Part shown: positions 1 to 28,335 of the stretch, piece after piece
How positions within the stretch are numbered: position 1 is the stretch's first letter
Layout: the number at the start of each line of letters is the position of its first letter
Origin: a virus
Lineage: Duplodnaviria > Heunggongvirae > Uroviricota > Caudoviricetes
Strand: one strand, 5' to 3'
Length of the DNA: 28,335 nucleotides
IMG/VR virus record: IMGVR_UViG_2737471849_000009
Position numbers and translations under genes: made by a program
Notes under the pieces: generated by a model
What the model was told of the DNA's origin: nothing
The model's database searches: none
The model's input: only the letters and a program-made list of their open reading frames with translations

Positions 1-74
1 CCCGTAACGCCTCTGCCACGCGCGTAACGTGACAGGGATTAAAGGTAAACCAATTGATTTTGCAAGTTTTTATT

Positions 75-1361
75 TTACCCCGCTTTCTTATGGGGCATGC
101 ATGGGACACTTTCAGATAGTCTTCTGTTAAGAAGTTCTATTTGTTCGTGATTGTTGTCTTTCATCCATGCTCCGTAAACATTGAATACCATTTGTGCGTT
201 TGTGTGGCCCATCTGGCTCGCGATAAAACTAGGATTAGCTCCTGCGGCAAGTGACCAGCATGCATAGGTATGCCTGGATTGATACGATTTTCTGTGTCTC
301 AGACCTGCGCGTTTTAAGATACTTGTCCATGACTCCCTGATGGAGTCAACCTTATAGTGCGGTCCGGAAAACTGCCGTTGTTTTATTACCTGAGGACTAA
401 AAACAAAAGTGCATTTATGCACAGTACTTCTCCCATATTCCCTCTGCTTTACCTCTACAGAATGCTGTTTTCCAAGCATGGTCATTTCCGCTTGGCTTTT
501 AAGAGCATCAATAGCTGGTTGAACTAGATGAATCGTTCTTCCGGTACCAGCATCAGTTTTTGGTGGAGTGAATTCGCCTAGTTTTGTATAATTCCGGCGG
601 ATGGTTATAGTCCTCGCTTTAAGGTCTATATCTTCCCAGGCCAGTGATACCAGCTCCCCGTGACGAATACCCGTGTATACAGCGATAATCCACAGGTTTT
701 TTGTTTGTTGATGACGGCAAGCCTCAATAAAACGAATAAATTCGTCACGGGTGAGGGGATCTGGTTCTATCTTGGACTTTTTTAATGGTGTCAGACCGTT
801 AAATGGATTTCCTGATGTATAACCATTATCTGTTGCAAATTGAAACATTCCAGCTATGGTTGTCATATAGTAGTTTACTGTGACCACTGAGCGTCCTTTT
901 ATGGAAGAAATTTTTCCGTTAGAAAGCTTTTGATAACCGGTCAACAGATCTCTCCTTACGAAAAGCAAATCCTCTTTTGTTACAGATGAAACCAGTCTTT
1001 TTTCACCTAACATTGGCAACATGTTTTTAATTACTGACTGGTAACGGTTAAGTGCATTTGCACAAATCTCTATTTTCTTCAGTTCAAGCCATCTTTCCGA
1101 AAGTGCTTTAATGGTTATCTCTCTTTTCCCCAGACCAAAGTGTTTCAGGTTAGGGGACTCAGGGAACTGTGCTGCATAGTCGAAACTCCCCATTCTGATT
1201 GCAAAACAAACGGAAGTGCGGAGGTCACCTGCGATTTTCCGGTTTTTGGCGGTGTCAGGAACACCGAGGTTTTCTCTGACACGTTTGCCGTTATAGTGAA
1301 ACCATATGCGGAGTGATCCGCCATGATTTTCAACGCCTGTTGGGTATGATGTATTACTCAT
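75..1361 (-). CDS. int: Phage integrase, tyrosine recombinase (Rac IntR-like)
   Basis: 428-aa ORF with C-terminal catalytic signature (IRHGELVSLAWEDIDL; RHTYACWSLAAGANPSFIASQMGH; NVYGAW) and N-terminal arm-binding-like segment (GSLRIWFHYNGKRVRENLG); recalled similarity to E. coli Rac-type integrases; terminal position next to an excisionase-like gene. Confidence 0.9.
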   Translation of the reverse strand: MSNTSYPTGVENHGGSLRIWFHYNGKRVRENLGVPDTAKNRKIAGDLRTSVCFAIRMGSFDYAAQFPESPNLKHFGLGKREITIKALSERWLELKKIEICANALNRYQSVIKNMLPMLGEKRLVSSVTKEDLLFVRRDLLTGYQKLSNGKISSIKGRSVVTVNYYMTTIAGMFQFATDNGYTSGNPFNGLTPLKKSKIEPDPLTRDEFIRFIEACRHQQTKNLWIIAVYTGIRHGELVSLAWEDIDLKARTITIRRNYTKLGEFTPPKTDAGTGRTIHLVQPAIDALKSQAEMTMLGKQHSVEVKQREYGRSTVHKCTFVFSPQVIKQRQFSGPHYKVDSIRESWTSILKRAGLRHRKSYQSRHTYACWSLAAGANPSFIASQMGHTNAQMVFNVYGAWMKDNNHEQIELLNRRLSESVPCMPHKKAG

Positions 1362-1394
1362 TAAACCTCCCAGACGTCCAGGAGCATTAACAGG

Positions 1395-1649
1395 TTAACC
1401 GGAACTTGCATTTTTAACACCTGGTTGTTTCTGATTTTCGATCCAGCGCATAATTTCCTCTATGTTGTATACGCATTCACTGTTGCTCTTCGGAATTCCA
1501 TCGACAGCGTAATGTCGATATTCTTTCCCCTGTAGCCATGATTTTTTCCTGGCTCGCTCAATGGTGCCTGGTTTTAGCCCTGTCGAAGCAATGAGGGTGC
1601 TTTCTGTACACCATTTACTTGGTGTTATTTGATAGATGATTGTCTGCAT
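1395..1649 (-). CDS. xis: Excisionase-like small DNA-binding protein
   Basis: 84-aa basic ORF immediately upstream of and co-oriented with int; size and position typical of a lambdoid Xis; family assignment by position, not by a recognised motif. Confidence 0.55.
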   Translation of the reverse strand: MQTIIYQITPSKWCTESTLIASTGLKPGTIERARKKSWLQGKEYRHYAVDGIPKSNSECVYNIEEIMRWIENQKQPGVKNASSG

Positions 1650-1656
1650 GTCAACC

Positions 1657-1803
1657 TCATAAAACTTTCAGCCCACGGCAGTGGCACCACACCTCAAACA
1701 TTCGTTTCACAACTTCACGGCAGTAGAAACCGTCAACATCTCGCGTCAGGTCATAACGATTGCCGTAACGCTGGCGTACCCATAGCTCAAACGCTTTATT
1801 CAT
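1657..1803 (-). CDS. Hypothetical small protein (48 aa, MNKAFELWVRQRYGNRYDLTRDVDGFYCREVVKRMFEVWCHCRGLKVL)
   Basis: Hand-translated ORF below the 60-aa cutoff of the supplied track; fills the gap between xis and the upstream gene and starts 4 nt after the upstream stop. Confidence 0.3.
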   Translation of the reverse strand: MNKAFELWVRQRYGNRYDLTRDVDGFYCREVVKRMFEVWCHCRGLKVL

Positions 1804-1806
1804 TCG

Positions 1807-2049
1807 CTACTTCCTTTTCATGGCTCGTAATTTTTTCAGATGAGCTTCCTGCTCTGTTTCTGCCAGAATTTGTCGGTATTCCTGGTGATCGATCCGTTCA
1901 AACGATTCATTAAAATCGTTCATTTTTACCGATTGTGTTCGCCCATCCATTCTTCTGTACAACACGGTGTTATTTATGCAGCGAATAATTTTTACCGGGT
2001 AACCGGCACTGTCGGTATACAGTTGTCCCTGATTAATCAAAGCAAACAT
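1807..2049 (-). CDS. Hypothetical early-left protein (80 aa from internal ATG; ORF extends to 2172)
   Basis: Internal ATG at 2047-2049 has an AGGAGA Shine-Dalgarno 6 nt upstream and avoids the 92-nt overlap that the 121-aa ORF would have with the upstream gene. Confidence 0.4.
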   Translation of the reverse strand: MFALINQGQLYTDSAGYPVKIIRCINNTVLYRRMDGRTQSVKMNDFNESFERIDHQEYRQILAETEQEAHLKKLRAMKRK

Positions 2050-2080
2050 TTTTTCTCCTGCTCTCTGAATAGTGAGAACT

Positions 2081-2458
2081 TCAGAGCCGTATGTTTGTAG
2101 CGGGTTCAATACTGATAATTTCTGCTGAGATAAGCATCCCGGCAAGCCAGAGTTCTCCGGACAGGTCTTCATCCTGACATATCAGTTCGCCAATATTAAT
2201 GGTGGCCATGATATCTGTTTCCCCTGTGCGCTCATCCTCGACTTCTTCATAAGGCAGCGTTGCGTACAGGCTTTCAATAGCGCAACTGATAACATCCAGT
2301 CCGGTCAGATTGCCGCCGACAGTAACTTCGAATGTTTCGCGGTATTCCCATAGTCCGAAAGTTAATCGAACGGTTTGTTTTGCCATGCGTCCGCATGACG
2401 TCAGATTCGGGTCATAGTTCATTATTTGCGGTTGAGTATTCTGGGTGTTCATCTGCAT
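2081..2458 (-). CDS. Hypothetical early-left protein (about 125 aa)
   Basis: ORF 2081..2527 trimmed to the ATG cluster at 2453-2458, preceded by AAGGGA; the longer version would run through the intercistronic hairpin at 2467-2485. Confidence 0.4.
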   Translation of the reverse strand: MQMNTQNTQPQIMNYDPNLTSCGRMAKQTVRLTFGLWEYRETFEVTVGGNLTGLDVISCAIESLYATLPYEEVEDERTGETDIMATINIGELICQDEDLSGELWLAGMLISAEIISIEPATNIRL

Positions 2459-2466
2459 TTCCCTTA

Positions 2467-2485
2467 GCCCGGCGGCCTGCCGGGC
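2467..2485 (-). other. Intercistronic stem-loop (GCCCGGC-GGCCT-GCCGGGC)
   Basis: Perfect 7-bp inverted repeat with 5-nt loop between the SPFH gene stop and the next start; no U-tract on the minus strand, so not a canonical intrinsic terminator. Confidence 0.4.
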
Positions 2486-2492
2486 ATATAAG

Positions 2493-3320
2493 TTATTTAA
2501 TCTGGATAAATGGTGTATTGGCACCACTGGTCATGTATTGCGGCAGTGTACCGTTCCACTTGTTGATGGCTTCCAGCTCCATGACGCCTGGGTTCTGGCG
2601 TAGAGCTTCGCCGCGTAAACGAATGGCATCGGCTTCTGCCTGGGCTTTTGTTCGAATGGCATCAGCCTGTCCGGCAGCTTCCGCACGTAGCATGTTGGCC
2701 TCCGCTTCACGTTGCTTGACTTCCTGCTCGCGCTGCAGGGTTTTCTGGTTTGCCGTGACTTTGGCATTAATGCTGTCGATAACGGTTGGCGGGTACTCCG
2801 GCTTACCCACATATGAGAGGCTCATTACCTGAATACCGATAGGTGTCATCTCTGCCTGAATGTCTTTAAGAGCTTCATCCAGCAGCTCAGACTTGCCGCC
2901 GTCGATAAATTTGTCAGTGGTCATTTGGCTGGCCAGTCGGTTGAGTGCGTCGGCGATCTTCTGGCGCAGGTCAGTGTCGGTAATGTCATCCACGCCTTTG
3001 CGGTAGGTCTGAAACACCGTGGTAACTTTGGATGGATCAACTTTGTAGGCCACGCCAATGTGATAGCCGATGGTTGTACCGTCACTCATCTGGAAACTGA
3101 ACGGTTCATCGTAGGTCTTCATTTGTTTGAAGGTGGGGAAGATATAAACTTCAGTATTCCAGCCAGTCCAGTAGCGACCAACACCGACCACCTCACCGAC
3201 GCCTTTGTCGTCGCCCAGTTTATTTACCTTGATGCCAACATTACCTGGTTCAACGCGATCGCAACCGACAAGGCCAATAGTCGGCAGAACAATGGCTAAA
3301 GCAAAAATAATTTTTTTCAT
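2493..3320 (-). CDS. SPFH/band-7 (prohibitin/HflC-like) family lipoprotein
   Basis: 275 aa; N-terminal signal peptide with lipobox LVGC; C-terminal Ala/Glu/Arg-rich coiled-coil segment (QREQEVKQREAEANMLRAEAAGQADAIRTKAQAEADAIRLRGEA) typical of SPFH proteins. Confidence 0.75.
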   Translation of the reverse strand: MKKIIFALAIVLPTIGLVGCDRVEPGNVGIKVNKLGDDKGVGEVVGVGRYWTGWNTEVYIFPTFKQMKTYDEPFSFQMSDGTTIGYHIGVAYKVDPSKVTTVFQTYRKGVDDITDTDLRQKIADALNRLASQMTTDKFIDGGKSELLDEALKDIQAEMTPIGIQVMSLSYVGKPEYPPTVIDSINAKVTANQKTLQREQEVKQREAEANMLRAEAAGQADAIRTKAQAEADAIRLRGEALRQNPGVMELEAINKWNGTLPQYMTSGANTPFIQIK

Positions 3321-3505
3321 CTTTTATCCTTAGTGAAAGAAAGACCCTTGTAAATGGCATAAATGCAGGGCGGGGTCAGAAACGCCAGTGCAAAGCCAGA
3401 AATAACTGCTATCGTATCCTTCATGGATATAAGGAACGGAACGAGTAATCCGTAAATGCATGCGATAATTGCCAGTAAAATTACTATTGTGAAATACAGT
3501 CTCAT
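3317..3505 (-). CDS. Small membrane protein (62 aa, two predicted TM helices)
   Basis: Hydrophobic ORF whose stop overlaps the SPFH start in an ATGA arrangement, implying translational coupling. Confidence 0.5.
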   Translation of the reverse strand: MRLYFTIVILLAIIACIYGLLVPFLISMKDTIAVISGFALAFLTPPCIYAIYKGLSFTKDKR

Positions 3506-3528
3506 TGGTCTGTGGTATCCCGATATTT

Positions 3529-3636
3529 TTAACCGACTGACAGCGCAATAAAGAGAATAATGATTTCAGTTAGTGTCAGTACTGTGGCAAGGATTAAAAT
3601 CAGTTTTACTCTGTTTAATTCACGGTTGCTTTTCAT
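3529..3636 (-). CDS. Putative single-TM micropeptide (35 aa, MKSNRELNRVKLILILATVLTLTEIIILFIALSVG)
   Basis: Hand-translated ORF directly downstream of the candidate promoter/palindrome at 3658-3693; no clear Shine-Dalgarno, so speculative. Confidence 0.2.
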   Translation of the reverse strand: MKSNRELNRVKLILILATVLTLTEIIILFIALSVG

Positions 3637-3657
3637 ATAAACGGTTGGTAAAAGATG

Positions 3658-3693
3658 GAAGAATTATATTCTTCTTAATATTTAATGTGTCAC
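3658..3693 (-). promoter_or_regulatory. Candidate promoter with palindromic operator (GAAGAAT-N3-ATTCTTC) overlapping a TATAAT -10
   Basis: Perfect 7-bp inverted repeat at 3658-3674; on the minus strand its centre reads TATAAT, with GTGACA about 19 nt upstream as a possible -35; sits just upstream of the membrane/SPFH genes. Confidence 0.4.
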
Positions 3694-4263
3694 TGGCGCT
3701 TCTGGCATACCATGAGTATTCAGGTCGTTCATCATTTCATCCAGAAGGAGTTCAAGCCCTTCGCGCCCCATAGCAGAAATAATGAAACCATTATCAGGAT
3801 CTGCGATGAGCATTTTTTGATAGAGAAACAGAACTCGCCCCATGCCTTCAGCTTCGCCATATTTTTCAATAAATCCCCATTCGACGTGGTTTTGCAGGGC
3901 AATACGAAGTGGTCCGGGGTAGATACTCAGGCAACCATGTTTACCCTTGTAAATAACCGCGTGATCTGTAGTTCCGTTATCGTTAGGGATATCAACGGTA
4001 CCGTTCTTGTCTTTCTCTTCATTTATAAACGTAGTCACATACAGCCATCGCCACTGAGCAACCTTCATATCGACTGAAAATCGTCCCAGCAACCCTGCAT
4101 CATCGGCTTCTGCAATACATTGCATGATTCTTAAACCGTGTGAGTTTGGATAATCGTATTCACCATCATTAAGCCGCTGTACGGCCTCAACATAATCAAT
4201 GGTTGTATTGCCAATTTTTATGCCATGTGGCGTAACTTCTGGTCGGAACTCTGAATGATTCAT
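3682..4263 (-). CDS. Hypothetical protein (193 aa from ATG 4261-4263)
   Basis: ORF 3682..4320 trimmed to the Met with AAGGAG 9 nt upstream; its start overlaps the stop of the upstream 62-aa ORF (TTATGA); no recognisable motif. Confidence 0.5.
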   Translation of the reverse strand: MNHSEFRPEVTPHGIKIGNTTIDYVEAVQRLNDGEYDYPNSHGLRIMQCIAEADDAGLLGRFSVDMKVAQWRWLYVTTFINEEKDKNGTVDIPNDNGTTDHAVIYKGKHGCLSIYPGPLRIALQNHVEWGFIEKYGEAEGMGRVLFLYQKMLIADPDNGFIISAMGREGLELLLDEMMNDLNTHGMPEAPVTH

Positions 4264-4448
4264 AATGTTTGCTCCTTTGCTGGTGGAATAATCGTGTAGC
4301 CAGCTCTTTTTGCCATCCACAGAAATGTATCCATGCAGCCAACGAATTCATTATCCAACAGATGTTTTGAGTAAATTACTTCACCATTTTCAATGGTTAG
4401 CAACACTCTTACTTTTTTATGTGTTATGTTTTGTTGTTTTTCTTTCAT
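4260..4448 (-). CDS. Hypothetical small protein (62 aa)
   Basis: ORF with GGAGA Shine-Dalgarno upstream of the ATG; translationally coupled to the downstream 193-aa gene. Confidence 0.45.
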   Translation of the reverse strand: MKEKQQNITHKKVRVLLTIENGEVIYSKHLLDNEFVGCMDTFLWMAKRAGYTIIPPAKEQTL

Positions 4449-4644
4449 TTATTTATCTCCCATATGCTTTGCGCAAATACAGGTTGGCTATATGAAGATA
4501 AGAATCTCCATGTTGTGCAATGAGGCAGGCAGTTTTATACGATGCCTTATGTTTCAGGAAAGTCATAACATAATCTCCTGCGAATAAAGGTTGCAACAAT
4601 CCCCGGCGATAAAACCGTAATAAACATTCAGTGAATATTTATTG

Positions 4645-4845
4645 TTATTGCGCTAATTCTTTTTTGACTGCAGCTTTCGAATATTCACATGCAAAAGACA
4701 GGATTTCATCACCTAATGTTTTTGCATTCTGATTATTTGACATCTGTAAAACTTGCGCAGCGCACAACAGACTATGAATGTTTATTGCAAATGAATTCGA
4801 TGCCAGACAAATACCTTCGAAATTGTCATGGATATTACTATTCAC
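4645..4845 (-). CDS. Hypothetical small protein (66 aa, GTG start)
   Basis: GTG start with AAGGAG 9 nt upstream that overlaps the stop codon of the preceding HTH gene. Confidence 0.4.
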   Translation of the reverse strand: MNSNIHDNFEGICLASNSFAINIHSLLCAAQVLQMSNNQNAKTLGDEILSFACEYSKAAVKKELAQ

Positions 4846-4850
4846 TGCTG

Positions 4851-5303
4851 TTACTCCTTTGCAGCATTGCTACCAGTCAATAACCACATCGGATCGCAGC
4901 CAAGAATATTTGCCAGTGGGATAAGCATACTGATAGTTGGTTCATACTCTCCGCTCTCCCACTGGATGATGATTTCTTCATCAAGAGCGAGCAGCCTGGC
5001 GAGTTCGGCTGTTGTTAAGCCGCAGGCTTCGCGTTGGGTGCGAAGGTTAACCAGCCAGCTTTCAGGGAAGGATTGTTTTTGTTGTGCAGGAGAAGCAGCA
5101 GATAGAGCATATTCATGGATAAATTCCATTACCTCAATGCCCAGTTCCTTTGAGCGAGCACAATCCAGAAGATGGAATGTGCGTACAGCACTTAGCAAAT
5201 TTGCAATATTTAATGCAAAGGAATCAAGTTCTAAGCCCTTAAGCGTAACACAGCCGCAGTTGATAAAATTAGTTGTTTCTGGAGTTGCTTTTAGTGTCTT
5301 CAT
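4851..5303 (-). CDS. HTH (XRE-type) domain protein with uncharacterised N-terminal domain
   Basis: 150 aa; C-terminal segment LTTAELARLLALDEEIIIQWESGEYEPTISMLIPLANILGCDPMWLL matches the XRE helix-turn-helix pattern; first gene after the pL-like promoter. Confidence 0.55.
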   Translation of the reverse strand: MKTLKATPETTNFINCGCVTLKGLELDSFALNIANLLSAVRTFHLLDCARSKELGIEVMEFIHEYALSAASPAQQKQSFPESWLVNLRTQREACGLTTAELARLLALDEEIIIQWESGEYEPTISMLIPLANILGCDPMWLLTGSNAAKE

Positions 5304-5356
5304 ATATCCACCAACAATTTTAAATTGAATTAAATCAAGTTATAATTGATGGTGCG

Positions 5357-5385
5357 ATATTATGCTTTGGGAAATAGGCTGTCAA
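5357..5385 (-). promoter_or_regulatory. pL-like sigma70 promoter (TTGACA-N17-TAATAT) for the leftward accessory operon
   Basis: Minus strand reads cTTGACAgcctatttcccaaagcaTAATATcg: consensus -35, 17-nt spacer, near-consensus -10; positioned between the cI terminator and the first early-left gene as in lambda. Confidence 0.55.
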
Positions 5386-5412
5386 GAAAAAATTGATATC
5401 GTATATTTCAGG

Positions 5413-5438
5413 CAGAAAAAAAACGGGCAAAGCCCGTT
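5413..5438 (-). terminator. Intrinsic terminator downstream of the repressor gene (bidirectional shape)
   Basis: Hairpin CGGGC-aaa-GCCCG flanked by an A8 run on one side and T-rich sequence on the other; on the minus strand the stem is followed by U8, 12 nt after the cI stop. Confidence 0.55.
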
Positions 5439-5449
5439 AAAATCAAAGA

Positions 5450-6139
5450 CTAACCAAATCTGTTTATGTTGAATGGTACTGATGAGATCACTTTAGACTG
5501 GATATAAAGCAGAGCTAACCCCTCTTTTTCGATGCTCCATGGTTGATAATTGGGGTTATCAGATAACACCATGATTTTGCTTCCAATTTTTTGAAGCCTT
5601 TTCACGTAGCATTCTCCATCAAAACAAAATGCATAAATACCATCGCCATCAAAATAAGTTACTGTCTTATCAAGAAAAAGAAGGTCGCCAGGTGAGATTG
5701 TGGGAGCCATACTGTCTCCTCTGGCGTTACCTATTTCTATATTTTTGAATGCCCGATTTCCAACAAGACGTCGGGCATATTCAGGATCAAGTTCTATTGA
5801 GCGCACTACATCTATCAAGTCACCACGGACATGAGTTCCATCACCGCAACTGAACTCAACATCAAGGACATTAAACACGACGCTATCTGTTCTTGTCTGG
5901 TGTTTCTCTGGCGAGGAGAAGGTCGGTGAGGGGTCTTCACCTAAGAACCAGGATTGTGGATAACCGCTAATCTCTGATAACTGCGCAAGCTTATCACTCC
6001 GTGGAAATGTCTTTCCTGTTGTCCAGTACTGCACTGATTGCGCACTCACACCTAACTTACGGGCCAGTTGAGCTTGAGTCCATCCTTTTGCTTTCAGCAT
6101 CGCGGCTATACGATTTTCCGTGTTTTTGACGTTCTTCAT
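5450..6139 (-). CDS. cI: CI-like prophage repressor (HTH plus LexA-like S24 peptidase domain)
   Basis: 229 aa; N-terminal HTH (WTQAQLARKLGVSAQSVQYWTTGK); C-terminal peptidase motifs GDSMAPT (Ser) and VKRL (Lys); divergent from a Cro-like gene. Confidence 0.85.
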   Translation of the reverse strand: MKNVKNTENRIAAMLKAKGWTQAQLARKLGVSAQSVQYWTTGKTFPRSDKLAQLSEISGYPQSWFLGEDPSPTFSSPEKHQTRTDSVVFNVLDVEFSCGDGTHVRGDLIDVVRSIELDPEYARRLVGNRAFKNIEIGNARGDSMAPTISPGDLLFLDKTVTYFDGDGIYAFCFDGECYVKRLQKIGSKIMVLSDNPNYQPWSIEKEGLALLYIQSKVISSVPFNINRFG

Positions 6140-6272
6140 GACCAGGTCCTGTGGGTTTCTTTACAAGGATAAATCTTTACTTGATTTTAGTGTATTCGAT
6201 CCTTTTGCAACTTGCATGTTAATTTAATCTTGATATATTCTTGATTCATAAAGTTAATATTGGTGCTTTGTT
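6140..6272. promoter_or_regulatory. Divergent promoter/operator region between cI-like and Cro-like genes
   Basis: 133-bp AT-rich intergenic region with three direct CTTGAT repeats (about 6192, 6229, 6240) and a TAATAT -10-like hexamer; the CTTGAT motif recurs next to the pL-like promoter. Confidence 0.5.
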
Positions 6273-6572
6273 ATGAAAGGAAATGATTACGACAAACTTC
6301 GTACATTAATTGCGCAAAATGCCATAGCGCGAAATCTTGGTGTGACGCCGCAAGCGGTGAATCAGTGGTTTTCAAAAAACACAATTCCTGCTCGTTTTGT
6401 TTTACGCGTATGTGAAGTAGTTGCATGGAAGGTCACGCCACATGGCTTAAGGCCAGATCTTTATCCTCACCCTGAAGATGGAATTCCTGATTCGTTACGC
6501 AAAATTTCAAATCCAAGCCTAGCGCGCACGGAAGATGGGCAGAGTGATTCATCAGAAATGTCCACGCGATGA
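6273..6572 (+). CDS. Cro-like HTH regulator (YdaS-type)
   Basis: 99 aa; HTH segment IARNLGVTPQAVNQWFSKNTIP; divergent from cI across the operator region. Confidence 0.65.
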   Translation: MKGNDYDKLRTLIAQNAIARNLGVTPQAVNQWFSKNTIPARFVLRVCEVVAWKVTPHGLRPDLYPHPEDGIPDSLRKISNPSLARTEDGQSDSSEMSTR

Positions 6573-6648
6573 ACGGTTACTGAACGAAAAAAGAAAAGCC
6601 GGGCCGCACTCCGTCAGCCCGACTTATTCTGATTAGTAAGGGGATTTC

Positions 6649-7509
6649 ATGATGATCAATAAACAAAAATTAGTCAACCCTGAAAACCTGCCAGTGATTG
6701 AGTGGCAGGGGGTACGCGTAGTTACCACTGAAACGCTGGCGGCGGGATATGGCACGGATGAAGCTAATATCCGTAAAAATCTGTCGCGCAATCTTGAGCG
6801 CTTTGAAGATGGGAAACATTATTTTCTTTTAACTGGTGATGCCCTGAAAGCATTTAAGGACAGAGTGACTATTGGTCACTCTGTTGGAAGAAATGCGCGT
6901 TCACTCACTCTCTGGACAGAACGCGGCGCTGCCCGCATGTCAAAAATCGTCGATACAGACGAGGCCTGGTCGTTCTTCGAAAAAATGGAGCAGGCGTATT
7001 TTCGTAAAGCAACGCCTTCTTCAAACACTATTCCAGACTTTGACGATCCGATCGCTGCTGCTGAAGCGTGGATTGAAGCCAAAAAATCCGAACGCCTTGC
7101 TCTCGGGTATGCAGAGCGTCAGGCTCGCTACATCAGCAAACTCGAAAGCCATCTCGCCGATGGCATCACTCCTGTGCAGTTCTGCAAACAACTCAACGGT
7201 GTAAACACTCGTCAGATTAATGCGTTCCTTGAAGAGCGTAACTGGCTGTATGACGACCGTCCGGAGGCTATGTATCCGCGCTGGCGTGTAAAAGCGTATG
7301 CACGTGACCAATACCTGACTGAGCGTTCTGGGCAGGTTGAGCAGGAAAACGGGGAAATACGCGAGATTTTCAAACCACTCCTGAAGAAAAAAGGTGCCGC
7401 CTGGTTATATCGCCATTATCTGAACGGTGAACTACCGATGAAGAAAACATGGGATGGGCTGTTTACCCATAACACTGAGCTCGCGAATCTTTTACAGGAG
7501 AACAAATAA
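6649..7509 (+). CDS. Antirepressor (ORF6N-type N-terminal domain plus Ant/KilA-C-like C-terminal domain)
   Basis: 286 aa; N-terminal domain (LPVIEWQGVRVVTTETLAAGYG ... LTLWTERGAARMSKIVDTDEAWSFFEKMEQAYF) is paralogous to ORF 13301..13789; longer C-terminal domain typical of phage antirepressors. Confidence 0.75.
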   Translation: MMINKQKLVNPENLPVIEWQGVRVVTTETLAAGYGTDEANIRKNLSRNLERFEDGKHYFLLTGDALKAFKDRVTIGHSVGRNARSLTLWTERGAARMSKIVDTDEAWSFFEKMEQAYFRKATPSSNTIPDFDDPIAAAEAWIEAKKSERLALGYAERQARYISKLESHLADGITPVQFCKQLNGVNTRQINAFLEERNWLYDDRPEAMYPRWRVKAYARDQYLTERSGQVEQENGEIREIFKPLLKKKGAAWLYRHYLNGELPMKKTWDGLFTHNTELANLLQENK

Positions 7510-7718
7510 TGCAAACCAAGACGTGTGTAACTGGTGATGTCGATCTGAAACCTTGCCCGTTCTGCGGAAATCCGGAAGTACAACTCATTGAGGTGAAATA
7601 TTTTCTGGATGGCGATGATGGTTATTACGTCGCATGTACTTGCTGTAACGCAAACCAGATCCCTGATTCGAAAGAACGTGCTGTTCATGACTGGAATCAG
7701 CGCGAAAACGCGGATTGA
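7509..7718 (+). CDS. lar: Lar-family restriction alleviation protein (zinc-ribbon)
   Basis: 69 aa with CPFCG ... CTCC four-cysteine pattern typical of Lar/RalR-like proteins; start overlaps the antirepressor stop (TAATG). Confidence 0.6.
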   Translation: MQTKTCVTGDVDLKPCPFCGNPEVQLIEVKYFLDGDDGYYVACTCCNANQIPDSKERAVHDWNQRENAD

Positions 7719-7754
7719 CGGCGAGTAGGTACAAAATGATCCGCAACCAACATA

Positions 7755-15577: not shown

Positions 15578-15928
15578 ATGCCATCACAAATCCCTCGTGC
15601 ATGCCGTAAGCGAGGCTGTGCAGGCACAACGACGGACAGTTCGGGCTACTGCGATAAGCATCGCGGCGAAGGTTGGACACAACATCAACGCGGACTGAGC
15701 CGCCACCAGCGTGGCTATGGCTCGAAATGGGATGCCATACGTGCGCGCATACTGAAGCGTGATAATCATTTGTGTCAGAACTGCCTGCGCAATGGGAGAG
15801 CCGTTGAAGCCAGAACTGTGGACCACATCATTCCGAAAGCGCATGGCGGTACGGATGCAGACGGTAATCTGCAGAGCCTGTGCTGGCCATGCCACAAGGA
15901 GAAAACAGCGCGTGAACGCATCAACTGA
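15578..15928 (+). CDS. HNH endonuclease (terminase-associated type)
   Basis: 116 aa from ATG 15578 with GAGGAG Shine-Dalgarno; HNH motif DHIIPKAHGGTDADGNLQSLCWPCHKEKT; cysteine pairs CRKRGC and CQNC; directly upstream of terS. Confidence 0.8.
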   Translation: MPSQIPRACRKRGCAGTTTDSSGYCDKHRGEGWTQHQRGLSRHQRGYGSKWDAIRARILKRDNHLCQNCLRNGRAVEARTVDHIIPKAHGGTDADGNLQSLCWPCHKEKTARERIN

Positions 15929-16076
15929 TAATCGTTCTCATCTGTAAGGGAGGGGCGGGTCAAATCTCTGCAACCCTGGCTGCTCAGTACCGCCGCCTGA
16001 CCCTTCCTCACATCGCCGCAGGTTCGAAAACTTTTTTTTGGAAATGTGAACAAACGATTGATAGGTAAGACCGATT

Positions 16077-16559
16077 ATGTCAGGACCTCCGAAAACCCCG
16101 CCAGGCCTGCATTTGATACGAGGCAACCCCTCAAAGCGTCCCGTTAAAGACCACAAAAAAACCGCTAAAAAGGATGAAAAAGGTCTTCCTAAAATTCCGC
16201 AGCATTTAGGGGCTCAGGGGAAGTACTGGTTCAGGCGAATGGCGGAAGAGCTGAATGCGGAAGGGATCATTTCTCAGCTTGATGCACGTGCGCTCGAGTT
16301 GCTGGTGGAAGCCTACACCGAATATCGGCATCACTGCGAAACACTCGATGTTGAGGGGTATACTTACCGCACGGAAACGCAGAGCGGTGATGTACTGATT
16401 AAGGCGCACCCCGCGGCGGCAATGAAAGCGGATGCCTGGAAGCGGATCCGGGCAATGCTTGCAGAGTTTGGTATGTCACCGGCAAGCCGGGCTAAAGTAA
16501 ATATCGCCGGACCGGATGATGTTGATCCGCTGGCGGAGCTTTTAAAAGCGAGAGACTGA
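16077..16559 (+). CDS. Terminase small subunit (P27-family-like)
   Basis: 160 aa basic protein directly upstream of and overlapping the large terminase start (TGATGG); position and size. Confidence 0.7.
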   Translation: MSGPPKTPPGLHLIRGNPSKRPVKDHKKTAKKDEKGLPKIPQHLGAQGKYWFRRMAEELNAEGIISQLDARALELLVEAYTEYRHHCETLDVEGYTYRTETQSGDVLIKAHPAAAMKADAWKRIRAMLAEFGMSPASRAKVNIAGPDDVDPLAELLKARD

Positions 16560-18316
16560 TGGCAAAAGTGGCTGACGGGATCCGCTACGCCGAACGTGTT
16601 GTTGCAGGAGAAATTGTTGCTGGCGAATTTGTCCGCCTGGCCTGCCAGCGTTTTCTTGATGATCTGAAGTACGGCGAAGAGCGGGGGATTTATTTCAGTG
16701 AACCCCGTGCGCAGCACATCCTGAATTTCTACAAATTTGTGCCTCATGTAAAAGGGGCGCTGGCAGGCCAGCCCATTGAGTTGATGGACTGGCATGTATT
16801 TATCCTCATTAATATTTTTGGTTTTGTCATTCCGCTGGTCAATGAAGAGACCGGGGAAGTTGTCATGCGCAGCGATGGCAGCGGACGTCCGGTGATGGTG
16901 CGCCGGTTCCGGACGGCGTACAACGAAGTCGCCCGTAAAAACGCAAAATCAACTCTGTCATCGGGTATCGGCCTGTATATGACGGGGGCAGATGGTGAAG
17001 GCGGAGCTGAGGTGTATTCAGCCGCAACCACGCGTGACCAGGCCAGAATCGTGTTTGAAGACGCCAAAAATATGGTCAGAAAAGCCCGGTCGACACTCGG
17101 GCGGTTGTTTGATTTCAACAAGCTGGCGATTTACCAGGAGCAGAGCGCATCAAAATTTGAACCGCTTTCTTCGGATGCAAACAACCTGGATGGTCTGAAC
17201 ATTCACTGCGCCATTATTGATGAGCTGCATGCACATAAAACCCGTGACGTGTGGGACGTTCTGGAAACGGCAACCGGTGCTCGTCTGCAGTCCCTTTTAT
17301 TTGGTATCACCACGGCAGGGTTTAACAAGGAAGGGATTTGTTACGAGCAGCGTGATTACGCCATCAAGGTATTGCGTGGCTATAACAGCGACGTGGAGGG
17401 CGCGGTAAAAGACGACTCCTACTTTGCGATTATTTACACCCTCGATGAGGGAGATGATCCGTTTGATGAAACGGTCTGGCAGAAAGCGAATCCCGGCCTG
17501 GGCATCTGTAAACGCTGGGATGATCTGCGTCGCTTGGCGAAAAAAGCGAAAGAACAGGTCTCTGCACGGGTGAATTTTTTTACCAAACACATGAATGTGT
17601 GGGTAACAGCAGAGTCTGCCTGGATGGACATGATTAAGTGGGAGAAGTGCGAATACATTGCCCCACGACATGAGCTGAAAACGTATCCCATGTGGGTCGG
17701 CGTTGACCTTGCTCATAAGATTGATATCTGTGCGGCGGCAAAACTCTGGCGAACGGATAACGGGCATGTTCATGCCGATTTTAAATTCTGGCTTCCGGAA
17801 GGACGGCTGGAACGATGCTCGCGGCAGCAGGCAGAACTTTACCGGAAGTGGGCGGAGATGGATAAGCTGATTCTGACGGATGGTGATGTTATCGATCATG
17901 CTCAGATAAAAAGTGACTTACTGGAATGGATTGGTGGTGAAAACCTCAGGGAACTGGGATTTGACCCGTGGAGCGCGATGCAGTTCAGCCTGGCACTGGC
18001 TGAAGAAGGGATACCGCTGGTGGAGGTTCCGCAGACGGTTCGCAATCTGTCAGAGGCCATGAAGGAAACGGAATCACTGGTCTATGCCGGGCGTTTCCAT
18101 CACAGCAATCATCCGGTCATGAACTGGATGATGTCTAACGTTACGGTAAAACCGGACAAAAACGACAATATCTTCCCGAATAAATCCACGCTGGAAGCCA
18201 AAATCGACGGTCCTGTTGCGATGTTTACAGCAATGAGCCGGATGCTGGTCAATGGCGGTGAACCGGAGCCGGATCTGTCTGAGCATCTGGTCAGCGTTGG
18301 TATCCGCTCGCTTTAA
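16559..18316 (+). CDS. Terminase large subunit
   Basis: 585 aa; N-terminal ATPase region and C-terminal nuclease-like region with conserved acidic residues ([15 protein letters not shown]); downstream of HNH and TerS. Confidence 0.9.
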
Positions 18317-18327
18317 CCGAGGTCATT

Positions 18328-18510
18328 ATGTTTCTGATAATTCTCACGCCACTGGTGGGCGTGCTGGGGGCGCTTTTGCTGTCGTATGGCACATGGCTGA
18401 TTTATCCCCCGGCAGGTTTTGTTGTTGCCGGGGGGCTGTGCCTGTGCTGGTCGTGGCTGGTTGCGCGTTATCTCGATCGTGGTCACCGGGTCGCCTCCGG
18501 AGGTGAGTAA
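18328..18510 (+). CDS. Small membrane protein (60 aa, two predicted TM helices)
   Basis: GAGGT Shine-Dalgarno 6 nt upstream of the ATG; stop overlaps the next start (TAATG); occupies the position where a portal gene is expected. Confidence 0.3.
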
Positions 18511-18737
18511 TGTTTTTCCAGGGGCTTTTTCAACGTAAAAATAATACCCCCGTCACAACGCCCGGGATGCTTGCGGAAGAACTTGGGTTGTCATACGACA
18601 CCTATACCGGACTGCAACCTGTATTTTCAGAGGATGATCGTGAACAGGTGATTGCCGTGTATGGCCCGGTGCATGCGCGGCTTCTTCGGCAGTCTCTGGA
18701 ACTGATCAGTGATGCCGGCGAGGTTAAAAAAAAGTAG
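18510..18737 (+). CDS. Tail assembly chaperone G-like (short; possibly truncated)
   Basis: 75-aa ORF ending in the slippery run GTT AAA AAA AAG TAG, directly upstream of a T-domain ORF in the -1 frame. Confidence 0.5.
   Translation: MFFQGLFQRKNNTPVTTPGMLAEELGLSYDTYTGLQPVFSEDDREQVIAVYGPVHARLLRQSLELISDAGEVKKK
18728..18734 (+). other. Candidate -1 programmed ribosomal frameshift heptamer A_AAA_AAG
   Basis: X_XXY_YYZ heptamer in the G frame 1 codon before the stop; the -1 frame opens at 18728 and is continuous with ORF 18749..19039. Confidence 0.55.
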
Positions 18738-18748
18738 CGCTTCCGGGG

Positions 18749-19039
18749 ATGCGTTTTCTGATGATGCTGGCACTCAGGATGGGGCGCACATTGTCAGAGT
18801 TACGCCGGGAAATGTCCGCATCAGAAATCATGATGTGGGCAGAATTTGACAGGTTCAGCCCGCTGGGGGACGAACGGGCTGATATCCGGGCTGCCCAGAT
18901 TGTTTCAGCTGTTTACGGTGCGCAGGGTGTCAAAGTACCACTGAATGATGCGCTTCTTCAGTGGGAGCATGAATCAGAAGAAAATAAATGCGATGATCCA
19001 TTTATTGGATTAGAGGTTGCTCTAATGTCTTCACTATAA
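18749..19039 (+). CDS. Tail assembly chaperone T domain (expected as a G-T fusion via -1 frameshift)
   Basis: 96-aa ORF (MRFLMMLALRMGRTLSELRREMSASEIMMWAEFDRFSPLGDERADIRAAQIVSAVYGAQGVKVPL) resembling recalled minor tail protein T sequences; frame is -1 relative to G. Confidence 0.6.
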   Translation: MRFLMMLALRMGRTLSELRREMSASEIMMWAEFDRFSPLGDERADIRAAQIVSAVYGAQGVKVPLNDALLQWEHESEENKCDDPFIGLEVALMSSL

Positions 19040-19097
19040 GATAATTTTTTAATCGTTTTGAAATTGAATGCTTTACTCAAAGTCAGGAGGATTAATC

Positions 19098-19439
19098 ATG
19101 AGAAAATCAGTGGTGACATTAGCTTGTTTGTTTTTTATTAGTGCATGTAAGCCATCAGATAATTATGTTATTTCTTTAGGGGAAAACTTAGTTAAAGATA
19201 AGCTTATTGATCCTGATAGTGCAAAATTTAATTCTTTTTTTCATAAGTCAGGTGATTTATATGGTTATGTTTGTGGTGATGTTAATTCAAAAAACACGTT
19301 TGGTGGATATACAGGGAAAAAGCCATATTTTGTTTATTTGGAAGTTGTGGATGGAAAAGTTAAGAGTCATGGGACTGTAACAATTGTTAATGATCATGAT
19401 CCAAGCAGTATGGAAAAATATAAGTTGTTTTGCCAATAA
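19098..19439 (+). CDS. AT-rich moron lipoprotein (113 aa)
   Basis: ATG 19098 with AGGAGG Shine-Dalgarno; signal peptide with lipobox ISAC; markedly AT-rich codons compared with flanking tail genes; own terminator downstream. Confidence 0.6.
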   Translation: MRKSVVTLACLFFISACKPSDNYVISLGENLVKDKLIDPDSAKFNSFFHKSGDLYGYVCGDVNSKNTFGGYTGKKPYFVYLEVVDGKVKSHGTVTIVNDHDPSSMEKYKLFCQ

Positions 19440-19449
19440 TTATCATCTT

Positions 19450-19475
19450 AAAAAACCGCAGAAGCGGTTTTTTTA
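19450..19475 (+). terminator. Intrinsic terminator after the moron lipoprotein gene (bidirectional shape)
   Basis: A5-CCGC-agaa-GCGG-T7 hairpin 11 nt after the lipoprotein stop and 14 nt before the tape measure start. Confidence 0.55.
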
Positions 19476-19488
19476 TGGGGTAAAGTAA

Positions 19489-22400
19489 ATGGCGACATTA
19501 CGTGAGCTGATTATTAAAATCTCGGCAAATTCCCGGTCATTCCAGTCAGAGATCTCCCGGGCTTCGCGTATGGGGCAGGATTACTACCGTACCATGCAGA
19601 ACGGAGGCCGGCAGTCCGCTGCTGCATCCCGTGAAATGCGGCGTGCACTGGCAGAAGTGACGGATCAGATAAATACAGCTAAATCTTCGGCACTGAATAT
19701 GGCGGGGGCATTTGCCGGGGCTTTTGCTACCGGTCATCTTATTTCTCTCGCCGATGAGTGGAATTCAGTAAATGCCCGTCTGAAGCAGGCCTCACAGTCC
19801 ACTGATGATTTTCAGGTATCACAACGTGAATTAATGGCAATCAGCCAGAGAACGGGAACGGCGTTTTCTGATAACGCCAGCCTTTTTGCCCGCTCTGCAG
19901 CTTCCATGCGGGAGTATGGCTACAGTTCTGAGGAGGTACTGAAAGTCACCGAGGCTATCTCCACGGGCCTGAAATTATCCGGTGCCAGTGCAGCAGAAGC
20001 CAGTTCGGTGATCACGCAGTTCAGTCAGGCACTGGCGCAGGGAGTGCTGCGCGGTGAAGAATTTAACTCTGTGAATGAGAACGGCGATCGTGTTATTCGT
20101 GCGCTGGCTGCGGGAATGGGTGTTGCCCGTAAGGATCTGAAGGCCATGGCGGATAACGGAAAGTTGACCGCCGATAAGGTTGTTCCTGCACTGATTAGTC
20201 AGCTTGGGGCGTTGCGTGATGAATATGCAGCAATGCCTGATACGGTTTCATCCTCTGCAACCAAAGTTGAAAACGCCTTTATGGCCTGGGTTGGTGGTGC
20301 GAACGAAGCAAGCGGAGTGACGAAGACGCTCTCCGGTGTGCTGAATGGTATTGCAGGCAATATTGACACTGTGGCAACCGCTGCCGGTGCTCTGGTTGCC
20401 GTCGGGGTAGCCCGATATTTTGGCAATATGGCATCTTCTGCTGGATCTGCAACTGCCGGATTAATTACTGCAGCCAGAAACGAAGTAGCTCTTGCGGAAG
20501 CGCAGCTCCGGGGGACGCAGATAGCAACCGCCAGGGCGCGTGCGGCGGTTTATCGTGCGCAACAGGCGGTCGCGGCTACCCGTGGTACTGAAAGACAGGC
20601 AGCCGCAGAAGCGAAACTGGCTGCTGCCCAGGCATCACTTACCCGTAATATTGCGGCCAGAACAGCAGCACAGACAACGCTGAATACTGTCACGTCAGTG
20701 GGGAGTCGTTTATTAAGTGGTGCGCTGGGGCTGGTTGGTGGTGTGCCGGGACTCGTCATGCTGGGGGCGACGGCCTGGTACACGATGTATCAGAATCAGG
20801 AGCAGGCCAGAGAATCTGCACGCCAGTATGCCGCAACAATCGACGAAATTCGCCAGAAAACGTCGGCAATGTCGCTTCCTGAAGCGTCAGATAATGAGGA
20901 AAAGACGCGGCAGGCACTGGAGGAACAAAATCGCCTGATTAACGAACAGGAAGGAAAAATTCGCGGACTGAAAAATCAAATTGCTGATTATCAACGTTGG
21001 CTTGATGAAAGTTCGCAGAGTGGTTCTGGTGCTGAAATCATCCTTAAAGGGCTTGCAGAAGCAACAAATCAACTGGCAGTTGAACAGTCCCGTCTCACAC
21101 AAATGCAGGGCAAAGCGCAATCCATTCAGGATGTGCTTGCCGGGCTGGAGGAGCGACGAGTGGCGTTGATCCGTCAACAGGCAGCGGAACAAAACAAAGC
21201 GTATCAGTCCCTGTTGATCATGAATGGGAAGCATACCGAGTTTAATCGCCTTCTCGGGCTTGGTAATGAATTACTTCAGCAGCGACAGGGGCTGGTGAAT
21301 GTACCGTTACGGCTACCACAGGCAACTCTGGATGATAAACAGCAGACCGCACTGAATAACAGCAAGCGCGAACTGGCTCTGTCCCGCCTTAAGGGGGAAG
21401 CGCGTGAGCGTGCCCGACTGGGCTATGCTGCGGATGATCTCGGCTTTGTGGGAGAGGCGTATCGGACAGCCAGACAGAATTATATCAATAACTCACTGGA
21501 TGCCTGGCGAAATAACCAGGCAAATAAACCCAAAGCGCATAAAAAGACCGAAGCGGAAAAAACAGAAGATATTTATAAACGGCTGATTAAACAGCAAAAA
21601 GAACAGATAGCACTGGCAGGGCAGAATACTGAACTGGCTAAGATGAAATATCAGGTCAGTCAGGGCGAATTATCAACCCTGTCAGAAGCGCAGAAAAAAA
21701 CGCTTTTGCAGAATGCAGCACTCATCGACCAGAAAAAGATTCGTGAGCAGCTTGCCGCGTATGAAAGCAGTCTGGCGGACAGTAATGCCAGTGCCCGGGC
21801 ATCTGACGACGCGCAGTTGCTGGGATATGGTGAAGGCTCACGGATGCGTGAACGACTCCAGGAAATGTGGAGTATCCGGCATGAGTTTGAGCAGAAAAAT
21901 AACGAGCTGCTGAGACAGTATCAGGCCGGAGAAATTGAAGAAGCCCTGTGGAAACAGGAGAAAGAACTGAATAAAAAATATCTGGAAGAGCGTCTCAGCG
22001 ATCAGCAGGATTATTATGCAAAGGCCGATGCTTTACGTAATAACTGGAATGCCGGACTCCAGGAGGGACTGACCAACTGGGCAGACAGTGCCACCGATTA
22101 TGCTTCACAGGCGGCAGATGCTGTTGTTTCCACGATGGACGGGCTGGTATCAAATATTTCCGATGCACTGGCCGGGAATGTTGTGGAGTGGAGGAACTGG
22201 GGGAGTTCAGTTCTCCGGGAAGTTTCAAAAATTCTGATGAATGCGGCCATTGTTAACGGACTGAAGTCACTCTCCGGTGCCGGAGGGTGGCTTGGTACGG
22301 TCGGCGGATGGATTTCGGGGGCGGTGGCAAACGCAAAAGGTGGTGTTTACACATCGGCAAATCTGAGTGCTTACAGTAACACTATTGTGGATACACCGAC

Positions 22401-22689
22401 GTATTTTGCTTTTGCGAAAGGTGCCGGGCTGATGGGCGAGGCCGGGCCTGAAGCTATCATGCCACTGACACGGGCAGCGGACGGCTCTCTTGGGGTCAGA
22501 GCCATTGGCAATGTGAATGGTGGCGGTGGATTTGTTTATTCTCCCGTGTATCACATTAGCATTCAGAATCAAGGGAGCAATGGCGAGATAGATACGCGCT
22601 CAGCCAGGGGACTGGTGGATCTGATCGACAGCAGGGTTGTGTCAATTATGCAGTCATCGCGTCGGGATGGAGGATTATACAGTGCCTGA
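19489..22689 (+). CDS. H: Tail tape measure protein
   Basis: 1066 aa, Ala/Gln-rich coiled-coil protein; C-terminal segments (NWADSATDYASQAADAV ... RRDGGLYSA) parallel lambda gpH; followed by M, L, K, I, J. Confidence 0.9.
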   Translation: MATLRELIIKISANSRSFQSEISRASRMGQDYYRTMQNGGRQSAAASREMRRALAEVTDQINTAKSSALNMAGAFAGAFATGHLISLADEWNSVNARLKQASQSTDDFQVSQRELMAISQRTGTAFSDNASLFARSAASMREYGYSSEEVLKVTEAISTGLKLSGASAAEASSVITQFSQALAQGVLRGEEFNSVNENGDRVIRALAAGMGVARKDLKAMADNGKLTADKVVPALISQLGALRDEYAAMPDTVSSSATKVENAFMAWVGGANEASGVTKTLSGVLNGIAGNIDTVATAAGALVAVGVARYFGNMASSAGSATAGLITAARNEVALAEAQLRGTQIATARARAAVYRAQQAVAATRGTERQAAAEAKLAAAQASLTRNIAARTAAQTTLNTVTSVGSRLLSGALGLVGGVPGLVMLGATAWYTMYQNQEQARESARQYAATIDEIRQKTSAMSLPEASDNEEKTRQALEEQNRLINEQEGKIRGLKNQIADYQRWLDESSQSGSGAEIILKGLAEATNQLAVEQSRLTQMQGKAQSIQDVLAGLEERRVALIRQQAAEQNKAYQSLLIMNGKHTEFNRLLGLGNELLQQRQGLVNVPLRLPQATLDDKQQTALNNSKRELALSRLKGEARERARLGYAADDLGFVGEAYRTARQNYINNSLDAWRNNQANKPKAHKKTEAEKTEDIYKRLIKQQKEQIALAGQNTELAKMKYQVSQGELSTLSEAQKKTLLQNAALIDQKKIREQLAAYESSLADSNASARASDDAQLLGYGEGSRMRERLQEMWSIRHEFEQKNNELLRQYQAGEIEEALWKQEKELNKKYLEERLSDQQDYYAKADALRNNWNAGLQEGLTNWADSATDYASQAADAVVSTMDGLVSNISDALAGNVVEWRNWGSSVLREVSKILMNAAIVNGLKSLSGAGGWLGTVGGWISGAVANAKGGVYTSANLSAYSNTIVDTPTYFAFAKGAGLMGEAGPEAIMPLTRAADGSLGVRAIGNVNGGGGFVYSPVYHISIQNQGSNGEIDTRSARGLVDLIDSRVVSIMQSSRRDGGLYSA

Positions 22690-23023
22690 GCCTGAAGTTT
22701 TTAACTGGATCCCCCGTGAGGGGATGGAGACGACACGAAAGCCATCAGTTATTACGGTAAAGTTTGGTGACGGATATGAACAGCGACGGGCTGGTGGGCT
22801 GAATGCGGATCTGAAAACGTTTAAACCGGTATTTCGTGTCACAGATGAATACTCCCGTGCCGCGCTGGACAGTTTTTTATCCCGTCATGCCGGGATTCGT
22901 GCTTTTTTGTGGCGCCCGCCAAAACACAACAGGACTGTCCGGGTTGTCTGCAGGGAGTGGAGCATTTCGGATAATGCCATGTATACCGATTTTAACTGTA
23001 CCTTTGAAGAGGTCACTCACTGA
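22667..23023 (+). CDS. M: Minor tail protein M
   Basis: 118 aa from ATG 22667 (overlaps the end of H); KFGDGYEQRRAGGLNADLKTFKPVF matches lambda gpM RFGDGYSQRAPAGLNANLKTY. Confidence 0.8.
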   Translation: MEDYTVPEPEVFNWIPREGMETTRKPSVITVKFGDGYEQRRAGGLNADLKTFKPVFRVTDEYSRAALDSFLSRHAGIRAFLWRPPKHNRTVRVVCREWSISDNAMYTDFNCTFEEVTH

Positions 23024-23721
23024 TGCAGGATATACAGCAGGAAACACTCAATGAGTGCACTAAAACGGAGCAATCCGCGCTGGTCGTGCTCTGGGAAATT
23101 GATCTGACAGAGGTCGGCGGAGATCGTTACTTTTTCTGCAATGAGCAGAACGAAAAAGGTGAACCAGTCACCTGGCAGGGGCGGCAGTATCAGGCCTATC
23201 CCATTCAGGGAAGTGGATTTGAGATGAACGGCAAAGGAGCCAGTGCAAGGCCAACGCTGAAAGTCTCTAATCTGCACGGCATGGTCACCGGGATGGCGGA
23301 AGACCTGCAGAGTCTGGTCGGCGGAACGGTGGTCCGGCGTAAGGTTTACGCCCGTTTTCTGGATGCGGTGAACTTCGTCAACGGAAACAGTGACGCCGAT
23401 CCGGAGCAGGAGGTGATCAGCCGCTGGCGCATCGAGCAGTGCAGCGAACTGAGCGCGGTGAGTGCCTCCTTTGTACTGTCCACGCCGACGGAAACGGATG
23501 GCGCTGTTTTTCCGGGGCGTATCATGCTGGCCAACACCTGCACCTGGACCTATCGCGGTGATGAGTGCGGTTATCACGGTCCGGCAGTCGCGGATGAATA
23601 TGACCAGCTGACGTCCGATACCACGAAAGATAAATGCAGCAAATGCCTGAGTGGCTGTAAGTTTCGCAATAACGTCGGCAACTTTGGCGGCTTCCTTTCC
23701 ATTAACAAACTTTCGCAGTAA
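23023..23721 (+). CDS. L: Minor tail protein L
   Basis: 232 aa, near-identical by recall to lambda gpL over its whole length (MQDIQQETLNECTKTEQSALVVLWEIDLTEVGG ... CSKCLSGCKFRNNVGNFGGFLSINKLSQ). Confidence 0.9.
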   Translation: MQDIQQETLNECTKTEQSALVVLWEIDLTEVGGDRYFFCNEQNEKGEPVTWQGRQYQAYPIQGSGFEMNGKGASARPTLKVSNLHGMVTGMAEDLQSLVGGTVVRRKVYARFLDAVNFVNGNSDADPEQEVISRWRIEQCSELSAVSASFVLSTPTETDGAVFPGRIMLANTCTWTYRGDECGYHGPAVADEYDQLTSDTTKDKCSKCLSGCKFRNNVGNFGGFLSINKLSQ

Positions 23722-23725
23722 ACCC

Positions 23726-24469
23726 ATGACAGAAACAGAATCAGCGATTCTGGCGCACGCCCGGCGATGTGCGCCAGCGGAGTCGTGCGGCTTCGTGGTG
23801 AGAGCGCCGGAGGGGGAAAGATATTTTCCCTGCATGAATATTTCCGGTGAGCCGGAGGGTTATTTCCGGATGTCGCCGGAAGACTGGCTGCAGGCAGAAA
23901 TGCAGGGTGAGATTGTGGCGCTGGTCCACAGCCACCCCGGTGGTCTGCCCTGGCTGAGTGAGGCCGACCGGCGGCTGCAGGTGCAGAGTGATTTGCCGTG
24001 GTGGCTGGTCTGCCTGGGCGTGATTCACAAGTTCCGCTGTGTGCCGTATCTCACCGGGCGGCGCTTTGAGCACGGAGTGACGGACTGTTACACGCTGTTC
24101 CGGGACGCTTACCATCTGGCGGGAATTGAGATGCCGGATTTTCACCGCGAGGATGACTGGTGGCGTCACGGTCAGAATCTCTATCTTGACAATATGGAGG
24201 CAACGGGTTTTTACCGTGTCGCACTGACAGAGGCGCAGCCGGGCGACGTGCTGCTGTGCAGCTTTGGTTCATCGGTGCCGAATCATGCTGCCATTTACTG
24301 CGGCGACGGCGAGCTGCTGCACCATATTCCTGAACAACTGAGTAAACGAGAGAGGTACACCGACAAATGGCAGCGACGCACACACTCCCTCTGGCGTCAC
24401 CGGGCATGGCACGCATCTGCCTTTACGGGGATTTGCAACGATTTGGCCGCCGCATTGACCTTCGTGTGA
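23726..24469 (+). CDS. K: Tail assembly protein K (JAB/MPN plus NlpC/P60-like)
   Basis: 247 aa from ATG 23726; MTETESAILAHARRCAPAESCGFVV ... HSHPGG (JAMM-like) ... NHAAIYCGDGELLHHI closely parallels lambda gpK. Confidence 0.85.
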   Translation: MTETESAILAHARRCAPAESCGFVVRAPEGERYFPCMNISGEPEGYFRMSPEDWLQAEMQGEIVALVHSHPGGLPWLSEADRRLQVQSDLPWWLVCLGVIHKFRCVPYLTGRRFEHGVTDCYTLFRDAYHLAGIEMPDFHREDDWWRHGQNLYLDNMEATGFYRVALTEAQPGDVLLCSFGSSVPNHAAIYCGDGELLHHIPEQLSKRERYTDKWQRRTHSLWRHRAWHASAFTGICNDLAAALTFV

Positions 24470-25014
24470 AAACGGGGGCTGAAGCCATCCGGGCGCTGGC
24501 CACACAGCTCCCGGCGTTTCGTCAGAAACTGAGCGATGGCTGGTATCAGATACGGATTGCCGGGCGTGATACAGGTGAAAACGAATTATCAGCCCGTCTG
24601 AATGAGCCGCTGGAAAATGGTGCCGTGATCCACATCGTACCGCGTCTGGCGGGTGCTAAAAGTGGCGGTATTTTTCAGGCAGTGCTGGGGGCGGCGCTGA
24701 TTGCGGTTGCATGGTGGAACCCTGTGGGCTGGCTGGGGGCCGCGGCTGTATCGGGTATGTATGCGGCAGGGGCCAGTATGATCCTGGGCGGTGTGGCGCA
24801 GATGCTGGCCCCCAAACCCAGAACCCCCCGAACACAGACAACGGATAACGGTAAGCAGAACACCTATTTCTCCTCACTGGATAACATGGTTGCCCAGGGC
24901 AATGTTCTGCCTGTTCTGTACGGTGAAATGCGCGTGGGGTCACGCGTGGTTTCTCAGGAGATCAGCACGGCAGACGAAGGGGACGGTGGTCAGGTTGTGG
25001 TGATTGGTCGCTGA
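24367..25014 (+). CDS. I: Tail assembly protein I
   Basis: 215 aa; N- and C-terminal regions (MAATHTLPLASPGMARICLYGDLQRFGRRIDLRVKTGAEAIRALATQLPAFRQKLSDGWYQ ... KQNTYFSSLDNMVAQGNVLPVLYGEMRVGSRVVSQEISTADEGDGGQVVVIGR) match lambda gpI. Confidence 0.85.
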   Translation: MAATHTLPLASPGMARICLYGDLQRFGRRIDLRVKTGAEAIRALATQLPAFRQKLSDGWYQIRIAGRDTGENELSARLNEPLENGAVIHIVPRLAGAKSGGIFQAVLGAALIAVAWWNPVGWLGAAAVSGMYAAGASMILGGVAQMLAPKPRTPRTQTTDNGKQNTYFSSLDNMVAQGNVLPVLYGEMRVGSRVVSQEISTADEGDGGQVVVIGR

Positions 25015-25033
25015 TGCAAAATGTTTTATGTGA

Positions 25034-25060
25034 AACCGCCTCAGGGCGGTTTTGTCGTTT
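25034..25060 (+). terminator. Hairpin with short T-tract between I and J (possible attenuator)
   Basis: AACCGCC-tcag-GGCGGTT followed by TTTTG; sits between the I stop and the J start. Confidence 0.35.
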
Positions 25061-25074
25061 ATGGAGCGTGAGGA

Positions 25075-28000
25075 ATGGGTAAAGGCAGCAGTAAGGGGCA
25101 TACCCCGCGCGAAGCGAAGGACAACCTGAAGTCCACGCAGCTGCTGAGTGTGATCGATGCCATCAGCGAAGGGCCGGTTGAAGGTCCGGTGGATGGATTA
25201 AAAAGCGTGCTGCTGAACAGTACACCTGTGCTGGACAGTGAGGGGAATACCAATATCTCCGGCGTCACGGTGGTGTTCCGGGCCGGTGAGCAGGAGCAGA
25301 CACCGCCGGAGGGGTTTGAATCCTCCGGCTCCGAGACGGTGCTGGGTACGGAAGTGAAATATGACACGCCGATCACCCGCACCATTACGTCTGCAAACAT
25401 CGACCGTCTGCGCTTTACCTTCGGTGTACAGGCACTGGTGGAAACCACCTCAAAGGGTGACAGGAATCCGTCGGAAGTCCGCCTGCTGGTTCAGATACAA
25501 CGTAACGGTGGCTGGGTGACGGAAAAAGACATCACCATTAAGGGCAAAACCACCTCGCAGTATCTGGCCTCGGTGGTGGTGGGTAACCTGCCGCCGCGCC
25601 CGTTCAACATCCGGATGCGCAGGATGACGCCGGACAGCACCACAGACCAGCTGCAGAACAAAACGCTCTGGTCGTCATACACTGAAATCATCGATGTGAA
25701 ACAGTGCTACCCGAACACGGCACTGGTTGGCGTACAGGTGGACTCGGAACAGTTCGGCAGTCAGCAGGTGAGCCGTAATTATCATCTGCGCGGGCGCATT
25801 CTGCAGGTGCCGTCGAACTATAACCCGCAGACGCGGCAATACAGCGGTATCTGGGACGGAACGTTTAAACCGGCATACAGCAACAACATGGCCTGGTGTC
25901 TGTGGGATATGCTGACCCATCCGCGCTACGGCATGGGGAAACGTCTTGGTGCGGCGGATGTGGATAAATGGGCGCTGTATGTCATCGGCCAGTACTGCGA
26001 CCAGTCAGTGCCGGACGGCTTTGGTGGCACGGAGCCGCGCATCACCTGTAATGCGTACCTGACCACACAGCGCAAGGCGTGGGATGTGCTCAGTGATTTC
26101 TGCTCGGCGATGCGCTGTATGCCGGTATGGAACGGGCAGACGCTGACGTTCGTGCAGGACCGACCATCGGATAAGGTGTGGACCTATAACCGCAGTAATG
26201 TGGTTATGCCGGATGATGGTGCGCCGTTCCGCTACAGCTTCAGCGCCCTGAAGGACCGCCATAATGCCGTTGAGGTGAACTGGATTGACCCGGATAACGG
26301 CTGGGAGACAGCGACAGAGCTTGTGGAGGACACGCAGGCCATTGCCCGTTACGGTCGTAATGTTACGAAGATGGATGCCTTTGGCTGTACCAGCCGGGGG
26401 CAGGCACACCGCGCCGGGCTGTGGCTGATTAAAACAGAACTGCTGGAAACGCAGACCGTGGACTTCAGCGTGGGGGCCGAAGGGCTTCGCCATGTGCCGG
26501 GCGATGTCATTGAAATCTGCGATGATGACTATGCCGGTATCAGCACCGGTGGTCGCGTGCTGGCGGTGAACAGCCAGACCCGGACGCTGACGCTCGACCG
26601 TGAAATCACGCTGCCATCCTCCGGTACCACGCTGATAAGCCTGGTTGACGGAAGTGGTAATCCGGTCAGCGTGGAGGTTCAGTCCGTCACCGACGGACTT
26701 AAGGTGAAAGTGAACCGGGTTCCTGACGGCGTTGCAGAATACAGTGTGTGGGGGCTGAAGCTGCCGACGCTGCGCCAGCGCCTGTTCCGCTGCGTGAGTA
26801 TCCGTGAGAACGACGACGGCACGTATGCCATCACCGCCGTGCAGCATGTACCGGAAAAAGAGGCCATCGTGGATAACGGGGCGCACTTTGACGGCGACCA
26901 GAGCGGCACGGTGAATGGTGTCACGCCGCCAGCGGTGCAGCACCTGACCGCCGAAGTCACCGCAGACAGCGGGGAATATCAGGTGCTGGCGCGCTGGGAG
27001 ACGCCGAAGGTGGTGAAGGGGGTGAGCTTCCTGCTTCGCCTGACCGTGGCAGCGGATGACGGCAGTGAGCGGCTGGTCAGCACGGCCCGGACGACGGAAA
27101 CCACATACCGCTTCAGGCAGCTGACGCTGGGGCGTTACAGGCTGACAGTCCGGGCGGTAAATGCGTGGGGACAGCAGGGAGACCCGGCGTCGGTATCGTT
27201 CCGGATTGCCGCACCGGCAGCACCGTCGAGGATTGAGCTGACGCCGGGCTATTTTCAGATAACCGCCACGCCGCATCTTGCCGTTTATGACCCGACGGTA
27301 CAGTTTGAGTTCTGGTTCTCGGAAAAACGGATTGCGGATATCAGGCAGGTTGAAACCACAGCCCGCTATCTTGGCACGGCGCTGTACTGGATAGCTGCCA
27401 GTATCAATATCAGGCCGGGCCATGATTATTATTTTTACGTTCGCAGTGTGAACACCGTTGGCAAATCGGCATTCGTGGAGGCTGTCGGTCGGGCGAGCGA
27501 TGATGCGGAAGGTTACCTGGATTTTTTCAAAGGCAAGATAACCGAATCTCATCTCGGCAAGGAGTTGCTGGAAAAAGTCGACCTGACGGAGGATAACGCC
27601 AGCAGACTGGAGGAGTTTTCGAAAGAGTGGAAGGACGCCAACGATAAGTGGAATGCCATGTGGGCTGTCAAAATTGAGCAGACCAAAGACGGCAAACATT
27701 ATGTCGCGGGACTTGGCCTCAGCATGGAGGATACAGAGGAAGGCAAACTGAGCCAGTTTCTGGTTGCCGCTAACCGTATCGCGTTTATTGACCCGGCAAA
27801 CGGGAATGAAACGCCGATGTTTGTGGCGCAGGGCAATCAGATATTCATGAACGACGTGTTCCTGAAGCGCCTGACGGCCCCCACCATTACCAGCGGCGGC
27901 AATCCCCCGGCCTTTTCCCTGACACCGGACGGAAAGCTGACGGCGAAAAATGCGGATATCAGTGGCAGTGTGAATGCGAACGCCGGGACGCTCAATAATG

Positions 28001-28335
28001 TCACGATTAATGAGAACTGTCAGATTCTGGGAAAACTGTCAGCTATTCAGATTGAAGGCGATATTGTTAAAACGGTGGGTAAGGCTTTCCCCCGTGACTC
28101 CCGGGCACCGGAGCGGTGGCCATCAGGGACCATTACCGTCAGGGTTTATGACGATCAGCCTTTTGACCGGCAAATTGTCATTCCGGCGGTGGCATTCAGC
28201 GGTGCCAGACATGAGAGAGAGCATAATGACATTTATTCATCATGCCGTCTGATAGTGCGGAAAAACGGTGCTGAAATTTATAACCGTACCGCGCTGGATA
28301 ATACGCTGATTTATACCGGTGTGATTGATATGCCA
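25075..28335 (+). CDS. J: Host specificity/central tail fibre protein J (partial; continues beyond window end)
   Basis: Open frame from ATG 25075 to the window edge; N-terminus [54 protein letters not shown] and long internal stretches match lambda gpJ; long minus-strand ORFs here are antisense shadows. Confidence 0.9.

Follow-up and report, generated by a model that had tools for sequence, protein, structure and literature searches.

The left end of the prophage lies almost certainly at positions 17-36/37 of the window (the whole 28,335-nucleotide stretch of DNA analysed here), inside the host gene mlrA (yehV), and with the same high confidence we interpret positions 1-74 as holding attL, in the arrangement B-O-P', of a lambdoid prophage whose insertion point is in the 5' part of Escherichia coli mlrA. 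The original prediction had held that the boundary and attachment site could not be placed. That statement is overturned, as the empty site, the attR of relatives and the annotated attachment sites of known phages all give the same 20/21-bp core. The empty-site comparison that it had proposed, run with K-12 mlrA and with a reconstructed 65-bp site, allows an att core to be recognised within 1-74. The features of the left junction, and the gene cut by the right end of the window, are as follows.

1-16, minus strand: host mlrA (yehV) coding DNA, the B arm of attL (mlrA nt 84-69)
17-37, no strand assigned: att core, the common sequence O, CACGCGCGTAACGTGACAGG(G) (mlrA nt 68-49(48), codons 16/17-23)
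21-27, no strand assigned: proposed 7-bp overlap CGCGTAA, with core-type inverted repeats at 15-20 and 28-33
38-74, no strand assigned: AT-rich, phage-derived, non-coding part of the P' arm, from the core to the int stop codon
75-1361, minus strand: int, heterobivalent tyrosine integrase of 428 aa (open reading frame, Pfam)
90-108, plus strand: candidate arm-type Int sites P'1 ATGGGGCA (90-97) and P'2 ATGGGACA (101-108), 11 bp apart
1395-1649, minus strand: xis, excisionase of 84 aa (open reading frame; Pfam DUF1233 putative excisionase, PF06806, 7e-31)
25075-28335, plus strand: J (tail tip), incomplete, the window ending about 135 bp short of its stop codon (colinear with E21845/O/A)

The left junction and its attachment core

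Positions 1-36 of the window are antisense mlrA coding sequence (mlrA nt 84-49). In K-12 MG1655, the opposite strand of mlrA matches positions 2-36, after which the sequences diverge; the blastn alignment with K-12 mlrA spans 2-42 (9949-9910 of the extracted K-12 segment), and the apparent 26-bp repeat at 17-42, obtained with one gap, was rejected as the 21-bp core plus chance or partial ATTAA similarity. The core at 17-36 is identical to K-12 attB over 20 bp, and in three-way alignments of attL, attB and attR the identity to the commoner mlrA G allele and to attR covers 21 bp (17-37). The difference arises because K-12 has A, not G, in the position after CAGG, a synonymous AAT/AAC change at Asn16. 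On the phage side, matching to the phage-only records BP-4795, Stx2a_1447 and WGPS2 begins at position 17/18; positions 38-74 are common to the phage records and host homology stops at 36/37. In the scheme we propose, the core at 17-36/37 is common to attB, attP, attL and attR, and the DNA from 37/38 on is of phage origin.

A megablast search with positions 1-1400 matched 5392 of the 5426 complete E. coli genomes, but most of the query was covered in only 524 of them, which indicates that the start of the window is core-genome DNA. The top matches all fall under features annotated as mlrA, integrase and excisionase. Joining the left half of attL to the right half of attR gave a 65-bp empty site that the mlrA of many genomes matches at 100% identity, and 4944 of the 5426 have it uninterrupted. 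The G allele is accordingly an attB that occurs in nature, and the repeat is a true 21-bp one.

The far end of the element can be read from relatives. Over positions 1-1400 the window is 99.9% identical to STEC308 and E21845/O/A, in both of which the rest of mlrA continues leftward and the 5' end of mlrA, adjoining btsS, lies on the far side of the prophage. The attR there (...TTGCGT-CACGCGCGTAACGTGACAGGG-TTAATATC...) has exactly window 17-37 in common with attL. In a repeat search of the E21845/O/A locus, two exact direct copies of the 21-mer, separated by 39,223 bp, formed the only repeat family bracketing the element; the 21-mer bounds the far end of the 39.2-kb near-identical prophage in E21845/O/A and likewise that of the 18.5-kb STEC308 remnant. 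Identical sequence, falling on window 17-36/37, is annotated in JLK-2012 (JQ347801) as 'attL' (665-685, 21 bp), in VT1-Sakai (AP000400) as 'attachment site' (55931-55950, 20 bp) and in YYZ-2008 (FJ184280) as 'direct repeat due to prophage insertion' (238-258, 21 bp). For the present copy, attR can be deduced from relatives showing 99.4-100% identity in the shared segments. By analogy with them, the right junction is predicted about 3.8 kb past the window, adjoining a 68-bp mlrA 5' fragment and btsS, and the core copy is expected there beside the mlrA 5' end TTAATATCACAAAGCAACGCC, followed by btsS. The phage record phi330 (vB_EcoS_phi330, PV189401.1) was set aside as an independent attP: at about 575-640 of the extracted segment it carries the 20-bp core twice in tandem (…GCGT-CACGCGCGTAACGTGACAGG-CACGCGCGTAACGTGACAGG-GATTA…), most likely an artefact of circularising a prophage whose two ends both included the repeat.

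Most of what had been read from the window alone holds. The 428-aa integrase frame does end at 75 (stop codon 75-77), and attL, expected within or just outside 1-74, has its core at 17-36/37. It was also right that a direct repeat could not be located from the window, where the core is found once, even at three mismatches, so that attR must lie outside; and that the right end is beyond it, J being incomplete in comparison with E21845/O/A. The absence of tRNA-like sequence was likewise borne out: ARAGORN found no tRNA or tmRNA gene in the whole window and Rfam gave no match in 1-400 (E<=1). An attachment site of the tRNA/tmRNA type was accordingly discarded, the core being in a protein-coding gene.

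Recombination enzymes, proposed overlap and candidate arm-type sites

The predicted integrase combines an N-terminal Arm-DNA-bind_2 domain (PF12167, 1.3e-24) with a Phage_integrase domain (PF00589, 6.5e-18), and RefSeq labels it a tyrosine-type recombinase/integrase. At xis, an excisionase is annotated in all related records. At the nucleotide level int is 94% identical to that of VT1-Sakai, YYZ-2008 and JLK-2012, and the int-xis segment is 93.5-94.4% identical to the phage records of the family and 99.9% identical to mlrA prophages in four genomes. An arm-binding N-terminal domain and a tyrosine-recombinase domain in Int, followed by Xis, therefore point to a lambda-type (B-O-P') organisation of the left junction. 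Int, a tyrosine recombinase of the lambda type whose arm-binding domain is separate, would catalyse integration and excision at the core together with Xis. Strand exchange would take place across the 7-bp overlap at 21-27, between inverted core-type Int sites, with Int anchored to arm-type sites of the form ATGGGRCA at 90-108 in the P' arm and, at the far end of the prophage, in a tandem array of the P arm. Int would thereby bridge core-type and arm-type sites, and excision would depend on Xis.

In lambda-type integrases, the core-type sites are arranged as an inverted repeat around the overlap region. Here, the repeat at 15-20 reads GCCACG in attL and GTCACG in attP, and that at 28-33 reads CGTGAC. 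When attP was reconstructed by joining the P arm from attR to the P' arm from the window, the result, GTCACG-CGCGTAA-CGTGAC, was a perfect 6-bp inverted repeat with a 7-bp spacer, which makes 21-27 the likely place of the strand-exchange overlap. The related Stx2a phage Stx2_EH2201 lends this independent support. Its attL and attR differ at the equivalents of window positions 19 and 28, between which only GCAGTTAA (20-27) is common to both, and the outer CCACG/GTGAC is conserved between its core and the mlrA-site core, with a different centre. These polymorphisms match the pattern that one would expect if strand exchange were confined to those 7-8 bp. The annotated 21-bp 'duplication' of Stx2_EH2201 is itself imperfect (TCCACGCAGTTAATGTGACGG versus GTCATGCAGTTAAAGTGACGG, at 405-425 and 636-656 of the extracted segments), and the opposite-strand translation of its host flank, VTLTAWR, is reminiscent of VTLRAW in MlrA.

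The candidate arm-type sites P'1 and P'2 are embedded in the last codons of int. A k-mer comparison found TGGGGCATG(T/C)ATGGGACA in both arms, at window 91-108 and about 130-150 bp away across the core, a between-arm match of 17/18 bp for which the chance expectation in arms of such size is about 6e-5. In the P arm, a unit of the form ATGGGRCA/RTGGGGYR recurs with an 11-bp period in three copies in E21845, STEC308, Sakai and JLK-2012, and the conservation of this arm among otherwise unrelated phages stops just past the array. In Stx2_EH2201 the P' block keeps 21/22 identical positions, though int is only 79% identical and the flanking int codons diverge. ATGGGRCA units thus stand on both arms, two in P' and three to five in P, and the coding position of the P' copies could partly explain their conservation. 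Counted over the whole window, the motif shows no enrichment (3 found, 2.6 expected), so that only its clustering and conservation are informative. Taken with the arm-binding domain of Int, the cross-arm match, the P-arm array and the conserved P' block make these units good candidates for arm-type sites. If so, the core is inside 1-74 and the functional attL probably reaches beyond 74, the arm-type repeats lying at 90-108 in the 3' end of int. In the P arm of BP-4795 (AJ556162.1) we noted five tandem 11-bp units of the ATGGGGCATCA type, compared with three elsewhere; the candidate array varies in copy number.

Beyond this, a broader proposal drawn from the same sequence comparisons is about as likely as not, namely that the ATGGGRCA units constitute an uncharacterised arm-type code of this integrase family, unchanged in integrases that have diverged to 79% identity and been retargeted to other cores, with copy number possibly tuning integration and excision; read-through from int into mlrA would be a weaker addition to it.

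Other motifs in the arms are less telling. A site resembling the IHF consensus at 12/13 positions lies at 47-59 on the minus strand, where lambda H' would be. Such matches occur in the window at the chance rate (28 found, 27 expected), and this one is suggestive by its position only. The P arm has, between the array and the core, a conserved 10-bp inverted repeat, TCGACGAACT-N7-AGTTCGTCGA, at about -114 to -88 relative to the centre of the core; it is situated outside the window, at 9726-9752 (reverse complement) of the E21845/O/A segment, and a related TCGTCGAT occurs at -33. On neither strand is this inverted repeat followed by a T-run; it could serve as a binding site for a protein, perhaps Xis, or form an RNA-processing hairpin.

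Alternative readings and the state of the prophage and of mlrA

Before the comparisons, the att site might formally have been located to the left of the window, all of 1-74 then being phage DNA, given that the window has one copy of any candidate core. This can now be granted practically no credence: it is refuted by the empty-site comparison, in which 1-36 is contiguous mlrA in thousands of prophage-free genomes, and by phage records that begin only at 17/18 and an attR that shares with the window nothing but 17-37. It is also very improbable that the 20/21-bp repeat is a target-site duplication produced by a transposition-like insertion rather than a pre-existing core of attP and attB. The GenBank wording for related elements, 'direct repeat due to prophage insertion' or 'duplication', would suit such an origin. 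However, what the element encodes is a tyrosine integrase with an excisionase, and no transposase, the identical site is occupied by prophages in about 500 genomes, and the core has the layout of tyrosine-recombinase sites, with inverted repeats and a 7-bp spacer. Moreover, the two copies in Stx2_EH2201 differ at their flanks as in reciprocal exchange between non-identical attP and attB, and the Sakai prophage Sp15 at yehV excises to a circle and replicates on induction (PMC2669165). The comparisons show the attL junction to result from site-specific integration into mlrA of a phage with tyrosine integrase and excisionase genes.

A question of activity rather than of identity, and one compatible with this explanation, is whether attL is rightly placed but belongs to a dead relic that no longer excises. 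In comparison with the E21845/O/A prophage, to which it is 99.4-100% identical, the window is missing 983 bp at 15237/15238, with the M15 endolysin, a complete holin and part of a second one, and about 5.5 kb at 18604-18611, with the portal, protease, capsid, connectors and tail tube through the tail chaperone; the second deletion is joined at an 8-bp microhomology, ATACCGGA. With these two internal deletions the prophage is probably defective in both lysis and head assembly, and this copy may never excise productively. The STEC308 remnant of 18.5 kb at this site, degraded still further, would fit with a loss of mobility. Yet int and xis are full-length frames, the core and candidate arm-type motifs are intact, and defective Sakai prophages, Sp15 at yehV among them, still excise and circularise (PMC2669165), so that we regard a dead relic as a tentative and rather doubtful view of this prophage.

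From 18604 to 28335, the window is colinear, at 99.9% identity, with 23172-13441 of the E21845/O/A segment, where gpJ is annotated at 13306-16701. In the early region, about 215 bp (8393-8609) have no counterpart in the otherwise colinear E21845/O/A prophage; close by, that prophage has an internal repeat of Rha/ash-family genes with a period of 653 bp. In STEC308 (NZ_CP091020.1, segment 1129-19660), the same int-xis-attL module heads an 18.5-kb mosaic remnant in which P2-like genes for tail sheath and tube occur along with pseudogenes, and the mlrA site thus hosts heavily rearranged prophage relics.

As for the host gene, integration splits mlrA after codon 16-23 and detaches the promoter and first 16 codons from the remainder. 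In lysogens, RefSeq/PGAP annotates a 702-bp 'mlrA' encoding a 233-aa 'HTH-type transcriptional regulator MlrA' (WP_029208330.1; lysogen segment 2353-3054). The start codon assigned to this coding sequence is an ATT of phage DNA (window 54-52, minus strand), with IGLPLI- replacing MALYTIGEVALLCDIN-, and the annotation masks the split of the gene by the prophage. A promoter scan and a short-repeat search of positions 1-400 gave nothing relevant, and the accompanying terminator scan found no terminator between the int stop codon and the mlrA remnant. Since int and the promoterless, 5'-truncated remnant are on the same strand and no terminator-like site separates them, int transcription could read into the remnant. 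Prophage insertions in the proximal mlrA coding region have been reported to abolish mlrA expression, curli and biofilm (PMC3874044, PMC5931665).

Relation to known phages and significance

yehV is an established integration site of Stx phages (PMC8065619, PMC8309913), and on every testable feature the attL described here belongs to the yehV-att family of VT1-Sakai (Sp15)/CP-933V of E. coli O157:H7, BP-4795, YYZ-2008 and JLK-2012. It shares with them the host gene, the position within it and an identical 20/21-bp core, as well as int and xis at about 94% nucleotide identity, the spacing between core and int, and the P' arm; among close relatives, the same ATGGGRCA array stands in the P arm. 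In contrast to the Stx phages of the VT1-Sakai type, this prophage has no stx, and none is annotated in the near-identical E21845/O/A prophage. The early and late regions also differ beyond about 2 kb, and the two internal deletions are a further difference. Stx2_EH2201 (LC567829) is a related phage, with an int 79% identical, a nearly identical P arm, the same candidate arm-type block and a homologous core with conserved outer CCACG/GTGAC half-sites, but the central 7-8 bp of its core are different (CAGTTAA versus CGCGTAA here), as is its host target.

The arrangement also resembles that of lambda attL (BOP'; Int, Xis, IHF). In both, the tyrosine integrase is heterobivalent and has an arm-binding domain, int adjoins the P' arm, xis is upstream of int, and core-type inverted repeats surround a 7-bp overlap, here a proposed one; measured from the centre, candidate tandem arm-type repeats fall at about +65 to +85, and in the P arm at about -120 to -150. 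The core and putative arm-type sequences are, however, unrelated to those of lambda, and the arm domain of Int is Pfam Arm-DNA-bind_2. Whereas the attB of lambda is the intergenic gal-bio site, attB here is inside mlrA, which the insertion disrupts.

The att core and the integration site are already known, and little is added to the cited annotations, namely the proposed overlap and arm-type sites, which are modest refinements of a known system with no new biology. The value of the result is for annotation: the left border of the prophage is fixed to the base, with host DNA to position 16, core at 17-36/37 and phage DNA beyond, E. coli is recognised as the host, and the gene disrupted is mlrA, the regulator of curli and biofilm.

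Follow-up and report, generated by a model that had tools for sequence, protein, structure and literature searches.

Cages built from SPFH proteins (HflK/C, prohibitin, stomatin, flotillin, erlin) have come into view at high resolution only recently, and their effects on client proteins are debated. Prohibitin is an extracytoplasmic cage that is associated with an FtsH-family (m-AAA) protease. In the E. coli HflK/HflC-FtsH complex (PDB 7vhp, 7vhq, 7wi3, 9cz2), two paralogues that are each anchored by a transmembrane (TM) helix place their SPFH domains on the periplasmic side, where each domain leads into a long wall helix, with a cap segment at the C-terminus. The mitochondrial prohibitin assembly PHB1/PHB2 (PDB 8rrh, 9o9z) is a TM-anchored eukaryotic hetero-oligomer without a small two-TM partner. 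A further arrangement is that of SPFH-NfeD operons such as QmcA-YbbJ (PDB 8z5g), in which the SPFH gene forms a transcription unit with the gene of a small multi-TM protein.

In phages, the role of SPFH proteins has been described as unclear (PMC13239085, PMC8540360). A literature search did not find a functional study of phage SPFH lipoproteins, nor did the literature searched contain a description of the pairing and fusion reported here, and the main texts of a CRISPRi-ART paper (PMC11879866) and of a transposon-mutagenesis preprint on phage gene essentiality (10.64898/2025.12.19.695335) do not mention the SPFH or partner genes. We analyzed a stretch of 28,335 nucleotides (IMG/VR record IMGVR_UViG_2737471849_000009), referred to as the window, which judging by its sequence is a phiP27-like prophage. 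It encodes an SPFH lipoprotein and a 62-aa two-TM protein, and with a probability of about 0.45 we think that both form a split HflK/C-like periplasmic cage that acts early on a conserved inner-membrane target. If this is true, a compact lipid-anchored phage SPFH protein with a dedicated 60-aa partner would provide a simple and genetically tractable model, and a phage protein family that ranks among the 200 largest and now bears only the label 'lipoprotein' or, wrongly, 'serine protease' would be given a role. The module occurs in N4, a model phage, and about 8% of the complete E. coli genomes carry it.

An SPFH lipoprotein gene and its small partner

The SPFH/Band-7 lipoprotein gene is located at 2493-3320 on the minus strand and encodes 275 residues. 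Residues 22-208 match Pfam Band_7 (PF01145) with an E-value of 3.3e-31 and 109.1 bits, the gathering cut-off being 23.6 bits, and the protein clearly belongs to phrog_200 (lipoprotein; 1.5e-113). A signal peptide precedes the SPFH domain, a helix of 65 residues comes after it, and the C-terminus carries the motif W-x-G-x-L-P; a dN/dS of 0.02-0.05 among related prophages indicates strong purifying selection. L05 of phiP27 is 99.3% identical to it and gp20 of N4 62% identical. The direct homologues of the module, phiP27 L05, N4 gp20/gp19, P88 gp12/gp11 and the SSU5 lipoprotein, which are covered by PHROG 200 and 1130, show no structural difference from it, and their labels 'lipoprotein', 'putative serine protease' and 'membrane protein' are annotation only. 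The legacy label 'putative serine protease' of L05 is rejected because a protease domain is absent: Band_7 is the sole domain detected, and the lone PHROG 'protease' match is marginal (5.8e-4) and falls into the coiled-coil region.

The partner gene at 3317-3505 (minus strand) encodes a 62-aa membrane protein with two hydrophobic segments, a basic C-terminus and the conserved turn motif P23-x-L-I-S27, in which P23 and S27 are nearly invariant among the partner homologues. Its membership in phrog_1130 ('membrane protein') is clear (2.5e-23), and with a dN/dS of 0-0.38 it is also under purifying selection. No relative of this family was found in Pfam, NCBIfam or PDB sequences. The 62-aa protein and 22 of its relatives gave no NfeD match in Pfam, and the family profile matched no PDB chain, YbbJ included, below an E-value of 0.1. 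The locus thus resembles the SPFH-NfeD operons in combining an SPFH gene with the gene of a small multi-TM protein, but the phage partner does not possess an NfeD/OB-fold domain.

Both genes overlap by the stop/start sequence ATGA at 3317-3320 (minus strand), which bears out the translational coupling proposed in the preliminary description of this DNA, and N4, phi1026b, OLIVR5, Pa5400 and cr85_1 likewise show overlaps, of 4-11 nt. In most sampled contexts, a partner with the same motif is encoded directly upstream of the SPFH gene, as in P88, UTI89, a phage-plasmid, N4 (gp19), Pa5400, OLIVR5, DSS3_MAL1, Pokken, Lak-B6 and a Nevskia prophage (partner HMM E-values from 1e-13 to 2e-5). In KpS8 the partner, which falls within the same E-value range, is encoded two genes upstream of the SPFH gene, the partners of phi1026b and crAss cr85_1 give marginal HMM matches, and in TL and phiEa21-4 no partner adjoins the SPFH gene. 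The small gene is often overlooked in annotation and is missing from the records of phiP27, Pokken and the phage-plasmid.

Natural fusions make up about 18 of the 150 family representatives, and in these a two-TM domain is followed by a linker, the signal/lipobox and the SPFH domain. Of the fusions, one could be confirmed on three contigs, and for the fused protein P0160 no confirmed relative was found among viral contigs. When an HMM was constructed from just the N-terminal parts of the fused homologues, it matched the 62-aa ORF with an E-value of 4.7e-17, the runner-up among the window ORFs reaching 0.05. The phrog_200 profile comprises 379 positions, and the SPFH protein of the window aligns at positions 81-359. 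Because of the ATGA overlap, the upstream partners, the fusions and the cassette borders in other E. coli prophages, which take in only the SPFH and 62-aa genes, we regard the two genes as one module. That they constitute a functional unit had been suggested before, and the maintenance of the pairing across distant phages, sometimes as a fusion, agrees with this view.

Predicted fold and membrane topology

In the AF2 monomer model of the SPFH protein (pLDDT 89.4), the SPFH alpha/beta fold is combined with a long coiled-coil helix of 65 residues at 178-242. The best Foldseek match is HflC (4.9e-14), followed by prohibitin, HflK, erlin and stomatin, and the probability is 1.00 for HflC, HflK, PHB, erlin and stomatin. 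When a profile was compared with PDB sequences, mitochondrial prohibitin was the nearest solved relative (PHB1, 2.4e-10, positions 8-242), and QmcA was matched at 1.8e-7 and HflK/C at about 1e-7. From the helix of the model, the Foldseek matches, the PDB-sequence profile and the W-x-G-x-L-P motif we infer an HflK/C-like architecture, and the conservation of that motif in 115/150 family representatives is suggestive with regard to cage formation. The HflC and HflK equivalog models TIGR01932 and TIGR01933 score only 25.5 and 23.1 bits, far below their cut-offs of 134.4 and 159.4 bits, so that a link to FtsH can be drawn by analogy only.

The likeness to HflK/HflC comprises the predicted periplasmic-side SPFH domain, the succession of SPFH domain, long helix and C-terminal segment, and the order of N-terminal TM anchor and SPFH domain, which is shared by the fused phage relatives. 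The anchor of HflK/HflC is a TM helix, however, whereas that of the phage protein is predicted to be a lipid; the locus holds a single SPFH gene instead of an HflK+HflC-type pair of paralogues, and the phage partner is a predicted 62-aa hairpin from a family absent from Pfam and PDB. A similar contrast exists to QmcA, which faces the cytoplasm, whereas the phage SPFH protein is predicted to be exported.

The first 20 residues of the SPFH protein (3261-3320, minus strand) read MKKIIFALAIVLPTIGLVGC and are followed by Asp. This segment contains a basic MKK n-region, a hydrophobic core and the lipobox L17-V18-G19-C20, which conforms to the pattern [LVI][ASTVI][GAS]C applied for the substrate class of signal peptidase II, and acylation is therefore predicted for Cys20, a nearly invariant residue in the family alignment. 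In E. coli, an Asp at position +2 after the lipidated Cys causes Lol avoidance and inner-membrane retention. The window protein reads Cys20-Asp21-Arg22, and Cys-Asp is retained in 101 of the 105 enterobacterial homologues; the Asp at +2 predicts that the lipoprotein is retained at the inner membrane and not placed on the surface. Many family members outside the Enterobacteria have a Ser or Thr at this position, which by the E. coli rule would direct them to the outer membrane.

According to the mechanism that we propose, the module would be transcribed within the leftward early operon without a promoter of its own. The 62-aa protein would form a helical hairpin in the inner membrane with both ends in the cytoplasm and with the P-x-L-I-S turn exposed to the periplasm. 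The SPFH protein would be exported and lipidated at Cys20, Asp21 holding it at the inner membrane on the periplasmic side, and the long helix and the W-x-G-x-L-P motif may let it oligomerize, like HflK/C and prohibitin, as a ring or cage, which would surround an inner-membrane patch that holds the two-TM partner. The pair would then represent a 'split' HflK/C-type protein, in which the TM anchor and the extracytoplasmic SPFH domain are provided by two polypeptides. Its target, reached shortly after infection or induction, would be a component of the host's inner membrane that is conserved across diderm bacteria; the most plausible candidates would be FtsH-type machinery for membrane quality control or the organization of the membrane itself.

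Distribution of the pair and its possible roles

A tblastn search of a phage collection yielded 383 phage records with an SPFH homologue. The strictly lytic carriers of the pair are N4 (gp19/gp20), other Schitoviridae, Vequintavirinae, crAss-like and Lak phages, and temperate carriers are P2-like and lambdoid phages, which have it in their early operons; the range extends from Bacteroidota phages to coliphages. In N4, TL and P88 the pair is placed in early or middle regions. As hundreds of phages, both temperate and strictly lytic ones, share the pair, we regard it as widespread among phages and not as a prophage-specific defense gene with a switch of its own. The preliminary description had considered a prophage-specific defense or abortive-infection function, a framing that the strictly lytic carriers do not support; in addition, the SPFH protein, the 62-aa protein, a 35-aa ORF further upstream and four neighbors gave no match in PADLOC-DB 2.0 at E <= 0.1. 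The gene set is widespread, but on phages, and it does not constitute a widespread chromosomal housekeeping operon.

The lytic carriers, the early or middle placement, the purifying selection and the lack of an intervening terminator described below argue for a host-directed role that is exerted early or in the lytic cycle. A lambda-style steering of lysogeny through CII was also considered and is not general, because P2-like and lytic phages have the module. In a wider reading, which is tentative and somewhat doubtful, the split HflK/C system would be an ancient two-component phage system common to crAss-like, Lak, N4-like, P2-like, lambdoid and phage-plasmid genomes, whose early periplasmic cage would capture or reprogram a universal machine of the inner membrane, FtsH for instance, or would protect the membrane against rival phages and against defenses that act on membranes.

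T4 Imm/Sp, P22 SieA, HK97 gp15 and TP-J34 Ltp are small inner-membrane and/or lipid-anchored periplasmic exclusion proteins that are expressed early or from a prophage; imm and sp of T4 are early genes, and TP-J34 Ltp and T5 Llp are membrane lipoprotein exclusion factors. Exclusion factors are usually narrow and fast-evolving. An alternative that comes near to the idea of the preliminary description is superinfection exclusion, in which a periplasm-facing SPFH layer and the two-TM protein, produced by the prophage or at an early stage of lytic growth, would block the DNA-delivery apparatus of later phages at the inner membrane. The predicted inner-membrane, periplasmic location of the module, its place among early genes like T4 imm and sp, and the precedent of membrane lipoproteins with such a function are consistent with this, and the likeness to the exclusion proteins would be a functional one; a relation in sequence or fold was not detected. 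Moreover, N4 gp19-gp20 adjoins gp18, which carries the unverified annotation 'superinfection exclusion, similar to P22 gp17', and in the Vi01-like phage PhiSH19 the SPFH gene is found beside a 'superinfection exclusion protein', an annotation that is itself unverified (PMC3220722). However, none of the PADLOC models matches, a prophage promoter is unsupported in the window, and the conservation of the pair from Bacteroidota phages to coliphages with a dN/dS of 0.02-0.05 is better explained by a conserved host target, so that we consider superinfection exclusion rather unlikely.

A role in membrane protection or lysis timing appears more improbable still. Here the cage would stabilize the inner membrane or restrain holin-like or defense-derived pore formers, by which the infected cell would stay energized until assembly is done, and it may also counter membrane-disrupting abortive-infection effectors. 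The 62-aa partner resembles class II holins in size and topology (two TM segments, basic C-terminus), but its motif does not resemble those of known holins, and a weak holin match was obtained for just 1/23 partners. The module is carried by phages of very different lifestyles, and counter-defense genes are found near the pair in two contexts, Tad2 in the phage-plasmid and NAD-salvage genes in crAss cr85_1; such guilt by association is thin evidence, however, and in the inspected loci the lysis cassette never contains the module. Two reports tie SPFH proteins to membrane stress tolerance (PMC10434171, PMC12005517), which would fit a protective function.

Transcription and the upstream region

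Upstream of the module, a perfect 7-bp inverted repeat (GAAGAAT-TAT-ATTCTTC) is present at 3658-3674, with TATAAT at its center on the minus strand (3662-3667). The preliminary description had interpreted it as a promoter under operator control, and of this interpretation only the existence of the palindrome and its central TATAAT can be maintained. The sole -35-like hexamer, GTGACA, is separated by a spacer of 19 nt from the TATAAT, which does not agree with the 16-18 nt between the -35 and -10 hexamers of sigma-70 promoters, and the site was not called in a promoter scan of the window, which returned 7 sites compared to 7.6 expected by chance. As to a function as operator, the window was scanned for a second copy of the palindrome and contains none, and among seven related prophages compared the arms have one mismatch in phiP27, one in strain 729 and three in A34, all uncompensated; the symmetry is hence neither repeated nor conserved. 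A search for perfect inverted repeats of 7 bp separated by 0-10 nt gave 38 matches in the window, corresponding to about 27 distinct sites, so the palindrome is not exceptional. It was also considered as an RNA terminator, of which it would be a weak one at best: the hairpin amounts to merely -4.9 kcal/mol, and the T-run that follows as CG+T6 in most relatives' variants is interrupted in the window. The palindrome is thus probably a chance occurrence, and at the most would act as a weak terminator-like hairpin.

Independent transcription of the module is not supported either, as no terminator-like site divides it from a promoter-like site at 5357-5385 on the minus strand (TTGACA-17-TAATAT, 10/12 matches); the scan for such sites on this strand covered the region from there to 2493. 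This candidate promoter is situated just downstream of a terminator at 5438-5422 (minus strand), which itself follows the repressor gene, and from its sequence and position it likely starts the leftward early operon to which the module belongs. The module may be expressed in the lysogen.

Between the palindrome and the partner gene lies a 35-aa hydrophobic ORF at 3529-3636 (minus strand), which had been proposed as a third, TM-peptide partner. It is open in 7/7 related prophages, its dN/dS of 0.84-1.03 is about neutral, and it is restricted to a phiP27-like subset (133/5426 E. coli genomes). No Shine-Dalgarno sequence precedes it, Pfam and PHROG searches gave no family match, and RefSeq does not annotate it. 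It also falls beyond the conserved cassette, whose homology stops at about 3510. The ORF is probably not a functional gene and not a member of the module. For the window, good evidence is accordingly absent both for a private promoter/operator and for a third peptide.

These observations also bear on the view that the protein is a surface or virulence lipoprotein of lysogenic conversion, expressed from the prophage via the palindrome promoter and benefiting the host, for example by immune stimulation or serum resistance. Lipoproteins generically activate TLR2. A possible precedent is PM0222 of Pasteurella multocida, an HflK/C-like protein of a prophage island that was reported to be a TLR1/2 agonist and virulence factor (PMC9872710). 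The TATAAT is found 25 nt upstream of the 35-aa ORF, and PHROG places phrog_1130 in the category 'moron, auxiliary metabolic gene and host takeover', which both would be in line with this view. The promoter has no usable -35, however, the palindrome is unconserved and unrepeated, lytic phages carry the module, the Asp at +2 points to the inner membrane and not to the surface, and a TLR2 response is generic, so that a virulence lipoprotein is very improbable.

At the opposite, 3' edge of the cassette lies a GC-rich hairpin at 2467-2485 (minus strand), just past the stop codon of the SPFH gene. It folds with -17.1 kcal/mol and has no U-tract, and the homology to other prophages breaks at 2466 and 2480.

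An SPFH lipoprotein and its two-TM partner

The window is a phiP27-like lambdoid prophage whose minus strand carries the integrase (75-1361, gene call), the excisionase and every gene discussed here. Across 2300-3800, the window shares 99.9% identity with a prophage that E. coli MEI7BO1-21 carries beside its DUF72 (yecE) gene, and 96.6% with the Stx2e phage phiP27. The preliminary description had placed here an SPFH-family lipoprotein gene coupled to a gene for a 62-aa protein with two transmembrane (TM) segments, and both hold up. The product of the SPFH gene (2493-3320, minus strand) is 275 aa long and contains a Band_7/SPFH domain (E 3.3e-31), and its N-terminus MKKIIFALAIVLPTIGLVGC is a signal peptide with the lipobox LVGC at its end. 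The partner gene (3317-3505, minus strand) specifies a 62-aa protein that has two hydrophobic stretches and ends in a basic C-terminus, and the stop codon of this gene overlaps the SPFH start codon in an ATGA. Compared with related prophages, both genes are under purifying selection, with a dN/dS of 0.02-0.05 for the SPFH gene and 0-0.38 for the partner.

The SPFH protein is confidently modeled by AlphaFold2 (pLDDT 89.4) as an SPFH alpha/beta domain, a 65-residue helix (178-242) and a short C-terminal segment. Foldseek aligned this model over almost its full length to HflC (4.9e-14), prohibitin-2, HflK and erlin, with stomatin, flotillin and QmcA cages as subsequent matches, and the family profile recovered prohibitin-1 (2.4e-10), QmcA and HflK/C among solved structures. 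Its scores against the HflK and HflC equivalog models fall far under the cut-offs, so that the protein is an orthologue of neither. A C-terminal W-x-G-x-L-P motif is found in 115 of the 150 best family representatives of a 50%-identity protein library, and the residue after Cys20 is Asp in the window protein, a Cys-Asp pair that 101 of 105 enterobacterial homologues share. In E. coli, an Asp after the lipidated Cys leads to inner-membrane retention (the Lol-avoidance rule), and by this rule the protein is predicted to stay on the periplasmic face of the inner membrane. The gene has been in databases since the sequencing of phiP27, as L05 'putative serine protease', a label without foundation, since no domain other than Band_7 was found. 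This name and 'serine protease' have spread across many Stx-phage and other phage annotations of the family, and some phage records read 'transposase fusion protein', 'RIIB lysis inhibitor' or 'peptidyl-tRNA hydrolase', with SPFH as the sole domain.

About 18 of the 150 best representatives are fusions of 330-390 aa, in which an N-terminal two-TM domain is followed by a basic linker, a signal-peptide-like helix with a lipobox, and the SPFH domain. A partner HMM built from these fused N-termini only, when run against the 540 ORFs of the window, returned the 62-aa ORF at 4.7e-17 and the runner-up at 0.05. In 11 contexts it likewise identified a small gene immediately upstream of the SPFH gene and mostly overlapping it, namely in MS20657 (6e-14), OLIVR5 (1e-13), a phage-plasmid (3e-13), N4 (gp19, 3e-10), Pokken (7e-10), P88 (gp11, 1e-9), UTI89 (2e-8), Lak-B6 (4e-8), DSS3_MAL1 and Pa5400 (5e-8 each) and a Nevskia prophage (2e-5). 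KpS8 has its partner (2e-13) two genes upstream, and phi1026b gp49 and crAss cr85_1 gp015, both two-TM proteins whose turn is similar, reach only marginal HMM scores. At the loci inspected, TL and phiEa21-4 lack the partner beside the SPFH gene, and Ccr29 has a different three-TM protein in its place. Both module proteins are PHROG family members; the phrog_200 profile has 379 positions, of which the window SPFH protein covers 81-359, and this length is consistent with a family consensus that includes the partner domain. Judged from these sequence comparisons, the partner belongs with the SPFH protein as one unit. It is unannotated, yet intact and HMM-matching, in phiP27 RefSeq NC_003356 (3304-3492, L001), in the phage-plasmid pJS316 (L006:5776-6012) and in Stenotrophomonas phage Pokken (L019:960-1187).

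No relative of the partner family was found in Pfam, among NfeD proteins or in the PDB. Its alignment is nearly invariant at Pro23 and Ser27 (P-x-L-I-S), where TM1 ends; one basic residue lies N-terminally and the C-terminus has a net charge of +3. As basic ends are cytoplasmic under the positive-inside rule, we infer two cytoplasmic ends and a periplasmic conserved turn. The fusions are consistent with this topology: their two TM segments would run in-out-in, and after the basic linker a third helix (in-out) would lead to a periplasmic SPFH domain. One fusion, P0160 (L024:2643-3641), has an identical translation on three independent metagenomic contigs of phage-like context and retains an internal GGAG-N6-ATG ahead of the signal peptide, so that fused and separate lipoprotein might both be made. 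Its internal lipobox raises the question whether signal peptidase II splits the fusion.

Distribution and possible function

The same gene set was looked for in other prophages, and cassette matches were found in 414 of 5426 complete E. coli genomes. The temperate backbones that carry it are of three unrelated kinds: phiP27-like lambdoid prophages, with the cassette in the leftward early operon; the P2-like P88 and UTI89, with the cassette in the early operon between cox and the replication gene; and ~91-kb phage-plasmids related to SSU5. The homology often ends at ~2466-2480 and ~3510 and thus encloses just the two genes; by its sequence, the cassette is mobile among phages. With tblastn, SPFH homologues were detected in 383 of 50,697 phage records. 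Strictly lytic phages account for many of these, among them N4 (62% identity), other Schitoviridae, Bruynoghevirus, Vequintavirinae, Ounavirinae, crAss-like phages, Lak megaphages and phiCbK-like Caulobacter phages, and the named hosts among the top ten are all Gram-negative. The representative library gave 3021 matches at E <= 1e-3 and 226 at E <= 1e-30, and the chromosomal examples inspected lie within prophage-like gene arrays.

The module resembles known systems of an SPFH scaffold with a membrane partner, but its anchor and partner differ from those of HflK/C and of SPFH-NfeD pairs. By analogy, the pair looks like a split HflK/C- or prohibitin-type protein, in which the 62-aa hairpin would be the membrane-embedded part and the lipid-anchored SPFH protein would form an extracytoplasmic scaffold, ring or cage over an inner-membrane patch. 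The low-dN/dS conservation across phages of Proteobacteria and Bacteroidota, the occurrence in lytic and temperate phages and the position among early/middle genes point to a conserved host inner-membrane target on which the module would act during lytic development. HflK/C and prohibitin suggest FtsH-type quality control as this target, by inference only.

A prophage-specific defence, as proposed earlier, does not agree with the many strictly lytic carriers, and the module matched none of the known defence models of PADLOC. Superinfection exclusion at the inner membrane has precedents in T4 Imm/Sp and Ltp and draws weak support from exclusion-annotated neighbour genes in N4 and PhiSH19, but as a general function it is disfavored by the breadth and conservation of the SPFH family, as well as by the PADLOC result. 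Membrane protection or lysis timing is a further alternative to an action on a host target, as is a lysogenic-conversion lipoprotein. An HflK/C-like lipoprotein of a Pasteurella multocida prophage reportedly acts as a TLR1/2 agonist (PMC9872710). On the role of phage SPFH genes, the papers that mention them offer speculation only and note that carriage by lytic phages leaves this role unclear (PMC8540360, PMC13239085, PMC10269572, PMC4936722). Neither the conserved two-TM partner nor the fusions were found described in the papers searched. The module is a widespread unknown that model phages carry and that is easy to test, whereas the claims specific to the window, a private promoter, an operator, a third peptide and prophage defence, fail.

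Module neighbours include the Thoeris anti-defence gene Tad2 in the phage-plasmid (L006:3709-4284), NAMPT and ribose-phosphate pyrophosphokinase NAD-salvage genes in crAss cr85_1 (L010:157-2308) and the P22 gp17-like 'superinfection exclusion' gene gp18 in N4 (L007:2407-2721), which may hint at a conflict-related neighbourhood or merely at an accessory early region.

Upstream and downstream elements

The 35-aa ORF (3529-3636, minus strand), previously suggested to encode a TM peptide of the module, is present and open in seven relatives, but a role as third partner is unsupported, with a dN/dS of 0.84-1.03. It has no family match in profile searches, no RefSeq annotation and no Shine-Dalgarno sequence, and it is confined to a phiP27-like subset (133 of 5426 complete E. 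coli genomes). Its stop lies 23 nt 5' of the 62-aa gene, whose own Shine-Dalgarno is poorly placed in the window (GGGA 15 nt 5' of the ATG, within 3506-3528); the MS20657 version has AGGAGG. Translation of the window gene may depend on upstream ribosome traffic, which would be the sole indirect argument for translation of the 35-aa ORF.

The palindrome with a central TATAAT on the coding strand exists as described (3658-3674), but several results speak against a regulatory role as operator or private promoter. Perfect 7-bp inverted repeats with short loops are common in the window (38 matches, ~27 distinct sites), this one has no second copy there, and phiP27, strain 729 and strain A34 have uncompensated changes that break its arms. 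GTGACA, the only hexamer resembling a -35, has a 19-nt spacer, and a promoter scan of the window did not call the site. As RNA it folds with only -4.9 kcal/mol, and it is followed by CG and T6 in most relatives, which makes a weak terminator-like role as plausible as a promoter role. A better promoter candidate for the entire leftward operon is TTGACA-17-TAATAT (5385-5357, minus strand, motif scan), and the scan found no minus-strand terminator-like site between it and the module. On the minus strand, a LexA/CI-like repressor gene (5450-6139) is directly followed by a terminator-like hairpin AACGGGCTTTGCCCGTT with T-run (5438-5422), directly after which come this promoter candidate and a gene for an HTH 'CII-like regulator' (4851-5303), the likely layout of the leftward early operon.

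Downstream, the stretch from the SPFH stop codon to the DUF5406 start (2452) contains a GC-rich hairpin (GCCCGGC-AGGCC-GCCGGGC, 2467-2485, minus strand, -17.1 kcal/mol, no U-tract). The cassette homology breakpoints of other E. coli prophages are at 2466 and 2480, and the hairpin may mark a recombination joint or help to stabilise the mRNA. In its longest form (2081-2527) the DUF5406 ORF would begin at GTG 2527, with a 35-nt overlap into the SPFH gene; the ATG at 2452 (ORF 2081-2452) is the probable start, favoured by RefSeq and by a Shine-Dalgarno AAGGGA.

Follow-up and report, generated by a model that had tools for sequence, protein, structure and literature searches.

A 17-bp dyad common to the right and left control regions of a proposed lambdoid immunity switch in an E. 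coli-type prophage

The window, by which we mean the whole 28,335-nucleotide stretch of viral DNA analysed here, probably carries an immunity switch belonging to a lambdoid prophage of E. coli, in which a LexA-like CI repressor would act on 17-bp dyads at three promoters. The candidate operator unit is an inverted repeat, ATCAAG-N5-CTTGAT, of which CTTGAT is the consensus half-site. The element in the window is a lambdoid prophage of the E. coli type, and positions 5300-6300 match, at 99.9% identity, a prophage on the E. coli STEC316 chromosome. The genes of that prophage are annotated in the order int, xis, small genes, a gene for an SPFH protein, a gene for an HTH protein, cI and cro, followed by an ORF6N/KilAC antirepressor-like gene, Lar, replication genes that include one for a DnaB-type helicase, and the antiterminator Q.

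Conservation was followed across 90 related loci in four genera, with CI identities from 100% down to 74%. The loci come from E. coli prophages, Stx2 (Stx2a/Stx2d) phages, Pseudocitrobacter faecalis, an Enterobacteriaceae gut isolate, Citrobacter youngae, and metagenomic IMG/VR contigs.

Dyads at the two control regions

The window was scored against ATCAAK-N5-MTTGAT, counting 12 positions. This consensus was derived at the leftward promoter pL, and the three matches in the spacer between cI and cro are therefore an independent test of it. Twelve sites in the window score at least 10/12, and six of these fall within the two control regions, which make up 279 bp or 1% of the window. Each control region (both are 31% GC) has three such sites, where 0.06-0.07 would be expected, and none of 5000 composition-preserving dinucleotide shuffles reached three. 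The sites at 507, 3548, 10708, 14265, and 20990, the last of them inside a 1066-aa ORF, are isolated and were treated as chance matches rather than as operators.

Two candidate operators flank the core of pL. OL1 (5381-5397, GTCAAGAAAAAATTGAT, 11/12) spans -47 to -31 of the promoter, and its half-site CTTGAC contains the pL -35 hexamer. It is present in all lineages, the distant ones reading GTCAAGTTAAACTTGAT. OL2 (5334-5350, ATCAAGTTATAATTGAT, 12/12) covers +1 to +17 of pL and includes the CTTGAT of the leader. Its counterpart in Pseudocitrobacter, C. youngae, and metagenomic relatives is a perfect palindrome, ATCAAGTTAAACTTGAT. A possible weak third site at 5313-5329 (AACAATTTTAAATTGAA, 10/12) lies 21 bp from OL2, just 5' of the Shine-Dalgarno sequence of the first pL gene. 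It scores 10/12 also in locus L004 and about 8/12 in the Stx2 clade, and is absent where the downstream gene differs; we would call it a third left operator only with low confidence.

Three further candidates lie in the cI/cro spacer. The OR3-like site, ORa (6169-6185, ATAAATCTTTACTTGAT, 11/12), spans about -3 to +14 of the proposed promoter PRM; its central 5 bp are variable, and its right half reads CTTGAT exactly in 90/90 loci. The OR2-like site, ORb (6218-6234, GTTAATTTAATCTTGAT, 10/12), fills the spacer of the proposed promoter PR and abuts the -35 hexamer of PRM, occupying -36 to -52. Its right half is exactly CTTGAT in 89 of the 90 loci, and its left half, GTTAAT, is invariant though off consensus, a hint of some additional, unexplained constraint. 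The OR1-like site, ORd (6248-6264, ATAAAGTTAATATTGGT, 10/12), extends over about +1 to +17 of PR, as far as the cro Shine-Dalgarno sequence, GGTG. It has no CTTGAT in the window; in relatives its place is taken by ATCAATTATAGCTTGAT (12/12), GTCAATTGTAACTTGAT, or ATCAAGTTATACTTTAT, the first of these being a perfect palindrome found in distant relatives.

This five-site layout recurs wherever both control regions could be parsed among the related loci. Centre-to-centre spacings are 47-48 bp for OL1-OL2, 49-50 bp for ORa-ORb, and 30-31 bp for ORb-ORd in all lineages parsed. The half-site columns are approximately 100% identical, as against 35% for the promoter spacer of pL and 44% for that of PRM, and the pooled half-site matrix reads A/g, T, C/a, A, A, G/t, with A4 and A5 invariant. 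Dyads of apparently one specificity, five conserved sites of 17 bp, are thus found at OR and OL alike, overlapping the early promoters.

Regulatory genes, binder and recognition unit

The cI gene (5450-6139, - strand) encodes a repressor of 229 aa with an N-terminal HTH_3 domain (Pfam, 5e-9) and a C-terminal Peptidase_S24 domain (4e-17). It belongs to PHROG 4, transcriptional repressor (9e-54), and a sequence search of the PDB matches it to UmuD. Residues C98, G99, S143, and K180 are invariant in five diverged homologues, as is the linker motif FSC98-G99DG, which contains the putative Cys98-Gly99 cleavage site; Ser143 and Lys180 form a putative S24 catalytic dyad. The protein therefore has the N-terminal HTH and the LexA-like S24 domain with a Ser/Lys dyad that a lambdoid module requires of its repressor. 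For the DNA-binding domain, the PDB sequence search found no solved homologue, and a set of 50,697 phage records held no characterised phage with more than 45% identity, which points to a distinct immunity specificity.

A small Cro-type HTH gene (6273-6572, + strand) diverges from cI. Its product, 99 aa long, is a member of the YdaS/P22-Cro family (Pfam YdaS_toxin, 1.9e-12; P22_Cro, 8.7e-5) and matches the Cro protein 3bd1 in the PDB (2e-3). The putative recognition helices of both regulators, SAQSVQYW in CI and PQAVNQWF in Cro, are kept across related loci, and the Cro motif is invariant in homologues. The first gene of the pL operon (4851-5303, - strand), in the position of lambda N, encodes a 150-aa protein with a C-terminal HTH_3 domain (Pfam, 8.6e-10) that belongs to PHROG 4836, "CII-like regulator" (8e-77). 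What directly follows pL varies by lineage: an HTH protein of 150-242 aa in E. coli, unrelated small proteins in Pseudocitrobacter and Citrobacter. No N gene was recognisable after pL, and the small downstream ORFs that were scanned gave no Pfam match, although a highly diverged N could have escaped notice.

From the positions of the dyads and their co-conservation with the two genes, we infer that CI probably binds these operators and that Cro probably does so too. Genes for three HTH proteins lie within 1.8 kb of one another, and sequence alone cannot name the binder, so operators for a regulator other than CI, either Cro alone or the 150-aa HTH protein, have to be considered; we judge this improbable. 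The gene for the HTH protein is missing from 12 distant loci that still have all five sites, which excludes that protein, whereas cI and cro are always present. Since the sites persist while the flanking genes differ, they belong to the cI/cro module. As to Cro alone, both CI and Cro are co-conserved with the sites, binding by Cro only would be without precedent for OL, and sites placed over the -35 and the +1 of pL make sense only for a lysogenic repressor.

A related question is whether the unit recognised is the dyad or the hexamer. CTTGAT occurs on the + strand at 6180-6185, 6229-6234, and 6240-6245, and on the - strand at 5334-5339, where it runs on as CTTGATTT. It is not over-represented in the window (20 observed, 17.5 expected), and its four occurrences within cI encode Leu-Asp. 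In the 133-bp cI/cro spacer there are three copies on the same strand where 0.10 would be expected, a count that none of 20000 dinucleotide shuffles attained; when any complex hexamer is allowed, three copies are reached in 4.8% of shuffles of that spacer.

If the third of these copies, at 6240-6245, is taken for the right half of a dyad, the resulting site (6229-6245) scores only 9/12. This copy is exact in 64 of the 90 loci, where the 6180 copy is universal and the 6229 copy lacks one locus. The variants are CTTGAA (8 loci), CTTGTG (5), and TTTGAT (1), with unrelated sequence in the 12 distant loci, and all three variants occur even where CI is 99-100% identical to that of the window. Variability among loci with near-identical CI, and unrelated sequence in the distant ones, imply a constraint different from that on the 6180 and 6229 copies; by this comparison, the third CTTGAT is no conserved operator half-site. 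Its local occurrence is nevertheless improbable by chance, and the operator scheme does not account for it. The bases CTTG at 6240 track the 150-aa HTH gene, being present in 77 of 78 loci with the gene and in 0 of 12 without it, a co-occurrence confounded by phylogeny because only two or three deep clades are involved. In the leader copy, the G is not conserved, and the Stx2 clade reads ATTGAT.

An earlier note on this DNA had read the three spacer copies as direct repeats and the CTTGAT sites as operators, with a further copy in the pL leader. The copies are all present, the leader one (5334-5339, - strand) being part of OL2, and the two regions do share operator-like sites that contain CTTGAT. 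The hexamer, however, is only the right half of a dyad, so that the repeated unit is an inverted rather than a direct repeat; the 6180 and 6229 copies lie in conserved candidate operators, and the 6240 copy does not. OL1 and ORd had been missed.

The hexamer might nonetheless be the functional unit in its own right, the three direct repeats and the leader copy being bound head-to-tail as by P2 C or lambda CII. Three same-strand copies in 133 bp would suit this, as would the 11-bp spacing of the second and third copies, one helical turn, and the company that the third copy's CTTG keeps with a gene classed as CII-like. We nevertheless think it unlikely, slightly more so than a binder other than CI. 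Each conserved CTTGAT is paired, across exactly 5 bp, with an inverted half, and the OL sites of distant relatives are perfect palindromes. ORd and OL1 contain no exact CTTGAT in the window yet are conserved, the third copy is unconserved even among loci with identical CI, and the company of the CII-like gene is open to the phylogenetic confounding described above.

That the two regions resemble each other only by chance, being AT-rich, intergenic, and promoter-like (the -35 consensus includes TTGA), with no operator shared, deserves almost no credence and is refuted as far as computation allows: over the window as a whole, neither CTTGAT nor ATCAA-N7-TTGAT with up to 2 mismatches is more frequent than chance predicts, and both regions are poor in GC, but composition-matched shuffles never attain three sites per region, and the half-sites are invariant across four genera in which adjacent non-coding DNA is only about 35-44% identical.

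Promoters, terminator and proposed mechanism

The leftward promoter pL (5357-5385, - strand) consists of TTGACA (5385-5380), a 17-bp spacer, and TAATAT (5362-5357), matching the consensus at 10/12 positions. Its geometry, a -35 hexamer TTGACn, 17 bp, TAnnnT, 6 bp, and then OL2, is kept in all lineages around a spacer that is only 35% identical. A rightward promoter-like sequence at 5319-5346 (TTTAAA-16-TATAAT) has its TATAAT at the centre of OL2; this is lost in relatives, and the match is probably due to chance.

For the cI/cro spacer we propose a -35 hexamer common to both promoters at 6212-6217, read as TTGCAT for PR on the + strand and as ATGCAA for PRM on the - strand, and identical in 90/90 loci. 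The proposed -10 of PRM, TACACT (6189-6194, - strand), is 17 bp from ATGCAA. A hexamer T-A-N-A-N-T stands at exactly this distance in all 90 loci (TACACT in 80, TAAAAT in 7, TAAACT in 3), across a spacer that is 44% identical. The proposed -10 of PR lies at 6234-6241 (+ strand), as TATATT if the spacer is 16 bp or TATTCT if it is 18 bp, and every lineage has a TAnnnT hexamer 16 or 18 bp from TTGCAT (TATTAT, TATCCT, TATTCT, TACTCT, TAATCT, or TAACCT). This suggests that PR (TTGCAT-16/18-TAnnnT) and PRM (ATGCAA-17-TACACT) point in opposite directions from the same -35 base pairs. Transcription from PRM would then begin near 6182 (- strand), and cI would have a leader about 43 nt long that includes the Shine-Dalgarno sequence AGGA. 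As -35 hexamers, both proposed sequences are poor matches to consensus, 3/6 each, and a fully shared -35 is unusual; the invariance of 6212-6217 could serve only one of the two promoters.

Other assignments fared worse. A PR with the OR2 half-site TTGATA as its -35 and a -10 inside ORd was rejected, for in several lineages the sequence 17-18 bp downstream does not look like a -10 hexamer (for example GTGGAA in locus L089). The alternatives for PRM, TTGCAA-15-TAAAAT and TTAACA-17-TCGAAT, rely on hexamers that are not conserved.

Following cI is an intrinsic terminator (5414-5438, - strand), with a GC-rich stem of 7 bp, AACGGGC-UUU-GCCCGUU (5438-5422), a loop of 3 nt, and U8 (dG -10.5 kcal/mol, z = -3.3). 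The Pseudocitrobacter terminator has the same stem and another loop (z = -5.7). The terminator is present in the clade of the window and in distant genera, and absent in the Stx2-phage clade. After cro, a hairpin at 6596-6625 was considered as a counterpart of tR1 and discarded, its folding energy on the + strand being no better than that of shuffles (z = 0.05). No Rfam family matched within 5300-6300.

On these points the earlier note holds up. The lambda-like gene order that it described is seen here as cro, control region, cI, terminator, and leftward promoter; the strong leftward promoter and the intrinsic terminator are both as it had them, and the other features it listed, the CTTGAT copies, cI, and cro, were likewise all found where it had placed them.

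We propose that CI, with its HTH domain and S24 autopeptidase, binds as a dimer to the ATCAAG-N5-CTTGAT dyads, and that Cro binds to the same sites. In a lysogen, CI at OL1 and OL2 would bracket the core of pL and switch off the left operon, from the HTH regulator through xis and int; because OL1 contains the -35 and OL2 covers +1 to +17, the operon would be expected to stay off. CI at ORd, over the PR start and the ribosome-binding site of cro, and at ORb, in the PR spacer, would silence cro and the early-right genes. ORa overlies the PRM start, so that high levels of CI could fill it and bring about negative autoregulation; alternatively, Cro could shut off PRM there. The terminator would stop PRM transcripts short of the pL genes such as xis and int. 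On SOS induction, RecA-stimulated cleavage at Cys98-Gly99 by Ser143/Lys180 would remove CI's control, and Cro could then act at the same operators.

From ORb, which abuts the -35 of PRM, CI could also activate that promoter. Lambda OR2 is centred at about -42 of PRM. The proposed PRM has ORb centred near -44, which is 2 bp more upstream, and activation is therefore uncertain. OL1 and OL2, and likewise ORa and ORb, are about 4.5 helical turns apart; the members of each pair thus face opposite sides of the DNA, and this speaks against simple pairwise cooperativity in the style of lambda. More tentatively, and with rather more doubt than belief, we raise the possibility that the right control region has a geometry without a described counterpart in lambda, 434, or P22, with one shared -35 and one CI dimer that is at once the repressor of PR and the activator of PRM. 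The other right operators would then lie 30 and 49 bp from a single dual-role operator, leaving no place for the adjacent-dimer cooperativity of lambda.

Relation to known switches and distribution

The mechanism is a variation on a textbook theme and introduces no new principle: it is ordinary on/off control of the lambda type. The immunity region of lambda comprises PRM-cI-rexAB-timm, OL-PL, and OR-PR-cro. Like lambda, the window has divergent cI and cro genes, a CI with an HTH and a putatively self-cleaving S24 domain, 17-bp dyads common to the right and left control regions, three candidate right operators that lie over the PR start, next to the PRM -35, and over PRM, and a terminator between the cI transcript and pL, a feature missing in the Stx2-phage clade. 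The specifics, as predicted here, set it apart. The half-site is ATCAAG. Operator centres are 30-31 and 49-50 bp apart in OR and 47-48 bp apart in OL, compared with about 23-24 bp in lambda, and the OL sites bracket the promoter core, while those of lambda are in tandem. A single -35 hexamer seems to serve both PR and PRM, and cI appears to have its leader and Shine-Dalgarno sequence instead of being leaderless. The putative CI cleavage site is Cys-Gly, as in UmuD, rather than the Ala-Gly of lambda. There is no rex, and after pL an HTH regulator gene comes first in place of a recognisable N.

The operator of phage 434 is ACAA-N6-TTGT, 14 bp long, and that of P22 is ATTTAAG-N4-CTTAAAT, 18 bp long. 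The dyads of the window resemble both in being short and A/T-rich, with a CAAG/CTTG-like core and a variable centre, and in their proposed recognition by repressor and Cro alike through Gln-rich recognition helices. They differ in length and in half-site spacing, being TCAAG-N5-CTTGA. The Stx phage 933W, whose operator and early promoter region is the subject of Tyler, Mills & Friedman 2004 (a study cited in PMC8951638 and PMC8456039), reportedly has three OR sites and only two OL sites. It too is a lambdoid, Stx-associated switch, and the count of three plus two operators is the same as that proposed here, whereas its CI and its operator sequence are unrelated to those of the window.

In the literature searched on phiP27 and Stx-phage operators, we found no description of operators for this CI clade or of this motif, and a published survey of Stx-phage CI clades catalogues the clade at the protein level, with operators not described. 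The map given here supplies concrete candidate operators and promoters for a CI clade so far catalogued only as proteins.

A group of Stx2a/Stx2d-converting phages carries the same immunity region at approximately 78-80% nucleotide identity, among them Stx2a phages with a CI that is 94% identical. Given the identical recognition helix and the operators in common, we predict that this non-Stx prophage, of which STEC316 and PhiR49_2 are examples, is homoimmune with the Stx2a/Stx2d clade. If so, an Stx phage could be silenced by a resident prophage of this type, or the two could be induced together, and such cross-immunity or co-regulation between Stx phages and cryptic or non-toxin prophages would bear on toxin induction. 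Among complete E. coli genomes, the immunity region was found in 142 of 5426.

RNA modules and antirepressor-type genes

Two modules combining isrK with C4 antisense RNA were found on the plus strand, each at the Rfam gathering threshold: one at 7790-7978, and a second at 13055-13250, which also carries c4-a1b1 targets and lies directly 3' of the gene for antiterminator Q (12632-13027). Both modules overlap ORFs labelled 'Phage_ASH' by Pfam, and each of these ORFs is either fused to a Pfam-recognized domain of antirepressor type or lies next to one: Rha (7715-8398) for the first and ORF6N (13301-13789) for the second. The arrangement looks like RNA control of antirepressor-like genes, of the P1 immI type or the Salmonella IsrK type, and such control looks like a second regulatory layer alongside CI/Cro. 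The 'Ash' ORFs may, in part, be RNA genes mis-called as ORFs. The genes at the two modules are joined by a third antirepressor-type gene in the prophage, the first after cro (6649-7509, plus strand), which encodes an ORF6N and KilAC (Ant/Roi-like) protein according to domain and PHROG matches.

Terminators and hairpins beside cI and cro

The cI terminator (5414-5438, minus strand) is retained in the clade of the window and in distant genera. No stable hairpin (z = +0.46) was found in the region equivalent to 5405-5449 in the Stx2a/Stx2d-phage clade (related loci L001, L002, and L005) or in the 2015C-4136 type (L004). Transcripts from PRM, the proposed cI promoter, may run into OL/pL in phages that lack the terminator. 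Between cro and the next gene lies a GC-rich hairpin with an 11-bp stem (6596-6625); it has a T-run on the minus strand only, and its plus-strand fold showed no advantage over shuffled sequences. This hairpin may be a tR1 analogue or a terminator of leftward antisense transcripts.

Operator flanks and the first pL gene

The predicted operator OL2 with its flank (ATCAAGTTATAATTGATGGTGCG, 5334-5360) and the predicted operator ORd with its flank (6248-6274) are direct repeats, 70% identical, and in distant relatives both repeats finish in CTTGATGGTG. This likeness suggests either an origin by duplication or a recognition that would extend to flanking bases as well.

The first gene under pL (4851-5303, minus strand), a position held in lambda by N, here encodes a 150-residue HTH_3 protein of PHROG 4836, 'CII-like regulator'. 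The third CTTGAT of the cI/cro spacer (6240-6245) forms with the ORb half-site a direct repeat, TTGA-N7-TTGA, that recalls the TTGC-N6-TTGC of lambda CII. Among the 90 loci compared, 'CTTG' stands at the third-CTTGAT position in 77 of the 78 with the HTH gene and in none of the 12 without it, a co-occurrence that could be a coincidence of phylogeny.

Shared immunity regions and accessory genes

The immunity region matches two separate places in each of two chromosomes, those of E. coli 28RC1 (NZ_CP015020) and NCCP 13914 (NZ_CM167688); one chromosome can thus harbour two prophages that are predicted to share an immunity. Tandem prophages may account for some of the 'Stx2a phage' records with lengths near 90 kb. 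The prophage also carries accessory cargo, namely an SPFH-domain (band-7) membrane protein gene in the early-left operon (2493-3320, minus strand) and a Lar restriction-alleviation gene (7509-7718, plus strand).

Follow-up and report, generated by a model that had tools for sequence, protein, structure and literature searches.

What does a small zinc-ribbon gene of the Lar family do in the early operon of a lambdoid prophage, and does the name of the family, which refers to restriction alleviation, describe its role? Here, we consider these questions for one such gene, found at positions 7509-7718 of a 28,335-nucleotide stretch of DNA (hereafter, the window, meaning the whole stretch analysed). 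The window is an Escherichia coli lambdoid prophage; over 99% of its first 25 kb, it matches a prophage of strain E21845/O/A at 99.6% identity. Relative to the latter, about 5.5 kb is absent at window positions 18604-18611, a block of head and tail genes comprising most of the portal gene and the genes for the protease, the capsid, the connectors, the tail completion protein and an Ig-domain protein that is probably the major tail protein; also absent, at 15237-15238, is about 1 kb of the lysis cassette, with the M15 endolysin gene and part of a holin gene. Judging by these absent segments, the copy studied here is probably a defective prophage.

The gene, lar, occupies 7509..7718 on the plus strand in the ORF list, with an ATG at 7509 and a TGA at 7716-7718, and encodes 69 amino acids. 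The first zinc knuckle of its product, C16-P-F-C19-G20 (CPFCG, residues 16-20; 7554..7568, plus strand), is the sole CPxCG in the window when all six frames are searched, and across 16 relatives, including Rac RalR, this knuckle shows no variation at C16, P17, or C19 and hardly any at G20. The second knuckle, C43-T-C-C46 (CxxC), is encoded at 7635..7646 on the plus strand, with C43 and C46 invariant and C45 not conserved, and a C-terminal helix at 7680..7703 (plus strand) carries the family signature A58-x3-W62-N63-Q64-R65, in which A58, W62, N63, and R65 are invariant. The original prediction gave exactly this ORF, length, and CPFCG motif, all of which are borne out, but counted four cysteines where there are in fact six (C6, C16, C19, C43, C45, and C46); only C16, C19, C43, and C46 are invariant across the aligned 16 relatives, forming the CxxC...CxxC pattern, whereas C6 and C45 vary. 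The ORF is a real, conserved gene under purifying selection. Compared with Salmonella and metagenome homologues, non-synonymous divergence (pN) is 0.15-0.23 versus a synonymous divergence (pS) of 0.69-0.78, which is near saturation; dN/dS is about 0.11 for L005, one of these close relatives, and about 0.28 for the more distant phage Fostie, the only two homologues for which it is computable, dS being saturated for L011 and L008. The identical 69-aa sequence is present on at least 1000 public contigs, and copies at 94% nucleotide identity or more occur in 17 of 5426 complete E. coli genomes. A 125-aa minus-strand ORF that overlaps lar (7416-7793) was taken to be a shadow ORF because conservation tracks the plus-strand frame. 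Another shadow ORF in the window, of 564 aa and without a Pfam match (26005-27699, minus strand), is antisense to the tail-tip gene J, which starts near 25075 on the plus strand and runs past the window end, so that J is absent from the ORF list.

Profile searches place the protein in the Lar family in both Pfam (PF14354, Lar_restr_allev; 43.1 bits versus a gathering cut-off of 28.6; E 5e-11) and NCBIfam/TIGRFAM (the subfamily model TIGR03655, anti_R_Lar; 49.6 versus a curated cut-off of 39.6; E 3.7e-13), with a concordant match to PHROG 599 ('Lar-like restriction alleviation protein'; E 5.2e-14); the positive control, Rac RalR, scores 53.5 bits on PF14354. Aligned with 15 relatives, Rac RalR among them, the protein shares C16, P17, C19, C43, C46, A58, W62, N63, and R65 with every one of them, and it has the family architecture of a single small domain with CPxCG, a second CxxC, and a C-terminal A-x3-W-N-x-R. 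Membership in the Lar family is almost certain, in agreement with the prediction of a Lar-like protein, and the adverse outcome named with that prediction, placement in an unrelated zinc-ribbon family, did not occur in the profile searches. The gene is already known as an annotation and represents no new kind of system, the RefSeq name for the identical protein WP_001193680.1 being 'Lar family restriction alleviation protein'. The family is broad: used as a one-sequence query, the window protein matches 643 clusters at 50% identity, many of them with tandem domains, so a single function for all Lar members is unlikely. Many members are about 120 aa long and contain two tandem Lar domains (P0020-P0162). 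Relatives from Erwinia (L094, 3297-3692) and from MGYG-HGUT-00110 (L096, 3294-3695) are encoded by ORFs of 131-133 aa, with an N-terminal extension of about 70 aa that has no Pfam match and may reflect either a mis-called start or an extra domain.

An AlphaFold2 model of the protein, built from an input alignment of 13 sequences, has a mean pLDDT of 82 and consists of beta-strands at residues 2-7, 24-31, and 37-43, followed by a C-terminal helix (55-63) with the WNxR motif. Among solved structures, sequence search with the protein returned none below an E value of about 1, and Foldseek with the model found no related structure; the top neighbours in BFVD, the collection of predicted viral structures, are mostly proteins named Lar, with TM-scores of 0.6-0.74. 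There is a weak, fold-level resemblance to the zinc ribbon of Elf1, the eukaryotic and archaeal transcription elongation factor 1 (20% identity; none by Foldseek). As modelled, the fold is that of a binding module, and the likeness to Elf1 hints, weakly, at a binding module rather than an enzyme and implies nothing further on function.

The genomic setting is that of an early operon. The gene for a CI-type S24 repressor (5450-6139, minus strand; Peptidase_S24 and HTH_3) is divergent from a Cro/YdaS-like gene (6273..6572, plus strand; PF15943, 47.3 bits; also annotated in RefSeq for the same prophage), which is the first of the rightward operon. Next is an antirepressor-type gene, ant (6649..7509, plus strand), the 286-aa product of which combines an N-terminal ORF6N domain (PF10543, 67.1 bits) with a C-terminal KilAC/ANT domain (PF03374, 28.9 bits) and matches PHROG 63 with an E value of 2.8e-47. 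Then come lar, an 'Ash/Rha' ORF (7736-8398, plus strand), two small ORFs, an O-like gene, and the genes for a DnaC-like loader and the DnaB helicase. A terminator between cro and ant was considered and rejected: the hairpin at 6596-6625 was flagged on the minus strand only, and its plus-strand fold does not exceed shuffled sequences in stability (z = -0.19). Relatives at 55-72% identity, from Salmonella, other enterobacterial prophages, and a metagenomic phage, occupy the slot between cro and the replication genes too. Across 75 diverse viral loci of the Lar family, the 149 neighbours drawn from the two upstream genes include 5 DNA methyltransferases, 4 ORF6N, 2 ANT, and 1 Bro-N proteins, along with NinB, YopX, DUF551, SSB, and helicases, and the two downstream genes include 6 integrases, 2 Rha, RusA, DUF551, and others; recombinases, too, occur among the neighbours. 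Given that the neighbours vary in this manner, the family has no canonical position, and the recET-xis-int site in Rac is one case among others. Thus, an early-left location is not a Lar-family trait, and the view that the early-right position of the window gene departs from a usual early-left one does not hold. By contrast, the predicted overlap and coupling with the antirepressor gene stand: at the junction (7496..7511, plus strand), AGGAG at 7496-7500 precedes the ant stop TAA (7507-7509) and the lar ATG (7509-7511), so that stop and start share one base (TAATG), with the Shine-Dalgarno sequence 8 nt upstream of the ATG, and this GGAG(G)-N7-TAATG junction is also present in the phages Fostie and SaltyDalty and in the viral contig L021, at about 40% protein identity.

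Some other features of the prophage deserve mention in their own right. An isrK/C4 RNA module begins 72 nt downstream of lar, with isrK RNA at 7790-7866 (plus strand; Rfam, 61.9 bits) and C4 antisense RNA at 7891-7978 (plus strand; 80.1 bits), both gathering-level matches inside the ORF 7736-8398, which PGAP names 'ash family protein'. The isrK/C4 region coincides exactly with the Pfam Phage_ASH match (aa 15-103), so the 'Ash' half may be RNA read as protein; inspection by eye also suggests a possible promoter (TTGATT at 7755-7760, a spacer of 17 nt, and TACACT at 7778-7783) with a transcription start near 7790, and an in-frame ATG at 8033, preceded by AGGGG at 8020-8024, as a possible start of the Rha part. 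A second module, c4-a1b1/isrK/C4 (13055-13250, plus strand; Rfam, 52-79 bits), directly follows the Q antiterminator gene (12632-13027) and is itself followed by a gene for a 162-aa ORF6N protein (ORF 13301-13789), which in strain E21845/O/A is a truncated pseudogene according to RefSeq. This layout resembles antQ-isrK-anrP of Gifsy-1, and the RNA modules as such resemble the control modules of P1 immI and Gifsy-1 IsrK-AnrP (PMC4825925); the ORF6N gene after the second module brings the antirepressor-type genes of the prophage to three, two of which follow C4-type RNAs. Set against L012-L016, the region 6649-8398 shows sharp mosaicism. Identity among the copies reaches 97-100% in lar and the C-terminal half of ant; in the N-terminal half of ant it is 74-100%, except where KilA-N has taken the place of that half. 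Identity falls to 46-75% in the 'Ash' (RNA) segment and spans 36-100% in the Rha segment. The C4/isrK segment varies strongly, in a way that resembles variation in immunity specificity. Elsewhere in the window, a gene for an AraC-family regulator (HTH_18/HTH_AraC; 13953-14756, plus strand) occupies a typical moron position, after the Q/ORF6N region and before the holin gene, and the leftward early region encodes an SPFH/Band-7 domain protein (2493-3320, minus strand) together with DUF5406 and DUF4222 genes.

The function of Lar is best approached through two characterized proteins. Rac Lar, also known as RalR (b1348, 64 aa; sequence taken from the E. coli K-12 record), shares PF14354 and TIGR03655 with the window protein, to which it is 33% identical over 60 residues, with KPCPFCG, GYY, CxxC, and A-x3-WN-x-R all aligning. 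The two proteins are similar in size and both are encoded by early genes of lambdoid prophages, but Rac lar is at the distal end of a leftward operon, beside recET/xis/int, whereas the window lar is the third gene of a rightward one. Rac Lar has been reported to alleviate restriction and enhance modification, as Ral does (King & Murray 1995, summarised in PMC2993543), although the anti-restriction result was disputed by Guo et al. (PMC4041452); it is the sole family member tested for anti-restriction. [quoted passage not shown] Kinship of the window protein to Ral was rejected for want of any sequence or profile similarity: BLASTP between the two gives an E value of 4.6, PF11058 does not match the window protein at E <= 1, and Ral itself matches only PF11058.

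The lar gene, placed third in the rightward early operon of this E. coli lambdoid prophage (after cro and ant and before the replication genes), encodes a small zinc-ribbon protein with a single domain, the translation of which is coupled to that of the upstream antirepressor-type gene. We propose that, as with Rac Lar and, by analogy, with lambda Ral, this protein would be made immediately upon infection or induction. The protein would then bind the host type IA restriction-modification complex (EcoKI-like), and the bound methyltransferase would act efficiently on unmodified sites, so that the phage DNA would be modified rather than cut. Consistent with this scenario are the profile matches in three libraries, the 33% identity to Rac Lar, the invariance of the signature residues, the three-strand-plus-helix model with its Lar-named viral neighbours, and the presence of DNA methyltransferases at 5 of the 149 upstream neighbour positions of family members; furthermore, the early-operon position implies expression timed for when anti-restriction would be needed. 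Nothing in the window indicates a type I system as the target. We assign a probability of roughly 45% to the combined statement, that is, a Lar-family zinc ribbon, coupled to ant, that modulates type I restriction; that the protein actually alleviates such restriction, as argued by analogy, is plausible but somewhat doubtful.

Rac Lar itself raises an altogether different prospect, given that, in the account of Guo et al., RalR is a toxin with Mg/Ca-dependent DNase activity that the RalA small RNA neutralises (PMC4041452). With the Pfam and TIGRFAM family in common, the window protein could, in principle, be a non-specific DNase of the same kind, the toxin of a type I toxin-antitoxin pair, which we consider very improbable on several counts. 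The protein scores 26.2 bits on the RalR equivalog model NF007260, far below the cut-off of 113. The RalA model (Rfam RF02694), which recovers RalA in Rac at 225 bits, matches neither the window nor any of six homologous loci, and a scan for inverted repeats suited to RalA-type antisense pairing returned only chance-level pairs, the sole repeat touching the lar ORF being 14 nt long with one mismatch; by our own rough estimate, chance alone would yield about 0.7 pairs of this kind in the region. Six positions of RalR at which changes cut toxicity have been reported (14, 37, 39, 49, 51, and 52; PMC4041452); in the pairwise alignment only one, N51, is kept in the window protein (as N63), the others being replaced (C14 by N, T37 by Q, Y39 by I, R49 by D, and K52 by Q), and of positions 49, 51, and 52, which map to the C-terminal helix at 7680..7703, N63 is the only one retained. 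The inactive position-52 mutant is given as K52Q in the text of the RalR paper and as K52G in its table, and the plasmid is named A154G; codon 52 of ralR is AAA (L002 5773-5775, E. coli K-12), and A154G would yield Glu (K52E). Because the inactivating substitution at this codon is ambiguous, the argument from the Gln of the window protein at that position is a weaker one. In addition, the predicted fold has no nuclease-like structural neighbour, and lar is coupled within an early lytic operon instead of standing alone as a toxin gene with a divergent small RNA. On the equivalog score, the missing RalA, and the substitutions, the protein is not a RalR orthologue, and, since a toxin fits the evidence so poorly, the most likely role is early modulation of type I restriction-modification in the manner of Lar and Ral.

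Quite another possibility is suggested by the neighbour of lar. The zinc ribbon might work with or on the adjacent ORF6N/KilA-N/Rha antirepressor, as a partner subunit, regulator, or co-factor, with no relation to restriction and 'Lar' as a mere label; we regard this as unlikely, even though the linkage recurs. In all 17 E. coli copies, lar is overlapped by an ORF6N- or KilA-N-domain gene, and an ORF6N, KilA-N, or Rha gene lies directly upstream in 9 of about 13 lineages of the subclade: the window clade, L096, L095, L017, and L018 (ORF6N in the latter four), the Erwinia relative L094 (Rha domain), L021, Fostie, and SaltyDalty; in L008 and L063, a Rha-type gene is directly downstream. The linkage persists whichever half of the partner is replaced: strain LH50-c has a KilA-N domain in place of ORF6N at the N-terminal, DNA-binding end of ant, while the C-terminal 160 residues and lar remain 97-100% identical, and in L017 and L018 the C-terminal half is different. 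The Escherichia phages Fostie (PP925832) and SaltyDalty (PP925825), like L021, encode an antirepressor 41% identical to that of the window followed by a Lar-like protein at 38-44% identity, which in the two phages has a C-terminal extension of roughly 25 aa; their junction retains the one-base TAATG overlap with GGAGG upstream, although the pair is placed ahead of xis-int, with several genes in between, and not, as in the window, between cro and the replication genes. The Elf1-like fold, that of a module binding protein or nucleic acid, would also suit such a partnership. However, close relatives at 66-72% identity from Salmonella and one metagenome (L005 and L011) have no antirepressor-type neighbour, nor do L019 and L020, where YopX and YqaJ are found instead; the association, frequent in the window subclade, is rare among the 75 diverse loci, as the 4 ORF6N, 2 ANT, and 1 Bro-N among 149 upstream neighbours attest. 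A scan of species-representative genomes yielded 3 loci, too few for statistics, though each of them proved informative. Moreover, the lineages are not independent, so that inherited linkage could explain much of the pattern, and the association is a lead rather than proof of functional linkage. A third prospect, that Lar counters some other host defence or has a range broader than type IA, for example, including type IV restriction, appears decidedly unlikely. It draws on the great diversity of the family and on the PhageMaP preprint, in which a Lar homologue of phage Bas63 was reported to be less essential in DH10B than in type IV-positive strains without an intact type I system, suggesting that the homologue is of importance even where no such system is intact (PMC11482910). 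Yet this observation is indirect and concerns a different protein that is far more RalR-like, and nothing in the window bears on other defences.

For the Lar family, the implications are chiefly cautionary, and as a discovery the window gene matters little. Thousands of phage genomes bear 'Lar-like' annotations, and the family name goes back to one 1995 experiment, later disputed, on a relative that is only 33% identical to the window protein; 'anti-defence' is therefore best read as a hypothesis. The only residual novelty concerns the pairing with ant. It is conceivable, albeit quite improbable, that in the subclade ant and lar form a conserved, coupled two-gene module, mobile between early-left and early-right operons, in which Lar acts with or on its DNA-binding partner, and the recurrent coupling provides a cheap, testable lead on the role of this subclade. 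If such a module is real, its function would be distinct from classical restriction alleviation, and the Lar label would be misleading for the clade and possibly for much of the family.

Follow-up and report, generated by a model that had tools for sequence, protein, structure and literature searches.

The window, i.e. the whole stretch of 28,335 nucleotides that was analysed, carries a packaging module in the order HNH, terS, terL, with all three genes on the + strand and the HNH gene directly upstream of terS/terL:

15578-15928, + strand: HNH endonuclease gene (PF01844, E 2e-15; PHROG 144)
16077-16559, + strand: gene for the small terminase subunit TerS, P27 family (PF05119, Terminase_4, E 2e-25; PHROG 83)
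16559-18316, + strand: gene for the large terminase subunit TerL, HK97 type (PF03354, ATPase, and PF20441, nuclease)

The HNH protein has an apparent zinc ribbon at the N-terminus (CxxxxC...CxxH, motifs read by eye from the translation) and the HNH domain at the C-terminus. It matched the GVE2 HNH endonuclease over its full length (PDB 5h0m, E 1.7e-15; PMC5304195), and in BLASTP it showed 88% amino acid identity to L34 of phiP27 and 73% to the HNH protein of mEp235. Judged from its sequence, the protein is a packaging-associated nickase. Unlike gp74 of HK97, which has no N-terminal zinc ribbon (PMC3592412), the HNH protein of the window appears to carry one.

TerS was 74% identical to its counterpart in mEp235, but only 19-24% identical to those of phiP27 (19%) and SfV. 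No similarity to HK97 gp1 was detectable by BLASTP, Pfam or a search against solved structures, the last of which returned no meaningful match for TerS. The TerS proteins of phiP27 and mEp235 likewise belong to PF05119, and HK97 gp1 has no Pfam match at all. TerL was 100% identical to that of phage vB_EcoM-606R7, and 87%, 38%, 36% and 29% identical to those of mEp235, phiP27, SfV and HK97 (gp2, E 6e-40), respectively. It also matched PDB 6z6d (E 1e-35), and the pair PF03354 and PF20441 is common to the TerL proteins of HK97, phiP27 and mEp235.

The terminase of lambda, whose cos has 12-nt 5' ends, belongs to other families (Nu1, PF07471; A, PF05876/PF20454), and the proteins of the window matched neither set. 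BLASTP of lambda Nu1 and A against the window proteins gave nothing significant, the only hits being HNH with A and TerL with Nu1 (E 0.6-1.6). The Pfam families and BLASTP thus agree with the initial annotation, which had described the packaging type as HNH-assisted and P27/HK97-like rather than lambda Nu1/A. Together with the predicted cutting site upstream of terS, these genes are, by family and homology, an ordinary HK97/P27-type set, and HK97 has the same order of HNH (gp74), cos, terS (gp1) and terL (gp2).

The predicted cos site

The intergenic region between the HNH gene and terS is the predicted location of cos, supported by homology. Three elements were distinguished:

15948-15962, + strand: G-rich box (G-box) GGGAGGGGCGGGTCA, the putative conserved left-hand cos element
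15991-16000, + strand: predicted cohesive-end sequence (cosN) CGCCGCCTGA, a 10-nt 3' overhang
16009-16039, + strand: block CACATCGCCGCAGGTTCGAAAAC followed by T8, a candidate cosB-like TerS recognition site

The assignment comes from aligning the region, column for column, with HK97, phiP27 and SfI, in which cos has been mapped or annotated. The 10-mer CGCCGCCTGA lay opposite the final 10 nt of the HK97 record (CGCCGCCAAA), the 10-nt cos-site annotated in phiP27 (CGCCCGCCCC, in the same columns) and the 10-nt gap, i.e. the cohesive end, of SfI (TGCCCGCCCC). G-box, 28-nt spacer and 10-mer were in exact register with all three (10-mer CGCCGCC... for the HK97 genome end); in HK97, an A/T tract also lies downstream of the cut. 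The G-box was always found exactly 28 nt upstream of the 10-mer, in HK97, phiP27, SfV, mEp235 and phages of Klebsiella and Morganella, and presumably serves as a cos element. phiP27, an Stx2e phage and the namesake of the P27 family TerS, shares about 84% DNA identity with the window from the lysis region through the G-box to the 10-mer, but its 10-mer differs.

The dinucleotides AC|CG at the left border of the 10-mer were unchanged in 79 of 79 close relatives. Phage HNH nickases cut CG|GT (PMC3592412), and AC|CG at this border corresponds to that nick site. From these positions, nicks are predicted at 15990/15991 in the bottom strand and at 16000/16001 in the top strand.

On the terminase side, ATCGCCGCAGGTTCGAAAAC was invariant in 78 close relatives. 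In mEp235, Klebsiella LV-2017, 733R5 and Morganella IME1369_02 the flanks of the block at 16009-16039 diverged, but the block itself had hardly changed. The right cos half, CACATCGCCGCAGGTT.GAAAAC and the T-run, is shared with mEp235 (Hendrixvirinae, Nochtlivirus) and with the induced E. coli phages vB_EcoM-606R7 and phi467. The block and T8 are likely to be the binding site of the small terminase subunit. HK97 TerS binds +15 to +29, including an essential A-tract (PMC11331095); the tract in the window, at +32 to +39, is 8 nt more distant from the cut.

HK97 has 10-nt 3' overhangs, and its HNH protein gp74 stimulates cos cleavage (PMC9410871). By analogy, TerS of the window would bind the downstream block and A-tract, and TerL would cleave after 16000 in the top strand, assisted by the HNH protein, which would probably nick at CG|GT in the bottom strand, opposite 15990/15991. 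Both cuts together would leave a 10-nt 3' overhang. A search for mapped termini within the same terminase subclade found none. The mEp235 record (JQ182731) begins artificially at the terS ATG and is therefore uninformative for termini, the cos region is internal in the 606R7 and phi467 records, and the Fraca and Providencia 117lys records begin near the site with starts that look arbitrary or chimeric.

The initial annotation had proposed a cos or packaging recognition site here from a GC-rich imperfect inverted repeat and a T8-9 run, to be checked against HK97-like cos regions and to be given up if the region lacked conservation in related phages. The location is supported by the register described above and by conservation of the cos region in relatives from four genera, the terminase-side block being kept across phages of Escherichia, Klebsiella and Morganella. 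The T-run is present as T8 at 16032-16039. The inverted repeat exists in the DNA fold (G-rich at about 15943-15959, C-rich at 15991-16008), but its folding energy was within chance (z = -1.3; 20 of 200 shuffles folded equally well), and the hairpin was therefore dropped as evidence. The repeat finder missed the GC-rich pair and listed only an AT-rich one, at 15928-15943 and 16063-16078.

A GC-rich repeat followed by a T-run is also the textbook pattern of a rho-independent terminator, here of the late/lysis transcript, but this reading is very unlikely. More than 20 nt separate the end of the stem from the T-run, the energy of the stem does not exceed that of shuffles, and the elements align with mapped cos sites. 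A terminator scan of 15300-16700 found nothing at the repeat and T-run, its only match being at 15402-15427. Moreover, late transcription in phages of this kind has to continue across cos into terS. A tRNA scan was negative, and Rfam matches fell outside the HNH/TerS/TerL region.

Tail genes and mosaic boundaries

The tail genes downstream of terL fall into two parts:

18749-23022, + strand: non-lambda part with the T frame, a low-GC lipoprotein-like moron, the tape measure gene (19489-22689) and the gene for an M-like protein
23003-28335, + strand: lambda-like distal tail genes L, K, I and J, with J running past the end of the window

The description of H-M-L-K-I-J as close to lambda in the initial annotation held for the distal genes, with amino acid identities to lambda of 93% (L), 92% (K), 79% (I) and 92% (J). 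It failed for M (40%) and for H (26%, over the C-terminal third). Remnants of G/T gave no match to lambda, and Pfam matches in the first part were to PF06223, PF20155/PF06120/PF09718 and PF05939. In relation to a full lambda-type set (Z-U-V-G-T-H-M-L-K-I-J), equivalents of Z, U and V were absent. At the nucleotide level, 23003-28020 of the window was 92.6% identical to lambda 13409-18450, and the final ~315 nt of the window, inside J, lay outside the aligned stretch. The alignment thus sets a true mosaic boundary at 23003, at the M/L boundary and the start of lambda homology.

By the same kind of comparison, another true mosaic joint lies at or beside the cos 10-mer (15991-16000). DNA homology to phiP27 ends at about 15997, inside the 10-mer. 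The HNH gene and left cos half are P27-like, whereas TerS, TerL and the right cos half are mEp235-like. Fourteen relatives carried a 96% P27-like HNH gene and a P27-like left flank together with terS/terL 94-97% like those of the window, and among relatives the G-box type went together with the HNH gene type. These data suggest that HNH plus left cos half and terminase plus right cos half reassort at or beside the cut site.

It may be, and is put forward only tentatively, that the HK97/P27-type cos consists of two halves, each inherited together with its own protein (left with HNH, right with TerS/TerL), with exchange at, or a few bases from, the 10-nt cohesive end. At the left half (G-box at a fixed 28 nt, and AC|CG) the HNH protein would then dock and nick, and the right half would be the conserved block and A-tract, moving with TerS/TerL. 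Exchange near the cohesive end might be due to recombinogenic cut ends. If true, this arrangement would give a sequence-level answer to the question of which nuclease cuts which strand in HNH-assisted packaging.

Deletion joints and the state of the prophage

Between terL and the tail genes, and upstream of the HNH gene, the following were found:

15237/15238, no strand: deletion joint 1, with 984 bp of the lysis cassette lost and a 2-bp microhomology
18328-18510, + strand: gene for a 60-aa membrane protein, normally between terL and portal (PHROG 502)
18510-18737, + strand: chimeric 75-aa ORF, portal N-terminus joined in frame to the C-terminus of the tail assembly chaperone
18604-18611, no strand: deletion joint 2, the 8-bp microhomology ATACCGGA remaining after a 5,527-bp loss

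The 60-aa gene occupies the same place in phiP27 (L37) and in the intact relative described below. The chimeric ORF, which holds the deletion joint, consists of portal residues 1-34 followed by the final 41 residues of the chaperone. Only its residues 33-75 matched PF06222, at profile positions 82-124 of 124, i.e. the C-terminal third.

The intact relative is a prophage of E. coli E21845/O/A (NZ_CP076272.1, adjoining mlrA; coordinates given as L001), which was 99.4-100% identical to the window at the nucleotide level over all shared segments, with an identical integrase end and gene order. It differs in possessing the 5,527-bp and 984-bp segments, and in a different 0.8-kb Rha-family segment in the early region. 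In blastn, window 15237-18611 corresponded to L001 21422-24796 (100%) and window 18604-28335 to L001 30316-40047 (99.93%). The interval absent at joint 2 is annotated in the relative as portal through tail assembly chaperone; lost are the portal, prohead protease, major capsid protein, head-tail connectors, tail completion protein, major tail protein and most of the tail assembly chaperone. At joint 1, window 8609-15238 corresponded to L001 13810-20439 and window from 15237 to L001 from 21422, with loss of the holin gene 3' end, a second holin, the M15 endolysin and the 5' part of a small ORF.

The comparison identifies the junction between terL and the tail genes as the scar of a 5,527-bp deletion and not a mosaic joint; the terminase genes adjoin tail genes because this deletion took the head and tail-shaft genes. 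The mosaic joint that the initial annotation had placed between a packaging module and a lambda-type tail module, within 15578-18316, is thus withdrawn: the scar, where the near-identical prophage has head and tail-shaft genes, lies outside that interval. HK97 has portal and capsid genes after terL, mEp235 has portal, protease and major head subunit genes, and 606R7 has a head-tail joining protein gene. Since the portal, HK97-type protease and capsid genes that follow terL are deleted in the window, its module is a truncated member of the HNH-assisted HK97/P27 type. Both deletions would be the result of recent illegitimate recombination, the larger one, at the 8-bp microhomology, producing the in-frame portal::chaperone chimera.

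The data are best explained, with a probability of roughly 0.85, by a lambdoid prophage of the HK97/P27 packaging type (Hendrixvirinae-like) in which HNH-cos-TerS-TerL is intact, two recent deletions have occurred, and mosaic boundaries lie at the cos 10-mer and at M/L. Because the deletions removed the head and tail-shaft genes as well as endolysin and holin, the prophage should be defective; from its gene content it should be unable to make heads or tail tubes or to lyse the cell.

A deletion derivative of this kind could in principle live as a satellite-like element, packaged in the heads of a co-resident HK97/P27-type helper prophage. Cos, HNH, TerS, TerL and the replication and lysogeny genes are retained, the intact relative has cos and all three packaging ORFs at 100% identity, and vB_EcoM-606R7, with its identical TerL, was deposited as a phage genome. 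Of 5,426 complete E. coli genomes, 1,625 contain related prophages (median of two matching places in each), and the joint occurs in at least three assemblies. Sequence identity, however, shows only that the deletion is recent. The joints were not found in the 5,426 complete E. coli genomes, 80 IMG/VR relatives or GTDB representative genomes, so that the deletion allele is confined to one lineage among those searched; its absence from ~5,500 other genomes or viral contigs means that it has not spread. The breakpoints look accidental, lying mid-ORF at microhomologies, and known hallmarks of satellites (capsid-size redirection, helper-sensing derepression) are absent. The full lambdoid early region and most tail genes are kept, which separates the element from PICIs and capsid-forming PICIs. 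A satellite role is therefore considered improbable.

Still less probable is an intact prophage in which the deletions arose as errors of assembly. The window does come from a draft assembly, on a contig ending in J, but joint 2 recurred at 100% identity in an NCBI assembly (GCA_022568615.1) and in two independent Logan assemblies from different sequencing runs. Both joints lie within long contigs that are otherwise collinear, and repeats of 8 or 2 bp are probably far too short to mislead a k-mer assembler.

The least credible reading is a natural modular recombinant with the HNH/TerS/TerL cassette joined straight to a lambda-type tail module: the tape-measure gene does lie within 1.2 kb of TerL and L-K-I-J are 79-93% identical to lambda, but the junction ORF is a chimera of portal and chaperone, a prophage with 99.9-100% identity to the window carries head and tail-shaft genes, 5.5 kb in all, exactly there, flanked by the 8-bp direct repeat of which one copy is left in the window, the joint-side tape measure, M and T are not lambda-like (lambda H, M, G and T being distant or unrelated, as is its Nu1/A terminase), and assembly of a phage would be impossible without portal, capsid and tail tube.

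Recognition of the apparent packaging-to-tail mosaic joint as a deletion scar in a decaying prophage is mainly of corrective value: by annotation pipelines and readers alike, gene adjacency in a prophage should not be read as evidence of module architecture. The findings on this prophage are ordinary biology. Of practical use is the cos site, predicted to the base for a very common group of E. coli prophages, which may help terminus-aware phage assembly.

The classical defective lambdoid prophages of E. coli (e14, Rac, DLP12 and Qin) have decayed by internal deletions, with partial morphogenesis and lysis modules remaining. Compared with these, the prophage of the window is at a very early stage of decay, with two deletions and the remaining genes full-length, matching the annotated sizes in the intact relative where compared.

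The packaging genes and the predicted cos site

The initial annotation named three packaging genes at 15578-18316, and the domain and PHROG matches agreed with it:

15578-15928, HNH endonuclease (PF01844, E 2e-15; PHROG 144)
16077-16559, small terminase (TerS), P27 family (PF05119, E 2e-25; PHROG 83)
16559-18316, large terminase (TerL; TerL_ATPase PF03354 and TerL_nuclease PF20441)

The terminase had been described as not of the lambda type, and a grouping of TerL with lambda-type terminases was looked for by Pfam and BLASTP and was absent. BLASTP found no similarity between lambda gpA and the window TerL, and lambda Nu1 (PF07471) and gpA (PF05876/PF20454) belong to Pfam families other than those of the window. 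The PF03354 and PF20441 pair is common to the TerL proteins of HK97, phiP27 and mEp235. The sole large-terminase entry retrieved from PDB by sequence search with the window TerL was 6z6d (E 1e-35), which we take to be HK97 gp2; in BLASTP the identity to gp2 was 29% (E 6e-40). TerL identity was 87% for mEp235, 38% for phiP27 and 36% for SfV. The deposited phage vB_EcoM-606R7 has a TerL with 100% protein identity, and more than 2,600 phage records contain this family.

The region between HNH and terS, where a cos (packaging cut) site had been suggested, is predicted to be one. The phiP27 record has an annotated 10-nt "cos-site" between HNH and terS, and in the same place the cohesive end of SfI was determined as 10 nt, TGCCCGCCCC, with near-identity to SfV reported (PMC3636060). 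HK97 has 10-nt 3' overhangs (PMC9410871), and the terminal sequence of its record is CGCCGCCAAA. Eight phages, aligned by anchoring on a common G-rich box (G-box), all showed one architecture with identical spacing, which places the 10-mer of the window in register with the HK97, phiP27 and SfI ends.

Elements of the cos region; each 10-mer lies 28 nt after the G-box
G-box, window 15948-15962: GGG.GGGG.GG.TCA
Window 10-mer, 15991-16000: CGCCGCCTGA
HK97: CGCCGCCAAA
phiP27: CGCCCGCCCC
SfV/SfI: TGCCCGCCCC
mEp235: CGCCGCCTAG
Klebsiella LV-2017: CGCCGCCTAA
733R5: CGCCGCCCAA
Morganella IME1369_02: CGCCGCCTTA

ATCGCCGCAGGTTCGAAAAC was invariant among 78 close relatives. The T-run, rightly singled out as a meaningful element, comes after the 10-mer and is part of a block, CACATCGCCGCAGGTT(C/A)GAAAAC followed by T6-8 (16009-16039), that hardly varies among the Escherichia, Klebsiella and Morganella phages sharing the TerS subclade of the window. 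In the same alignment the 28-nt spacer and the sequence beyond the T-run diverged freely. The small terminase of HK97 binds +15 to +29 downstream of the cut, where an A-tract is essential (PMC11331095); the numbering of that study (T16, C:G at 21, A:T at 24-29) fits the first base of the HK97 record as +1. By analogy, the block and T8 of the window (+9 to +39) are the predicted TerS site. The GC-rich inverted repeat noted here is real, pairing the G-box with the C-rich 10-mer region, but weak (z = -1.3), being no more stable than shuffled sequences. A reading of the repeat and T-run as a terminator was rejected by a terminator scan.

In Escherichia phage CharmingMan (L098, about 260-290) the cos core is inverted, TTAGGCGGCGGTCC, inside a small palindrome. 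The record of phage Fraca (L099, 1-135) opens with 131 nt of internal terL, joined 1 nt past the predicted cut, as if the assembler had bridged the physical genome end.

Proposed nicking and a mosaic joint at cos

The GVE2 HNH endonuclease (PDB 5h0m; PMC5304195) matched the whole length of the window HNH at E 1.7e-15, and an N-terminal zinc-ribbon motif was read by eye in the translation of the window gene. Such enzymes, including that of GVE2, are encoded beside cos and the terminase genes and nick CG|GT (AC|CG on the other strand) (PMC3592412). Seven of the eight phages have AC|CG at the left edge of their 10-mer (SfV has AC|TG), as do 79/79 close-relative sequences. For a 10-nt 3' overhang to arise, the bottom-strand nick must sit at this left edge, within 5'-CG|GT-3'. 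In a simple model, HNH would nick the bottom strand opposite 15990/15991, and TerL would nick the top strand after 16000, a division of strands that is one of two options raised by the HK97 authors (PMC11331095).

phiP27 and the window share about 84% DNA identity across the lysis region, HNH, G-box and spacer, and this homology ends at about 15997, within the 10-mer. Protein identities agree, HNH being 88% identical to phiP27, whereas TerS and TerL are only 19% and 38% identical. Among 80 relatives with terS and terL 94-98% identical to those of the window, 14 carried a 96% P27-like HNH, and their left flank and the left half of their 10-mer were P27-like too (CGGGAC CGCCCGCCAA); one had the P27-like HNH and flank, yet the 10-mer of the window. 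HNH with the left half of cos and the terminase with the right half therefore reassort, the crossovers lying at the cut site or no more than a few bases from it. The interval 15578-18316 contains no other genuine mosaic joint. Cos may be bipartite, with its left half tied to HNH and its right half to the terminase.

Two deletions relative to an intact prophage

A mosaic joint between the packaging and tail modules had also been proposed. When 14800-19600 was searched by megablast against 5,426 complete E. coli genomes, relatives were found in 1,625, and every top match stopped at 18611. The best match, a prophage adjoining mlrA in E. coli E21845/O/A (NZ_CP076272.1; locus L001), matches the window collinearly at 99.4-100% identity, except for a 0.8-kb substituted early segment and two clean gaps. 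L001 21422-24796 corresponds to window 15237-18611 (100%) and L001 30316-40047 to 18604-28335 (99.93%). The two segments overlap by 8 bp, ATACCGGA, present in two copies 5,527 bp apart in the intact prophage and as a single copy in the window. The proposed joint is therefore a deletion scar, the intact prophage having 5,527 bp more there.

Genes annotated in the E21845/O/A prophage within the missing interval
Portal, minus its first 34 codons
HK97-family prohead protease
Major capsid protein
Head-tail connector
Head closure protein
gp10-family protein
Tail completion protein
Immunoglobulin-domain major tail protein
Tail assembly chaperone, first two-thirds

ORF 18510-18737 is therefore a portal::chaperone chimera; of the 124 positions in the chaperone profile PF06222, its residues 33-75 matched 82-124 alone. 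It still ends in the G-T slippery run A AAA AAG (18726-18737), and a fused G'-T product could still be made from the chimera by frameshifting there.

Through the second gap (984 bp, with 2-bp microhomology at 15237/15238), one holin gene is cut at its 3' end, a second holin and an M15 endolysin are gone, and a small ORF lacks its start. In the lysis cassette (14936-15535) a truncated or fused holin ORF of 110 aa remains.

Both joints were absent from 80 IMG/VR relatives with TerS 97-99% identical, from the 5,426 complete E. coli genomes and from GTDB species representatives. Contigs of two Logan assemblies (SRR17587033 and SRR22865517) code for the chimeric 75-aa protein, and contig JAKFZE010000002.1 (NCBI GCA_022568615.1) for the truncated holin; all three are 100% identical to the window across 5-20 kb. 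Repeats of 8 and 2 bp would be too short to mislead an assembler, and the joints are therefore read as real deletions that arose spontaneously by illegitimate recombination in a single strain lineage, recent because their flanks are 100% identical. With portal, protease, capsid, connectors, tail tube and endolysin missing, the prophage should be incapable of particle formation or lysis.

Tail genes and other features

The tail genes H-M-L-K-I-J had been called close to lambda. In BLASTP this held for L (93% amino acid identity), K (92%), I (79%) and J (92%), but not for M (40%) or H (26%, C-terminal third only). The chaperone/T remnants had no lambda match, nor had any head or shaft protein encoded by the intact relative. 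Since nucleotide homology to lambda (92.6%) starts sharply at 23003 (lambda 13409), in the last 20 nt of M, the real lambda mosaic boundary is the M/L junction, 4.7 kb past 18316. The initial annotation was thus confirmed in part and its interpretation supported in part: the terminase type and the suggested cos site hold up, while the module joint and the lambda-likeness of H and M do not. None of the parts is of a new kind: the packaging module is an HNH-assisted cos module of the HK97/P27 type and the tail tip is lambda-like, in a prophage in early decay.

Between the T frame and the tape-measure gene, ORF 19068-19439 (GC 0.33; PHROG 2320, unknown function) has a lipoprotein-type signal apparent by eye, and is also found in the intact relative. 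An AraC-family (HTH_18) regulator gene of lower GC (about 0.43) at 13953-14756, between the Q antiterminator region and the holin, is probably a moron. In the early region, 8394-8608 (about 215 bp) stands in place of 827 bp (L001 12983-13809) inside a Rha-family regulator gene, a mosaic difference from the E21845/O/A prophage.

Two copies of an isrK sRNA and C4 antisense RNA pair were detected at Rfam gathering scores (7790-7978 and 13055-13250), the second with a c4-a1b1 target element at the same threshold. The first copy has an ORF6N gene (6649-7509) on its upstream side, and the second is just upstream of an ORF6N-domain ORF (13301-13789), an arrangement resembling P1/P7-style antisense control.

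Follow-up and report, generated by a model that had tools for sequence, protein, structure and literature searches.

Introduction

The general picture of prophage inactivation is one of loss of lytic and structural functions (PMC6379469). In Escherichia coli, the cryptic ("grounded") lambdoid prophages, for example the Sp pool of strain O157 Sakai, carry internal deletions and keep many genes intact. Defective lambdoid prophages of O157 Sakai can be released in the form of particulate DNA and transferred through inter-prophage interactions (PMC2669165), and such elements may be rescued by co-resident prophages (PMC2669165; PMC6379469). Phage-inducible chromosomal islands (PICIs), capsid-forming PICIs and P4-like satellites form a second group of elements that keep integration, replication and packaging-recognition functions and have no capsid genes. 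Phage satellites are roughly 10-18 kb in size.

Here we describe a 28,335-nt stretch of DNA (the window) that covers a lambdoid prophage from its left attachment site through its J gene. We consider it very probable that the element is an HK97-type lambdoid siphovirus prophage, inserted into the 5′ end of mlrA (yehV), that recently became defective through two independent deletions generated by illegitimate recombination.

Results

Gene content of the prophage and its insertion site

The left end of the window holds the following features.

17-37, no strand: attL core, CACGCGCGTAACGTGACAGGG, within the 5′ end of mlrA (yehV), present as a single copy in the window
75-1361, minus strand: tyrosine integrase, intact, a 428-aa ORF that is the counterpart of the annotated integrase of the intact relative described below
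after the integrase, in window order: early and regulatory genes, replication genes and the Q antiterminator

The integrase with its att site, the repressor, the replication genes, Q, the HNH-TerS-TerL packaging genes, the tape measure gene and the tail-tip genes are all present, and the excisionase is also retained. A tRNA scan found no tRNA genes in the window. The mlrA gene, a regulator of curli and csgD, is interrupted in its 5′ end (window 1-54), with the 21-bp att core falling in the coding sequence. Approximately the first 16 native codons of mlrA (MALYTIGEVALLCDIN...) are stranded at the far end of the prophage, and the mlrA copy beside the integrase lacks an ATG and begins with phage-derived codons. 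Two further ORFs sit between Q and the holin gene: an ORF6N-domain ORF (13301-13789), the counterpart of which is annotated in the relative as a pseudogene with a truncated C terminus, and a low-GC (41%) AraC-family regulator gene (13953-14756), which looks like cargo in the late-promoter region.

An intact relative at the same locus

When window positions 15500-19500 were compared by megablast with 5,426 complete E. coli genomes, 1,456 genomes were matched, none of them with at least 80% query coverage at one place. In most of the best 30 of the 1,456 genomes the match stopped at query position 3112, corresponding to window 18611, inside a gene annotated as "phage portal protein". The best match was strain E21845/O/A (NZ_CP076272.1), which carries an intact prophage between mlrA and btsS (positions 2432691-2475802, hereafter L001); UTAK-5 is also among the nearest carriers of an intact form. 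The same 21-bp att repeat is found at L001 2922 and 42145, bracketing an intact prophage of 39.2 kb. In L001, TerL is followed by a gene for a 60-aa hypothetical protein and by the portal, HK97 prohead protease, major capsid, head-tail connector and head closure genes, and then by genes for an HK97-gp10-like protein, tail completion gp17, an Ig-domain major tail protein, the tail assembly chaperone, T, a hypothetical protein and the tape measure protein.

Alignment of the window to L001 by blastn gave four collinear blocks separated by three discontinuities.

Window 1-8393: L001 2906-11298, 99.44% identity
Window 8609-15238: L001 12126-18755, 99.91% identity
Window 15237-18611: L001 19738-23112, 100% identity
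Window 18604-28335: L001 28632-38363, 99.93% identity

All DNA common to the window and L001 is thus 99.4-100% identical, and the attachment site is the same. Compared with L001, the window is without 5,527 bp reaching from portal to chaperone and 984 bp of lysis genes. The block containing the terminase genes has zero differences from L001, and the 9.7-kb tail block has seven, six of which are clustered within 93 bp of J (window 26770-26862). These six are all transitions (C/T or G/A), and the cluster may mark a short recombined segment of the host-range gene. At the remaining discontinuity, window 8394-8608 substitutes for L001 11299-12125, so that a 77-aa ORF (8391-8624) stands in the place of an 846-bp Rha-family regulatory gene; this difference has the look of a mosaic gene swap, not of a deletion. 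Among the related phages that have been sequenced are vB_EcoM-606R7 and phi467. Phages SfII and SfIV match the window only from the last part of TerL, across the 60-aa ORF, into the beginning of portal, at approximately 81% identity.

The region following TerL

The window ends its packaging module and enters the region of interest through these genes.

15578-15928, plus strand: HNH endonuclease of the packaging module, intact (Pfam HNH, E = 2.4e-15), 100% identical to L001
approximately 15949-16000, no strand: cos region, retained, homologous by alignment to the annotated phiP27 cos site and identical to L001
16077-16559, plus strand: small terminase of the P27 family (Terminase_4), intact (Pfam E = 2.3e-25)
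16559-18316, plus strand: large terminase, intact (Pfam TerL_ATPase and TerL_nuclease), 100% identical to L001
18328-18510, plus strand: 60-aa membrane protein gene, full length, normally located between TerL and portal, 100% identical to L001 22829-23011

The original prediction singled out 18317-18510 as the place where head genes had been lost, with TerL ending at 18316 and only a 60-aa hydrophobic ORF (18328-18510) before the next ORF. This layout was confirmed: TerL comprises 585 aa with both its ATPase and nuclease domains, and the small ORF lies where it was described. The interval itself, on the other hand, is native and undisturbed, and the lesion placed in it lies at 18604-18611, approximately 100 bp further to the right and inside ORF 18510-18737. 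The suggestion that the 60-aa ORF might be a fragment of a known gene was ruled out by its full-length conservation: the exact sequence occurs on 532 contigs, and the product matches phrog_502 ("membrane protein") at positions 3-56 of 58 with E = 1.2e-24. Relatives of 60 aa were found in Shigella, Salmonella, E. albertii and E. marmotae, and an integral membrane protein is annotated at the same place, in the TerL/portal interval, in Shigella phage SfII. It is therefore a complete conserved gene.

Deletion of the head and tail-tube genes

The alignment places the first junction, and the ORF that spans it, as follows.

18604-18611, no strand: junction of the 5,527-bp deletion at an 8-bp direct repeat, ATACCGGA, located by the overlap of the blastn blocks and by a three-way junction alignment
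18510-18611, plus strand: portal remnant consisting of the start codon and first 34 codons, 34 residues identical to the L001 portal
18612-18737, plus strand: 3′ end of the chaperone gene (lambda G-like, Phage_TAC_1), in frame with the portal remnant, identified by tblastn and Pfam
18728-18734, plus strand: slippery heptamer A_AAA_AAG of the G-T −1 frameshift, retained in the correct phase

Exactly 5,527 bp of L001 is missing at this point. The octamer is found at both L001 23105-23112 and L001 28632-28639, so the endpoints of the deletion are mapped to the base within an 8-bp microhomology. The left endpoint falls in portal codons 32-34, and the right endpoint at about codon 80-81 of the 123-aa tail assembly chaperone. 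The prohead protease, major capsid, head-tail connector, head closure, gp10-like, tail completion and major tail (tube) genes were lost whole; portal was lost past codon 34, and the chaperone lost its N-terminal two thirds (the first ~81 codons). The size of the loss had been put at 8-10 kb; by the alignment to L001 it is 5,527 bp, and the intact phage has about 5.6 kb between the TerL stop and the chaperone start.

Consistent with this, tblastn of the L001 portal, protease and capsid proteins against the window returned only portal residues 1-34, and the connector, head closure, gp10, gp17 and major tail proteins gave no tblastn match in the window. The gene and Pfam lists of the window also hold no head genes. 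The absence of head-morphogenesis genes after TerL was thus borne out, both up to the tape measure gene and elsewhere in the window. Judged by synteny with L001, what follows beyond the window is limited to the remainder of J and two genes, one for a tail fibre and one for fibre assembly; the prophage thus keeps no head genes outside the window.

The gene starting at 18510 had been taken for a lambda G-like gene. Its start codon is that of portal and, as in the intact prophage, shares bases with the stop codon of the 60-aa ORF (TAATG); its first 34 codons are portal codons too. In tblastn, residues 1-34 of the 75-aa ORF 18510-18737 were identical to the L001 portal and the last 43 to the chaperone, with an overlap at the junction, and only residues 33-75 matched Phage_TAC_1, at profile positions 82-124 of 124; the L001 chaperone covers positions 1-124 in full. 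The portal domain PF04860, which spans residues 47-373 of the L001 portal, is wholly absent. From this alignment, we read ORF 18510-18737 as an in-frame fusion of 34 portal and 41 chaperone residues, and it should be annotated as a portal/chaperone fusion remnant and not as a tail chaperone. As the −1 frame is open from A_AAA_AAG through the T domain (Phage_tail_T), a portal′-′G-T frameshift product is conceivable; without the N-terminal two thirds of the chaperone it would be non-functional. The in-frame join was given no weight as a meaningful feature, the chance of it being 1 in 3. Similarly, the 6.7-kb late segment of L001 contains 732 pairs of 8-bp repeats, so the existence of the ATACCGGA repeat is not statistically remarkable and only its exact position at the junction is informative.

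A deletion or, alternatively, a join between unrelated modules had been proposed for this locus, and the deletion is the part that stands: L001 occupies the same mlrA/btsS locus, and the left and right flanks of the junction are 100% and 99.93% identical to it. For the join to apply, a P27-type packaging module would have been brought next to a foreign lambda-type tail module by recombination of two phages. Lambdoid phages are mosaics, and a module swap does exist in the window at 8394-8608 relative to the Rha gene of L001, but both sides of the junction are collinear with L001 alone and share its attachment site, and the join interrupts two genes at an 8-bp repeat instead of falling between genes. 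A mosaic origin is accordingly highly improbable, and a foreign tail module is refuted by the match of both flanks to one phage.

Deletion of the lysis cassette

The second deletion lies upstream of the packaging module.

15237-15238, no strand: junction of a 984-bp deletion with TT microhomology, located by the blastn blocks and a junction alignment against L001
14936-15268, plus strand: truncated Phage_holin_8 holin followed by 9 foreign codons, a 110-aa ORF holding the first 101 of 130 aa

The end of the first holin, the Phage_holin_3_7 holin, the Peptidase_M15_4 endolysin and most of a 65-aa ORF were lost at this junction. By tblastn, residues 1-101 of the first holin are present at 100% identity, ending at 15238, and the truncated product covers positions 1-101 of 121 of the Phage_holin_8 profile. 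A complete lysis cassette is therefore absent, with the holin_3_7 and M15 endolysin genes missing and the holin_8 gene cut at residue 101. This loss would render the prophage defective independently of the head deletion. A tailocin was also considered and ruled out, as the tail tube, tail completion and lysis genes are all missing.

Occurrence of the two junctions

NCBI draft contig JAKFZE010000002.1 (GCA_022568615.1) matches the window at 100% identity, has both junctions and stops inside J. The fusion ORF, together with the sequence around it, was also found at 100% identity in the Logan assemblies of SRR17587033 and SRR22865517; SRR17587033 is possibly the read set of the NCBI assembly, so the independent observations may number two rather than three. 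The portal′-′chaperone fusion protein occurs on 2 contigs only, and the holin-fusion ORF (RefSeq WP_052511181.1) is likewise found on 2 contigs. Since the window comes from a draft assembly and stops at a contig end inside J, the missing segment might have been produced by a collapsed or mis-joined contig. However, the junction recurs in the two run assemblies as well as in the NCBI assembly, an 8-bp repeat is presumably far below the k-mer length of assemblers, and the second, unrelated junction on the same contig encodes a RefSeq protein known from two contigs. An assembly artefact is thus hardly credible.

Neither junction is spanned in any of the 5,426 complete E. coli genomes. No copy of the exact 39-nt junction string was present in JGI metagenome contigs or in the genomes representing GTDB species, which speaks to rarity only. 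In the phage collection, megablast of the region found relatives, none of which spans the junction, and a literature search returned general papers on defective prophages and none on the 5,527-bp deletion. Both deletions are real, rare and lineage-specific.

The short-read contigs (L002, L003 and L004) break at 15475 upstream of the HNH gene, at 23365 inside the L gene and at 28335 inside J. Such shared break points suggest that other prophages in the same genomes carry further copies of these segments; those prophages would be candidates for helpers or for partners in recombination.

Retained packaging and tail genes

Downstream of the first junction, the tail genes continue to the end of the window.

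18761-19039, plus strand: tail assembly protein T (Phage_tail_T), intact (Pfam E = 3e-18), 100% identical to L001 T
19068-19439, plus strand: lipoprotein-like ORF between T and the tape measure gene, AT-rich (31% GC against 50% for the window), phrog_2320, also present in L001
19489-22689, plus strand: tape measure protein of 1066 aa, intact (Pfam TMP_3, Phage_HK97_TLTM and Tape_meas_lam_C)
22667-25014, plus strand: tail-tip genes, lambda M-, L-, K- and I-like, intact (Pfam Phage_min_tail, Phage_tail_L, Prok-JAB/NLPC_P60 and Lambda_tail_I)
25075-28335, plus strand: J-like tail tip/host specificity gene, without a stop to the window end, J-type Pfam domains found on L004

The Pfam domains of the tail-tip genes and J were read on the identical contig L004. 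The reading frames of the tape measure, M, L, K, I and J genes are open. The lipoprotein-like ORF is probably a moron, and we would guess at a surface or exclusion function for its product. The annotated cos site of phiP27 lies in the interval from HNH to TerS. Just upstream of it is a block that is strongly conserved in the window (GGGAGGGGCGGGTCAAATC.CTGCAACCCTGGCTG). At the 10 nt that align with the cohesive end of phiP27 the two sequences differ, the window reading CGCCGCCTGA and phiP27 CGCCCGCCCC.

With so much retained, the element might be helper-dependent and satellite-like, packaged into the heads and tail tubes of a putative co-resident HK97-type prophage. On induction it would excise and replicate, its own HNH, TerS and TerL proteins would cut its own cos, and its own tape measure, tail-tip and J host-range proteins would be used. 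The integrase, excisionase, repressor, replication, Q, HNH/TerS/TerL and tail-tip genes are intact and 99.4-100% identical to L001, and the cos region is kept. The size of approximately 32.1 kb, 82% of the 39.2-kb parent, could be packageable, as judged by analogy with the packaging limits of lambda. The contig breaks at 15475, 23365 and inside J may point to repeated lambdoid sequence, and particulate release and transfer of DNA are known for defective prophages of O157 (PMC2669165). Against such a role, the architecture is not conserved, the junctions being found only in one draft genome and two read-run assemblies; satellite-specific genes are absent; and the junctions resemble random short-homology events that left a useless chaperone fragment. 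Nothing in the sequence indicates a selected, satellite-like design, and we regard helper dependence as improbable, with only a small chance of being correct.

Discussion

The window has a collinear intact relative at the same locus and differs from it by discrete gaps of 5,527 bp and 984 bp, as expected of a deletion-derived defective prophage. The element derives by deletion from a type of prophage that is common in E. coli and combines a P27-family terminase, an HK97-type head and a lambda-type tail. Both losses are best attributed to illegitimate recombination at short homologies, or to slippage during replication, with direct repeats as the partners; this is the textbook route to such deletions. 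The first would have occurred between the two copies of ATACCGGA 5,527 bp apart, and its join would have fallen in frame by chance, giving the 75-aa portal′-′chaperone ORF and keeping the A_AAA_AAG signal. The second would have removed 984 bp at the TT microhomology, and with it the lysis genes.

Because the other genes are intact and 99.4-100% identical to those of L001, the decay is recent, and the defective prophage is very young rather than old and eroded. It is predicted from the gene content to be incapable of procapsid formation, head completion, tail tube formation, tail completion and lysis, and would make no autonomous particles; the procapsid would fail because portal, protease and capsid are missing. 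Such an outcome agrees with the usual course of prophage inactivation, in which lytic and structural functions are deleted (PMC6379469).

The locus offers a base-resolved case of a prophage turning defective, in which particle-making and lysis functions have been removed and no other decay has yet set in. Prophage-prediction tools may label the element "intact" or "questionable" because terminase and tail genes are present. The strain might be used as a natural system for testing whether prophages complement each other in trans. Should helper dependence prove true after all, the element would be a snapshot of a satellite-like element arising from a full phage in two steps.

Comparison with known systems

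Events of this type are familiar; what has not been described before is this particular allele. Measured against a complete HK97-type/lambdoid temperate siphovirus, the window lacks the head, connector/tail-tube and lysis genes and has the remainder. It is most readily likened to the cryptic lambdoid prophages of the O157 Sakai type in its internal deletions, its many intact genes and the possibility of rescue by co-resident prophages, but it differs from them in being very young, free of point-mutational decay and, within the window, of IS insertions, with only two clean deletions in one lineage. It resembles PICIs, capsid-forming PICIs and P4-like satellites in keeping integration, replication and packaging-recognition functions without capsid genes. 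A recurrent architecture, which would be expected of PICI-like satellites, was not found among the 5,426 E. coli genomes and the JGI and GTDB sequences, from all of which the junctions are absent. In contrast to such satellites, the element is approximately 32 kb in size, carries no satellite-specific genes and belongs to no conserved family; it corresponds to a complete phage minus two deletions.

Follow-up and report, generated by a model that had tools for sequence, protein, structure and literature searches.

The overlapping reading frames at positions 18510-19039 of the window (the whole stretch of 28,335 nucleotides of DNA that was analysed) raise the question of whether they are the G and T genes of a tail-assembly chaperone, joined by a programmed -1 frameshift, and why the G-like frame is so short. 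The first frame is an ORF of 75 amino acids (18510-18737, plus strand) with the C-terminus GEVKKK; it ends with the codons GTT (from 18723), AAA, AAA, AAG (18732-18734) and the stop codon TAG (18735-18737). In the -1 frame, the final upstream stop codon, TAA, occupies 18725-18727; the next one lies at 19037-19039, so that 18728-19036 is open. An ORF of 96 amino acids (18749-19039) is contained in this open frame. The 0 and -1 frames are both open over 7 nucleotides alone, and these 7 nucleotides are the heptamer A_AAA_AAG at 18728-18734. Fusion of the two frames is possible only at the heptamer, because the TAA codon shuts the -1 frame upstream of it. A shift at this point joins 101 residues to the 75, which gives a predicted fusion of 176 amino acids. 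The first-pass annotation had read the end of the ORF and the opening of the -1 frame after TAA correctly to the base, and the stop-free run that it described from the heptamer into the T-domain ORF, with a fusion of about 176 residues, was confirmed. The features of the overlap are as follows.

18725-18727, plus strand: stop codon TAA of the -1 frame, directly before the heptamer (frame reading).
18728-18734, plus strand: slippery heptamer A_AAA_AAG, inside a run of eight A residues (A8, 18726-18733), with the 0-frame stop codon TAG directly after it; the same in the intact prophage L002 and in phage phi467 (both described below) and in 80/80 IMG/VR loci.
18734-19039, plus strand: -1 frame extension of 101 codons and a stop codon, comprising the linker VALPG and the T domain (Pfam PF06223, PHROGs 14766 and 337); the linker and the motif FLMxLALRxGRTL are kept in relatives.

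The bare heptamer occurs in 16 copies on the two strands of the window, against 6.7 expected. The features above chance are its frame, its place in the 7-nucleotide overlap, the Pfam identity of the two halves, and the conservation of the site in relatives. With regard to the halves, the -1 extension has the T domain: residues 103-171 of the fusion match Phage_tail_T (PF06223, E=1.4e-17), and the extension also matches PHROGs 337 and 14766, annotated as "tail protein". The 75-residue ORF matches Phage_TAC_1 (PF06222, E=4.9e-16) with residues 33-75 only, which correspond to positions 82-124 of the 124 in the profile. PHROG 344, "tail assembly chaperone", matches residues 35-73 of the same ORF. 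A complete G domain is not present in it; residues 1-34 are those of a portal protein, and residues 1-80 of G are deleted.

The puzzling shortness of this "G" is explained by the fact that the 75-residue ORF is a deletion chimera. The intact prophage sequence of E. coli E21845/O/A (L002) was used as the reference. Window positions 15237-18611 align with L002 107-3481 at 100% identity (0 mismatches in 3,375 bp), and positions 18604-28335 align with L002 9001-18732 at 99.93% identity (7 mismatches in 9,732 bp, no gaps). The left and right alignments overlap by the 8 bp ATACCGGA, which are found at both parental sites. The deleted segment is L002 3482-9008, and from 15237 onward this one clean deletion of 5,527 bp is the structural difference between the window and the E21845/O/A prophage. 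In the comparison with L002, residues 1-34 of the chimera are exactly those that begin the portal protein, and residues 33-75, the last 43, are identical to residues 81-123 of G, which has 123 amino acids when intact. That portal codon 34 was joined to G codon 81 in frame is a matter of chance. The first-pass annotation had taken the locus as a G-T chaperone pair with a G much shorter than that of lambda; the T domain and the frameshift site remain valid, whereas the naturally short G has to be replaced by a portal-G chimera. The parts of the chimera and the retained genes on either side are listed below.

16559-18316, plus strand: large terminase, the intact head-module gene nearest to the deletion on its left side (Pfam TerL_ATPase, TerL_nuclease).
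18499-18503, plus strand: Shine-Dalgarno sequence GGAGG, 6 nucleotides 5' of the ATG at 18510; originally the ribosome-binding site of the portal gene, now that of the chimera (from the sequence; identical to the portal start region, L002 3350-3481).
18510-18603, plus strand: portal-derived 5' part, codons 1-31 and the first base of codon 32 (the portal CDS of L002 starts at 3380; the portal gene of phi467 is at the same place).
18604-18611, plus strand: deletion junction with the 8-bp microhomology ATACCGGA (limits of the two alignments: 18611 for the left one, 18604 for the right one).
18612-18737, plus strand: G-derived 3' part including the stop codon TAG, chimera residues 33-75 corresponding to G 81-123 (Pfam PF06222, PHROG 344, identity to the G of L002).
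19489-22689, plus strand: tape measure protein, retained, the normal partner of G and GT (Pfam TMP_3, Phage_HK97_TLTM, Tape_meas_lam_C).

The genes lost are the portal gene from codon 35, the prohead protease, the major capsid protein, the head-tail connector and the head closure protein, together with the HK97-gp10-like gene, the tail completion gene, the tube protein with an Ig domain and residues 1-80 of G. The similarity of related phages to the window extends through the terminase region to about 18611, where their portal gene is annotated to start, and covers the chaperone region from 18604. In phi467 the order is terminase, 60-residue ORF, portal, protease, capsid, connectors, tube, G (123 amino acids), T and tape measure, and the E21845/O/A prophage likewise has the intact order from terminase through tape measure. 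None of 5,426 complete E. coli genomes gave a match spanning the junction, and 1,379 of them had one or both flanks; the 34-mer of the junction was also absent from IMG/VR, JGI metagenome contigs and GTDB species representatives. The sole source of junction matches was Logan, the assemblies of public read sets, in which two contigs encode the exact 75-residue protein. In the contig retrieved, SRR17587033, the ORF has the same neighbours, and an alignment of 6,228 bp to the window shows 100% identity. An assembly artefact at the junction was considered and rejected: 8 bp of common sequence are not enough to mislead an assembler, and the same contig was obtained from two independent read sets. 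The deletion is accordingly natural, strain-specific and recent. The near-identity to the intact relative means that there has been no time for decay since it occurred.

The slip site was compared in close and distant relatives. The sequence GAGGTTAAAAAAAAGTAG and the 101-residue extension are found in 80 of 80 IMG/VR loci with the same full-length G. These loci were obtained by a search with the full-length G and all have an identical G; they are uninformative on distant conservation and show that the A8 run is stable. Distant relatives, nine members of the G family with identities from 68% down to 29%, were obtained by a protein search of annotated phages. All nine have a site containing A_AAG, 0-11 codons before the stop codon of G, in the following forms.

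Stx1 phage Stx1_EH1992: 0-frame AGA AAA AAG TAG, slip site A_AAA_AAG.
Proteus Pm34: 0-frame GAA AAA AAG TAG, slip site A_AAA_AAG.
Burkholderia phi1026b and TXDOH: 0-frame GCA AAA AAG, slip site A_AAA_AAG.
Burkholderia Bcep176: 0-frame GGA AAA AAG, slip site A_AAA_AAG.
mEp506: 0-frame GCG GGA AAG, slip site G_GGA_AAG (lambda type).
HK446 and Cronobacter ENT39118: 0-frame GAA AAG preceded by CGG or GTG, slip site G_GAA_AAG.
Klebsiella vB_VIPKPNMC05: 0-frame GCA AAG TAA, A_AAG and a stop codon.

In all of these relatives the -1 frame enters the sequence (V/A)xxxPGxxFLMxLALRxGRTLxEL, with LEM in place of FLM in Bcep176. The joined CDS is already annotated in two records, as gp11 of HK446 and gp69' of Bcep176, and the length of G is 123-156 amino acids in every relative examined. 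With the PF06223 extension, the PF06222 C-terminus and a slip site kept in homologues, the assignment of the locus to the conserved G/GT frameshift of tail-assembly chaperones, as first proposed for it, was borne out.

Three other readings of the locus should be weighed against this. An intact and functional G-T pair, with a G that is naturally 75 amino acids long and supports tail assembly, would agree with the detection of both Pfam families, with the tape measure gene downstream, and with an open ORF behind a good Shine-Dalgarno sequence. However, the first 34 residues come from the N-terminal end of the portal protein, the chaperone profile is matched in its last third alone, and no relative examined has a G as short as this. 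Furthermore, the tube, portal and capsid genes are missing, and the junction is found in none of the 5,426 complete genomes. This reading is contradicted by the alignment to the intact prophage and is extremely unlikely. Translation of T alone, from ATG codons in frame at 18749, 18758 or 18761 and with the heptamer being incidental, would fit the gene calls of RefSeq and Logan, which give T as a separate CDS of 92 amino acids. In Stx1_EH1992, ENT39118, Pm34, mEp506 and the Burkholderia phages, however, the slip site is not followed by any Met before the conserved FLM is reached (LEM in Bcep176), and the intervening (V/A)xxxPGxxF is nonetheless conserved. This conservation implies that the linker is translated, which in the relatives lacking a Met could occur only by read-through from G. 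In addition, the -1 frame opens just 7 nucleotides before the stop codon of G in the window and in the Klebsiella phage, a good Shine-Dalgarno sequence is not found before 18749, and the GT protein of lambda was reported to be a frameshift product (PMC5009743). An independent start of T is very improbable.

The frameshift itself might also arise mainly in transcription, if RNA polymerase inserts an additional A while copying the A8 run, which brings T into frame with one extra Lys. The run at 18726-18733 exceeds the threshold of 7 A residues, and direct reading of the sequence confirms that an inserted A gives the same downstream frame. Runs of more than 7 A residues are listed as sites of programmed transcriptional realignment, and Thermus dnaX uses A9 (PMC3711429). 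Nevertheless, it is the AAG codon that is conserved and not the length of the run: at this site there are no more than 3-4 A residues in the Klebsiella phage, mEp506, HK446 and ENT39118. These homologues shift at the same position with GCG GGA AAG, GTG GAA AAG or GCA AAG TAA, which are unable to support slippage of the polymerase, and the mechanism common to the family is for this reason considered to be ribosomal. A_AAA_AAG is, moreover, among the most shift-prone heptamers for the ribosomes of E. coli, whose sole tRNA-Lys pairs better with AAA than with AAG (PMC5009743). Transcriptional slippage as the main source of the fusion is thus improbable, although somewhat less so than the two readings above.

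The locus is very probably the programmed -1 frameshift signal of G/GT in an HK97-like prophage of E. coli, preserved beside a recent deletion of 5,527 bp. In the intact parent, most ribosomes translating the 123-residue G would terminate at TAG. A few per cent of them would slip back by one base on A_AAA_AAG, where the single tRNA-Lys re-pairs from AAG to AAA, and the shift is possibly helped by the adjacent TAG stop codon. The slipped ribosomes would enter T and produce a GT protein of 224 amino acids. Coating of the tape measure protein would then be the task of G and of the G part of GT, and recruitment of the tail tube protein that of the T part. Illegitimate recombination between the two ATACCGGA octamers would have placed portal codon 34 in frame with G codon 81. 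Since the signal was left untouched and the strong ribosome-binding site of the portal gene was inherited, chimeric products of 75 and 176 amino acids are expected if the late operon is transcribed. The chimeric ORF is probably translated whenever this operon is on, and the signal is probably still able to shift ribosomes. We infer that slippage is ribosomal and occurs at a rate of a few per cent, and that neither product has a function.

The 43 C-terminal residues of G that are retained may keep partial binding activity. However, the window lacks two thirds of G as well as the tube protein, and the chimeric products should therefore be unable to serve as a chaperone. Because the portal, protease and capsid genes are gone, the prophage would make no heads; by its gene content it is predicted to be defective, producing neither heads nor tails. 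The G-T pair of the first-pass annotation is accordingly not expected to serve tail assembly in this prophage: the tube gene was lost together with every head gene except those for the terminase subunits, all in the one deletion.

The surroundings of the chimera are unusual for a tail chaperone. Upstream are an HNH gene, the small and large terminase genes and an ORF for a membrane protein of 60 amino acids; downstream are a small AT-rich ORF, the tape measure gene and homologues of lambda M, L, K and I. Portal, protease, capsid, connector and tube genes were not found in the window around the chaperone. The position between tube and tape measure genes is seen in the intact L002 and, with the tube gene absent, not in the window. 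A scan of 18250-19600 for promoters and terminators gave nothing clearly over background.

Several neighbouring features are described here in their own right. The 60-residue ORF (18328-18510, plus strand) lies between the large terminase and the portal start, encodes two membrane helices, and matches phrog_502, "membrane protein", of the moron category; it is also present in phi467 and SfII-like phages. The ATG of the chimera overlaps its TAA stop codon. A small hairpin, TCGCCTCCGGAGGTGA (18491-18506), holds the Shine-Dalgarno sequence of the portal or chimera ORF, which hints at translational coupling between this ORF and the 60-residue one. The tape measure gene (19489) is separated from T by an AT-rich insert of 450 bp (19040-19488), with a GC content of 0.30 against 0.50 for the window. 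Its ORF, which begins at 19068 or 19098 and ends at 19439 (plus strand), encodes a predicted lipoprotein (MRKSVVTLACLFFISAC...) with no Pfam match; its PHROG match, phrog_2320, has no known function. This ORF takes the slot of the HK446 ORF annotated as "similar to HK97 Gp15", which we take to correspond to a known moron. An exact 40-mer from the insert ORF was found in 2 of the 80 IMG/VR loci with identical G. A variant C-terminus of T (...SEENKCDDPFIGLEVALMSSL) is shared by 3 of the 80 loci with the window and L002, the two sequences known to have the insert.

At its right end the window contains part of the J tail-tip gene. Six of the seven mismatches to E21845/O/A are within 93 bp of this gene (26770-26862) and are all transitions; the cluster may reflect a local hotspot or recombination in a small patch. 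J is missing from the list of ORFs because it runs off the end of the window. A second deletion removing J was considered and rejected, as the alignment with L002 continues without a gap to the end of the window. An ORF of 564 amino acids on the minus strand (26005-27699) lies wholly inside the region aligned to the plus-strand J gene of L002 and is probably a spurious antisense ORF. On the left, the alignment to E21845/O/A begins at window position 15237 (L002 107), and L002 extends 106 bp further; this marks 15131-15237 as a mosaic joint, where the packaging module meets the late or lysis region. The prophage also has cargo-like genes, at 2493-3320 (minus strand) and 13953-14756 (plus strand), for an SPFH/Band 7 protein and a regulator of the AraC family, respectively.

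The G/GT frameshift is already known as a textbook case of recoding, and prophages of E. coli commonly carry this exact sequence. What the locus adds is that a "short G" adjoining a slip site can be the scar of a deletion, and that partial coverage of the Pfam profile reveals such a scar. For annotation, T in loci of this kind is better described as a CDS joined by slippage, and the present prophage is to be classed as defective. It is barely conceivable that the 176-residue chimera, if expressed, sequesters the tube protein of an HK97-like phage that is co-resident or superinfecting, and thus acts as an accidental dominant-negative inhibitor of tail assembly. A chimera with a complete T and little of G would, if this were true, upset the G:GT balance that HK97-like phages need. 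This idea comes from the domain content of the chimera, and the recent and rare nature of the deletion argues against selection for such a role.

Among known systems, the gamma/tau site of E. coli dnaX has the identical heptamer A_AAA_AAG, also read by the single tRNA-Lys (PMC5009743). Frameshifting yields the shorter of the two proteins in dnaX, whereas it yields the longer one here. In dnaX, shifting reaches about 50% with two stimulators, an upstream Shine-Dalgarno sequence and a downstream hairpin (PMC3711429). A downstream hairpin like that of dnaX was not found at 18735-18830, where the fold has an energy of -29.5 kcal/mol against a mean of -27.9 for shuffled sequences (z=-0.56). A conserved and correctly spaced upstream Shine-Dalgarno sequence is likewise absent: the only candidate is GAGG at 18720-18723, 4 nucleotides 5' of the heptamer, and the sequence upstream of the heptamer differs in Stx1_EH1992, Pm34 and phi1026b. 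The spacing required in dnaX is about 10 nucleotides upstream of the heptamer. The description of the site as dnaX-type, made at first reading, consequently applies to the heptamer and not to the stimulators.

The G/GT system of lambda follows the same logic and has a T domain of the same family. Its heptamer is G_GGA_AAG in place of A_AAA_AAG, and mEp506, a member of the present G family, uses this lambda-type heptamer. The G protein of lambda presumably belongs to a Pfam chaperone family different from PF06222. In lambda, GT is a frameshift product made at a G:GT ratio of about 30:1. The partner of G, both alone and as part of GT, is the tape measure protein, to which it binds; T binds to the tube protein (PMC5009743).

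With respect to the deletion, the locus resembles the defective (cryptic) prophages of E. coli that arose by internal deletion, in that a structural module was lost through a short microhomology, the flanking genes are intact, and a fused ORF was left behind. It differs from them in that the deletion is very recent and is seen in two read-set assemblies only.

The closest likeness is to the G/GT pairs of the HK97 family, such as gp12 and gp11 of HK446 and the HK97 tail-assembly chaperone and Gp14 to which the HK446 annotation refers. The frameshift of tail chaperones is conserved (Xu, Hendrix and Duda 2004, as cited in PMC5009743), and two genes of an HK97-like tail-chaperone cluster were measured at 6% and 7% frameshifting (PMC3711429). 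The HK97-family pairs have the same combination of PF06222 and PF06223, the same -1 direction, a slip site in the last codons of G, the same T motif FLMxLALRxGRTL, and the tape measure gene downstream; the heptamer is A_AAA_AAG here and G_GAA_AAG in HK446. The intact L002 is a plain member of this family. In the window, by contrast, G is represented by its last 43 residues on 34 residues of the portal protein, and the upstream tube gene is deleted. The complete G and the upstream tube gene are lacking here because of the deletion, and not because the locus is a new variant.

Follow-up and report, generated by a model that had tools for sequence, protein, structure and literature searches.

Lysogen phenotypes are known to arise from morons in phage tail operons, most of which are uncharacterised. 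The interval between the gene of the tail assembly protein T and the gene of the tail tape-measure protein is the slot where the term moron arose, for gene 15 of phage HK97 (PMC3594210). As described for HK97 and HK022, a moron is an additional gene between two neighbours that adjoin each other in related phages, deviates from them in nucleotide composition, has a promoter and a terminator of its own and is expressed while the prophage is repressed (PMC3594210). HK97 gp15 is made by the prophage and stops the entry of DNA in a tail-dependent manner (PMC3594210). Two lipoproteins provide further precedents. Llp of phage T5, an outer-membrane lipoprotein that faces the periplasm and contains an intramolecular disulfide, jams FhuA and has been deposited as 8A60 (PMC9586334). 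Ltp, encoded by the Streptococcus thermophilus phage TP-J34, is a prophage lipoprotein that binds the tape-measure protein of the incoming phage and thereby blocks DNA injection (PMC3952083).

Here we describe a lipoprotein gene that occupies the slot between T and the tape-measure gene in an E. coli prophage whose head is of the HK97 type and whose tail is of the lambda type. The window, that is the whole stretch of DNA that was analysed, comprises 28 kb (28,335 nucleotides), and the prophage within it is defective. A preliminary description of the same DNA had pointed to this gene, and its claims are taken up below where the results bear on them.

The lipoprotein and its gene

What does the additional gene encode? 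The 113-aa lipoprotein gene, the ribosome-binding site AGGAGG and the lipobox ISAC that had been described for this locus are all present, at 19085-19439 on the + strand (Table 1). The N-terminus of the precursor (MRK-SVVTLACLFF-ISA/C17, the slash marking the predicted cleavage site) consists of a charged N-region, a hydrophobic core and a lipobox that agrees with the pattern [LVI][ASTVI][GAS]C, and in an alignment of 10 orthologues the residues A16, C17, K18, P19 and S20 are invariant. Residue +2 after the predicted lipidated Cys17 is a lysine, and by the lipobox rule and the sorting rule for residue +2, under which lysine leads to the outer membrane, the 113-aa product is predicted to be an outer-membrane lipoprotein. 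Cleavage before Cys17 would leave a mature protein of 97 aa with a mass of 10.8 kDa and a pI of 7.0. A longer reading frame starting at 19068 (123 aa) was rejected, as it lacks a ribosome-binding site, the orthologues start at the downstream methionine and RefSeq has the 113-aa form.

The allele of PK8241 is 92.9% identical and differs in 16 synonymous and 6 non-synonymous codons (pS 0.235, pN 0.022), the six replacements clustering in the signal peptide and in one loop. With a pN/pS of about 0.09 this comparison shows that the lipoprotein ORF is a real gene under purifying selection. The AF2 model (pLDDT 86.2) has a small cystatin/NTF2-like domain composed of a helix, a four-stranded sheet and a second helix, and in this model the invariant motif DPxSAxF ... 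CGxVNxKNxxGGYxG would lie at the surface of the domain. Cys59 and Cys112 are invariant across 33 diverse family members, a cysteine is found in the last 25 residues of most retrieved proteins bearing the xCG motif (215/241), and we infer a disulfide between Cys59 and Cys112. An o-spanin of the Rz1 type was considered and rejected, since the lysis cassette is far away, the gene is not nested in another one and the model is a globular domain.

Table 1. Features of the locus, with positions in the window.
Feature	Position	Strand	Basis and remarks
Tail assembly protein T	18749..19039	+	PF06223, E 3.4e-18; phrog_337/phrog_14766 'tail'
AT-rich divergent block, GC 0.307	18967..19488		Alignment with Ecol_656, AVS0655 and PK8241; composition
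Shine-Dalgarno sequence AGGAGG	19085..19090	+	Read from the sequence; 7 nt 5' of the ATG; kept in the PK8241 allele
Lipoprotein gene, 113-aa precursor	19098..19439	+	ORF; phrog_2320; orthologue alignment; pN/pS; AF2 model
Predicted signal peptide (aa 1-16), lipobox I14-S15-A16 and Cys17 (codon 19146-19148)	19098..19148	+	Sequence; orthologues
Cys59 codon	19272..19274	+	Invariant cysteine; putative partner Cys112, codon 19431-19433
G+C-cored hairpin and T-run, AAAAAACCGC / AGAA / GCGGTTTTTT(T)	19450..19474	+	14 nt 5' of the tape-measure ATG
Tail tape-measure protein gene, 1066 aa	19489..22689	+	PF20155, PF06120, PF09718; right-hand boundary of the slot

The slot and its composition

The T gene of the window is in the -1 frame with respect to the G-type ORF that precedes it. 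In close E. coli relatives T and the tape-measure gene are adjacent. In Ecol_656 and AVS0655, in which the slot is empty, 46 nt lie between the stop codon of T and the start of the tape-measure gene, versus 449 nt here. The lipoprotein gene is therefore an extra cargo gene, a moron, in the canonical slot between T and the tape-measure gene, just as the preliminary description had it. Among 5426 complete E. coli genomes relatives of the T gene are present in 900 and the lipoprotein gene in 18, and the strains that carry it are of human, cattle, chicken and environmental origin. The C-terminus of J (last 300 aa) shares 77-94% identity with J proteins of a phage collection, a lambda variant among them, and no receptor could be assigned to the prophage from this comparison.

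The insertion differs strongly in composition from its surroundings. The lipoprotein ORF has a GC content of 0.304 (GC3 0.193), compared to 0.523 (GC3 0.494) for the tape-measure gene and 0.52-0.54 for the flanks. When GC content was calculated in 450-bp segments along the window, as had been proposed for 18500-20000, the minimum of 0.298 was found at 19001 (mean 0.498, sd 0.062), the lowest value elsewhere being 0.342. Alignment with Ecol_656 and AVS0655 as empty slots and PK8241 as occupied slot indicates that the AT-rich block stands in place of the 3' end of T and the 46-nt spacer of the empty-slot E. coli prophages. Homology to these ends after 18966, so that the last approximately 24 codons of T (18967-19039) lie inside the block, and at 18967 the GC content of T drops from 0.537 to 0.329. 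The AT-rich region that had been placed at 19040-19476 is thus there, but its limits have to be redrawn, as it starts at 18967 inside T and ends at the start of the tape-measure gene at 19489.

The hairpin at the junction folds at -15.3 kcal/mol (z = -4.6), and 0 of 200 shuffles were as stable. It had been regarded as the moron's own terminator, an attribution that is not supported, since an identical stem with T-run is found between T and the tape-measure gene in E. coli relatives without the lipoprotein gene, and the hairpin is also found at this junction in HK97, ES18 and Citrobacter prophages. Judged by these occurrences the hairpin is a resident element of the junction, with or without cargo. 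Rfam gave sub-threshold matches only (isrK with 17.6 bits at a gathering score of 50), and a reading of the region as a small RNA was rejected, since the isrK match is below threshold and owed to the hairpin.

On the + strand 5' of the lipoprotein gene no sigma-70-like site with at least 9/12 consensus positions was found, the best being TTGCTC-17-GATAAT with 8/12, and in 25 loci of the family a single locus had a site of at least 9/12 versus 2.8 expected by chance. HK97 gp15 as control also reached 8/12. As gp15 is expressed from the prophage (PMC3594210) and scores no better, the promoter scan is uninformative about the prophage expression that had been suggested for the lipoprotein gene.

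The protein family and its genomic positions

The homology search that had been suggested returned a large set of relatives but no functional name. The lipoprotein matches phrog_2320 over its full length with an E of 2e-33 (residues 1-113 aligned with positions 19-138 of the 171-position profile), and this and the five other PHROGs families matched are all of unknown function. For the lipoprotein there was no Pfam family at E<=0.01 or even at E<=10, no match in NCBIfam, no PDB chain at E<=10 (phmmer) and no family among the PADLOC-DB v2 defence models at E<=1. The source names of the 120 relatives listed are all 'hypothetical' or 'lipoprotein', and literature searches found no characterised family member; the Tai tail-assembly-interference system, for which the paper was checked, is unrelated. 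A profile search yielded 8473 cluster representatives at E<=1e-3, 292 of them at E<=1e-10, and among 255 family members that were retrieved, 171 carry a motif resembling a lipobox. The family motif is conserved from Campylobacter to Enterobacterales, and members are found in soil, marine and plant-associated bacteria of several phyla, some of them in non-phage contexts or fused to peptidoglycan-binding SPOR domains.

Where do these genes reside? Among the 80 best IMG/VR loci the tape-measure gene is just downstream in 25 and just upstream in 5, and K is upstream in 13. When neighbouring Pfam families were tallied with one genome per species, TMP_2 (8) and TMP_3 (7) ranked first, followed by HTH_3 and Peptidase_S24 repressors and the tail protein K. 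Besides the slot described here, family members are found between the tape-measure gene and M, between the tail genes K and I, in the baseplate module of a myovirus and between ogr and int at the end of a P2-type prophage, and some lie directly 3' of an S24 (cI-type) repressor gene on the same strand. Phage records with both a match and a name are lambdoid, P2-like or prophage-derived, and no match was seen in a virulent phage among the phage records. The family is thus large, uncharacterised and mostly prophage cargo of Gram-negative temperate phages, which occurs in a few recurrent positions, the commonest being beside the tape-measure gene.

Prophages of Citrobacter and other Enterobacterales have, in the same slot, orthologues with 58% and 48% identity that are also AT-rich, and down to 48% identity the same-slot orthologues keep the full-length ORF, the lipobox and both cysteines. 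Because of these orthologues the lipoprotein gene is best regarded as a long-standing mobile resident of the slot, and recent acquisition would be only a part of its history. The description of the gene as a horizontally acquired moron therefore holds in so far as the gene is extra and compositionally foreign, but for recent acquisition only in part.

Proposed function and alternatives

How could a small lipoprotein in this position act? By analogy to the systems introduced above, we tentatively propose that it is a periplasm-facing outer-membrane blocker of the entry of incoming phages, which we consider possible though short of probable. Following lipidation at Cys17 the lysine at +2 would route the protein through the Lol pathway into the outer membrane (inner leaflet), where its 97-residue cystatin/NTF2-like domain, stapled by the putative disulfide and exposing the invariant surface motif, would be displayed in the periplasm. 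It could be imagined that the domain binds an outer-membrane receptor from the periplasmic side in the manner of Llp. Alternatively, it may disrupt the step at which tape-measure protein and tail tip open the periplasmic route for the DNA, as with HK97 gp15 and Ltp. The protein would act in the lysogen, provided that its gene is transcribed there, and would also act late in lytic growth, when its gene must be transcribed by read-through of the tail operon.

Several lines of evidence point to such a role: the slot is that of HK97 gene 15, which encodes a prophage-expressed injection blocker; gp20 of phage ES18, a family member annotated as 'possible moron', is encoded 5' of the tape-measure gene; the family recurs in prophage cargo positions, most commonly as a neighbour of the tape-measure gene; the gene is a real lipoprotein gene by its invariant lipobox and its pN/pS; the family is large; and Llp and Ltp are precedents for the class. 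Against it speak the lack of a characterised family member, all names being 'hypothetical protein' or 'lipoprotein', the absence of sequence or fold matches to Cor, Llp, Ltp and gp15 and of a match in PADLOC, and the failure to find a consensus-like promoter for the gene. The conservation of the motif from Campylobacter to Enterobacterales favours a universal envelope ligand over a specific receptor of the FhuA or LamB type, and an Llp-type mechanism specific for FhuA is unlikely, since the family is spread over several bacterial phyla. Moreover, the genes of the family may lie beside the tape-measure gene because insertions are tolerated there, with no functional link.

More broadly, the whole family could consist of widespread, unrecognised entry blockers of Gram-negative bacteria, namely outer-membrane lipoproteins facing the periplasm, genetically linked to the tape-measure gene and acting on the genome-delivery step of tape-measure protein and tail tip, which seems rather unlikely to us. 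If true, the family would correspond in function to Ltp, but in Gram-negative bacteria, and would stand beside HK97 gp15 as its partner in the outer membrane. The junction 5' of the tape-measure gene, marked by the hairpin, would then be a site devoted to the exchange of tail-matched exclusion cargo.

The family's occurrence in non-phage contexts and its SPOR fusions also count against the proposed role in entry, as the domain may have a general envelope role unrelated to exclusion. A first alternative is a Bor-type fitness or virulence factor of lysogenic conversion, which would alter the envelope of the host (serum resistance, adhesion, stress tolerance) and not phage entry. A small lipoprotein of outer-membrane type encoded by a prophage would fit this description, as would the positions of some members, which are those of conversion genes (beside the repressor or at the ends of prophages), the carriers from human, cattle, chicken and environmental sources, and the members outside prophages or fused to SPOR domains. 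However, the protein does not match Lambda_Bor or any other Pfam family even at E<=10, the presence of the family in soil, marine and plant-associated bacteria argues against a link to animal hosts, and the strong bias for slots in the tail module would be left unexplained. We thus consider a conversion factor unlikely.

A role confined to the lytic cycle appears unlikely as well. In this case the protein would be a late-expressed helper without a role in the lysogen, which binds peptidoglycan or the envelope during tail penetration, release or lysis; in a variant that overlaps with the 'lytic conversion' by Llp it would mark lysing cells, sparing progeny phages from being lost on debris. No promoter of its own was detected for the gene, which is situated within the late tail operon, so that late read-through is the one mode of expression that can be assumed. 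Family members frequently have the tape-measure gene, K or baseplate genes as neighbours, and a connection to the cell wall is suggested by the SPOR fusions. Yet the gene is dispensable, being absent from most relatives of the prophage (18 genomes versus 900 with the T gene), other members reside on the lysogeny side, after the repressor or between ogr and int, and no match was seen in a virulent phage.

The cystatin-like domain could also belong to a periplasmic inhibitor or immunity protein directed against an enzyme or toxin that acts in the periplasm, for instance a peptidoglycan hydrolase, a protease, a bacteriocin or a T6SS effector, an explanation that we regard as highly unlikely. That the gene is a passenger without function, an AT-rich leftover brought in through recombination at the junction, is hardly credible: its rarity in E. 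coli (18/5426 genomes), the lack of a promoter in the scans and the defective state of the prophage in the window would agree with it, but the pN/pS of about 0.09 with replacements limited to clusters in the signal peptide and one loop, the retention of ORF length, lipobox and cysteines in the same slot down to 48% identity and the invariance of the motifs across phyla speak clearly against it.

What would the different outcomes mean? The family is very large and has no Pfam model, annotation or characterised member, and yet it occurs in the same few slots across Gram-negative lineages. Should the protein block phage entry, as we tentatively propose, a new and common class of proteins for superinfection exclusion would emerge, which would bear on the prediction of prophage-conferred resistance in phage therapy, and the status of the junction as a hot spot for cargo would be explained. 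Should its role in the envelope be a different one, the existence of a new periplasmic ligand-binding module would be suggested by the conserved motif and by the fusions to SPOR domains.

Comparison with known systems

Lambda Bor and Lom are likewise envelope proteins of a prophage that are regarded as morons, Bor being an outer-membrane lipoprotein and Lom a beta-barrel protein and not a lipoprotein, but their genomic positions differ from the one described here. The preliminary description had offered a choice between Cor/Llp-like and Bor/Lom-like proteins, neither of which is borne out by a link in sequence or fold, the likeness being one of class only (a small envelope lipoprotein encoded in the tail region). 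The Pfam families Lambda_Bor (PF06291) and Ail/Lom (Ail_Lom) gave no match even at E<=10. Llp of T5 and Cor of T1, phi80 and N15 are, as here, small phage lipoproteins encoded among the genes of tail and receptor-binding proteins. Mature Llp has 61 aa versus 97 aa here, and its location and its intramolecular disulfide are only predicted for our lipoprotein. No PDB sequence match (8A60 included), no fold match and no PHROG or Pfam link to Llp was found; for Cor, the sequences of which were not compared directly, there was neither a match to an annotated PHROG or Pfam family nor a fold match.

In the order of genes the closest parallel is HK97, in which T, the cargo gene, the hairpin with T-run and the tape-measure gene follow each other as they do here. 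In both cases relatives lack the cargo gene, the product of which is a small envelope protein. However, HK97 gp15 (YebO-like) is a single-pass inner-membrane protein of 62 aa, in contrast to the predicted outer-membrane lipoprotein of 113 aa, and the function of gp15 has been tested experimentally, whereas that of the lipoprotein is a proposal. The two are not homologous, as gp15 matches phrog_5031 only, which is not among the PHROG matches of the lipoprotein.

A homologous domain is found in gp20 of the Salmonella phage ES18 ('possible moron; function unknown'; tblastn E 1e-7), also a lipoprotein (…LTAC). Its gene, like the lipoprotein gene, directly precedes the tape-measure gene, and a terminator-like hairpin comes after it. 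ES18 gp20 differs in its length of 151 aa, an extra N-terminal linker, a core identity of about 41% and a less AT-rich gene (GC 0.40), and it is one of three consecutive putative morons.

Ltp, finally, is unrelated in sequence, acts in a Gram-positive host, where it is anchored in the cytoplasmic membrane, and is encoded in the lysogeny module and not beside the tape-measure gene; as to mechanism, it is the nearest precedent that connects a lipoprotein with the tape-measure protein.

The lipoprotein gene and its slot

The interval 19040-19476 between T and the tape-measure gene contains a single convincing gene (see table), and the preliminary description was right in placing a 113-aa lipoprotein with an AGGAGG ribosome-binding site and an ISAC lipobox there. 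The product starts with a charged N-region followed by a hydrophobic core and the lipobox, and this lipoprotein signal is conserved. A longer reading frame starting at 19068 was rejected; it lacks a ribosome-binding site and is used neither in the orthologues nor in RefSeq. The anticipated AT-richness was borne out by calculation, the open reading frame having a GC content of 0.304 and a GC3 of 0.193 versus 0.523 and 0.494 for the tape-measure gene. Across the whole 28-kb window the 450-bp GC content (mean 0.498, sd 0.062) reaches its minimum of 0.298 at 19001, compared to a minimum of 0.342 elsewhere. Purifying selection acts on the gene, as the comparison with the 92.9%-identical allele of PK8241 revealed 16 synonymous and 6 non-synonymous codon differences (pS 0.235, pN 0.022).

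Coordinates of features on the 28,335-nt stretch
Feature	Position	Strand	Remarks
Integrase gene	75..1361	-
SPFH/Band-7 protein gene	2493..3320	-
ORF without Pfam match	3682..4320	-
ORF without Pfam match	4828..5328	+
cI-type repressor gene	5450..6139	-
60-aa hydrophobic protein gene	18328-18510	+	between terminase large subunit and portal
G-like ORF	18510-18737	+	75 aa
Slippery heptamer A_AAA_AAG	18728-18734		just before TAG at 18735
T	18749..19039	+	PF06223
Foreign block	18967-19488		GC 0.307; from alignment with empty-slot relatives and composition
Sigma-70-like site TTGCTC-17-GATAAT	19017-19045	+	8/12
AGGAGG	19085-19090	+	ribosome-binding site, 7 nt 5' of ATG
Lipoprotein gene	19098..19439	+	product 113 aa, N-terminus MRKSVVTLACLFFISA followed by C
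Cys17 codon	19146-19148	+	lipobox I-S-A-C
Hairpin AAAAAACCGC-AGAA-GCGGTTTTTT(T)	19450-19474	+	fold -15.3 kcal/mol, z = -4.6
Tape-measure gene	19489..22689	+	PF20155, PF06120, PF09718

According to "The moron comes of age" (PMC3594210), the first gene to be called a moron was HK97 gene 15, which has the tail chaperone genes on one side and the tape-measure gene on the other. The HK97 record gives the order T, gp15 ("moron product"), putative terminator and H, and gp18, gp19 and gp20 of ES18, all labelled "possible moron", are found in the same position. The lipoprotein gene is thus a different cargo in a textbook moron slot, and the moron reading of the preliminary description holds. T-gene matches were found by megablast in 900 of 5426 complete E. 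coli genomes and the lipoprotein block in only 18, all chromosomal (11 at ≥99% identity and 7 at 92.9%). Two intact prophages have HK97-type head genes followed by G, T, a 113-aa hypothetical protein and the tape-measure gene.

The foreign block and the hairpin

When the window is aligned with the close E. coli relatives Ecol_656 and AVS0655, which lack the lipoprotein gene and in which T stop and tape-measure start are only 46 nt apart, homology ends within T after 18966 and restarts at the tape-measure start codon. This makes the foreign block wider than the extent first proposed, which contains the gene, and it takes in a divergent AT-rich form of the last ~24 codons of T. This pattern looks like recombinational replacement from another phage, with putative crossovers in T and at the tape-measure start, and not like a simple insertion.

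A hairpin with a T-run is present as described, but its assignment to the lipoprotein gene as its own terminator was wrong. The empty-slot relatives have the same stem and T-run (AACCGC-TTCG-GCGGTTTTTTTT) just 5' of the tape-measure gene. HK97 (after gene 15), ES18 (after gene 20) and Citrobacter-type prophages likewise have a hairpin with a T-run in front of this gene, and the hairpin is thus a property of the junction and not of the cargo. More generally, HK97-type tail modules have a G+C-cored hairpin with a T-run directly before the start codon of the tape-measure gene, with cargo or without (besides the window, L004 at ~1800-1830, L010 at 1599-1623, L007 at 4321-4342, and L011 and L014 just after 6342). 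Inside a late operon such a terminator-like element may limit read-through in the lysogen, adjust tape-measure dosage or provide a recombination landmark for cargo exchange. An automated terminator scan of the window did not flag the hairpin, we think because the stem was stretched into the A/T runs, leaving too few T behind. The Rfam model isrK, a Salmonella prophage sRNA, matches 19405-19474 (+), covering the 3' end of the lipoprotein gene and the hairpin, at a sub-threshold 17.6 bits versus a gathering score of 50 (E 0.38), and this match most likely arises by chance from the terminator-like stem.

State of the prophage

In a comparison with 2434287-2458735 of NZ_CP076272, window 13551-28316 is 100% identical to the intact prophage of E. 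coli E21845/O/A except for two deletions. In one of ~0.98 kb at 15237-15238, a holin gene has lost its 3' end and a small gene its start, and a second holin and the M15 endolysin are missing altogether. The other, of ~5.5 kb at 18604-18611 with an 8-bp overlap at the junction, cut away the portal from codon ~34 on, stripped G of its first ~80 codons and eliminated the genes for protease, capsid, connector, tail completion and tail tube. These deletions deprive the prophage of lysis and of head and tail-tube assembly, yet its T, lipoprotein, tape-measure and tail-tip genes remain. The fusion junction was found in none of 5426 complete E. coli genomes. The 75-aa ORF resembling a short tail chaperone G, in which the ~34 first portal codons are fused to the ~42 last codons of G, results from the larger deletion and aligns only to positions 82-124 of PF06222; the slippery heptamer for the -1 shift from G into T has been left undamaged.

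Two other regions of the prophage deserve mention. The 60-aa hydrophobic protein matches phrog_502 (E 1.2e-24; category 'moron, auxiliary metabolic gene and host takeover: membrane protein'), and its gene, with a GC content of about 0.58, is not AT-rich and is present in intact relatives. In region 2493-6139, the SPFH/Band-7 gene and the two ORFs that lie between integrase and repressor are located where the AT content of the window is second highest (GC 0.39-0.41), and they are further candidates for lysogeny-side cargo.

The protein and its family

Searches of Pfam (to E≤10), NCBIfam, PADLOC and all PDB chain sequences gave zero matches to the lipoprotein; the sole named family matched is phrog_2320, of unknown function (E 2e-33). 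An AlphaFold2 model built from 10 orthologues (mean pLDDT 86, pTM 0.74) predicts a helix (21-33), antiparallel strands (38-50, 55-65, 75-84, 87-91) and a C-terminal helix (102-112). Foldseek yielded only generic matches in the PDB (best E 0.04), and in BFVD uncharacterised phage proteins (E about 1e-5 to 1e-4), among them "Lipoprotein [Gordonia phage Sidious]" and one Rhodobacter phage RcSpartan protein. In 33 diverse members D38, P39, C59, N66, G69, Y71, G73 and C112 are invariant and S41, A42, F44, G60, V62, N63 and K65 nearly so, giving the motif DPxSAxF ... CGxVNxKNxxGGYxG plus a C-terminal Cys. Since both cysteines are conserved and the location would be periplasmic, a C59-C112 disulfide is probable that would tie the last helix to the sheet. 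The lysine at +2 predicts Lol-dependent sorting and thus an outer-membrane location of the mature protein (97 aa, 10.8 kDa, computed pI 7.0).

Searched with a profile, 1.84 billion cluster representatives yielded 8473 matches at E≤1e-3, some of which may be signal-peptide-driven, 292 at E≤1e-10 and 6 at E≤1e-30, and source names of the relatives are all "hypothetical protein" or "lipoprotein". Orthologues of 58% and 48% identity in Citrobacter and other Enterobacterales occupy the same slot, are likewise AT-rich (0.35-0.36 vs 0.49-0.56) and are followed by a hairpin. In phages Fraca and LMessi (55% identity) the family gene lies between tail genes K and I, an arrangement (L006, 4001-4690; L003, 5920-6609) also found in L023-L025; in all five a second, small and unrelated lipoprotein gene (MKKIILPIFIFLLMGC...; phrog_914, unknown function) follows within ~10 nt, forming a tandem cargo pair. 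Four more distant members, picked for their long contigs, are all within prophages: one between the tape-measure gene and M, one directly after the tape-measure gene, and one in a myovirus baseplate module adjoining a Fic/Doc gene; the fourth, in Caballeronia sp. (L022, 4205-7177), comes right after a same-strand S24 cI-type repressor, with HipA_2 and DUF3037 genes next, an arrangement suggestive of co-transcription with that repressor in the lysogen. In the P2-like SEN4 and SEN5 the gene is found between ogr and int, and among 38 phage records with a tblastn match the named ones are lambdoid, P2-like or prophage-derived.

The two immediate neighbours were scanned against Pfam at 80 loci, one genome per species, from alpha-, beta- and gamma-proteobacteria, Campylobacter, Bacteroidetes, Planctomycetes and Verrucomicrobia. 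Tape-measure families are commonest (TMP_2 in 8, TMP_3 in 7), followed by HTH_3 (6), Peptidase_S24 (4) and NlpC_P60+JAB, tail protein K (4), then by minor tail proteins, T, a tail chaperone family, integrase and terminase; ordinary chromosomal families also occur. An ORF of 2.3 kb or more on the same strand lies immediately downstream at 15 loci and immediately upstream at 4. Among the best 80 IMG/VR loci, a sample skewed to close relatives of the query, the tape-measure gene is just downstream in 25 and just upstream in 5, and K upstream in 13. The family is thus a cargo that temperate phages carry time and again, with a pronounced bias to the tape-measure flanks, and this recurrent adjacency of a very widespread uncharacterised phage lipoprotein is the most interesting result.

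Possible function

How might such a protein act? The favoured, though tentative, reading is that it blocks phage entry at the level of the envelope: anchored in the outer membrane and facing the periplasm, it would stop the incoming phage there. HK97 gp15, T5 Llp and Ltp, described below, are precedents for such a block. A receptor-specific version is disfavoured because the motif is conserved across phyla; judged from this conservation, a universal ligand in the envelope, or a target carried by the phage, would suit better than an FhuA- or LamB-like receptor. A Bor-like host-fitness factor is rather unlikely, and the protein has no Pfam match to Bor or Lom. That it is a late-cycle helper appears quite improbable. 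Since the gene lies on the same strand within the tail operon, late-operon read-through transcription can be assumed, and members behind a repressor gene argue that at least part of the family would work in lysogens. No sigma-70-like site of at least 9/12 was found upstream on the + strand, and one of 25 family loci reached 9/12 versus 2.8 expected from shuffles, in a scan without discriminating power, as the prophage-expressed HK97 gp15 also scores only 8/12. Very doubtful is a periplasmic inhibitor or immunity protein. Several members (P0040, P0066, P0204, P0216, P0219, P0225 and that of phage AUS531phi) carry a C-terminal, septal peptidoglycan-binding SPOR domain and P0029 contains the family domain twice in tandem, which hints that the domain acts at the cell wall. 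A functionless hitch-hiker is hardly credible, being contradicted by the selection on the gene.

Comparison with known systems

The suggested relationship to Cor/Llp or Bor/Lom did not hold up as homology. Llp of T5, an outer-membrane lipoprotein on the periplasmic side, has an internal disulfide and jams FhuA (PMC9586334). Direct comparison was with Llp, and it failed in both sequence (PDB chains) and fold; with Llp and Cor the lipoprotein shares the protein class. Ltp, a lipoprotein encoded by a prophage, has as its target the tape-measure protein of the infecting phage, to which it binds (PMC3952083). HK97 gp15, a prophage-expressed protein that prevents the genome from entering in a tail-dependent manner (PMC3594210), shares the slot and, if the envelope-level block proposed here is correct, would resemble the lipoprotein in its working too, but the two are non-homologous (phrog_5031 versus phrog_2320). 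ES18 gp20, in contrast, is a homologue by tblastn. The lipoprotein thus represents a new family, while the kind of element to which it belongs is a known one.
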